A stretch of 35,758 nt of DNA from an uncultured Clostridia bacterium (GTDB taxonomy: Bacteria > Bacillota > Clostridia > Christensenellales > UBA1242): the NCBI GenBank assembly GCA_904397185.1, contig CAJFOL010000085.1, positions 1-35,758 of the forward strand. Direction: 5' to 3'. The notes under the pieces were generated by a model. It was not told the DNA's origin. It searched no databases and saw only the letters and a list, made by a program, of their open reading frames with translations. Each line of letters begins with the position of its first letter. Positions within the stretch are counted from its first letter, which is position 1. The translations under genes and the position numbers were made by a program. Positions 1 to 35,758 of the stretch are shown piece by piece.

Positions 1-108
1 ACCTTAGATACAATTGAAGCATGGGCAGAAAATTAAATATTTTAATAACCTGTTTAAAGACTAGATTTTTAACTATTATGATAGAGTTAAAACTTTTAAT
101 TGTTTAAT

Positions 109-149
109 AAAAGAGGATATTTTTGATATTGAAGATATCTCTTTTTTTA
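109..149. terminator. Bidirectional intrinsic-terminator-like hairpin between an upstream + strand ORF tail and the - strand ylbJ-like gene
   Basis: Imperfect inverted repeat AAGAGGATAT...AGATATCTCTT with one bulged G. It is followed by T7 on the + strand and preceded by an A-run, which gives a T-run on the - strand. Confidence 0.5.
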
Positions 150-1067
150 AAGCATTACAATAAAGATTAAAGATAGCAAGGTTGAAATCATAGCATGACT
201 AAATTTTTGAAGTACAAATAGCCAGACAGGCATATTTAGTTTATTCAGCATTGTCAGTGATTGCAGTATTGTTGATATACCACCAAAACTGATTACAAAT
301 GTACAAGCGACAATTGACCACTTGTTTGGCAATGCAGAGGAGATATCAATACAACCTTTCGTTATTTCAATAATGCCTTCTAAAACACAAGAAACACTTT
401 TGGGGAATAGATTAAAGATAGGTGATAGTGAAGTTATAACTACGAAAAATATTGCAATTATCACACCGACAGAAATTATGCTTAGGGCGGAATCTAAGAC
501 AATACTTGATAGGTCGGTATTTAGTTTGCTTTTATTTTCTGTTTTGTCCGAAGTTGTGTCTTTGATATTTAGTTTTCTGTATAACAAACCATTTATCAAA
601 GCACCTAAAATATGAGATATAAAGATAATATAGCCATAGACAGCATTTGATAACATTCCTATTCCAACTGCACCAATAATGAACATAGGTCCCGAAGTCG
701 AGCAGAAACTTGTCATTTTAAAAGCATCACTTTTTGTTATTTTACCACTTTGGTAAAGGTCGGCTGTCATTTTTGCCCCAACAGGGTAGCCAGAAATGGC
801 ACTTGTCAAAAATACATAAGAAGAAAGAGTTGAGGTTCCAAACAGTTTTTTACATGGCAGGGCAAAGACCTTCGAGACCCTTTCAACAACTTGTGTTGCC
901 GATAATATTTTAGTGAAGAAAATAAAAGGCAGAACACTAGGCAAGACATTAAAAGCCCATGCACTTATGCCGTTTAGTGTTTGTGACATATATAACTTCG
1001 GGAATAACACCATATTAATTATTAAATATAGAATAAAAATAGACAAAAAAATATTATATTTTTTCAT
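147..1067 (-). CDS. Polytopic membrane protein, YlbJ-like (sporulation integral membrane protein / nucleoside-recognition Gate-domain family)
   Basis: Multi-TM ORF with Gly-rich segments (SGYPVGAK, STSGPMFIIGAVG) typical of the YlbJ/Gate family. GGAG lies 6 nt upstream of the ATG at 1067. The track start at 1079 is an upstream in-frame TTG that contains that RBS. Confidence 0.55.
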   Translation of the reverse strand: MKKYNIFLSIFILYLIINMVLFPKLYMSQTLNGISAWAFNVLPSVLPFIFFTKILSATQVVERVSKVFALPCKKLFGTSTLSSYVFLTSAISGYPVGAKMTADLYQSGKITKSDAFKMTSFCSTSGPMFIIGAVGIGMLSNAVYGYIIFISHILGALINGLLYRKLNIKDTTSDKTENKSKLNTDLSSIVLDSALSIISVGVIIAIFFVVITSLSPIFNLFPKSVSCVLEGIIEITKGCIDISSALPNKWSIVACTFVISFGGISTILQSLTMLNKLNMPVWLFVLQKFSHAMISTLLSLIFIVML

Positions 1068-1083
1068 AAATATCTCCAAAAAT

Positions 1084-1112
1084 TTGACATTACAACTTGT
1101 AAATAATATAAT
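1084..1112 (+). promoter_or_regulatory. Consensus sigma-A promoter upstream of pta-ackA
   Basis: TTGACA (1084-1089), 17-nt spacer, TATAAT (1107-1112). Confidence 0.65.
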
Positions 1113-1243
1113 TAGATTAGAATTAAATCACATTAGGTTAAAAGGCTTGTACAACTATGTATACAAGACTTTTTAGTAGTGTTATATTCATAATAGATAT
1201 TTTATGATGTCTTATTAAAAATCATTATTAAAAAGGGGATAGA

Positions 1244-2227
1244 ATGAAGGTAAAAGAACTTTATAAGAAGGCCCGAGAACTTAAAAAAACTATAGTTTTT
1301 CCAGAAGCGGGCTTTAGCGATAGGACACTAGAGGCGATAAAATACATTCAAAAGAAAGGCATTGCAAGACCGATATTGATAGGGGATGAAAGTGCGCTCG
1401 TTTTAAGAGATAAATCACTTATTGATTATCAAATTATAAACCCACGAACATTTCAAGGTAAAGATGAACTTGCAAAAAGACTTTATGATAAACGTAAAGA
1501 AAAAGGTATGACAATGGAAGAGGCGGAAAAGTTGACTCTTGACCCTTACTATTTTGCTACTTTACTTGTCGATGCTGGGCTTGCGGACGGCATGGTGGCT
1601 GGTGCAGAAGCATCAACAGCAAACACTGTTAGACCAGCCTTGCAAGTGATAAAAGCGAAGAAAAAAGGTGGGATTGTTTCATCATGTTTTCTAATGTTTG
1701 GAAAGAATAAATTTTTAAAAGATAAAGCACTGATTATTGCCGATTGCGGTGTAATAATGCATCCAAACGAAGATGAACTCTATCAGATTGCCTGTCAAAG
1801 TGTTGAGACCTATCAATGCTTAGGGCTTAAGGATCCTAAGGTTGCATTTTTGTCTTTTTCGAGCAAAGGATCGGCTAAAGATGAGAGTGTAGAAGTTGTT
1901 AGAAAGGCATACGAAAAATTTAAAATAACAGGAATACCTTGTGATGGTGAATTGCAGTTTGATTGTGCAATGGTACCGCGAGTTGCAAGTCATAAAGCAC
2001 CACAAAGCCCTATAAAAGGTGATGCGAATATACTTATATTCCCAGATCTAAATAGTGGGAATATATGTTATAAAACCATGCAATATATAGGTGGGTTAAA
2101 TGCAATAGGTCCATTACTTCAGGGACTAAACAAACCTGTCAATGACCTTTCAAGAGGTTGTTCGGTAGAAGATATTGTTACTGTAACGGCAGTAACAGCA
2201 TTACAAGCAAATAAGGAGGAAAAATGA
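1244..2227 (+). CDS. pta: Phosphate acetyltransferase
   Basis: 327-aa PTA_PTB family protein (ADGMVAGAEAST, SRGCSVEDIV). AGGGGA RBS. ATGA overlap with the downstream acetate kinase gene. Confidence 0.9.
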   Translation: MKVKELYKKARELKKTIVFPEAGFSDRTLEAIKYIQKKGIARPILIGDESALVLRDKSLIDYQIINPRTFQGKDELAKRLYDKRKEKGMTMEEAEKLTLDPYYFATLLVDAGLADGMVAGAEASTANTVRPALQVIKAKKKGGIVSSCFLMFGKNKFLKDKALIIADCGVIMHPNEDELYQIACQSVETYQCLGLKDPKVAFLSFSSKGSAKDESVEVVRKAYEKFKITGIPCDGELQFDCAMVPRVASHKAPQSPIKGDANILIFPDLNSGNICYKTMQYIGGLNAIGPLLQGLNKPVNDLSRGCSVEDIVTVTAVTALQANKEEK

Positions 2228-3435
2228 AAATATTAGTTGTAAATGCAGGAAGTTCGTCATTAAAATTTCAATTATTTGATATGGAAAATGAAAGTGTAAT
2301 TGCAAAAGGCAATTGCGAAAAAATAGGGTTGCCAGGTTCTTTTATCGGATATAAGACTACTGGCGATAAAAAAGAAGTTATGGTAGATATGCCTGACCAT
2401 AAAGTTGCCATTGCAAAGGTTTTTGAAATGCTGACAGACAAGAAAGATGGTGTTATAAATAGTGTGGATGAGATTGATGCTGTAGGACATAGATTTGTGC
2501 AAGGCGGATGGCTTTTTAATGAGAGTGTTCTTATGAATGAGGATGTGGTTAAAAAACTTGACCAGATTGCCGAACTTTCACCTCTTCATGCTCATGCAAA
2601 TATGGCTGGATATAAAGGTTGTGTTGCTTTAATGCCAAACACTCCTCAAGTAACGGTATTTGATACGTCGTTTCATGCGACTATGCCAGCAAAAGCATAT
2701 ATGTACGGCATTAAATATGAAGATTACGAACAATACCATGTAAGAAAATATGGTTTCCATGGTACAAGCCACAGATATGTTATGGGCGAATGTGCAAAAC
2801 TTCTCGGCAAAAAGCCAGAGGATATAAATATAATCACAGTACACTTAGGCAACGGCTCTTCAATCACTGCAATAAAGAATGGAAAGAGTGTTGATACCAC
2901 AATGGGTCTAACCCCACTTGAAGGTCTTATTATGGGGACTCGCTCGGGCGACCTTGACCCAACTGTTGTAAGTTATCTTGGCAATAAGAAAAATATGACT
3001 GCAGAGCAAGTTGTAAATTATCTTAACAAACAATGTGGTATTATGGGAGTAAGTGGTGTTTCCAGTGATATGAGAGAACTTAACAGTGCTATTGAAGCAG
3101 GAAACGAAAGGGCTAGACTTGCTCTTGATATGCTTATTTACAGAGTTAAGAAGTTTATAGGCTCTTACATGGCAGTGCTTGGAAGGGTTGATGCAATTGT
3201 GTTCACTGGCGGAATAGGTGAGAATCAAGAAGACTTGAGAGAAGAATCTCTTAAAGATATGGAAATGTATGGCATCGAAATAGATGTTGATAAAAATAAT
3301 CATCTTCCACGAGGAACTACAGAAGAAATTAGTACCAAAAATTCAAAAATTAGAGTATTTAGAATACCAACAAACGAAGAACTTTTGATTGCAAGAGATA
3401 CACAAGAACTTGTTATGAAAAGTAAAAAACAATAA
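2224..3435 (+). CDS. ackA: Acetate kinase
   Basis: MKILVVNAGSSSLKFQLF N-terminus, plus GFHGTSHRYV and FTGGIGEN motifs. 403 aa. Confidence 0.93.
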   Translation: MKILVVNAGSSSLKFQLFDMENESVIAKGNCEKIGLPGSFIGYKTTGDKKEVMVDMPDHKVAIAKVFEMLTDKKDGVINSVDEIDAVGHRFVQGGWLFNESVLMNEDVVKKLDQIAELSPLHAHANMAGYKGCVALMPNTPQVTVFDTSFHATMPAKAYMYGIKYEDYEQYHVRKYGFHGTSHRYVMGECAKLLGKKPEDINIITVHLGNGSSITAIKNGKSVDTTMGLTPLEGLIMGTRSGDLDPTVVSYLGNKKNMTAEQVVNYLNKQCGIMGVSGVSSDMRELNSAIEAGNERARLALDMLIYRVKKFIGSYMAVLGRVDAIVFTGGIGENQEDLREESLKDMEMYGIEIDVDKNNHLPRGTTEEISTKNSKIRVFRIPTNEELLIARDTQELVMKSKKQ

Positions 3436-3471
3436 ATTTTTGTGTGACTTATAATTATTTTGTAAAATAAC

Positions 3472-3500
3472 TTGACAATTATAAATAAAATCAGTATAAT
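3472..3500 (+). promoter_or_regulatory. Consensus sigma-A promoter upstream of rpmF
   Basis: TTGACA (3472-3477), 17-nt spacer, TATAAT (3495-3500). Confidence 0.65.
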
Positions 3501-3634
3501 TGTATAGCATGATATGAATATATCGGGGTAAAGTTTAAGTTACAAAATAGCAATAAAAGTTGTGTTTAAGCAATATAAAGAGATTTTAGACTAAAACCGA
3601 TTAAAATTATAGCAAAACAAGGAGGAAAGACAAG

Positions 3635-3826
3635 ATGGCAGTTCCAAAGCACAAGGTTTCAAAGGCGAGAAGAAATACAAGACATTCTGCAAATTCAAAA
3701 GCAGTTATGCCTACACTTGTTGAATGCCCACAATGTCATGAGTTAAAACAACCTCATACAGTATGCAAGAAGTGTGGAACATACAAGGGTGAAACAGTCA
3801 TAGCCAAGAAAGAAGAGAAAAAATAA
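3635..3826 (+). CDS. rpmF: 50S ribosomal protein L32
   Basis: MAVPKHKVSKARRNTRH N-terminus and CPQC...CKKCG zinc ribbon. AGGAGG RBS. Confidence 0.93.
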   Translation: MAVPKHKVSKARRNTRHSANSKAVMPTLVECPQCHELKQPHTVCKKCGTYKGETVIAKKEEKK

Positions 3827-3835
3827 AAAATTATG

Positions 3836-3871
3836 AAAGTCTTTAAGTTTTTTAAAGACTTTTATTTTTTT
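3836..3871 (+). terminator. Intrinsic terminator after rpmF
   Basis: AAAGTCTTTAA / TTAAAGACTTT 11-bp stem with a 5-nt loop, followed by TATTTTTTT. Confidence 0.75.
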
Positions 3872-3889
3872 GTCTAAATTATCAAAAAT

Positions 3890-3943
3890 CACTATATATG
3901 CTATTATGTATGACAGACATAATACGAGATATAGTGTTTTTTT
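3890..3943 (+). terminator. Second, compound hairpin plus T7 (tandem terminator or structured element)
   Basis: Outer stem CACTATAT/ATATAGTG (8 bp), a 4x4 internal loop, inner stem TATTATGT/ACATAATA (8 bp) and a 7-nt loop, followed by TTTTTTT (3937-3943). Confidence 0.5.
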
Positions 3944-3998
3944 ATAAAATATGCCTTTCAACCTTTAATAAAAATTTAAAAAGTTTTAATAAAATAGT

Positions 3999-4027
3999 TT
4001 GCATTTATCATATTTTTTTGTTATTAT
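3999..4027 (+). promoter_or_regulatory. Sigma-A-like promoter upstream of plsX
   Basis: TTGCAT, 17-nt spacer, TATTAT, with a TGt extended -10. Confidence 0.45.
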
Positions 4028-4067
4028 ATTGGTGAGTTTTTAATATTTAGTGATAAAGGAGAAAATC

Positions 4068-5075
4068 ATGAAAGTCGTAGTAGATGCATTTGGTGGAGAT
4101 AATGCTCCTGTTGAAATTGTTGAGGGAGCAGTCCTTGCAGTTAAAAATAATAAAAACCTCGAGGTAATACTTTGCGGAAAAGAGGATAAGATTAAAGAAA
4201 TTTTAAGGGGAAGAACAGAGCGAATAGAAATTGTCGATGCAAGTGATGTTATCACAAATGATGATGCTCCTACAGAAGCAATCAGACATAAACCTAATTC
4301 GTCACTTGTTGTGGCATATGACATTTTGAAAACAAGAGATGACGTTATTGGTCTTGTAAGTGCGGGGCCGACTGGGGCTGTGCTTGCTGGGGCTATAATG
4401 AAGATAGGTCGTATTAAAGGTATATCACGACCTGCACTTGCACCAATTTTGCCAACAAAGGTAGATGGCAGTGATGTTATTATTATTGATAGTGGTGCAA
4501 ACATTGATTGCAAACCTATCAATCTATTGCATTTTGCATTAATGGGCTCAGCCTACTATTCAATAATATATAACAAAAAAGAGCCAAGAGTCGCACTTTT
4601 AAACAATGGTGCCGAAGATGAAAAAGGAAATGAACTTGCAAAAGAAACTTTTCCACTTTTAAAAAATGCCCCAATTAATTTTATAGGGAACAAAGAGGGC
4701 GGTGACTTTATGAGTGGTGATGTTGATGTCATGGTTGCCGATGGTTTTGCAGGAAATGCTCTTTTAAAAGGTACCGAGGGTGCTGTGAAAGCAGTTATTT
4801 CAATACTTAAACGTAGTATAAAATCTCATTTTTGGTCAAAAGTCGGATATCTTTTTATGGGCAAGACTTTTAAAGAGATTAGAGAGCGAGTTGACGTCCA
4901 AAGGAAGCATGCTGGTTCGCCACTTTTGGGTTGCAAAAAGTTGGTAGTCAAAAATCATGGCTCGTGTGATAGAGTAAATATTCAGGCATCCATTGAACAG
5001 ACAATAAAACTGCATAATAACAACTTAAATCAAAGGATAGAAGAGGCAATTGCATCTTTAAGCGAAAAAATTTAA
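4068..5075 (+). CDS. plsX: Phosphate acyltransferase PlsX
   Basis: MKVVVDAFGGDNAP N-terminus typical of PlsX. AAGGAG (4056-4061) lies 6 nt before the ATG at 4068. The track start at 4050 is an upstream GTG. Confidence 0.9.
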   Translation: MKVVVDAFGGDNAPVEIVEGAVLAVKNNKNLEVILCGKEDKIKEILRGRTERIEIVDASDVITNDDAPTEAIRHKPNSSLVVAYDILKTRDDVIGLVSAGPTGAVLAGAIMKIGRIKGISRPALAPILPTKVDGSDVIIIDSGANIDCKPINLLHFALMGSAYYSIIYNKKEPRVALLNNGAEDEKGNELAKETFPLLKNAPINFIGNKEGGDFMSGDVDVMVADGFAGNALLKGTEGAVKAVISILKRSIKSHFWSKVGYLFMGKTFKEIRERVDVQRKHAGSPLLGCKKLVVKNHGSCDRVNIQASIEQTIKLHNNNLNQRIEEAIASLSEKI

Positions 5076-5170
5076 TTGTAGATGCTGTAGACTTTTTGTT
5101 AAATAGGCTATAATCATTTTTTATGTAAAAATAAAATTATTTTAAAAAATCTTTTAATTTAGGTGGTGCA

Positions 5171-5800
5171 ATGAATATAAATTACAATTTTAAAGACAAA
5201 AAACTGCTTGATAGGGCATTGACACACTCGTCAAAGTCAGAGTTAAATTATGAGCGTCTTGAGTTTTTAGGTGACAGCATTTTAGATTTTTTAGTAGGTG
5301 AATATTTCTTTAAAAATTGTAGAGATGACGAGGGAAAATTGACTGTGCTACGAAGTCATTATGTTTCTGAAAATAATTTGGCAAAATTGTTTGATAAACT
5401 TAATCTATCAGGCGAAGTGAAACTCGGGAAAAGTTATCAAGGAGAGATTTCAAAGGCGATTAAGGCTGACGTGATAGAGGCTCTTATTGCTGGAATTTAT
5501 CTTGATGCGAAAGAAAAAGGTATAGAAAAAGCAAGAGAATTTATAATGCGATATTTTGACCTTGAAAATTACAAATCCATTGTCGATGACAATTATAAAT
5601 CTCGTCTGCAAGAACTTATCCAAGGCAATTTCAAGTGTAAAATGCAGTATGTTACTGTCGCTTGTGATGATGGCTTTGAGTCAAGTTTCTATATGGATGA
5701 GGATAAAATTTCGGTGGGATATGGAAAGAGTAAGTTGGAGGCTGAGCAACAATCGGCTAAATTTGCCATTGAAAAATTGTTCTTGATTGATAATAAATGA
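5171..5800 (+). CDS. rnc: Ribonuclease III
   Basis: RNase III signature ERLEFLGDSILDF and a C-terminal dsRBD (YKSRLQELIQ...GKSKLEAEQQSA). AGGTGG RBS. Confidence 0.9.
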   Translation: MNINYNFKDKKLLDRALTHSSKSELNYERLEFLGDSILDFLVGEYFFKNCRDDEGKLTVLRSHYVSENNLAKLFDKLNLSGEVKLGKSYQGEISKAIKADVIEALIAGIYLDAKEKGIEKAREFIMRYFDLENYKSIVDDNYKSRLQELIQGNFKCKMQYVTVACDDGFESSFYMDEDKISVGYGKSKLEAEQQSAKFAIEKLFLIDNK

Positions 5801-5840
5801 TTTTAAAAGTTAGAAGATAGCCAAAAATTTGTAAATATAT

Positions 5841-5869
5841 TTGTAAATAACAAAAAAGTTTGTTATACT
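5841..5869 (+). promoter_or_regulatory. Sigma-A-like promoter upstream of smc
   Basis: TTGTAA, 17-nt spacer, TATACT, with a TGt extended -10. Confidence 0.45.
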
Positions 5870-5918
5870 ATTTTTGTAATAATTTTGTGGCTTTAGGTCA
5901 CGTTTACATGAGGTTTTT

Positions 5919-8900
5919 ATGATTTTTAAGAAAATTGAAATGGTTGGGTTTAAGTCGTTTGCAGATAGGACCACTATCGAATTTAACGACAACTTTACAG
6001 CCATAGTGGGTCCTAATGGTTGTGGAAAAAGCAATGTTTCTGATGCAATACGTTGGGTTCTTGGGGAACAAAGTCCTAAGAGCCTACGTGGTGATAGTAT
6101 GCAAGATGTTATCTTTAATGGTACAGAGAAAAGAAAAAGCCTTTCATACTGCGAAGTCACTTTGACATTTGATAACACAACACGTTTTTTCAATTTTGAT
6201 TATGACGAACTTGCCATTACTCGTAAGTTATACCGCTCTGGAGAAAGTGAATATCTTATAAATAGGAACACCTGCCACCTTCGAGATATCACCAATTTGT
6301 TATACAATAGTGGGCTTGGTAAAAACGGATACTCGGTTGTAAGCCAAGGCAAAGTTACAGAACTTGTCGATGCAAAACCTGAAAATCGTAGGGCTATGTT
6401 TGAAGATGCGGCAGGTATCTCAAAATATAAAAACGATAAAAAAGAGGCTGAGCGAAAACTTGAAAGGACGACTGACAATCTCACTCGTGTAAAGGATATT
6501 CTGTCAGAGATTGAAAGGCAAATGGGACCTTTAAAGAAACAGGCGGAAAATGCTAAAAAATATCTTGAATATAAGGACAAGTTAAAAGACCTTGAAATCA
6601 ATGCATATATTTATCAATATGAGAATGCAAACGAAGCGAAAGAAAAGATTAATTTAAAACTTGATGCCTTGAAAAAACAAATAGACATTAGGCAACAGGA
6701 CTTAGATAGCACAAGTGCAACATATGATAAGTGTATGTTTGATTTGACTAACTTTGATAAGACCTTGGCACAACTCAACGAAAAGATTTTGGAACTTACT
6801 GTCAACCTTGAAAAACAGGAGAGTGAGACAAAACTTGCAAGGGAGAGAATAAATTATACCTATAAAGAAAATGATAGGTTGAATTTAGATAGGTCCAATG
6901 CTCAAACGGCAATTGAGGCATATGAAACAGAAAAGACAGGCAAAGAGGAACTTCTTAAAGAACTTACTAGCGACCTTGAGGCACTTGAAAAGTCTTTTGA
7001 TGAATTATCTGAGAGTTATTCAAAGATTGCAAACGAATTGACTTTGAGCGAGGATGAGGCAGGACAAGGACAGCAGAGAGTTATTGAAACTCTTGGCTCT
7101 CTAAGTGACATTAAGAGTTCGGTGTCAAGACTGCTCGCCGAGAAGGAACTTCTCTCAACAAATCTAAAGAACTTAAATGAAGATATGCTTGCATTGACAA
7201 GCAAACGTGAGGAGAATACAAATTTATTGTCGCAAAGCAAATCTAGTTGTGACGAAAAAGAAAAATCTCTTGACGAAATTAAGAAGAAGATTGAGTCGCT
7301 TGCAAGTGGCAATTATATTTTAGAGCGAAGACTTAAAGACCTTGACAATGAAAAGGCTAATCTTAATACTCAAATAAAGGTTTTTGAAAATAGGAAGAAA
7401 CTTTTGACCGACCTGCAAAACGAGTATGAGGGCTATTCATATGCAGTCAAAAAATTACTACGTGAGAGCGATAAAAATAGTTATATAAAGAAGAACATTG
7501 TCGGAGTTGTAGCATCGCTAATAAAAGTCCCTGAAAAGTTTGAGACTGCCATTGAGGTGGCTCTTGGCGGAGCGGTACAAAACATTGTCACATATGACGA
7601 AGAAGGGGCTAAAGAACTTATTAAATTTTTGAAAGACAACTCCTTTGGTAGGGCGACATTCTTGCCTATAACTTCTATGAAAAGAAGAAGTTTTGACGAG
7701 AGACTGATTGCGGGGAAACAGGGCTGTTTTGGGCTTGCTAGTTCGCTTGTTGACTACGATAAGAAGATAGATAATGTTGTAAGCAATTTGCTTGGCTCAA
7801 CAGTTATAGTAGACACTTTGACAACTGCCGTCAACCTTGCAAAATCAAGTGGTTATTCGTTTAGAATAGTCACTCTTGATGGTGATGTGGTAAACCCACA
7901 AGGCTCGCTTACTGGTGGTAGTAAAAAAGCGGAATCTTCCAACCTTATTGGACGAGAACGTGAGATTGAAACACTTGGTATTGATATCATAAAACTTGAA
8001 AAACGTGTGGAAGAAATTACCAAAGAAATTGCCTCTGATAATTTAAAGTTTGCCGAGCAAAAGAAGGTTATAGATGAATATAATGCTCAGAAAAATAGCC
8101 TTGAAATAGAACTTGCCTCAGAGAAGGAAAAACTTAACAGTTTCAAGACGATTGTTGAAGAGACAGAAGATAATTATAAAGTTGCTGAGATGGAAGCGAC
8201 AACTGTCCAAAACAAACTAAAACTCATCTCTGATGAACTTGATAGGTCACAAAAAATTGAAAGTGCCCTTTCAGGCAATAAGGTCGATGCTGACGAACTT
8301 ATTAAAGAAAAACGCGAAAAAAATGAGGCTTTAAGACAGGAGCGGGACAAGATAAACAACAATATCTTGACTGTAAAAGTTGAAATTGCCGAGACAAAGA
8401 CAAAGATTTCATCTGTTCAAAGTGATATTGAAAGACTTGAGAATGAGATAGGCAAATTTAAGATGAATATAGTCAACCTTGACGAGCAGATAAAACAGAA
8501 TAATAAGTTTATTGAGTCATGTGAAGAGATGATAAAGCAAAAACTCGCTTCTGCTCCATCTTCCGCTAAAAAGACAGAACTTGAAGAGCATATCAAACGT
8601 AGAGGCGGGGTAGAAGAGGACAAAGCGAAGTTATCTGATAAAATAAAACAACTCGATAGTCAAAAATCGGCGATTATGGATGAACTTTCATCGCTTCGAG
8701 ATAGGAAGTTTAGAGAGGAGATGAACCTTTCTAAAGTCGATACCGAACTTGAACAAATGCAGGAGCGAATTTATGAAGAATACTCTCTTACATATTCGAC
8801 CTGCCTTGAACATAGACGTGGCGATTTTGATATCAATGTGGCTATGCCTGAGATTGCTAAACTTAAAAAGGATATAAATGCACTTGGCTATGTCAATGTC

Positions 8901-9503
8901 AATGCGATAGAAGATTGCAAGACACTACTTGACCGTTATGACGAACTAAATGGGCAGGCTCAAGACCTTGAAAAGGCACAAGATGACTTAAATAAAATTA
9001 TCAAGGATTTGTCTGGAATAATGATTGAAAAATTCAATAATGAATTAAGCCGAATAAACGAAAGTTTTAAATTGACATTCAGAGAACTCTTTGGCGGTGG
9101 AACAGCGAAACTTGCTCTGTCAGATGAAGATGACCCACTTGAATCAGGAGTTGAAATATTTGCACAGCCACCTGGCAAGAAAATTCAAAATATGACCTTA
9201 CTTTCAGGTGGAGAAAAATCACTTACCGCTATGGCAGTTATCTTTGCGATTTTAAGAATAAAGCCTTTGCCATTCTGCTTGTTTGACGAAGTTGAAGCCG
9301 CTCTTGATGACTCTAACGTTGAAATTGTCGATAAATACCTAAAGAAGTTGTCTTCAGACACCCAGTTTATTCTTATCACACACAAAAAGCCGACTATGGA
9401 ATATGCAAATGCTCTTTATGGTGTAACTATGGAAGAAAAGGGTGTGTCAAAGATTGTATCAGTATTACTTTCAGATGCTATAAAGCATGCTCAGGAGGGC
9501 TAA
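5919..9503 (+). CDS. smc: Chromosome segregation protein SMC
   Basis: 1194 aa. Walker A GPNGCGKSN, long coiled coils, hinge region, LSGGEKSLTA signature and Walker B CLFDEVEAALD. Confidence 0.95.
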   Translation: MIFKKIEMVGFKSFADRTTIEFNDNFTAIVGPNGCGKSNVSDAIRWVLGEQSPKSLRGDSMQDVIFNGTEKRKSLSYCEVTLTFDNTTRFFNFDYDELAITRKLYRSGESEYLINRNTCHLRDITNLLYNSGLGKNGYSVVSQGKVTELVDAKPENRRAMFEDAAGISKYKNDKKEAERKLERTTDNLTRVKDILSEIERQMGPLKKQAENAKKYLEYKDKLKDLEINAYIYQYENANEAKEKINLKLDALKKQIDIRQQDLDSTSATYDKCMFDLTNFDKTLAQLNEKILELTVNLEKQESETKLARERINYTYKENDRLNLDRSNAQTAIEAYETEKTGKEELLKELTSDLEALEKSFDELSESYSKIANELTLSEDEAGQGQQRVIETLGSLSDIKSSVSRLLAEKELLSTNLKNLNEDMLALTSKREENTNLLSQSKSSCDEKEKSLDEIKKKIESLASGNYILERRLKDLDNEKANLNTQIKVFENRKKLLTDLQNEYEGYSYAVKKLLRESDKNSYIKKNIVGVVASLIKVPEKFETAIEVALGGAVQNIVTYDEEGAKELIKFLKDNSFGRATFLPITSMKRRSFDERLIAGKQGCFGLASSLVDYDKKIDNVVSNLLGSTVIVDTLTTAVNLAKSSGYSFRIVTLDGDVVNPQGSLTGGSKKAESSNLIGREREIETLGIDIIKLEKRVEEITKEIASDNLKFAEQKKVIDEYNAQKNSLEIELASEKEKLNSFKTIVEETEDNYKVAEMEATTVQNKLKLISDELDRSQKIESALSGNKVDADELIKEKREKNEALRQERDKINNNILTVKVEIAETKTKISSVQSDIERLENEIGKFKMNIVNLDEQIKQNNKFIESCEEMIKQKLASAPSSAKKTELEEHIKRRGGVEEDKAKLSDKIKQLDSQKSAIMDELSSLRDRKFREEMNLSKVDTELEQMQERIYEEYSLTYSTCLEHRRGDFDINVAMPEIAKLKKDINALGYVNVNAIEDCKTLLDRYDELNGQAQDLEKAQDDLNKIIKDLSGIMIEKFNNELSRINESFKLTFRELFGGGTAKLALSDEDDPLESGVEIFAQPPGKKIQNMTLLSGGEKSLTAMAVIFAILRIKPLPFCLFDEVEAALDDSNVEIVDKYLKKLSSDTQFILITHKKPTMEYANALYGVTMEEKGVSKIVSVLLSDAIKHAQEG

Positions 9504-9504
9504 A

Positions 9505-10401
9505 ATGGGATTATTTAAAAAGATAGGAAATGCTTTAAAAAAGACAAGAGAGGCAATAGCAAGACGCATTGATTCTCTCCTTAGTCATGGCGAACTCGAT
9601 GATGATTTTTATGACGAACTTACAGACATTTTAATTTCATGCGATATTGGGGTTAGAACGAGCATGGAGATAGTAGATTCGCTTCGAGAAAGGGCAAGAA
9701 AGAATAAACTTAGAACTGCCGAAGATGTCCGAAATGAACTTAAAAATATTCTTAAAGAGGAATTTGCTAGTGTAGACGACATTGAAATAGAATATCCTGC
9801 AATCATTACCATTATTGGTGTAAATGGTGTGGGTAAGACCACAACCCTTGGCAAGTTATCTAAATATTTTAAAAATCTTAAAAAAGATGTGACCTTGGTC
9901 GCAGGCGACACATTTAGGGCAGCCGCATCTAATCAGTTGAATGAATGGGCGGAGCGAACAAAAACCCGTATCATAAAACACGCCGAAGGGGCGGATGCTG
10001 CTGCAGTTGTGTTTGATGGAATATCAAGTGCAAAGGCTAAAAAGACAGATGTACTTTTAATTGACACGGCAGGTAGACTTCACACAAAGACCAACCTTAT
10101 GGAAGAACTTAAAAAGATTGACAAAGTTATAAACCGCGAATATCCAGAGGCACATAAATATAACTTCATAGTCCTAGATGCAACAACTGGACAAAATGCA
10201 TTAAATCAAATCAGTGCTTTTAATGATTTTGTCAAGATTGATGGAATAATTTTGACAAAACTTGATGGCACTGCCAAAGGTGGGGTAGTTATAGCGATAG
10301 AGAAAGACTATCATCTGCCTGTTGTGTTTATAGGTGTTGGCGAAGGTGTAGATGACCTTGAAAAATTTGACTATAACGAATTTATAGACAACCTATTCTA
10401 A
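9505..10401 (+). CDS. ftsY: Signal recognition particle receptor FtsY
   Basis: NG domain motifs GVNGVGKTTTLGKL, DTAGR and TKLDG. AGGAGG lies 6 nt upstream of the ATG at 9505, which is 2 nt after the smc stop. The track start at 9487 lies inside smc. Confidence 0.92.
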   Translation: MGLFKKIGNALKKTREAIARRIDSLLSHGELDDDFYDELTDILISCDIGVRTSMEIVDSLRERARKNKLRTAEDVRNELKNILKEEFASVDDIEIEYPAIITIIGVNGVGKTTTLGKLSKYFKNLKKDVTLVAGDTFRAAASNQLNEWAERTKTRIIKHAEGADAAAVVFDGISSAKAKKTDVLLIDTAGRLHTKTNLMEELKKIDKVINREYPEAHKYNFIVLDATTGQNALNQISAFNDFVKIDGIILTKLDGTAKGGVVIAIEKDYHLPVVFIGVGEGVDDLEKFDYNEFIDNLF

Positions 10402-10438
10402 AAGTCTAATGAAAATTATTTATAAAAAGGAGATAAAA

Positions 10439-10708
10439 ATGGACGAAGATTTAGAAGAAATTAATTATAAGTTTGATACACAACTTTTGCTTGAAGGTAA
10501 AGATTTGTCTGATGAAAAGGTAAAAGATTATATTACAAAAAATATTGAAGGCGATTGCCTTTTAGTCGTCGGTGATGACGAACTTTTGAAACTTCATTTT
10601 CATACTAACACACCATGGAAGGTGCTTGAATATTGTGCTTCACTAGGTGAAATTTATGATATTGTAGTAGAAAATATGCCACGTCAAGCCCAAGGACTTA
10701 AAGGGTAA
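10439..10708 (+). CDS. Stand-alone small protein resembling the middle domain of DAK2-fusion protein YloV/FakA
   Basis: 89 aa from the ATG at 10439, with AAGGAG 7 nt upstream. GDCLLVVGDDELLKLHFHTNTPWKVLEYCASLGEIYDIVVENMPRQ matches the remembered FakA/YloV segment GDSLLVV.D...KVHVHT..PG.VL.Y....G.L..I.I.NMR.Q. Confidence 0.55.
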   Translation: MDEDLEEINYKFDTQLLLEGKDLSDEKVKDYITKNIEGDCLLVVGDDELLKLHFHTNTPWKVLEYCASLGEIYDIVVENMPRQAQGLKG

Positions 10709-10733
10709 AGTTACAAAATAATAGTGCATTTTT

Positions 10734-10759
10734 GGCAAGATAAAACTTGCCTATTTTTT
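10734..10759 (+). terminator. Intrinsic terminator after the FakA-like mini-ORF
   Basis: GGCAAG/CTTGCC stem with a 6-nt loop, followed by TATTTTTT. Confidence 0.55.
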
Positions 10760-10848
10760 CATTGACAAAAAATAAAATTTTACTATTAAATTTAATAATT
10801 TAATCCTTTTTTAATATTAATGTTTTTAAAATTTATTTTAATTTCTTG

Positions 10849-10880
10849 GACTGCTAAACAAAACTTTAGCAGTCTTTTTA
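10849..10880 (+). terminator. Intrinsic terminator with no obvious upstream gene
   Basis: GACTGCTAAA/TTTAGCAGTC 10-bp stem with a 6-nt loop, followed by TTTTTA. Confidence 0.6.
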
Positions 10881-10965
10881 TGTGTTTTTTTCTTAGACAA
10901 GCAAATTTCGACAACTTTCAACATATACAAATATTATTGTGAGAGGTTCTTCACAGTAAAGGGCG

Positions 10966-11709
10966 GTGGATATGATTTATGAAAGTTTTGCGAAGTTTGT
11001 CAGCAAGATATGTTGCTTCACATCTTTTGTGAGCAGTATACAAGGTTTTCCAAAACCGCTTACTAAAGAAGAGGAACTTGAATATATAGAGAAGTTAAAA
11101 CAAGGCGACAAAGATGCGAGAGAGGTTTTAATAAATCATAACCTTAGACTTGTCGCACATATTGTCAAAAAATATAGCAATTCCCTTGAAGCCGATGACC
11201 TAATCTCTGTGGGGACAATAGGTCTTATAAAGGCTGTAGACAGTTTTAACGGCGAAAAGGGAGTCCTTCTTTCGACATATGCATCAAGGTGTATAGAGAA
11301 TGAGATTTTAATGCTTATTCGTGCTAATAAAAAACATAAAGACACAATTTCGCTTAATTCTATGCTTTCACCAAAGCCTGATAGCGATGAAATGGAACTT
11401 GCAAATTTAATACCAGCACAGACCGAAGAGGATGTTTTTCATCAAGTGGAGACGGGTTGCCTTATGCAAGATGTTGAAAAGGCGATGGAAAAATACCTGT
11501 CTCCTATGGAACAGGAAATTATAAAATACCGCTATGGAATTTGTGGATATGAAGTCAAGACACAAAAGGAAGTTGCTGACATTTTTAATATCTCACGGTC
11601 ATATATTTCAAGGATAGAATCAAAGGTTATACGAATTTTGCAAAAAAATTTGGTAAAAAATGTCGATAATACCAAGGAAAATCAAAAAAAATCTGAAAAA
11701 ATATTGTAA
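10966..11709 (+). CDS. sigK: Sporulation sigma factor, pro-sigma-K type (SigE not fully excluded)
   Basis: FTSFVSSIQGFPKPLTKEEELEYIEKLKQGDKDAREVLINHNLRLVAHIVKKY closely follows B. subtilis pro-SigK (FLVSYVKNNAFPQPLS...NLRLVAHIVKKF). YASRCIENEILM and the region 4 segment SRSYISRIE are present. A pro-peptide-like hydrophobic N-terminus is present. The start is GTG 10966 or ATG 10972. The gene is uninterrupted. Confidence 0.75.
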   Translation: MDMIYESFAKFVSKICCFTSFVSSIQGFPKPLTKEEELEYIEKLKQGDKDAREVLINHNLRLVAHIVKKYSNSLEADDLISVGTIGLIKAVDSFNGEKGVLLSTYASRCIENEILMLIRANKKHKDTISLNSMLSPKPDSDEMELANLIPAQTEEDVFHQVETGCLMQDVEKAMEKYLSPMEQEIIKYRYGICGYEVKTQKEVADIFNISRSYISRIESKVIRILQKNLVKNVDNTKENQKKSEKIL

Positions 11710-11715
11710 AATATC

Positions 11716-11743
11716 TTGTCAATTTCAAAAAATATTATATACT
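11716..11743 (+). promoter_or_regulatory. Sigma-A-like promoter upstream of the DAC-like ORF
   Basis: TTGTCA, 16-nt spacer, TATACT. The region is AT-rich, so specificity is limited. Confidence 0.35.
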
Positions 11744-11853
11744 ATTTATAATAGATTTAATTTTTTATTGAAAATTACTATTTATTGCTTAATTTTATAC
11801 TTAAAATTTTATTTATTAAAATTTTTTAAAGTTATATTTAAAAAGGAGCAGAA

Positions 11854-13221
11854 ATGGAAAAGACAGAATTTTACAAAGTTGTCAACAAATTGATTTTACC
11901 ATTATTTACTGGCTCTTTTATTGACGGAGAGGAGGAATCTTCAACTCGTGATAGCGAAGTGGCATTTGGGAAAAGAAATTCTCTTTTGATTAAGCCTTCA
12001 AAACTTGATGAGTATAGACTGATTTTAAAAAGAGGACAACCATTTCAAAACTTCGAAGTAAACTTGCTTAGGTCAATTTTAAATGAAATTGATAAGATTT
12101 CAGCCCTTGGGCTTGATGATGAGAGTTATGTTTCAGTATTGCAAAACAATGCAATAGAAAAATCAATATGTGCCTCTATCAGTGATAGTGAAACGGCTAT
12201 TATCATGTTTGGTATTATAACTGAACTTGAAAAATGGGCGGCTCGTACTTATGAAGGGAAAAAGATAGCGATAGGCATCATAATAAACACAAGTATTGAT
12301 ACGTCAGAACAGCCAGAAACAATATCATATAGTGATATTATGGCTAAGGACTTTTTTGCCTTACTTTCGGACGGCATTGATTCTTATATAGAATTTGACA
12401 AGAAGGGAAATCTTGCAGGATATGTCCAGATGGAAAGGGTGAAAAAAGTGCCAAACATTGCACCATATGAGTTTGAAAAGGTGGCAAGATATTGCAATGA
12501 AAAACGTATTGGTATAGTACTTACACAAAATGGCGACTTTTTGATATTTAAAAACAGAGAACTTTTATTTTCAAAGCGAATGGGAACTTGGAATATTTAT
12601 TCGCATGAGGAAGTTATACAACTTTTGTCTAATAGAGGCAATTATTCATTAAAAGATATAAGAAGGTCGGTATATTATACCGCTCTTGACACTTCTTTTG
12701 CATATAGTGGGGGCTGTATTATATATCTTAATAAAGACACAGTTGAGGGTGCTTTAACACATATCAATGCTCACGATATTTTAGATGAAAAATACTTCGA
12801 AATTAAGAAAAAACAAGAACTCGAAGATGCTGGAAAACTTTACAATCTTCAAACTCTTGCGACTGTTGAGGCAATTTATAATGTTCCATATCAAATATTT
12901 TTAGAGCAACAACATTGTGTAAAGGCAGAATGTCTACGTAAAATAATTTCAGGCAAACCATTTCATGAACTTAGTAGGAAACTGCGACAGGAACTTGTTA
13001 GTATGGATGGGGCGACAGTGATTGATAGTGAAGGCACAATTATTGCAGTAGGAGCCATCTTGAAAATAGAGGCGGGGAGCGATGGTGGTGGACGACTTGC
13101 GGCAGCGACAACACTATCAAAATATGGCATAGCAATCAAGATATCACAGGATGGTATTCTTAAGGCATTCTATCAAGATAAGAAAAACGGAAAAGTGAAA
13201 ACACTTTTTACCGTAGGATGA
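11854..13221 (+). CDS. Uncharacterised protein with tandem diadenylate-cyclase (DisA_N/DAC)-like halves; DGA motif kept, RHR motif lost
   Basis: AAGGAG RBS. The C-terminal ELVSMDGATVIDSEGTIIAVGA...GGGRLAAATTLSKYGIAIKISQDGILKAF aligns ungapped with the remembered DisA segment ELAKMDGAIVL...GTRHRTAERVAKQTGKLVISVSQ...ITLY. An earlier segment (GKKIAIGIIIN...LSDGIDSYIEFDKKGNLAGYVQM...VARYCNEKRIGIVLTQNGDFLIF) repeats the same pattern. Confidence 0.5.
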   Translation: MEKTEFYKVVNKLILPLFTGSFIDGEEESSTRDSEVAFGKRNSLLIKPSKLDEYRLILKRGQPFQNFEVNLLRSILNEIDKISALGLDDESYVSVLQNNAIEKSICASISDSETAIIMFGIITELEKWAARTYEGKKIAIGIIINTSIDTSEQPETISYSDIMAKDFFALLSDGIDSYIEFDKKGNLAGYVQMERVKKVPNIAPYEFEKVARYCNEKRIGIVLTQNGDFLIFKNRELLFSKRMGTWNIYSHEEVIQLLSNRGNYSLKDIRRSVYYTALDTSFAYSGGCIIYLNKDTVEGALTHINAHDILDEKYFEIKKKQELEDAGKLYNLQTLATVEAIYNVPYQIFLEQQHCVKAECLRKIISGKPFHELSRKLRQELVSMDGATVIDSEGTIIAVGAILKIEAGSDGGGRLAAATTLSKYGIAIKISQDGILKAFYQDKKNGKVKTLFTVG

Positions 13222-13249
13222 TTGACTTTTATGATAAATATGCTATAAT
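13222..13249 (+). promoter_or_regulatory. Promoter of RNase P RNA
   Basis: TTGACT (directly abutting the upstream TGA stop), 16-nt spacer, TATAAT, with a TGc extended -10. Confidence 0.6.
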
Positions 13250-13253
13250 AGTG

Positions 13254-13578
13254 TTGTTATGCAGACAATCGCGTCAATTTTGATGAGGAAAGTCCGAGCA
13301 TCAAGAGAACTGGGTGCCGATTAACGGTCGGCGGAGGCGACTCTAGGACTAGTGCAACAGAAATAAACCGCCAAAATTTGGTAAGGATGGAAAGGTGGTG
13401 TAAGAGACCACCGCTTAACTAGGGATAGTTAAGGCTCTGTAAACTCCACTCGATGCAAGGTCAAAAGGGCATATGTGCTTGTTCTCTCACGCCCTGAATG
13501 AACCGCTTGAACTTACTGGCAACAATAAGTCTAGATAGATGATTGTCTAATACAGAACTCGGCTTACAGCATAACTGA
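13254..13578 (+). ncRNA. rnpB: RNase P RNA (M1 RNA), type-A-like, compact (~320 nt)
   Basis: Universal P4 strands GAGGAAAGTCCGAGC (13285-13299) and ACAGAACTCGGCTTA. P1 is GTTATGC/GCATAAC and P2 is GACAATC/GATTGTC. GGTAAGGATGGAAAGGTGGTGTAAGAGACCACCG and GTAAACTCCAC...GCAAGGTCAAAAGGG parallel E. coli M1 RNA. The ends are approximate. Confidence 0.92.
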
Positions 13579-13606
13579 CCAGTCTTTTAGGGCTGGTTAT
13601 TTTTTT
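13576..13606 (+). terminator. Intrinsic terminator after rnpB
   Basis: TGACCAG/CTGGTTA stem with one G:U pair, extendable inward, followed by TTTTTTT (13600-13606). Confidence 0.65.
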
Positions 13607-14870
13607 GTCTAAAATCAATTTTTTTGTCAATAATTACAGTATGACAAGGAAAGAATATCTCTTAAAAATAGAAAATTTAATAGTAAATAAACTAAAATAC
13701 CATGCTCCCATTTTAAATAGTGATGACATTGATTATTCATTAATTGATGCAGTGGGAATTGACACGGCATTGCCTATATTTATCTATCGTAAACCGCTTG
13801 ATAAACTGTTTTTTGCCGCCTTTTATTCTGTCAAAAAGAAGTGCGATTTTAATCTTATTTTGACTGCGAAGCCTCTTGTGAAAGATAGAAGAATAAAGTT
13901 ATTAAAAAATACCTATGTGCTTTTAGAAGACAGTATAGGGAGCGAATTGAGTCATGCCATTGATGCTTTAAATATAAATTACTTAGCACATAGTGACTAT
14001 GAAAATATAACTCATGAGGAATATTTAAAATTTAATGATAAGGTCTTAGAGTTTGAATATATACCTTATTATTTTACTAAAAAAGTCATGGATAAGGGAG
14101 TGATATTTCAAGCCACAAATTTTATTTTAAATGGTAAAAATTATATATTAAATATTACCAATACCTTAAAGAATATGACTAAAATGTCCTTTGAAATTAA
14201 CATTCCTTTGCCTCGAGGGTATTACTTTTTTAAACAGGGTAAAGACTTTGTTGAAATTGAAAACTTAACCTCAAAAGAAAAGGCATACTTTAATTATCAT
14301 TTTAAGGATGCCAGTATTACTTTTTCAAATATGAATGGAATCGAAAGTTGCACATATGCTTGTGTAAATTTAAAGTGTGGAATAAACTTACTACCAAAAC
14401 AAAATAAGAAGTTATACTTTAATTTTGGAGAGAATAAATATTGTATTTATTCGCCAAATGATATGCAATATTTTTTCAATCTTTCACAACAAAAATTGAA
14501 TGAAATTTTTGATTTAAAAGTCACAACTTCCGACAAGCAAAAAGACCAACTTTTCAACTTCTATTTACCGCGAAATATCTACTCAAAATGGCAAAATTTT
14601 GATGTTGACGAAAAAAGTGAAAATGATTATATAAAAATGCGAAATTTATATGTCAAAAAAAGTGAAAAAGGGGAGCAAATAAATCAGGATATCAAGGGAC
14701 TAAAAGAGGTCAAATTCTACCGTAATTCCAAGTGGAAACGCGTTTTTATATTACACAATTCATCATGCTATATGTTTGCTGATAAAGTTAAATATTTTAA
14801 CTACACTTTGCTCACAAATGAAATTTTTAATAAAAATAATGAAATTTACTTGTCTTTTGCCTCTTACTAG
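13605..14870 (+). CDS. Hypothetical protein (Asn/Lys/Tyr/Phe-rich, no recognised motif)
   Basis: A 421-codon open frame in very AT-rich DNA, where stop codons should be frequent, so it is likely real. The start is uncertain: the TTG at 13605 sits in the rnpB terminator T-tract, the alternative ATG is at 13641, and neither has a clear RBS. Confidence 0.6.
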   Translation: MSKINFFVNNYSMTRKEYLLKIENLIVNKLKYHAPILNSDDIDYSLIDAVGIDTALPIFIYRKPLDKLFFAAFYSVKKKCDFNLILTAKPLVKDRRIKLLKNTYVLLEDSIGSELSHAIDALNINYLAHSDYENITHEEYLKFNDKVLEFEYIPYYFTKKVMDKGVIFQATNFILNGKNYILNITNTLKNMTKMSFEINIPLPRGYYFFKQGKDFVEIENLTSKEKAYFNYHFKDASITFSNMNGIESCTYACVNLKCGINLLPKQNKKLYFNFGENKYCIYSPNDMQYFFNLSQQKLNEIFDLKVTTSDKQKDQLFNFYLPRNIYSKWQNFDVDEKSENDYIKMRNLYVKKSEKGEQINQDIKGLKEVKFYRNSKWKRVFILHNSSCYMFADKVKYFNYTLLTNEIFNKNNEIYLSFASY

Positions 14871-14887
14871 TGTAAAATAACTGTGTC

Positions 14888-16159
14888 ATGGAAAATTTGA
14901 ATAGAGTCCCACTTGCTGAAAAAATGCGACCGAAGTCATTTGAAGATTTTGTGGGACAAGAACATATTGTTGGCAAGAATACACTTCTTTATCGGGCTAT
15001 AAAATATGGCACACTCGGAAGTTGTATCTTTTATGGACCGCCAGGAACAGGCAAAACTACTCTTGCAAATATAATTGCAAACACCTTGCATGCAAGATAT
15101 GTTAAGTTGAATGCTGTGACAAGTGGTGTAAGCGATGCCAAAGCGATTATTGAAAGGGCAAGACAAGATAAATTAATGTTTGGCGCTGATACTTTCCTCA
15201 TTTTAGATGAATGTCATAGGTGGAATAAGGCACAGTCAGATTGTGTGCTTGAGGCTATAGAGAACGGCTCAATTTATTTTATAGGAACAACGACCGAAAA
15301 TCCATATACTTCTATGACAAGAGCAATAGTGTCAAGGTGTAGAGTGTTTGAGTTTAAACCTATCACTTCAGACGATATAAAAAAGGCATTGCACCGAGCA
15401 TTAAGCGACAAAGAAAACGGGCTTGGCAATTTGCCTGTAGAATGTGATGACGATGCACTTAATTATTTCTCTTTTGCATCTGGCGGTGACCTTCGAAGTG
15501 CATTAAATGCACTTGAACTTGCCGTTATGACAACACCGCTTGAAAAGGATAAGGCGATACATATAACTTTAGATATTGCAAGACAGTCTATAGACAGAAA
15601 GGCTTTGTCTATGGACGAGAATATGTATTATGATTTTCTTTCTGCTTTTTGTAAAAGTTTAAGAGGGTGTGACGTAGAGGGAGCCTTGTACTATTCTCAA
15701 AGACTTATCAAAGCGGGATGTGACCCGATGGTGATTGCAAGACGACTTGTCGCACATTCATCCGAAGATGTAGGTATGGCAGATTCAAATGCATTGCTTC
15801 TTGCAACAAGTGCCATGTATGCCGTTGAAAAGATGGGTGTTCCTGAGGGGCTTATCCCATTGACACATGCAATAATTTATGTTTGTGAAGCGGAGAAATC
15901 AAATTCTGTGGTGAAGGCATTACATATGGCAGAAGAGGATGCAATAAAGTGTACAGATAACAAGGTGCCAAATCATCTTAAAAATCATCCTAGCACAAAC
16001 AAGGATGGTCATGGAAGTTATAAATATCCACATGATTATGGTGGCTATGTGAAACAGCAATATATGCCAGATTCGCTCAAGGATAGAATTTATTACGTCC
16101 CAGGAAAGAATGGTAAAGAGAAAAATTTAATAAGAAAAAAATTTAAAGGAGACAACTGA
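14888..16159 (+). CDS. rarA: Replication-associated recombination protein A (MgsA/RarA AAA+ ATPase)
   Basis: Walker A GPPGTGKTT, Walker B LILDECHRWNK, and the MgsA C-terminal domain (YYDFLSAFCKSLRG, RRLVAHSSEDVG). Confidence 0.92.
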   Translation: MENLNRVPLAEKMRPKSFEDFVGQEHIVGKNTLLYRAIKYGTLGSCIFYGPPGTGKTTLANIIANTLHARYVKLNAVTSGVSDAKAIIERARQDKLMFGADTFLILDECHRWNKAQSDCVLEAIENGSIYFIGTTTENPYTSMTRAIVSRCRVFEFKPITSDDIKKALHRALSDKENGLGNLPVECDDDALNYFSFASGGDLRSALNALELAVMTTPLEKDKAIHITLDIARQSIDRKALSMDENMYYDFLSAFCKSLRGCDVEGALYYSQRLIKAGCDPMVIARRLVAHSSEDVGMADSNALLLATSAMYAVEKMGVPEGLIPLTHAIIYVCEAEKSNSVVKALHMAEEDAIKCTDNKVPNHLKNHPSTNKDGHGSYKYPHDYGGYVKQQYMPDSLKDRIYYVPGKNGKEKNLIRKKFKGDN

Positions 16160-17208
16160 TGTTTGGTCATAGATGTGATGGGAAAAAGGTTAAAAATTTA
16201 AATATAATTGATAAGGCAGAGCCTTTCTTTATGCCTCAAAGAATTGATGCCGTCAACTATACAACCGTCAAGGTACCATGTGCGACACTTGATGAGTTTA
16301 TTGCAAGGGAAAGACGTAATGGCAATAGTTACAACTATATGCATCTCGTGATTGCAACTCTTGTAAGAATTATGTATACAAGAAAGAAGCATAATAGGTT
16401 TATTATGCGAGGCTCAATCTATCAAAGAAATTACATAAGTGTGTCAATGGACGTCAAAAAGAGACTTGACGAAGAGGGCGATGATATGACCTTAAAATTT
16501 ATGTTTACAGGCAGGGAGTCTCTTCCAGAGGTAAAGGAAATAGTTGATAGCGAGATTGCAAAAGCCGTACAAGAAGGCGAAGTTGATAAGACCACTAAAT
16601 ATGCAAGTAAACTTGTTAAACTTCCAGATTTTCTTTTCCGCTGGGCTTTGGCAATTTTTAGATGGATGGATAGGCACGGTATGCTCACAAAAGGCATGGT
16701 TAGTGCAAGCCCATTTCACACAAGTGTGTTTTTGACAAACTTAAAGTCAATCAAACTTGGGCATATCTATCATCATTTGTATAACTTCGGCACCACGTCA
16801 ATGTTTGTTTCAATGGGTAAAGAGAAGATGGAGCCTTATATTGAAAACAACAAAGAGATAAAAATTGGTAAGTTTATGAACCTTGGTATGAGCCTTGATG
16901 AACGTGTGGCTGATGGCTTTTATATGGGTAAATCCTTGAAGTTATGCAATGATATTTTGGCAAACCCAGACACATTGCTTCAAAGTATGCCTGATGATGG
17001 AAGTATACCAAAAAAATTGGTAAGGAAAAACAAGAAAAACAAGGTAAAAAAGGTAAAAGCATCAAAGGAAAAGAAACAAAAGAAGATTAAACCATTAAAA
17101 AATAAAGAAAAACAGGACGAAAGAAAGAGAAAAATATCTTTAAGAAAGAGAAAAAGCGAAGATAGTCAAATTAGCACGAAAGAAAATACAACAAATACAG
17201 AAGAATAA
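16159..17208 (+). CDS. 2-oxoacid dehydrogenase E2 / CAT-superfamily acyltransferase-fold protein with a Lys-rich C-terminal tail
   Basis: The motif DERVADGFYMGKSL sits at the position of E2 DHRxxDG and CAT HHAVCDGFH. E248 (nt 16900-16902) replaces the catalytic His. The ATG overlaps the rarA TGA (TGATG). The last ~65 aa are a poly-Lys/Arg tract. Confidence 0.6.
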   Translation: MFGHRCDGKKVKNLNIIDKAEPFFMPQRIDAVNYTTVKVPCATLDEFIARERRNGNSYNYMHLVIATLVRIMYTRKKHNRFIMRGSIYQRNYISVSMDVKKRLDEEGDDMTLKFMFTGRESLPEVKEIVDSEIAKAVQEGEVDKTTKYASKLVKLPDFLFRWALAIFRWMDRHGMLTKGMVSASPFHTSVFLTNLKSIKLGHIYHHLYNFGTTSMFVSMGKEKMEPYIENNKEIKIGKFMNLGMSLDERVADGFYMGKSLKLCNDILANPDTLLQSMPDDGSIPKKLVRKNKKNKVKKVKASKEKKQKKIKPLKNKEKQDERKRKISLRKRKSEDSQISTKENTTNTEE

Positions 17209-17209
17209 T

Positions 17210-17238
17210 TTGCATAAAAGCGGATATTATGATAAAAT
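17210..17238 (+). promoter_or_regulatory. Sigma-A-like promoter upstream of the small membrane ORF and polA
   Basis: TTGCAT, 17-nt spacer, TAAAAT, with a TGa extended -10. Confidence 0.5.
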
Positions 17239-17256
17239 TAATATAGGAGATGAAAA

Positions 17257-17529
17257 ATGAAATCTATAGTTTATTTTATCTTGGCGGTCATCACAATCGT
17301 CTATATCGGCTTTTTGTGTTATGTGAATATTGCAGGCACTAATAGTGATGTTGAATATTACATATCAGTTTATGGTGCACTGGCAATTGCTCTTGCCTAT
17401 GCAGGGATAAATTTCTTCGGCAATCCTTTAAAAATTGTGTTTTTTATATTGCTAATTATTGCAGTAATAATACTTGTCCTGACCATAGCCTTGCCGGATG
17501 TGTTTAAGTCTTTATTTGGGGTAGCATAG
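17257..17529 (+). CDS. Small hydrophobic membrane protein (about 3 TM), unknown function
   Basis: 90 aa and almost entirely hydrophobic. AGGAG RBS 6 nt upstream. Confidence 0.65.
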   Translation: MKSIVYFILAVITIVYIGFLCYVNIAGTNSDVEYYISVYGALAIALAYAGINFFGNPLKIVFFILLIIAVIILVLTIALPDVFKSLFGVA

Positions 17530-17537
17530 GTGAAAAG

Positions 17538-20027
17538 ATGAATAAACTTTTGATTGTAGACGGAAATAGTATTGCAAATAGAGCATTTTATGCTCTTCCT
17601 TTTTTATCCAATCACTTAGGAGAACCATCCGGTGCGGTGTTTGGATTTGCAAATATTTTAATTAAGATTATAAAGGAAGAAAAACCAAGTCATATAGTGA
17701 TAGCCTTTGACCATGCCCGTAAGACGTTTAGAAATGAAATTTATAGTGAATATAAAATGCAGAGAAGCCCAACACCGATTGAACTTGTCTCTCAATTTCC
17801 AGTTATCAAACAAATGCTCTCAACTATGGATATTAAAATTGTAGAACAAGAGGGAATTGAAGCGGATGACATAATAGGCACAATAGCAAAAAATAATGCT
17901 TGCGAGAAATTGATTTTATCGGGAGACCGAGACCTTTTGCAACTTATAGATGGTGATACCGTTGTTTGGCTGACTAAAAAGGGTGTAAGTGAGGTTGATA
18001 AGGTTGATGAAAACAGACTCAAAGAAGAATTTGGGATAAAGCCATATCAAGTGATAGAGTTAAAAGCATTGATGGGAGACAAATCTGACAATATTCCGGG
18101 AGTTATGGGTGTAGGCGAAAAAACTGCCCAAAGTTTAATTGAACAGTATGGTGATATAGACACTGTATATCAAAATCTTGACAATTTAAAACCAAAACTA
18201 AAAGAGAAACTGGAAGAAGACAAAGACATGGCATACACCTCTAAAAAACTTGCAACAATAAAGACCGATTGTCAATTTGTTTTTTCGCTTGATGATTGCC
18301 GTTTAAATTTCCCTTTTAGCGAAAAAGTATATAAGTTTTTTGAAAAAATGGATTTTACATCTCTCACTAAAAATACCGACCTTTTTAGCCGGGAAGTTGA
18401 GCCTGCAAAGGATGCAAAACGTGAAAAATTGACATATGAAAATCTGTCAAATTTAAAAGATTTTAAAGACGACTATTTTTGCTATAATTTACAAGATATG
18501 GAGTTTTTATGTGCAGACAACCTACTATATCTAGATAAAAATATAGATATGTTTAGCGATAATCTTGATTTAAAAGATTGTCTTAATGCCTTAAAAAATG
18601 TGTTTGAAAATGATAAAATTTTAAAGTTAACATTTTCTGCTAAGAGCGATATGCATCTTTTAAAAAAGTACGGAATTGTTTTAAACAATTATTATGATTT
18701 GGCAGTTGGGGACTATATAGTAAATGCTGGACAAAAAACTACAGTTAAACTTTCTTTAAATGACTATTATTCTCATTACAAGGAGTTGAAAGAGAAGATA
18801 GAAGAAAATAATCTTTCATTTATCTATGACAAAATTGAAAAACCTTTAATAGAAATTTTGTTTAGCATGGAAGAAAATGGCTTTAGAATAAATAAAGAAA
18901 GGCTAGAGGAACTTGACGAGGAGTACACTAAAAAACTTGAAGACTTGACAAAAAATATCTATGAAGAGGCAGGCGAAGAGTTTAATATAAATTCTCCTCG
19001 ACAGGTCGCACATATCTTATTTGATAAACTTGGGATAAAGGCATACAACAACAAAAAAATGTCTACAAAAGCGGATATACTTGAAGAACTTAGATTTATT
19101 CCAATTGTTGAAGATATCTTAAATTATAGAAAATATGCCAAACTTAAGAACACATACATTGATGTGTATGAGAAACTTATTGCCGAATACGGAGATATTA
19201 TTCACACTACATTTAACCAAACTCTTACTAGTACAGGCAGACTTTCAAGCAGTGAGCCTAACCTGCAAAATATACCAACACGGGATGATTATGGCAAAAA
19301 TTTAAGAAAGATTTTTGTCTCAAAATTTCAGGGTGGAAAGATTATTTCAGCCGATTATAACCAAATTGAACTTCGACTTCTTGCTGATATGTCGGGTGAG
19401 GACGAACTTATAAATTCATATAGACAAGGCAAAGATATCCATGCTCTAACCGCATCACAAATATTTAATGTAGATATTGACAAAGTCTCGCCACTTCAAA
19501 GAAGGGAGGCTAAAGCAGTAAATTTTGGGATAATTTATGGTATTAGTGACTATGGCTTGTCTCAAAATATAAAGATAACTCGTGAAAGTGCTAAAAAGTA
19601 TATCAATTCATATTTTACTCGTTACCCAAAAGTAAAACAATTTATGGATAATAATGTGACATTTGCTAAAGAAAAAGGCTATGCAGTGACCAAGTTTGGT
19701 AGAATAAGAAAGATACCAGAATTATCTTCATCTAAATATCAAACAAGGGCATTTGGTGAACGTGTTGCTATGAATATGCCACTTCAAGGGACTGCCTCAG
19801 ATATTATTAAACTTGCAATGATAAGGGTTTATAATGCATTAAAAGAGAAAAATCTTAAAAGTCAACTTATTTTGCAAATTCACGATGAACTTATTATTGA
19901 TACTTTCCCAGGAGAAGAAGAGGTTATTGAAAGACTTTTGAAAAGTGCGATGGAGGGTGTGACTGAGTTAAAAGTGCCACTAATCGTCTCTATGGGGTGT
20001 GGCGAAAGTCTATATGATTGTAAATGA
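17538..20027 (+). CDS. polA: DNA polymerase I
   Basis: 5'-nuclease N-terminus (LLIVDGNSIANRAFYA), Pol-A motif A ADYNQIELRLLA, motif B RREAKAVNFGIIYG and motif C LQIHDELI. 829 aa. Confidence 0.95.
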   Translation: MNKLLIVDGNSIANRAFYALPFLSNHLGEPSGAVFGFANILIKIIKEEKPSHIVIAFDHARKTFRNEIYSEYKMQRSPTPIELVSQFPVIKQMLSTMDIKIVEQEGIEADDIIGTIAKNNACEKLILSGDRDLLQLIDGDTVVWLTKKGVSEVDKVDENRLKEEFGIKPYQVIELKALMGDKSDNIPGVMGVGEKTAQSLIEQYGDIDTVYQNLDNLKPKLKEKLEEDKDMAYTSKKLATIKTDCQFVFSLDDCRLNFPFSEKVYKFFEKMDFTSLTKNTDLFSREVEPAKDAKREKLTYENLSNLKDFKDDYFCYNLQDMEFLCADNLLYLDKNIDMFSDNLDLKDCLNALKNVFENDKILKLTFSAKSDMHLLKKYGIVLNNYYDLAVGDYIVNAGQKTTVKLSLNDYYSHYKELKEKIEENNLSFIYDKIEKPLIEILFSMEENGFRINKERLEELDEEYTKKLEDLTKNIYEEAGEEFNINSPRQVAHILFDKLGIKAYNNKKMSTKADILEELRFIPIVEDILNYRKYAKLKNTYIDVYEKLIAEYGDIIHTTFNQTLTSTGRLSSSEPNLQNIPTRDDYGKNLRKIFVSKFQGGKIISADYNQIELRLLADMSGEDELINSYRQGKDIHALTASQIFNVDIDKVSPLQRREAKAVNFGIIYGISDYGLSQNIKITRESAKKYINSYFTRYPKVKQFMDNNVTFAKEKGYAVTKFGRIRKIPELSSSKYQTRAFGERVAMNMPLQGTASDIIKLAMIRVYNALKEKNLKSQLILQIHDELIIDTFPGEEEVIERLLKSAMEGVTELKVPLIVSMGCGESLYDCK

Positions 20028-20146
20028 TAAAACTATTTGAATAGAGCAGTTACAATTGTAGCCACCTAAAATAAAACGTAGACACACCTATATAGTGATA
20101 CACTTTTTGTGCTACTTTAAAGATTAATTATACTTAGGAGAAAAAA

Positions 20147-20830
20147 TTGAAGACAAAACTTATAATATTTGATTTTGATGGGACATTATCAAAACCAAAC
20201 AAACTGCCAAACAGTTGGACTAGAATTTGGGCAAAAATAGATAGAAAAGAAGATGACGATAGATTGTATGGGCAATATATTAGGGGTGAGATAGATTATA
20301 ATGAATGGGCGATTGAAGTACTAAAAATATATAGAGAAGCAGGGGTTAATAGAAAACTGCTTGAAGAGATTGCAAAGGATACACTTTTACTTGATGACAG
20401 CGATGAGGTGTTAAAGTCATTATACGAGAAGGGTATTAAAACAATCATTTTGTCAGGTGGGATAAAAAATATAATTAATTTTGTGCTTGGAAAAAGTGAA
20501 AAGTATATCTATAAAATCGAGGCACAGGAGATACTTTTTGATAGCGATGGTGTTGTCAATGGTATAACAAAATTGAATCATTTTATTGAAGATAAGAGTC
20601 AATATGTAAGTATGATAATAGATGAATTGAACCTTGACCCAAGCGAAGTTGTATTTTTTGGTAATAGTGAAAATGATGAAACTGTATACAAGACAGGGGT
20701 TAAGACTATATGCATAAACCCTCAAGGAGCAAACTATAAAGATAGCACAATTTGGAACAAAGTTATCAAAAATTGCAAAAGCCTTAAGGAACTATTGCCA
20801 TTTATTGAAGAAAATGATAAAAATATTTAA
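20147..20830 (+). CDS. HAD-superfamily hydrolase (HAD-IB/PSPase-like)
   Basis: DxDGT motif IIFDFDGTL, then ILSGG and GNSENDE. TTG start with AGGAG 7 nt upstream. Confidence 0.75.
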   Translation: MKTKLIIFDFDGTLSKPNKLPNSWTRIWAKIDRKEDDDRLYGQYIRGEIDYNEWAIEVLKIYREAGVNRKLLEEIAKDTLLLDDSDEVLKSLYEKGIKTIILSGGIKNIINFVLGKSEKYIYKIEAQEILFDSDGVVNGITKLNHFIEDKSQYVSMIIDELNLDPSEVVFFGNSENDETVYKTGVKTICINPQGANYKDSTIWNKVIKNCKSLKELLPFIEENDKNI

Positions 20831-20847
20831 TTTTTTTTGATTATTAT

Positions 20848-20876
20848 TTGACTAATTTTGTGTAAAAGGGTATACT
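20848..20876 (+). promoter_or_regulatory. Sigma-A-like promoter upstream of ruvX
   Basis: TTGACT, 17-nt spacer, TATACT. Confidence 0.5.
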
Positions 20877-20891
20877 CATTATGGAGATGTA

Positions 20892-21320
20892 ATGCAAAAG
20901 CATAGAAAAATGGGAGTAGATTATGGAGATAAACGTATAGGAATTGCCTTGAGCGACTTATTATGTATAATTTCCAGCCCTTACGAAGTCTATCAAAATA
21001 AAGGCGAAGAAGATGCTTTAAAACACTTGGACAAAATTATTAAAGATAATGATGTCGATGAGGTTGCATTTGGATTACCTTTAAATATGGACGGAAGTGA
21101 GGGAGAGCGAGCAAAAATCCATAGAGAGTTTGGAGAAAAACTTGCTCAGTACTCTGGTGTCAAGGTGTTTTATATAGATGAGCGCTTAACCTCGGCAGAG
21201 GCTGAAGACATTTTAGTTTCAAGCGGTGTCCGAAGGGAAAAGCGAAAGGAACTCATAGATAAAATATCTGCACAACTTATTTTGCAGTCATACATTGCTA
21301 ATTTTAAAAAGGGGAATTAA
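20892..21320 (+). CDS. ruvX: Putative pre-16S rRNA nuclease / Holliday junction resolvase-like YqgF
   Basis: GVDYGDKRIGIALSD N-terminal motif of the YqgF family. GGAG RBS. Confidence 0.88.
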   Translation: MQKHRKMGVDYGDKRIGIALSDLLCIISSPYEVYQNKGEEDALKHLDKIIKDNDVDEVAFGLPLNMDGSEGERAKIHREFGEKLAQYSGVKVFYIDERLTSAEAEDILVSSGVRREKRKELIDKISAQLILQSYIANFKKGN

Positions 21321-21321
21321 T

Positions 21322-21771
21322 ATGGAAGAAAAGAAAGTAGAAAAAAAAGAGGAAGATTTAAGACCAGTTGATATTCTTGACGTTTTACTTGATCAAGATA
21401 ACAAAGAGCCAATTGTTCTTGTAGATGAGGCAGGGAAACAACTTACATTTGAGCAAGTTGCTGTTATTCCTTACGAAGTAAGAAAGGAAAAGAGATTATA
21501 TGCTGTTCTTAAGCCTATTGATAAAATTGAAGGCATTGGTGATGACGAGGCTATCGTATTTGTAGTTGACCAAGACAAAGATGGGAACTCTATCATCAAA
21601 GTTGAGGAAGACGAGGAAGTTGCTATTGCAGTATTTGATAAATATTATGACCTTCTTGAAGAAGCACAAAAGAAAGAGAAGGAAGAGGCAAAAGCAACAA
21701 AAACAGCACCTAAGAAAACAACTTCTTCTAAAGTTGCTGGAAAAACAACAAAGAAAACTGATAAGAAATAA
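21322..21771 (+). CDS. DUF1292 (YrzB-like) protein with a Lys-rich C-terminal extension
   Basis: The gene lies directly after ruvX, as yrzB does in B. subtilis. Acidic core (VLVDEAGKQLTFEQVAVIPY...LYAVLKP...EAIVF). The start is the ATG at 21322 after GGGGA. The track start at 21295 lies inside ruvX. Confidence 0.7.
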   Translation: MEEKKVEKKEEDLRPVDILDVLLDQDNKEPIVLVDEAGKQLTFEQVAVIPYEVRKEKRLYAVLKPIDKIEGIGDDEAIVFVVDQDKDGNSIIKVEEDEEVAIAVFDKYYDLLEEAQKKEKEEAKATKTAPKKTTSSKVAGKTTKKTDKK

Positions 21772-21794
21772 TCTCATCTCAAATAAAAACAAAA

Positions 21795-21819
21795 GCATCC
21801 ATTTCTATGGATGCTTTTT
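21795..21819 (+). terminator. Intrinsic terminator after the ruvX-DUF1292 pair
   Basis: GCATCCAT/ATGGATGC 8-bp stem with a 4-nt loop, followed by TTTTT. Confidence 0.8.
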
Positions 21820-21971
21820 CGTTATAACAATGGTTTTGCTACTTTACCATATTGAATTGCAAATTTGTTACAATGTTTTTAATAAAAAATTTGTAATTAT
21901 GTATAAAATCTTTTATTTAAGCCATAATGAATATACAAGGTAATAAACCTTGAATACAGGAGGTGAAAACT

Positions 21972-22112
21972 ATGTTTGGTAAAAATTCCAAGATGGGAAA
22001 GAGTACCAAAAGTGGCAAGATGTCAAAATCTGCAAAAAGTAATGTAGAGGCATCTAAAGAAGCGAAAGGTTGCGGTTCTAAATCATCAAATTCAACTAAG
22101 GACTGCAAATAG
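21972..22112 (+). CDS. 46-aa Lys/Ser-rich basic micro-protein (below the ORF-track length cutoff)
   Basis: My translation is MFGKNSKMGKSTKSGKMSKSAKSNVEASKEAKGCGSKSSNSTKDCK. There is a strong AGGAGGTG RBS 7 nt upstream and a terminator 17 nt downstream. Confidence 0.6.
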   Translation: MFGKNSKMGKSTKSGKMSKSAKSNVEASKEAKGCGSKSSNSTKDCK

Positions 22113-22128
22113 TTTTCAGCCAAAATAG

Positions 22129-22158
22129 AAGAAGGCAATCAGCCTTCTTTTATTTTAT
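22129..22158. terminator. Intrinsic terminator (bidirectional position between convergent genes)
   Basis: AAGAAGGC/GCCTTCTT 8-bp stem with a 5-nt loop, followed by TTATTTTA. An A-rich stretch lies upstream. Confidence 0.75.
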
Positions 22159-22221
22159 AGAATTATAGGTTTTTATAAAATGTTTTTAAATTTGAGCAAA
22201 TATCACTTCAGTCAGTTTGAT

Positions 22222-22977
22222 TTATTCTGTTGGCTGACTGTCTTCAAATAAAGTCATATTGATTTTTTCAAAGTTTAGTGTGATAACCTCTTCGTTTATA
22301 CCAGTTATTACAATTGATGTTTGTAATTGCCCATTGAAACTTGAGTTGTTGAAATAGCCTTGACTTGTGTATGTGTTTGTGATGGTACCATCATCAGTAG
22401 GTGAGGTTATTTCAATACGAAATCTATACTGACTTTCTTCGCGTTCACCGCTTCCACCAAAACATAAAACCGAGGTATGGTCAGATATAAATTCGCCTGT
22501 TTCAGATATGCTTCCGCTTTCAAAAGGAATGAAAACATTGCTGTTTTCAATAGTTGCATAACTCAGCACAAAGGTTACACCAATATAACTATCAAGCCCA
22601 GATATAACAAGCCCATCAAGCGAAGTATAAATCATTTTAGACGGATTTGTTTCTTCAAAAACTGCGATGTAGTCACCTTGAGTGCTACTATTATATGTTA
22701 AAGTCAATTCCTTGTCAGTTGAGACTACTTTGCTATCGTCTTTTATCCAACATATGAAAGGATTTGTAGAAGATGTAGAATTATTCTCATTTGCCACAAG
22801 AGTCATCGTAGTGCCTTCCACTTGCCTTGGGTTTGTAAAGTTGCCAACAACAGAGCCATATGTTGAATCGCTCCAGTATACATTTATTATATAAGTTGTA
22901 CTTGATGTACAAGCCGAAAGCAAAAGCATAGGACAAAGGCAGAGAATTGAAAGTAAAATTTTTACTGATTTTTTCAT
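22222..22977 (-). CDS. Lipoprotein, unknown function (possibly beta-rich repeat domains)
   Basis: Signal peptide with a lipobox (MKKSVKILLSILCLCPMLLLSAC/TSS). The mature part is Ser/Thr/Asn-rich. One segment (TLVANENNSTSSTNPFICWIKDDSKVVS...YIAVFE) loosely resembles the Listeria-Bacteroides (InlB B-type) repeat pattern. Confidence 0.7.
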   Translation of the reverse strand: MKKSVKILLSILCLCPMLLLSACTSSTTYIINVYWSDSTYGSVVGNFTNPRQVEGTTMTLVANENNSTSSTNPFICWIKDDSKVVSTDKELTLTYNSSTQGDYIAVFEETNPSKMIYTSLDGLVISGLDSYIGVTFVLSYATIENSNVFIPFESGSISETGEFISDHTSVLCFGGSGEREESQYRFRIEITSPTDDGTITNTYTSQGYFNNSSFNGQLQTSIVITGINEEVITLNFEKINMTLFEDSQPTE

Positions 22978-23103
22978 TTTATACCTCTTTTATATTAGTA
23001 TTATCAATATTTTTATGTTATTTGTCAAATTATTTGCTTTAAATTTCATTTTCTTAGTGTATTTTTTTGTTCCTTGCATAGAATATCAATGAAAGGAGCA
23101 GTT

Positions 23104-23877
23104 ATGTGGGAGTTTTCACTAAACATCAAGACAGAAAATTTTGCAATAGCAAGTTTGCTATATAATGCACTATCAAAATCAATAAATCAAATGCAGGGAG
23201 TTATAACTTCAAACGAAGAAAATGGTTATATATCTATTTTGGTGGCTGTAGATAAGGCTAACAAGGATAGAGCAAAACTTCTAATAACCTCTTGCATTAT
23301 CGAAATCATTTGCAAAAGTTTTAAGTCTACATTTTTAGATAATTATCTTATTTTCCCTCGTCAAGATAAAATAGGAATGCTTGCCTTTAAAAAAGCATTA
23401 TTGAATTTTGATAGAGAGACCGATAAGTATATAATAAAGAAAAACCTCGAACTTAAACATGACTTATTCCTTGAGTCCTTTTATCAATTCAAACTAAGAC
23501 CTCTTCAAGAAAAGTGGGCAGAACTTGTCAGCCTATCAAATGAGAATAGCGATTATCTTATCTCTTCTGACAGTTTTATAGATTTACTCAAATTTTTGGT
23601 TGATAACCTTGATATTTGTGAAGATGAAATAAGTGTTGTTAAGGAGGGTGAAGTATATAAAATATTTACAATAGAGAATGTACAGTATCAAAACAAGACC
23701 TTTAGCGAAGAGATGATTGTCTCATCTGTAATTGATCTTTCTCCTTCAAAAATCAACTTGTATTTTAAAGAGACCTCAGGAGCCATTAATTTGCTTGAAA
23801 AGATATTTGAAGAGAGAATTACAGTCAATAATAGTGGTGCTAAAATATACACAAAGGATAAAATTTATAAATCTTGA
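23104..23877 (+). CDS. YtxC-like putative sporulation protein
   Basis: The size (~257 aa) and the position immediately upstream of thrS match B. subtilis ytxC. AAAGGAG lies 6 nt before the ATG at 23104. The call rests mainly on synteny. Confidence 0.5.
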   Translation: MWEFSLNIKTENFAIASLLYNALSKSINQMQGVITSNEENGYISILVAVDKANKDRAKLLITSCIIEIICKSFKSTFLDNYLIFPRQDKIGMLAFKKALLNFDRETDKYIIKKNLELKHDLFLESFYQFKLRPLQEKWAELVSLSNENSDYLISSDSFIDLLKFLVDNLDICEDEISVVKEGEVYKIFTIENVQYQNKTFSEEMIVSSVIDLSPSKINLYFKETSGAINLLEKIFEERITVNNSGAKIYTKDKIYKS

Positions 23878-23895
23878 AAAAACATGAAAGAGTAG

Positions 23896-23924
23896 TTGAC
23901 AAATAAATTTTATAGTGCTAAAAT
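23896..23924 (+). promoter_or_regulatory. Promoter of the thrS T-box leader
   Basis: TTGACA, 17-nt spacer, TAAAAT, with a TGc extended -10. Confidence 0.65.
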
Positions 23925-23929
23925 AAGGT

Positions 23930-24128
23930 TGATACTTGGAATGGCAGACAAGTAAGCACATTTGTAGTGTACAGAGAAAGATTGGTTGGTGAAAAATCTT
24001 GACTAGAATGTTGACTGAAACCACTGCTGTGATGATAAGTTTTTAATTAAGTGGTCTTAAATTAAGACAATTAAGGTGGAACCGCGGTTTATAGATAATC
24101 GTCCTTAAATTTTAAGGGCGTTTTTTAT
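23930..24128 (+). promoter_or_regulatory. T-box riboswitch leader (threonine, ACC specifier) with terminator
   Basis: The T-box sequence AATTAAGGTGGAACCGCG is at 24069-24086. An AGAGA element is present in stem I. The candidate specifier GAA-ACC-A has ACC at 24020-24022. The terminator CGTCCTTAAA/TTTAAGGGCG is followed by TTTTTT. Confidence 0.88.
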
Positions 24129-24159
24129 TTGTAAAAAATGCCAAAAAAGGAGAAAAATT

Positions 24160-25899
24160 ATGGAAATAAAGAAAGAAAAAGATGAAGAACTTAGCAAAGC
24201 AAGACATTCGCTTGCACACATTCTTGCAAAGGCACTTATGCAGTTATATCCTGAGACTAAACTGACAATAGGACCTGCGATTGATGATGGTTTCTATTAT
24301 GATATCGACCTTCCTCATTCAATAACTGCTGACGAGTACGACAAGATCGAAAAGAAGATGAAAGAAATTATCAATAAAGGCGAACCATTTACAAGAAAGG
24401 TTGTATCTAGAGATGAGGCTTTAAAACTTTTTGCTGGCAATGAGTATAAGACTGAGATAATAAACGAATTTCCAAAGGACGAAGAAGTGTCACTCTATTA
24501 CACAGGCGATGATTTTTATGACCTATGCCGTGGACCTCATGTTGATTCAGCAAAAAGGTTACAAAATTATGGTTTTAAAATCCATAGTGTAAACGGGGCA
24601 TATTGGAGAGGAGACGAAAAGAACAAAATGCTTCAAAGAGTTTACTGCTATGCATTCAAGACTAAAAAAGACCTTGCAGACCACATTGCCATGCTAGAAG
24701 AAGCCAAGAAGAGAGATAACCGTAAACTTGGAAAAGAGTTAAAACTTTTCATGATTTCACCAGAGGGCCCAGGTTTTCCTTTCTATCTTCCAAATGGAAT
24801 GATTGTAAGAAATTTGCTGATAGATTATTGGAGAGAACTTCATAGACAGGCAGGTTATAAGGAGATTATGACTCCAATCATGCTTAATCGTCACCTTTGG
24901 GAAGTATCAGGACACTGGGACCACTATAAAGAAAATATGTACTTGTCTGTTATAGATGATGAGACCTATGCTATTAAGCCTATGAACTGTCCAGGAGGTG
25001 TGCTTGTATATAAGAGCGAACCACATTCATATAAAGAACTTCCTCTGAGACTAGGTGAACTTGGTATTGTCCATAGATATGAGAAGTCAGGCGAACTTGG
25101 TGGACTTTTAAGAGTACGAAGTTTTACTCAAGATGATGCACATATATTTATGATGCCAAGCCAAATAAAGGATGAAATAAAAGGTGTTGTTGCTCTTATT
25201 GATAAAGTTTATAAAGTTTTCAACCTAGACTACTTTGTAGAACTCTCTACAAGACCAGAAAACAGCATGGGAAGTGATGAAGATTGGGAACTTGCTACAA
25301 AAGGCCTTAAAGATGCTCTTGATGAGTTAAATCTTGACTATATTATAAATGAAGGTGATGGTGCCTTCTATGGACCAAAGATTGACTTCCATTTAAAAGA
25401 CTCACTTGGCAGAACTTGGCAGTGCGGAACAATCCAACTTGATTTCCAACTTCCTCAACGTTTTGAACTTGAATATGTCGGCGAAGATGGACAGAAACAT
25501 CGTCCTATCATGATACACAGAGTTATATATGGTGCTATTGATAGGTTTATTGGAATACTTATTGAAAATTTTGCAGGGGCATTTCCTCTTTGGCTTGCAC
25601 CAGAGCAGGTAAGAGTACTTTCACTCACAGAAAGAAATAATGACTATGCTGAAAAGATAAAAAAAGAATTGTTTGATAAGGGATTGCGAGTAGAGAGTGA
25701 TTTGAGAAATGAAAAGATTGGCTATAAGATAAGAGAGGCATTCTCTAGGAAAGTACCTTATTTGATTGTAGTTGGCGATGAGGAAGAAAAGAGCAATACA
25801 ATTTCAATAAGAGGCAGAGGGAACGAAAACAAAAGTGGTCTTAATTTGGCAGATTTTATCGAAAGACTTGAAAATGAGATAAAAACTAAAAAAATTTAG
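24160..25899 (+). CDS. thrS: Threonine--tRNA ligase (lacks the N-terminal TGS domain)
   Basis: The protein starts at the editing-domain motif RHSLAHILA and then parallels B. subtilis ThrS (CRGPHV, AYWRGD, RDNRKLGKELKLF, class II core, anticodon-binding domain). It is 579 aa against ~640 aa for typical ThrRS. Confidence 0.95.
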   Translation: MEIKKEKDEELSKARHSLAHILAKALMQLYPETKLTIGPAIDDGFYYDIDLPHSITADEYDKIEKKMKEIINKGEPFTRKVVSRDEALKLFAGNEYKTEIINEFPKDEEVSLYYTGDDFYDLCRGPHVDSAKRLQNYGFKIHSVNGAYWRGDEKNKMLQRVYCYAFKTKKDLADHIAMLEEAKKRDNRKLGKELKLFMISPEGPGFPFYLPNGMIVRNLLIDYWRELHRQAGYKEIMTPIMLNRHLWEVSGHWDHYKENMYLSVIDDETYAIKPMNCPGGVLVYKSEPHSYKELPLRLGELGIVHRYEKSGELGGLLRVRSFTQDDAHIFMMPSQIKDEIKGVVALIDKVYKVFNLDYFVELSTRPENSMGSDEDWELATKGLKDALDELNLDYIINEGDGAFYGPKIDFHLKDSLGRTWQCGTIQLDFQLPQRFELEYVGEDGQKHRPIMIHRVIYGAIDRFIGILIENFAGAFPLWLAPEQVRVLSLTERNNDYAEKIKKELFDKGLRVESDLRNEKIGYKIREAFSRKVPYLIVVGDEEEKSNTISIRGRGNENKSGLNLADFIERLENEIKTKKI

Positions 25900-25972
25900 T
25901 TTAATTTGTTTGGAAATTGAATATATTTATGTTAGACTAAAAGGGAATATTTAATCTAAATGGAGGAAAAAT

Positions 25973-26467
25973 ATGGATGCAACACAAATTATTCTTATAG
26001 TTTTCATTGTACTTCTGATAATCATTTATCCTATTATTATATCTGCTAGAAACAAAAAAGAAAATCAAAAATTACAAGAACAAACTAATTCGCTAAAACG
26101 TGGGGACAAAATCTTGACTACAACAGGAGTGTATGGAACAATTGTTGATTTACACCTTGATGACAACAAGAAAATAGTAACAATCGAAACTGGCACAGGT
26201 AAAAATAAAGGCTATATGGCTATTGATGCTTATTCAATCTATACAGTTTTGACTGAAGAGAAACCTGCAGAGGAGAATAAACCACAAGCGATCAAACCTC
26301 AAGAAGAAAAGGCACAAGAGAATGTGTCTATGAATGTAAAACCTCAAGAACAGGTTAAAGAGAATAAGGTGGCGGATACGATAGCAGAGAACGAAGTTAA
26401 GAGTGAAACTGTTGACGAGAAAACACAAGAAACTAAGAAAGGTAGTAAAAGAAAGAAGGCAAACTAA
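25973..26467 (+). CDS. yajC: Preprotein translocase subunit YajC with a long low-complexity C-terminal tail
   Basis: One N-terminal TM and the YajC core GDKILTTTGVYGTIVDL. A ~70-aa E/K/P/Q-rich tail with repeated KPQ follows. Confidence 0.8.
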   Translation: MDATQIILIVFIVLLIIIYPIIISARNKKENQKLQEQTNSLKRGDKILTTTGVYGTIVDLHLDDNKKIVTIETGTGKNKGYMAIDAYSIYTVLTEEKPAEENKPQAIKPQEEKAQENVSMNVKPQEQVKENKVADTIAENEVKSETVDEKTQETKKGSKRKKAN

Positions 26468-26500
26468 GCCTCCTTTTTTAATTTTGACGTCAAATTGGTG

Positions 26501-26529
26501 TTGACATGAGAGGTAAAATATATTAGAAT
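26501..26529 (+). promoter_or_regulatory. Sigma-A-like promoter placing the TSS at or next to the ATG at 26537
   Basis: TTGACA, 17-nt spacer, TAGAAT. The -10 element ends 7 nt before the ATG at 26537. Confidence 0.55.
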
Positions 26530-26536
26530 ATAAGTG

Positions 26537-27382
26537 ATGAGAATATACAATTCCGAAAAATTTTTAAAAAGAAGATTATTGGAAGAGCCTTCTTATACCT
26601 ATTATGCCTATCAAAAGGCGAAGGAGCATCCATTAAAGGAAAGAGAAGTGTTCTGCTTTATGGTTCGTGTTTTTTGTAGACTTCTCTTCATGGGCAAAAA
26701 GATAACAGATCCAAGAGTCGCAAATTATTTTAAAAAGACTGTACATAAAGACAAAGACGGATGGTATAGTGTAGACAAACCTTTTGGACGGGGTAGATTT
26801 ATTAATGCTAACAAGTTGTTTAAAAATGTAAAATGTGGTGAGGCTGAATGTCATACCTGTGCATATTATTTTGTATTAGAAGCACCTGTCAAGTCGAGAT
26901 TGGTGTTTGGCTCAATAAATCCTTTTAGAATAAATAATGGACTATTCCACTCAATTTGTACATTCAAGTTATATGACAAAGAATATGTGTTTGATGGTGC
27001 AAACTACATGGTAATGGATAAGGACTTATACTATAGAATATTCAATTTTATGGAACTTCAAAAAATTTCTCAAGAAGAATTAATTAAAGACAAAGAGGTA
27101 TTATCTGTAAAACCCATTTTAAAAAATGCTGGCAGTTACAAATTTGCCAATATTGACGTACTAAGTAAAAGATTTTATGGTATCGGTTTTCTAACCTATT
27201 TATATAACAGAGATGATTTTTTGCAAAACAATCATAAGCAGTGCGAAAATTTCAAAAGTGTAGTTGAAGATTATAGTGCCTTTAGAGAAAAACTTGAAAG
27301 ACTTGATGAAAAGTATTCTACTGCGGTTTTAACTCTATCTGAAATTCTTTCGCCAAACCAAGAAGATAAACTAGAAAAATAA
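26537..27382 (+). CDS. Hypothetical protein with a Cys/His cluster (possible papain/transglutaminase-like Cys-His-Asp fold, speculative)
   Basis: 281 aa from the ATG. No SD sequence is present. CGEAECHTCAYYF...SRLVFGS...LFHSICTF...VFDGANY follows the G-x-C...H...D order of transglutaminase-like thiol enzymes. Confidence 0.55.
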   Translation: MRIYNSEKFLKRRLLEEPSYTYYAYQKAKEHPLKEREVFCFMVRVFCRLLFMGKKITDPRVANYFKKTVHKDKDGWYSVDKPFGRGRFINANKLFKNVKCGEAECHTCAYYFVLEAPVKSRLVFGSINPFRINNGLFHSICTFKLYDKEYVFDGANYMVMDKDLYYRIFNFMELQKISQEELIKDKEVLSVKPILKNAGSYKFANIDVLSKRFYGIGFLTYLYNRDDFLQNNHKQCENFKSVVEDYSAFREKLERLDEKYSTAVLTLSEILSPNQEDKLEK

Positions 27383-27409
27383 CTTTCTAATGGAGAAAGT
27401 TATTTTTTT
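27380..27409 (+). terminator. Intrinsic terminator
   Basis: TAACTTTCT/AGAAAGTTA 9-bp stem overlapping the stop codon, with a 5-nt loop, followed by TTTTTTT. Confidence 0.8.
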
Positions 27410-27469
27410 GTGTAATAAAACATATTTATTTAATAGTTACAAGTATAATTTGTTTAAAAGGAGTCAATT

Positions 27470-27889
27470 ATGAAATTGAAAACAAAAATAAATATACAAA
27501 GTGCTAAAAATAAATATCCAATAATAGGTTTTATTGCAAAAGGTGTTCTTATTGCACTATGTACTTCTCTGGTGCTTGTCTTAGTTTTCGCATTCTTGCT
27601 TAAATTTACAAACATATCAGATAGTGCAATTGCACCTGTAAATCAAGTGATAAAAGGTATAAGTATATTTTTAGGAGTTTTTGTCGGTCTTAAAAAATGT
27701 AAGGAGTTAGGACTCGTCAGCGGACTTTTAATAGGTTTTATATATACGTTAGTTGCATTTTTGGTCTTTTCAATACTTAGCGGAGCATTTTCATTTGATA
27801 TAACTTTGCTTACAGATACAGTATTTGGGGCAGTAATAGGGGCAATTTGCGGAATAATTAGTGTAAATATTAAAAAAAGTGCAAACTAA
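27470..27889 (+). CDS. Small 4-TM membrane protein, YrzE/TIGR04086-like
   Basis: 139 aa with four hydrophobic, Gly-rich helices. Its position directly upstream of secD matches B. subtilis yrzE-secDF as I recall it. Confidence 0.5.
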   Translation: MKLKTKINIQSAKNKYPIIGFIAKGVLIALCTSLVLVLVFAFLLKFTNISDSAIAPVNQVIKGISIFLGVFVGLKKCKELGLVSGLLIGFIYTLVAFLVFSILSGAFSFDITLLTDTVFGAVIGAICGIISVNIKKSAN

Positions 27890-27902
27890 AACTCAAATTT
27901 AA

Positions 27903-27931
27903 TTGACATAGTCCTTTTAATTCTTTATAAT
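27903..27931 (+). promoter_or_regulatory. Consensus sigma-A promoter upstream of secD
   Basis: TTGACA, 17-nt spacer, TATAAT. Confidence 0.65.
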
Positions 27932-27971
27932 TATGAGAGTAAACGTTAAAATGCAATTAAAAGGATTATAA

Positions 27972-29462
27972 ATGTTAAAGAAATACTCAATCGTAAATTT
28001 TGTTTTACTTATTATAATAGCACTGCTTGGCATACTTTTAAGTGTATGTCCTTTTAATGTACCCGCAAGCACTGATAAGTACAATGGTTTTGTTAATGCT
28101 ATAGAAAAGGGTATAGATTTGAATGGTGGTGTTTCTGCCATCTATAGTGCCGAACTTGACGGCGGGGAATCTAATTTAAGTCTAACAGAGACAATAGATG
28201 CTTCTATAGAAAAAGTTGAAAACGTTTTCAGCCATAATGGAGACTTCCCAGAACTTTTTGTTACAAGGCAGGGTGATAAGGTTCGAGTTGAAGTTTCTGG
28301 TGTATCATCTACAGACTCAGTTTTTGGGTATCTTGCTGATGGGCAAAGTATTTATGTAACTTTAGAAGAAGTTTCAGATGATGTTACAAATCCTAAAGTA
28401 TATCTTGACAGTGATGATATTTCATATGCATATGTTGGATATGATTATGATAATAGCAACTATACCATAGTACTTGAATTTACAAATATTGGCAGGTCGA
28501 ATCTTGAAAATATGCTCACATCTGCAGATGAGATTGGGTCATCAAATGCTTATGTATATATTGAAAGTTTAGATGCTGACAATCTTTTATCTGATTCGAT
28601 AAATGTCAGTGATATAGATGGCAATATTTCATTTGCTTTAAATTCTAGTAGTGATTATTATTCTACAAGTACAACGACCTATTCAAATGGTTCTTCTCAA
28701 GCAAGAGTTTCATATATTATCACAGGTGGAGCACTTGGTTTAGACCTAACTTTACTTGAGACAAGTGAAATAAGCCCTATATTAGGCGAAAATACGTTGC
28801 TTTTTCTTGGTATTGCAAGTATTGCAACGATTGTACTCGCTTTTGTGGCTTTGATTGTTAAATATAGAGATTTAGGACTGCTTGGGTGTCTGTCTTTAAT
28901 CTTCTACCTAATTATATTTGTATTCTTTATGCAAGCAATACCATTCGTAGTGCTTAATCTTGCTACCATGTTTGGCTGCATCTTCGCTTTTGCTCTTGCT
29001 ATAATTGCAAATGTAATCATATTTGAAAAAGTAAGAGAGGAATATGCACTCGGTAAAAAGATACATCTTTCATTTAAAGGTGGAATGAAAAAAGCATTGT
29101 GGCCTATTCTTGATAGTCACATTGTTCTTGCACTGGTATCAATAGTTATTTGGATATTTGCTCCATCATATTTGAAAGGCTTTGGAATTGTACTTTTGAT
29201 GGGCTGTGTTGTGTCAGTGTTTATCTCTCTTGTAGTTACAAGATATCTTTTAAATATTTACCTTCCATTAAATAGCACCAAATCAAAGAGATTAGGACTT
29301 GTTCGTGATAAAAGTGTGAAGGAGTTAAAAGATGACCAATCGTTAAACAATGTTTCATCATTACAAATAAACGAACAGACTATGGATGACCAAACTATTG
29401 ACTCTCAATCAAATGAAACAATAGTTACCGAAACTGAAGAAGGAGGTAACAATAATGACTAA
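27972..29462 (+). CDS. secD: Protein translocase subunit SecD
   Basis: N-terminal TM, GIDLNGGVS motif, a large divergent extracytoplasmic domain and six C-terminal TMs. A Q/N/D/E-rich tail follows. Confidence 0.85.
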   Translation: MLKKYSIVNFVLLIIIALLGILLSVCPFNVPASTDKYNGFVNAIEKGIDLNGGVSAIYSAELDGGESNLSLTETIDASIEKVENVFSHNGDFPELFVTRQGDKVRVEVSGVSSTDSVFGYLADGQSIYVTLEEVSDDVTNPKVYLDSDDISYAYVGYDYDNSNYTIVLEFTNIGRSNLENMLTSADEIGSSNAYVYIESLDADNLLSDSINVSDIDGNISFALNSSSDYYSTSTTTYSNGSSQARVSYIITGGALGLDLTLLETSEISPILGENTLLFLGIASIATIVLAFVALIVKYRDLGLLGCLSLIFYLIIFVFFMQAIPFVVLNLATMFGCIFAFALAIIANVIIFEKVREEYALGKKIHLSFKGGMKKALWPILDSHIVLALVSIVIWIFAPSYLKGFGIVLLMGCVVSVFISLVVTRYLLNIYLPLNSTKSKRLGLVRDKSVKELKDDQSLNNVSSLQINEQTMDDQTIDSQSNETIVTETEEGGNNND

Positions 29463-30534
29463 CATGAAAAAAGAAAAATTATCTTTAAACAAACGAATAA
29501 CCTCTTCTAAATTTAGTTTTACCAAAAATTTCTTATATTTTTTGATAGTGCCAGCCATTATTTTAATAGTAGGAATAGTTCTTTTATCGACAATAGGCTT
29601 TAATCTAGGCACTGACTTTACTGGGAAAAGTGTAGTTAAAATTTATATAAACAATGAGGATAGTTTTGGCGAAGAGGTTGAGAGTTACAATCTTGATAGC
29701 CAAGAAGACAAAGATGCTATTTATGATAAAATCGAATTGGTTTTAAGTGAAAATGGTGTCAAAATCGATAGTTTTAGAACGACAACTATGACTATATCAG
29801 ACTACAATGTTTATCTTGGTCAAGCAGTTGAAGTTACCTATCAAAATATTTCGGATGATTTAGATAGCATAACTGCTAAAAATAGTGATATAAGAAATAG
29901 TTTAGTTACCGCATTTGGCTATTCTTCTTATGATGATGCAATTTCATCAATAGATTATTCGCCATCCACAGCGGATTTTGGCTGGATAACAGGTACTGTT
30001 GCAAGTATAGTATTTGGGTATTTAGTTTTTGCGATTTATATGGCATTTAGAGATAATCCAAGTATATTCTTGGTCGGAATTATACAAATTGCAATTGACC
30101 TTTTCTTAACTTTAGGCTTAATATCTATATTTAGACTCACTATAAATATGTCACTTGCAATAATTCTTATTTCAACTTTCTTGCTTAGTGCATTTAACCT
30201 ATTTTACTATTATTCTAAAATCAAATCTAACATTAAGTCAGGTAAATTTGAAAAAGCAAAGAATAGTGTAATTGCGGATGAGACAATCAAAGAAATAACA
30301 TTTAATAGAGTGATTATTTACATTGCTTTATTAGTCATTTCAGTTATTTTCTCTGCACTTGCCGTTGAGGGAGTGAGAGAAGTGGCACTCGGAATAATGA
30401 CAAGTTTGATTGTAACTTTCTATACATCGCAGTTCTTATTACCAAGTTTTTGTAGTGTATTCTATAAAGAACGAAAAAAAGCAAAGACAGTTAAAACAAA
30501 ATCGCCTAAAAAAGCAGAAAAAGTTTCTGAGTAA
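29455..30534 (+). CDS. secF: Protein translocase subunit SecF
   Basis: GTDFTGKS motif and six TMs. AGGAGG lies 8 nt upstream. It overlaps secD by 8 nt. Lys-rich C-terminus. Confidence 0.85.
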   Translation: MTNMKKEKLSLNKRITSSKFSFTKNFLYFLIVPAIILIVGIVLLSTIGFNLGTDFTGKSVVKIYINNEDSFGEEVESYNLDSQEDKDAIYDKIELVLSENGVKIDSFRTTTMTISDYNVYLGQAVEVTYQNISDDLDSITAKNSDIRNSLVTAFGYSSYDDAISSIDYSPSTADFGWITGTVASIVFGYLVFAIYMAFRDNPSIFLVGIIQIAIDLFLTLGLISIFRLTINMSLAIILISTFLLSAFNLFYYYSKIKSNIKSGKFEKAKNSVIADETIKEITFNRVIIYIALLVISVIFSALAVEGVREVALGIMTSLIVTFYTSQFLLPSFCSVFYKERKKAKTVKTKSPKKAEKVSE

Positions 30535-30550
30535 TTCAGAGACTTTTTTT
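30523..30550 (+). terminator. Intrinsic terminator after secF
   Basis: GTTTCTGA/TCAGAGAC stem with one G:U pair. The stop codon sits in the loop. Followed by TTTTTTT. Confidence 0.7.
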
Positions 30551-30587
30551 AATATAGATATTTTTTTAAATAAATATTGCTAAATTG

Positions 30588-30616
30588 TTGACTATTATCT
30601 TTATTTATGTTATATT
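30588..30616 (+). promoter_or_regulatory. Sigma-A-like promoter of rpsB-tsf
   Basis: TTGACT, 17-nt spacer, TATATT, with a TGt extended -10. It implies a ~160-nt leader. Confidence 0.55.
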
Positions 30617-30782
30617 AAATATGTCATTGGACAAATATGCACCTATAGAATATTCTGTTGCAGTTGCCAAAAACTTGTTGTATATTAAAAACGATACCCA
30701 TACAACTTAAAAGACATTTGTCTGTGGTCGCAATTAGGAGCTAGAAAACTATAGGGAAGGACAAAAACAAAGGAGGATAAAA

Positions 30783-31700
30783 ATGTCAGTTATTTCAATG
30801 AAACAACTTTTGGAAGCAGGTGTTCACTTCGGACATCAAACCAGAAAATGGAATCCAAAGATGAAAAAATACATTTTTACTGCAAGAAATGATATTCATA
30901 TCATCAATTTGGAAAAAACATCTGAGCAAGTCGACAAAGCATATCAATTTGTACGTGATGTCGTTGCATCAGGCAAGAATGTACTTTTTGTAGGTACTAA
31001 AAAACAAGCACAAGATGCTGTAAAAGAAGAAGCAGAGAGATGCGGAATGTATTATATCAACACACGTTGGCTCGGCGGATGTCTTACAAACTTCAAAACT
31101 ATTAAGTCAAGAATTGAAAGACTCAATAAACTTAACCAAATGGAAAAAGTAGGCGAGTTTGACTTATTGCCAAAGAAAGAAGTTACTCTTTTAAAGACTG
31201 AAAGAGATAAACTTGAAAAAAATCTCGGCGGAATTAAAGAAATGAGAGAACTCCCAGGAGTGATATTTGTAGTTGACCCTAATGTTGAGCACATTTGTGT
31301 TAATGAATGTAGATTGTTGAATATTCCTATGGTTGGACTTGTTGATACAAATGGAAATCCAGATAATATCGACTATGTTATTCCAGGAAATGATGATGCT
31401 ATTCGTTCTGTAAAACTTATTGCTTCAGCCATTGCAGATGCAGTTATTGAGGCTAAGGAGGGTGTATCATTAAAGAAAGAAGAGACTCAAGATGAAGATA
31501 TTGATATCGAGAAGGCTCTTGCTGAGACAAAACCTAACTTAGAAATTGCAGAAGCAGGGGAAGAAAATAGAAGCAAAAAAACTGCTAAGAAAAAGCCTGC
31601 TAAGAAAAAAGTAGAAAAGAAAGAAAATAAAGAAGAAAAGAAAGAAGTAAAAACTGAAACTATAGTTGATGATCAAAAGAATGAAGATAAAGGAGAGTAA
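30783..31700 (+). CDS. rpsB: 30S ribosomal protein S2 with a Lys/Glu-rich C-terminal extension
   Basis: [28 protein letters not shown]-terminus. AAGGAGG RBS. 305 aa, of which the last ~70 aa are a low-complexity K/E tail. Confidence 0.95.
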
Positions 31701-31702
31701 AT

Positions 31703-32359
31703 ATGAATTTTACGGCGAAAGACGTTGCTGAACTTAGAGCAAAAACAAATGCAGGTATGATGGATTGCAAAAAAGCACTTGTTGAAAGTGATGGAGATTT
31801 TGATAAAGCAATTATCTGGCTTAGAGAAAAGGGAATGGCTGCCGCAGCCAAGAAACAGTCAAGAATAGCCGCAGAGGGTATCGTTACTTCATATATTCAT
31901 ATGGGTGGAAAGATTGGTGTTCTTGTTGAGATTAACTGCGAAACAGACTTTGTTGCTAAGACAGATGAATTTCAACAAATTGGGCATGATATTGCATTGC
32001 AAATAGCCGCTGCATCTCCAAAATATGTAAGAGTTGAAGAAGTTCCTGCTGAAGTACTTGAAAAAGAGAAGGAAATCTTCATGAATCAATCTCTTAACGA
32101 AGGAAAACCTGCTCAAATTGCAGAAAAAATGGTTCAAGGAAGAATTAAGAAATTCTACCAAGAAGTTTGTCTTCTTGAACAAGCATTTGTTAAAGACCCA
32201 AGCAAGACTATAGCAGAATATATCACTGAAAAAACTTCTCAAATAGGCGAAAAAATATCTATAAGAAGATTTGTTAGATATGAAATGGGCGAAGGTCTTG
32301 AAAAACGAAATGACAATCTTGCTGAAGAAGTTGAAAAACAAATGAAGGGTAATAAGTAA
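31703..32359 (+). CDS. tsf: Elongation factor Ts (short form)
   Basis: [21 protein letters not shown]-like N-terminus and the NCETDFVAK motif. 218 aa. Confidence 0.93.
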
Positions 32360-32363
32360 ATTA

Positions 32364-32393
32364 ATATGACTGAGTGTTCAGTCATATTTTTTT
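32364..32393 (+). terminator. Intrinsic terminator after tsf
   Basis: ATATGACTGA/TCAGTCATAT 10-bp stem with a 4-nt loop, followed by TTTTTTT. Confidence 0.85.
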
Positions 32394-32477
32394 GACATTT
32401 TTTTATAAATTTAATTATTTTATGCACTTAATTTTAAATAAAAAAATAAAGAATATTAGCAATTTCTATTAAATCGT

Positions 32478-32506
32478 TTGCAAAAATTTTTACTTTATAG
32501 TAAAAT
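32478..32506 (+). promoter_or_regulatory. Sigma-A-like promoter upstream of frr
   Basis: TTGCAA, 17-nt spacer, TAAAAT. Confidence 0.5.
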
Positions 32507-32526
32507 AAATTGCAAGGAGTGATTTT

Positions 32527-33093
32527 ATGAACGAAATGATAGAAGAAATTGTTTTATCTTGTCAAGACGAAATAGATAAGGCTATCAATCATCAGTTAAG
32601 CGAATATCTTGTGATAAGAGCGGGTAGAGCAAATCCACATATTCTTGATAAGGTTTTCATTGATTATTATGGAGTGCCTACACCTATAAAAAATATGGCA
32701 AGTATATCGGTTCCAGAGGCTAGAATTTTGGCAATAAATGTATGGGATCAATCGCAAGTAAAAAATGTAGTCAAGGCTATATCAGCGGCAGACCTTGGGG
32801 TTAATCCAAATGATGATGGAAAGACAATAAGACTTATATTTCCAGCACTTACCGAGGAAAGGAGAAAGGAAATTGTCAAGTCCGTAAAGAAAATTGCCGA
32901 AGATACAAAGGTTGCTGTACGTGGTGCAAGAAGAGATGCTATGGACATGATAAAAGACCTTGAAAAAAATGGCGAGATTTCAGAAGACGAACGTGATACT
33001 TATGAAGATAATATTCAGAAACTTGTAGATAAAGCTTGTGACCAGATTGATGAGAACAGCAAGAACAAAGAAAAAGAAGTAATGGAAGTTTAA
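32527..33093 (+). CDS. frr: Ribosome recycling factor
   Basis: RRF pattern (IRAGRANPHILD, YGVPTPI, LTEERRKE). AAGGAG RBS. Confidence 0.93.
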   Translation: MNEMIEEIVLSCQDEIDKAINHQLSEYLVIRAGRANPHILDKVFIDYYGVPTPIKNMASISVPEARILAINVWDQSQVKNVVKAISAADLGVNPNDDGKTIRLIFPALTEERRKEIVKSVKKIAEDTKVAVRGARRDAMDMIKDLEKNGEISEDERDTYEDNIQKLVDKACDQIDENSKNKEKEVMEV

Positions 33094-33150
33094 TCTACAA
33101 TTCGTCAGATAAATTCCATTATATTTAAAAATATTATAAAAGGGATTTAT

Positions 33151-33843
33151 ATGACAAAATTATTAAAAGTACCTAATCATATTGCTATTATAATGGACGG
33201 AAATGGAAGATGGGCTACCAAAAGAGGACTTCCAAGAAACTTGGGGCACAAAGAAGGTGTTAATGCTGTTGAAAGAACCATCAAGTCATGTTTGAAATAT
33301 GGTATTAGGTATTGCACATTTTTTGCATTTTCTACTGAAAACTGGAAGAGAAGCAAAGAAGAAATTGATGGGATTTTTGATTTATTAAGGTCTTACATCT
33401 CAAAAGACAATAATATTTTTATTGAAAATCAAATCAAATTATCGTCTATTGGTGTTATTGACCCATTTCCTGACGATTTGAAGAAAGCATTAAATGATTT
33501 AAAAGAAAAAACGAAAAATTTTGATAAACTTGAAGTTGTTTTTGCTTTAAATTACGGTGGACGTGATGATATAGTTCGAGCGGTAAATAAACTTATAAAA
33601 CAGGGGAATGAAATAAATGAAAAAGATATTTTATTATCTTTAGATACGGGGGATATTCCTGAGCCAGATTTTGTCATTAGAACAAGCGGAGAGCAAAGAT
33701 TATCTAACTTTTTATTGTATCAAATGGCTTATAGCGAATTATACTTTCCTAAAGTTTATTGGCCAGATTTTAATGAAAAACATTTTGTTAAGGCTTTAAA
33801 GGCATATCAAAAAAGAAATAGAAGGTTTGGAGGTTTAAGTTGA
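33151..33843 (+). CDS. uppS: Isoprenyl transferase (undecaprenyl diphosphate synthase)
   Basis: HIAIIMDGNGRWA and RTSGEQRLSNFLLYQ motifs. Confidence 0.93.
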   Translation: MTKLLKVPNHIAIIMDGNGRWATKRGLPRNLGHKEGVNAVERTIKSCLKYGIRYCTFFAFSTENWKRSKEEIDGIFDLLRSYISKDNNIFIENQIKLSSIGVIDPFPDDLKKALNDLKEKTKNFDKLEVVFALNYGGRDDIVRAVNKLIKQGNEINEKDILLSLDTGDIPEPDFVIRTSGEQRLSNFLLYQMAYSELYFPKVYWPDFNEKHFVKALKAYQKRNRRFGGLS

Positions 33844-34820
33844 AAACTAGATTATTGACATCACTCGGTATAGTGATTGTGCTTGCAATAGCCTTTATAT
33901 TAAAGGCATTTGTTCAAGATATTGGAAATTATTTCTTTGATTTATTGATTCTTATAATTGCTTGTTTTGCAAGTTATGAGGCATCAAAATTATTTTCTAA
34001 GATGGGAAAATACAACAATCAAATTTTGGCTACAATTTTCCCTGCTTTTTTGATGATTGCATTGTTACTTTGTACTGCATATGACTCTTCTATAGGAATT
34101 GGCTATACACTTGTTATCTCTGTTGCATTGCTTGTACTATTCTTTGGTATAGCATTTGTTTGGCCACTTACAAATTATAATGGCACGAAATCTGAAATAA
34201 GGACAAGACAACTGGACAAGTCTATAAAGCCAGTTAAGTATGCTCTTGTAAAAGCATTAAACACTGCAGTGGTTTTTGTTTATCCAGCATTTTTGCTTTT
34301 ATTTTTAACTTTAATCAACCATTTTGAGGACATGTCTGCCTCATTTAATGCACTAGCAGGCTTTAATGGATGGGTATCATTCTTTGTACTTCTATTTGCT
34401 TTACTTATACCTATTTTTACAGATACATTCGCATATTTGATGGGAGGACTTTTTGAAGGCAAAAAACTTGCTCCAAAAATAAGCCCTAAAAAAACTATTT
34501 CTGGAGCAATAGGTGGACTTTTATGGTGTGTACTTTTAATTGTAGCAGTATACTATATTTGTCATTCTATTCCTTCTATGGGGACGATTTTGGATGGTGC
34601 AGGAATAAGTGTTTGGAAAGTTATTATCATTGCTTTTATCGGCTCAATAATCAGTCAAGTTGGCGACCTATTTGAAAGTTACTTAAAACGTAGTGCTGGA
34701 GTTAAAGATTCAGGAAAACTTTTGCCTGGACATGGTGGAATGCTTGATAGGTTTGATTCATATATATTTGTGGCGCCTTACATTTTTATTGCTTTCAGTA
34801 TATTATTCATAGTTTTATAA
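33840..34820 (+). CDS. cdsA: Phosphatidate cytidylyltransferase
   Basis: SPKKTISGAIGG and GHGGMLDRFDS motifs. TTG start overlapping the uppS TGA, with GGAGG 6 nt upstream. Confidence 0.88.
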   Translation: MKTRLLTSLGIVIVLAIAFILKAFVQDIGNYFFDLLILIIACFASYEASKLFSKMGKYNNQILATIFPAFLMIALLLCTAYDSSIGIGYTLVISVALLVLFFGIAFVWPLTNYNGTKSEIRTRQLDKSIKPVKYALVKALNTAVVFVYPAFLLLFLTLINHFEDMSASFNALAGFNGWVSFFVLLFALLIPIFTDTFAYLMGGLFEGKKLAPKISPKKTISGAIGGLLWCVLLIVAVYYICHSIPSMGTILDGAGISVWKVIIIAFIGSIISQVGDLFESYLKRSAGVKDSGKLLPGHGGMLDRFDSYIFVAPYIFIAFSILFIVL

Positions 34821-34894
34821 TAAATTATTGATAGGACAAGTATTGCATTAAAGTACAGAAGAAATTGCTATTTTGTGAAAATATGTGAGGTTAA

Positions 34895-35758
34895 ATGATA
34901 GTTCTTTATATTATTCTTGCCATTGCAATTCTTCTTCTAATGGTGCTAATACATGAGTTTGGACATTACACAATTGGCAGGATGCTAAATTTTAAAATAA
35001 CAGAGTTTTCAGTTGGCTTTGGCAAAGCCATCTTTTCTCGTAAAAATAAAAGGGGGGAGTTGATATCACTGAGGATATTTCCTTTAGGTGGTTATTGTGC
35101 CTTTGCTGGCGAAGATGAAACAAACCCTGATGATAAGGATGCATTTACAAATCAAGCACCTTGGAAACGTATACTTGTTTTTCTTGCTGGTGTAACTTTT
35201 AATTTTGCTACCGCTGTTATTTTTTCTTTAATTCTGCTTTGTACTGTTGGCTATGATGTACCACAGGTAAGGACAAATTTTAATATAAACGATGAAATTA
35301 TTTATGATGTAGGGTCAAATGTAATAGACGAAGACGATTATATTATTAATAGGGATAGTGCTATAACATACCTTCCTGAAGGTGTAGAGACACTTCAACC
35401 AGGAGACGTCATAATTTCAATAAATGGTGAAAAAATTGATTTTGCTTTTGGTTCACTTTATGGGGATATGAGGACAAGAGAATATAGTGCATTGCAAGAT
35501 TATCTTGCCGAACAAAAGGAATTAAACCCCGAAAATTACAATGAAAGGGATGCGTTTTCAAATTATTCAGTTAGCACTACTGCTGTCGTAAAAAGAGATG
35601 GAGAATATATTGAAAATGTATATCTTGGTTTTTATCAAGTTGAAGTAAAATCGCCTGCAAAAGACGAGGAAGGAAACGTCATAGATGGGGAGTATGTCAC
35701 CTCATATGTCTATTGCCTTGACAGTCAAGTCAGCGCTTATGTATATTCCTTTGGTGAG
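34895..35758 (+). CDS. rseP: RIP (site-2) zinc metalloprotease RseP/RasP family, 5' partial (open to the window end)
   Basis: This ORF is not in the track because no stop is reached. I translated 288 codons without a stop: MIVLYIILAIAILLLMVLIHEFGHYTIGRMLNFKITEFSVGFG..., with the HExxH motif in TM1 followed by FPLGGYCAFAGEDE. The position after cdsA is canonical. Confidence 0.88.
   Translation, partial: MIVLYIILAIAILLLMVLIHEFGHYTIGRMLNFKITEFSVGFGKAIFSRKNKRGELISLRIFPLGGYCAFAGEDETNPDDKDAFTNQAPWKRILVFLAGVTFNFATAVIFSLILLCTVGYDVPQVRTNFNINDEIIYDVGSNVIDEDDYIINRDSAITYLPEGVETLQPGDVIISINGEKIDFAFGSLYGDMRTREYSALQDYLAEQKELNPENYNERDAFSNYSVSTTAVVKRDGEYIENVYLGFYQVEVKSPAKDEEGNVIDGEYVTSYVYCLDSQVSAYVYSFGE

What the first reader, a model, noticed from the sequence alone, without database searches (positions are those of the whole stretch)
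11854..13221. Tandem, internally duplicated DAC (diadenylate cyclase)-like protein with DGA kept and RHR lost, wedged between sigK and rnpB
**C-terminal half.** Aligned from memory against DisA/CdaA DAC domains, it gives ELVSMDGATVIDSEGTIIAVGA (DGA = D385-A387, nt 13006-14) and GIAIKISQDGILKAF (the VISVSQ...I strand). In an ungapped alignment anchored on those two blocks, the catalytic RHR column reads G412-G413-R414 (nt 13087-95).

**First half.** Residues ~135-235 repeat the same element order (GKKIAIGIIIN / LLSDGIDSYIEFDKKGNLAGYVQM / VARYCNEKRIGIVLTQNGDFLIF), with DGA changed to DGI and no RHR. The protein therefore looks like two fused DAC folds, both degenerate.

**Other regions.** There is a ~70-aa helical insertion (aa ~305-375) in copy 2 and a ~130-aa N-terminal region without any motif I recognise.

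**Interpretation.** DACs work as head-to-head dimers. A covalent pseudo-dimer lacking RHR could be a nucleotide sensor or receptor, or a cyclase with altered chemistry. The position next to sigK recalls the sporulation-specific DAC CdaS of B. subtilis, but the upstream promoter looks sigma-A-like. There is no adjacent effector (TM, nuclease or TIR), so I do not read it as a CBASS-like defence operon.
Basis: partly seen in the sequence, partly recalled or inferred. Interest (0 to 1): 0.72.

Follow-up and report, generated by a model that had tools for sequence, protein, structure and literature searches.

The report
Unannotated tandem diadenylate-cyclase-fold protein
This conserved gene encodes an unannotated protein built from one dead and one apparently live copy of the enzyme fold that makes the bacterial messenger c-di-AMP. 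Its distant relatives sit inside anti-phage defence operons, whereas this copy is a stably inherited core gene of a group of gut Clostridia.

Summary
The ORF at 11854-13221 (+, 455 aa) is a real gene. It is under strong purifying selection and sits between a SigK-like sigma gene and rnpB in about 70 related gut Clostridia genomes.

**Structure.** Structure prediction plus Foldseek shows two diadenylate-cyclase (DAC) folds in tandem after a 107-aa N-terminal domain. It holds only at fold level, because profile comparison of the two halves is not significant.

The RHR register was off by two. Profile alignment to real DisA/CdaA sequences gives G412-G413-R414-L415-A416 = G-T-R-H-R, so the first Arg is kept. 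In 366 family members:
- D385, G386 and G412 are invariant.
- R414 is kept in 365, S431 in 363 and D433 in 362.

"DGx + GGR" is the mutationally validated catalytic set of PanS, an active minimal defence cyclase. The C-terminal copy therefore looks live, not degenerate.

**Closest known design.** CdaG/DS-2C has the same logic (N domain + dead DAC-like DACNH + DAC), but its HMMs do not match this protein.

**Family context.** All members are "hypothetical". Short-form relatives of about 415 aa are embedded in type I R-M operons (hsdS-X-hsdR) or lie beside patatin/CD-NTase CBASS operons.

**Best reading.** A regulated cyclic-dinucleotide synthase of a new DAC class, here in a housekeeping setting. 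Activity is untested.

The parts
11854..13221 (+). Complete ORF, 455 aa, tandem-DAC-fold protein (stop codon included)
   Evidence: ORF list. 695 and 935 homologues. AF2 pLDDT 95.1. Purifying selection.
11854..12174 (+). N-terminal domain, aa 1-107: small beta-sheet followed by helices, with conserved R60 and F64. No recognisable family; presumed sensor or regulatory domain.
   Evidence: Secondary structure. Conservation. No Pfam hit.
12175..12639 (+). DAC-like domain 1, aa 108-262. Catalytically dead: no DGA, GGR or S-x-D. It has its own conserved residues: Y133-E134-G135, G174, P204, R242, W246, H251.
   Evidence: Modelled alone at pLDDT 90.3. Foldseek top 11 hits are all DAC domains. Conservation. 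No sequence-profile similarity to DAC.
12640..13218 (+). DAC domain 2, aa 263-455, the probable catalytic copy
   Evidence: Foldseek hits to DisA/CdaA. hhalign to real DAC sequences: 67% probability, E 5e-5. Homologues hit Pfam PF02457 at 24-26.6 bits against a cut-off of 27.
12784..12918 (+). Helical insertion of about 45 aa (about aa 311-355) in the loop after the first strand of DAC domain 2. It is specific to the long-form subfamily.
   Evidence: The family alignment shows most members lack it. Helices 312-328, 332-342 and 346-352. The same loop carries about 180 aa of low-complexity sequence in P0121.
13006..13014 (+). DGA motif, D385-G386-A387
   Evidence: D and G are present in 366 of 366 members. 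Aligned to D75-G76-A77 of TmDisA.
13087..13095 (+). GGR motif, G412-G413-R414. It is equivalent to G-T-R of the canonical G-T-R-H-R; L415 and A416 replace H and R.
   Evidence: hhalign register. G412 in 366/366, G413 in 346/366, R414 in 365/366. PanS uses GGR catalytically.
13144..13152 (+). S431-Q432-D433. By position it is equivalent to the S-E-E of the CdaA 'VSEETG' strand (phosphate and metal ligands).
   Evidence: S431 aligns with S127 of TmDisA. S in 363/366 and D in 362/366. The equivalence of D433 to the CdaA metal-binding Glu is inferred from position.
11716..11743 (+). Sigma-70-type promoter-like site, TTGTCA-16-TATACT, in the sigK-X spacer
   Evidence: Consensus scan, 10 of 12 matches. 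The -10 region (AAAAAATA..TATATA.T) is conserved in at least 80% of 18 aligned upstream regions, and TCTTGT is visible in most.
11844..11848 (+). Ribosome-binding site AGGAG, 5 nt before the ATG
   Evidence: Read from the sequence.
10966..11709 (+). Upstream neighbour: SigK-like sporulation sigma factor. No predicted terminator lies before the tandem-DAC gene.
   Evidence: Pfam Sigma70_r2/r4. NCBIfam SigK 249.3 bits, just under the cut-off of 252. Terminator scan.
13253..13582 (+). Downstream neighbour: RNase P RNA (rnpB). It has its own promoter-like site (13222-13249) that starts one base after the stop codon, and a terminator at 13576-13599.
   Evidence: Rfam RF00010, 254.7 bits. Promoter and terminator scan.

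Best explanation
The gene encodes a soluble three-part protein:
- an N-terminal domain of unknown fold family (aa 1-107);
- a DAC-fold domain that has lost every catalytic motif (aa 108-262);
- a C-terminal DAC domain (aa 263-455) that keeps a minimal but complete-looking catalytic set, DGA, GGR and S-x-D.

I read it as a regulated nucleotide cyclase of a so far unannotated DAC class.

**Proposed mechanism (inferred)**
- The live domain binds ATP and a divalent metal through D385/G386 (ribose and metal), G412-G413-R414 (phosphate) and S431/D433 (phosphate and metal).
- It makes c-di-AMP or a related 3'3' cyclic dinucleotide when two live domains meet head-to-head.
- The dead DAC-like domain and the N-terminal domain act as the built-in regulatory or sensor module. 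They could occupy or release the face of the live domain.
- This is the same design logic as CdaG/DS-2C (DACNG + dead DAC-like DACNH + DAC), which has been shown to make c-di-AMP.

**Setting in this organism**
- The gene is a vertically inherited core gene with its own conserved sigma-70-type promoter.
- It therefore most likely feeds ordinary cellular second-messenger signalling rather than phage defence.
- Its short-form relatives of about 415 aa are the defence-island version of the same enzyme.

**Shown versus inferred**
- Shown: the gene is real and constrained, it has two DAC folds, the motif set and its invariance, the synteny, and the contexts of relatives.
- Inferred: catalysis, the product, the regulatory role of domain 1, and the housekeeping role.
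For: **Fold**
- The full-length model has pLDDT 95.1 and pTM 0.92, and its top 21 Foldseek PDB hits are all DAC domains.
- The middle domain alone gives DAC domains as its top 11 hits.

**Motifs**
- hhalign to real DisA/CdaA sequences maps DGA, G-G-R (on G-T-R) and S431.
- Counts in 366 members: D385 366, G386 366, G412 366, R414 365, S431 363, D433 362.
- Keeping two acidic metal-ligand positions invariant at about 28% overall identity argues for chemistry, not just binding.

**Precedents**
- PanS is an active defence DAC. Its catalytic sites are DGF and GGR (D71, G72, G107, R108), and mutants lose product.
- DS-2C/CdaG proteins (DACNG-DACNH-DAC) make c-di-AMP in vitro. DACNH is described as a very distant DAC relative without catalytic residues.
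- 17 of 83 family members hit Pfam DAC just under threshold.

**Housekeeping setting**
- The order smc-ftsY-sigma-X-rnpB-orf421-rarA is kept in about 70 of 80 species-level genomes. X identity (55-91%) tracks that of smc and sigma.
- pN is far below pS.
- Gene GC is 35.1% against 33.4% for the window.
- The sigma-70-like promoter is conserved.
- The other long-form members P0122 and P0127 are also in non-defence contexts.
Against: - No enzymatic data exist for any member.
- The canonical His and second Arg of RHR are absent. RHR to AAA abolishes ATP binding and activity in M. tuberculosis DisA (PMC3328451), although that mutant also removes the first Arg.
- The query itself has no Pfam DAC hit, and the family profile finds no PDB DAC by sequence.
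- I could not inspect model coordinates. The relative orientation of the two DAC folds is therefore unknown, as is whether the live site is free to pair with another protomer.
- I could not check whether these genomes also carry cdaA or disA.
- Rare fusions to HU and SLFN_AlbA_2, together with the type I R-M embedding of relatives, may point to a nucleic-acid-directed activity rather than free-nucleotide cyclisation.
Confidence: 0.5

Rival explanations
1. Nucleotide receptor or pseudoenzyme. The two DAC folds form an intramolecular head-to-head pseudo-dimer whose interface binds, but does not make, a cyclic dinucleotide or ATP. The protein would then act as a sensor, buffer or adaptor.
For: - The RHR triad is incomplete, as R-L-A.
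- Domain 1 is clearly dead.
- DisA binds c-di-AMP at the interface of two DAC domains (established knowledge; PDB 3c1y and 4yxm are among the hits).
- The high pTM of 0.92 indicates a fixed inter-domain packing.
- Relatives lie beside CD-NTase operons, where a cyclic-dinucleotide binder would make sense.
Against: - The acidic residues D385 and D433 and the GGR loop are essentially invariant across 366 members. That is more constraint than binding alone usually needs.
- The same DGx + GGR set is catalytic in PanS.
- In CBASS-DAC, which has the same gene composition as several relatives' loci, DAC catalysis is what is essential (PMC13069673).
Confidence: 0.2
2. The window gene is itself an anti-phage defence gene: a single-gene sensor-plus-cyclase, or a guard of other immune systems like its short-form relatives. 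It would merely be parked in a conserved chromosomal site.
For: **Type I R-M association**
- Short-form relatives are embedded between hsdS and hsdR with 6-26 nt gaps (L093, L104, L117; also L090).
- Type I R-M genes are present in 17 distinct relatives' loci.

**CBASS association**
- Relatives lie next to patatin + CD-NTase in 8 loci. Four are on the same strand with gaps of 8-85 nt (L094, L137, L095, L100).

**Other defence neighbours and variability**
- Relatives also lie next to HEPN/RES genes, a large methyltransferase, and integrases.
- The spacer between the gene and rnpB/orf421 is a variable insertion spot in relatives.
Against: - About 70 species keep the gene in one core location, with divergence parallel to smc and sigma. 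That fits vertical inheritance, not island turnover.
- GC is native.
- The housekeeping-type promoter is conserved.
- No effector, R-M or CBASS gene is in the window.
- Genes inserted nearby in relatives are not defence genes.
- The window clade has changed otherwise conserved basic residues of domain 1: R206 to E, and N224-R225 to T-K/Q. This suggests a shift in ligand or partner.
Confidence: 0.15
3. A nucleotidyltransferase with a non-nucleotide or nucleic-acid acceptor. The live DAC domain activates ATP, and the dead domain holds a different 3'-OH or other acceptor (RNA or DNA end, or a protein). The product would be an adenylylated macromolecule or a linear or asymmetric dinucleotide rather than c-di-AMP.
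For: - The protein is an obligate asymmetric pair of one live and one dead DAC fold in a single chain.
- Short-form members keep Arg at two domain-1 positions (R206, R225). By element order these correspond to the phosphate-binding regions of a DAC (inference).
- There are rare N-terminal fusions to HU (86.8 bits) and SLFN_AlbA_2 (30.3 bits).
- Relatives are embedded in DNA-directed type I R-M operons.
- PanS shows that breaking DAC symmetry changes the product.
Against: - This is entirely inferential, and no DAC-fold enzyme is known to use such acceptors.
- The fusions occur in two clusters only.
- The domain-1 equivalences rest on secondary-structure order, not on a significant alignment.
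Confidence: 0.1

Closest known systems
CdaG / DS-2C (DACNG-DACNH-DAC proteins; NCBIfam NF053872; the DAC component of CBASS-DAC / Liu-DS2)
   Same: - It has the same three-part logic: an N-terminal domain of unknown function, then a very divergent DAC-like domain without catalytic residues, then a DAC domain.
- It is soluble and has no effector domain.
- Relatives of the window protein lie next to patatin + CD-NTase genes, as DS-2C does.
- DS-2C makes c-di-AMP in vitro, and its catalysis is essential for defence.
   Different: - CdaG is about 550-576 aa and has a C-terminal helix bundle. This protein is 455 aa (relatives about 415 aa) and ends with the last DAC strand.
- NF053872 scores 15.9 bits against a cut-off of 630, and only over aa 372-410. 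Four relatives give no hit.
- There is no Pfam DACNG or DACNH hit.
- The CdaG DAC domain is described as canonical DisA_N. Here DAC scores fall below Pfam's threshold and the motif is GGR, not RHR.
- The window copy is not in a defence operon.
PanS (minimal DAC of the Panoptoo/PanDA anti-phage systems)
   Same: It has the catalytic motif pair DGx + GGR. In PanS this is D71, G72, G107 and R108, validated by mutation and seen contacting the product in a 1.5 A structure. Here it is D385, G386, G413 and R414.
   Different: - PanS is a single DAC domain of about 150 aa, paired with an S2TM-beta effector gene.
- This protein has two extra domains and no partner gene.
- The D-to-R spacing is 37 in PanS and 29 here, so the lid loop that is extended in PanS is short here.
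Canonical DACs: DisA, CdaA/DacA, CdaM (Pfam PF02457)
   Same: - The fold is the same: Foldseek probability 1.0 and TM about 0.45-0.54 normalised to stand-alone DAC domains.
- The DGA motif, the first Arg of RHR and the Ser of the VSE strand are aligned.
   Different: - There is no HhH or linker (DisA), no transmembrane region (CdaA, CdaM) and no RHR His or second Arg.
- The query is not detected by the Pfam model.
- The second, dead DAC fold in the same chain is absent from these classes.
CdaS (sporulation-specific DAC of Bacillus)
   Same: It is a soluble DAC with an N-terminal regulatory region. Here the gene lies next to a sporulation-type sigma gene.
   Different: - There is no CdaS_N/YojJ hit.
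- The promoter is a conserved sigma-70-type element rather than a recognisable sporulation-type element.
- The architecture and motifs differ.
PrrC / RloC-type genes embedded in type I R-M operons (positional analogue for the short-form relatives only)
   Same: The position is the same: a single gene inserted between hsdS and hsdR and apparently co-transcribed with them (L093, L104, L117, L090). The comparison with prrC rests on established knowledge of the EcoprrI locus, not on a test here.
   Different: There is no sequence or fold relation. PrrC is an anticodon nuclease with an ABC-ATPase-like domain. The analogy does not apply to the window locus.

Membership tests
DAC domain (Pfam PF02457, DisA_N) | Match to the Pfam model at or above the gathering score (27 bits) | tested here: not met
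   The query gives no hit, either whole or in three pieces, at E<=10. Homologues P0042, P0074 and P0093 score 25.4, 26.6 and 24.1 bits over aa about 373-433. 17 of 83 members hit at E<=0.01.
DAC domain (Pfam PF02457, DisA_N) | DAC three-dimensional fold | tested here: met
   In the full-length search the top 21 PDB hits are all DAC domains, 20 of them at probability 1.00 and the 21st at 0.85. In the middle-domain search the top 11 are all DAC domains, at probability 0.97-1.00. These are predicted, not experimental, structures, and TM is only about 0.5.
DAC domain (Pfam PF02457, DisA_N) | DGA motif | tested here: met
   D385-G386-A387 aligns to D75-G76-A77 of TmDisA. D and G are invariant in 366 members. 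The first DAC-like domain has no such motif: S-D/N-G-x at 172-175, with only the Gly conserved.
DAC domain (Pfam PF02457, DisA_N) | RHR motif | tested here: not met
   The aligned residues are R414-L415-A416. Only the first Arg is kept, in 365 of 366 members. The preceding G-T is G-G, which gives the GGR motif that is catalytic in PanS.
DAC domain (Pfam PF02457, DisA_N) | Synthesis of c-di-AMP from ATP | not testable with these tools
   This needs purified protein and LC-MS or TLC.
CdaG / DS-2C | Match to NCBIfam NF053872 at its cut-off (630 bits) | tested here: not met
   15.9 bits, E 0.003, over aa 372-410 only. P0142, P0316, P0336 and P0127 give no hit at E<=0.01.
CdaG / DS-2C | DACNG and DACNH domains (InterPro IPR048554, IPR048555) | tested here: not met
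   No Pfam hit of any kind is found in aa 1-265 at E<=10, other than chance-level Transglut_N. None is found in 83 members at E<=0.01. A profile-profile comparison with DACNH could not be run because no CdaG sequence was available.
CdaG / DS-2C | Architecture: N domain + catalytically dead DAC-like domain + DAC domain | tested here: met
   Searches give the architecture here. The CdaG description comes from PMC13640721. The resemblance is of design; homology of the N-terminal parts is not shown.
CdaG / DS-2C | Encoded beside a CD-NTase and a cyclic-nucleotide-activated effector | tested here: not met
   The window neighbours are the sigK-like gene and rnpB. This feature is met for short-form relatives L086, L088, L092, L094, L095, L096, L100 and L137.
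PanS / minimal defence DAC | Single DAC domain of about 150 aa with an adjacent S2TM-beta (PanE) effector gene | tested here: not met
   The protein is 455 aa with three domains. No membrane effector gene is adjacent.
PanS / minimal defence DAC | Catalytic DGx and GGR motifs | tested here: met
   DGA 385-387 and GGR 412-414, compared with PanS DGF and GGR. The comparison is by motif and register. No PanS sequence was aligned here.
CdaS | N-terminal CdaS_N (YojJ) helical autoinhibitory domain plus a canonical DAC domain | tested here: not met
   No Pfam hit. The N-terminal domain begins with beta-strands.
DisA | DAC domain + linker + C-terminal HhH DNA-binding domain | tested here: not met
   The protein ends at the last DAC strand (aa 448-454). 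No HhH or DisA-linker hit is found.

The most novel reading that the evidence does not exclude
The tandem-DAC family is a new, widespread class of signal-generating immune enzyme. One chain would hold a live DGx/GGR cyclase domain kept in check by a fossil copy of itself. It works as a single gene plugged into type I R-M and CBASS operons, for example as a sensor of infection or of anti-restriction/anti-CBASS factors. In one lineage of gut Clostridia it would have been domesticated into a core, possibly sole or sporulation-linked, cyclic-dinucleotide synthase with a re-tuned sensor pocket.
Probability: 0.25. Interest if true: 0.8.

Novelty: new variant of a known kind. Interest (0 to 1): 0.6.

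Why it matters
- DAC-domain enzymes were long viewed as a handful of housekeeping classes. In 2026 they were shown to act in phage defence: PanS/Panoptoo, PanDA, and CBASS-DAC with CdaG.
- This family falls under the Pfam threshold, carries no annotation anywhere I looked, and is large: 935 clusters at 50% identity.
- If the live domain is active, the catalogue of cyclic-dinucleotide synthases is incomplete in two places:
  - in gut Clostridia, where c-di-AMP also matters for host STING signalling;
  - in defence islands, where a single gene sitting between hsdS and hsdR, or beside patatin/CD-NTase pairs, would be a new signalling input.
- The dead-plus-live tandem also offers a natural experiment on how DAC pairing is regulated.

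Tried and rejected
- **Direct family searches of the query.** Pfam, NCBIfam, PADLOC and PHROGs gave nothing usable. PADLOC on 12 short-form members also found nothing.
- **PDB sequence searches.** Neither the protein nor the family profile found a DAC.
- **Sequence-level internal duplication.** hhalign of aa 130-262 against aa 263-455 gave 4.7% probability, so this was rejected.
Rejected in favour of the profile alignment.
- **Viral structure library (BFVD).** No match with E<0.2.
- **The one 'phage' record with a homologue (MT837587.1).** It is an unverified, unannotated 6.6-kb scaffold that also encodes a 1325-aa wall-protein-like ORF. I do not treat it as evidence of phage carriage.
- **A conserved partner gene next to short-form relatives.** None was found.
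- **Defence genes in the variable spacer of the window's clade.** The inserted ORFs look like secreted metalloprotease-like proteins, a nucleoside-hydrolase-like protein and an extra sigma factor (judged by eye on the sequences, not by HMM).
- **First attempt to scan genomes with the 83-sequence alignment.** It failed because no conserved stretch was found. A 13-sequence alignment worked but returned only close relatives.
- **Galperin's 2023 DAC classification (PMC10127676).** The paper is not held, so I could not check whether this architecture is listed there.
- **Model coordinates.** They are not exposed, so the two halves could not be superposed and their mutual orientation could not be examined.
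Full report
**1. The observation**

The window has a 455-codon ORF at 11854-13221 on the + strand. An AGGAG lies 5 nt before the ATG.

The ORF is a real gene:
- It has 695 homologues in the word-indexed search.
- An exhaustive HMMER scan finds 935 clusters at 50% identity with E<=1e-3, of which 321 have E<=1e-30.
- Against 11 relatives, non-synonymous differences are 0.04-0.19 per site, while synonymous sites are saturated at 0.65-0.85. The C-terminal domain core is the most conserved part.
- Gene GC (35.1%) matches the window (33.4%).

**2. Surroundings**

- Upstream (10966-11709) is a sigma-70 family gene. Its best NCBIfam match is SigK, at 249.3 bits against a cut-off of 252; SigE is second.
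- Downstream is RNase P RNA (RF00010, 254.7 bits, 13253-13582). It has its own promoter-like site starting one base after the stop codon, and a terminator at 13576-13599.
- The rest of the window is core metabolism and information processing: pta, ackA, plsX, rnc, smc, ftsY, rarA/mgsA, polA, thrS, rpsB.
- No terminator is predicted between the sigma gene and the ORF.
- The spacer holds TTGTCA-16-TATACT (11716-11743). Its -10 region is conserved in at least 80% of 18 aligned relatives, and a TCTTGT -35-like element is visible in most of them.

**3. Fold**

No curated library recognises the protein. Pfam, PADLOC and PHROGs gave nothing usable. NCBIfam gave only a 15.9-bit touch of the DS-2 anti-phage DAC model over aa 372-410.

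Some homologues reach 24-26.6 bits on Pfam DAC (cut-off 27) over aa about 373-433. In all, 17 of 83 members hit at E<=0.01.

With an 83-sequence alignment (A1), AlphaFold2 gives a confident single-body model with pLDDT 95.1 and pTM 0.92. Foldseek against the PDB returns DAC domains of DisA and CdaA/DacA as its top 21 hits. Twenty have probability 1.00 and the 21st has 0.85; E runs from 4e-4 to 8e-3 and TM is 0.45-0.54 relative to stand-alone DAC domains. Unrelated folds follow.

To test the claimed first copy separately, I modelled aa 108-262 alone (A3, pLDDT 90.3). Its top 11 PDB hits are again only DAC domains: CdaM 8ofj at E 2e-5, then DacM, CdaA, DacA and DisA. The next hit is at E 0.27.

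The order of secondary-structure elements is the same in both halves. The tandem-DAC observation therefore stands, with three limits:
- It rests on predicted structures.
- TM scores are only about 0.5.
- There is no sequence-level signal. hhalign of the two halves gives 4.7% probability, and the middle domain against real DAC sequences gives 0.9%.

**4. Motifs**

I recovered real DisA and CdaA sequences from the PDB alignments and aligned the family's C-terminal profile to them. The result was 67% probability, E 5e-5, over 64 columns. The register is:
- D385-G386-A387 on D75-G76-A77 of T. maritima DisA.
- G412-G413-R414-L415-A416 on G106-T107-R108-H109-R110.
- S431 on S127.

The first Arg of RHR is retained, while the His and the second Arg are replaced.

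Counts across 366 full-length members (120 close, 246 distant) are:

| Residue | Members keeping it (of 366) |
|---|---|
| D385 | 366 |
| G386 | 366 |
| G412 | 366 |
| G413 | 346 |
| R414 | 365 |
| K429 | 360 |
| S431 | 363 |
| D433 | 362 |

D433 lies two residues after the Ser, where CdaA has its second Glu of VSEE. That equivalence is my inference from position.

The 2026 structure and mutagenesis of PanS, an active minimal DAC of an anti-phage system, names its catalytic sites as "DGF and GGR" (D71, G72, G107, R108). Mutants at these sites lose product (bioRxiv 10.64898/2026.08.10.743927). So DGx + GGR is a known working variant of DGA + RHR. "RHR lost, hence degenerate" does not follow for the C-terminal copy.

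The older result that RHR to AAA kills M. tuberculosis DisA (PMC3328451) removed all three residues, so it does not bear on this point.

The first copy is truly dead. It has no DGA (S-D/N-G-x, only the Gly conserved), no GGR and no S-x-D. It does have its own conserved set: Y133-E134-G135, P204, R242, W246 and H251.

**5. Insertion and N-terminus**

Most family members are 400-430 aa. The window's clade and a few others (P0122, P0127) carry about 45 extra residues, about aa 311-355. These form three short helices in the loop after the first strand of the live domain. In P0121 the same loop holds about 180 aa of low-complexity sequence, so it is a permissive site.

The N-terminal domain is about 107 aa. 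The helix at 108-129 is the first helix of the dead DAC fold.

**6. Evolutionary setting of this copy**

A scan of one genome per species returned 80 loci, all from uncultured gut Clostridia, some labelled Candidatus Caccovivens.
- In about 70 of them the order smc-ftsY-sigma-X-rnpB-orf421-rarA-orf349 is kept.
- X identity to the window (55-91%) falls in step with smc and the sigma factor.

This is vertical inheritance of a core gene. The spacers around rnpB take up 1-3.6 kb insertions in some genomes, but the inserted ORFs do not look like defence genes.

**7. Setting of distant relatives**

Short-form members (about 30% identical, about 415 aa) occur in Alpha-, Beta- and Gammaproteobacteria and elsewhere. 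Every source calls them "hypothetical protein".

I examined 10 places by exact-protein look-up, 2 plasmids and 49 metagenome loci.
- **Type I R-M.** 17 distinct loci carry type I R-M genes.
  - In L093, L104 and L117 the gene sits between hsdS and hsdR on the same strand, with 6-26 nt gaps on the hsdR side. L090 has the same placement.
  - In L109, L112 and L113 it shares that slot with other defence-like genes.
- **CBASS.** 8 loci have a patatin + CD-NTase CBASS next door.
  - Four are on the same strand with gaps of 8-85 nt and in either order (L094, L137, L095, L100).
  - The others are divergent or convergent (L088, L086, L092, L096).
- **Overall share.** Among the 29 metagenome loci of at least 4 kb, 16 show one of these two associations.
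- **Caveat.** The R-M-linked loci share 63-79% identical HsdR, so many may descend from one event. L082, with a different R-M, is independent.
- **Other places.** Some are next to HEPN/RES, a 957-aa methyltransferase or integrases. Some are ordinary chromosomal sites.
- **Partner gene.** None recurs.
- **Fusions.** Two clusters carry N-terminal fusions to HU (86.8 bits) and SLFN_AlbA_2 (30.3 bits).

**8. Comparison with what is known**

[quoted passage not shown] It is about 575 aa and is found beside CD-NTases (PMC13640721).
- DS-2C proteins make c-di-AMP in vitro.
- In the three-gene CBASS-DAC system (patatin, cGAS-like, DAC), DAC catalysis is essential while the cGAS-like gene is nearly dispensable (PMC13069673).

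The window family shares this design, and its short forms share the neighbourhood. It fails the membership tests that could be run:
- NF053872 scores 15.9 bits against a cut-off of 630.
- There is no DACNG or DACNH hit.
- There is no C-terminal helix bundle.
- The DAC signal is sub-threshold and the motif is GGR.

I therefore file it as a distinct, unannotated DAC class that works like CdaG, not as a member of CdaG. I could not read Galperin's 2023 classification and could not align a CdaG or PanS sequence directly.

**9. Mechanism**

Most likely (about 0.5), this is a regulated cyclic-dinucleotide synthase. The live domain binds ATP and metal with DGA, GGR and S-x-D. It must pair with another live domain to cyclise. 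The dead domain plus the N-terminal domain gate this pairing or sense the input.

In this Clostridia lineage the output would serve ordinary second-messenger signalling. The evidence for that is the conserved sigma-70-type promoter, the core location and the absence of an effector.

The window clade has replaced two basic residues that are conserved in domain 1 of the short forms: R206 to E, and N224-R225 to T-K/Q. That fits a change of input.

The rivals are:
- a non-catalytic nucleotide receptor (0.2);
- a defence role for this copy too (0.15);
- an asymmetric nucleotidyl transfer to another acceptor (0.1).

None is excluded, because nothing in the family has been assayed and I could not examine the geometry between the two domains.

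**10. Verdict**

- Novelty: a new variant of a known kind.
- Interest: moderate to high (0.6). It is higher for the family than for this particular locus.

Noticed in passing
L093, L104, L117, L090/L091 (tight hsdS-X-hsdR); also L099, L109, L112, L113, L116, L122, L133: Short-form relatives of the protein are inserted as a single gene between hsdS and hsdR of type I restriction-modification operons. The position recalls prrC in EcoprrI. In L109, L112 and L113 the same slot also holds other defence-like genes: a large ATPase, a DUF262-like protein, a TIR-like protein and an AAA + RloB-like pair, all judged by eye.
   Followed up: partly
L094 10001-13118; L137 2-2806; L095 2093-5228; L100 6-2048; L088 5822-9266; L086 7971-13771: Short-form relatives lie directly beside patatin + CD-NTase CBASS genes, four times on the same strand with gaps of 8-85 nt. 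This is the gene composition of the validated CBASS-DAC (Liu-DS2) system, but with a different, shorter DAC-fold protein.
   Followed up: partly
P0157 aa 1-89; P0143 aa 26-147: Two family clusters have N-terminal fusions to nucleic-acid-binding domains: HU (PF00216, 86.8 bits) and SLFN_AlbA_2 (30.3 bits). This hints at a link to DNA or RNA.
   Followed up: partly
window 13605-14870 (+): A 421-aa ORF sits just after rnpB and has no Pfam or NCBIfam hit. It keeps its place in about 65 related genomes but diverges fast (28-76% identity, where RarA next to it stays at 57-90%).
   Followed up: partly
L043, L044, L047, L049, L055, L058, L059 (rnpB matches): In a sub-group of related genomes rnpB lies on the opposite strand, at the same position between the tandem-DAC gene and orf421. 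This is a local inversion of the RNase P RNA gene.
   Followed up: no
L058 7362-11011; L055 7353-8979; L001 7365-9216; L057 8166-9844; L061 7733-9784; L037 8119-9730: The spacers on either side of rnpB are a variable insertion spot in relatives (1-3.6 kb). Inserted ORFs include secreted proteins with an HExxH-type motif, a nucleoside-hydrolase-like protein and an extra sigma factor.
   Followed up: partly
window 10409-10708 (+): A stand-alone 99-aa ORF matches only the middle domain of fatty-acid kinase subunit A (PF21645, 69.7 bits). It is present in some related genomes and undetected in others at the same position.
   Followed up: no
window 27972-29462 and 29455-30534 (+): Two overlapping-end ORFs of 496 and 359 aa in the core region have no Pfam hit at E<=1e-5.
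   Followed up: no
window 10966-11709 (+): The sigma factor scores just under the SigK subfamily cut-off (249.3 against 252 bits), with SigE close behind. It starts with a GTG and has a roughly 30-aa leader before region 2, as pro-sigma factors do. Its assignment as SigK rather than SigE is not settled.
   Followed up: partly
L144 (MT837587.1) 849-4826 (-) and 5541-6551 (+): The only 'phage' record with a homologue is an unverified, unannotated 6.6-kb faecal scaffold. It also encodes a 1325-aa ORF that looks like a bacterial cell-wall-anchored protein, so it is probably bacterial DNA.
   Followed up: partly
P0121 aa about 330-510: One relative (596 aa) carries about 180 aa of low-complexity, charged sequence in the same loop of the live DAC domain where the window protein has its 45-aa helical insertion.
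   Followed up: no
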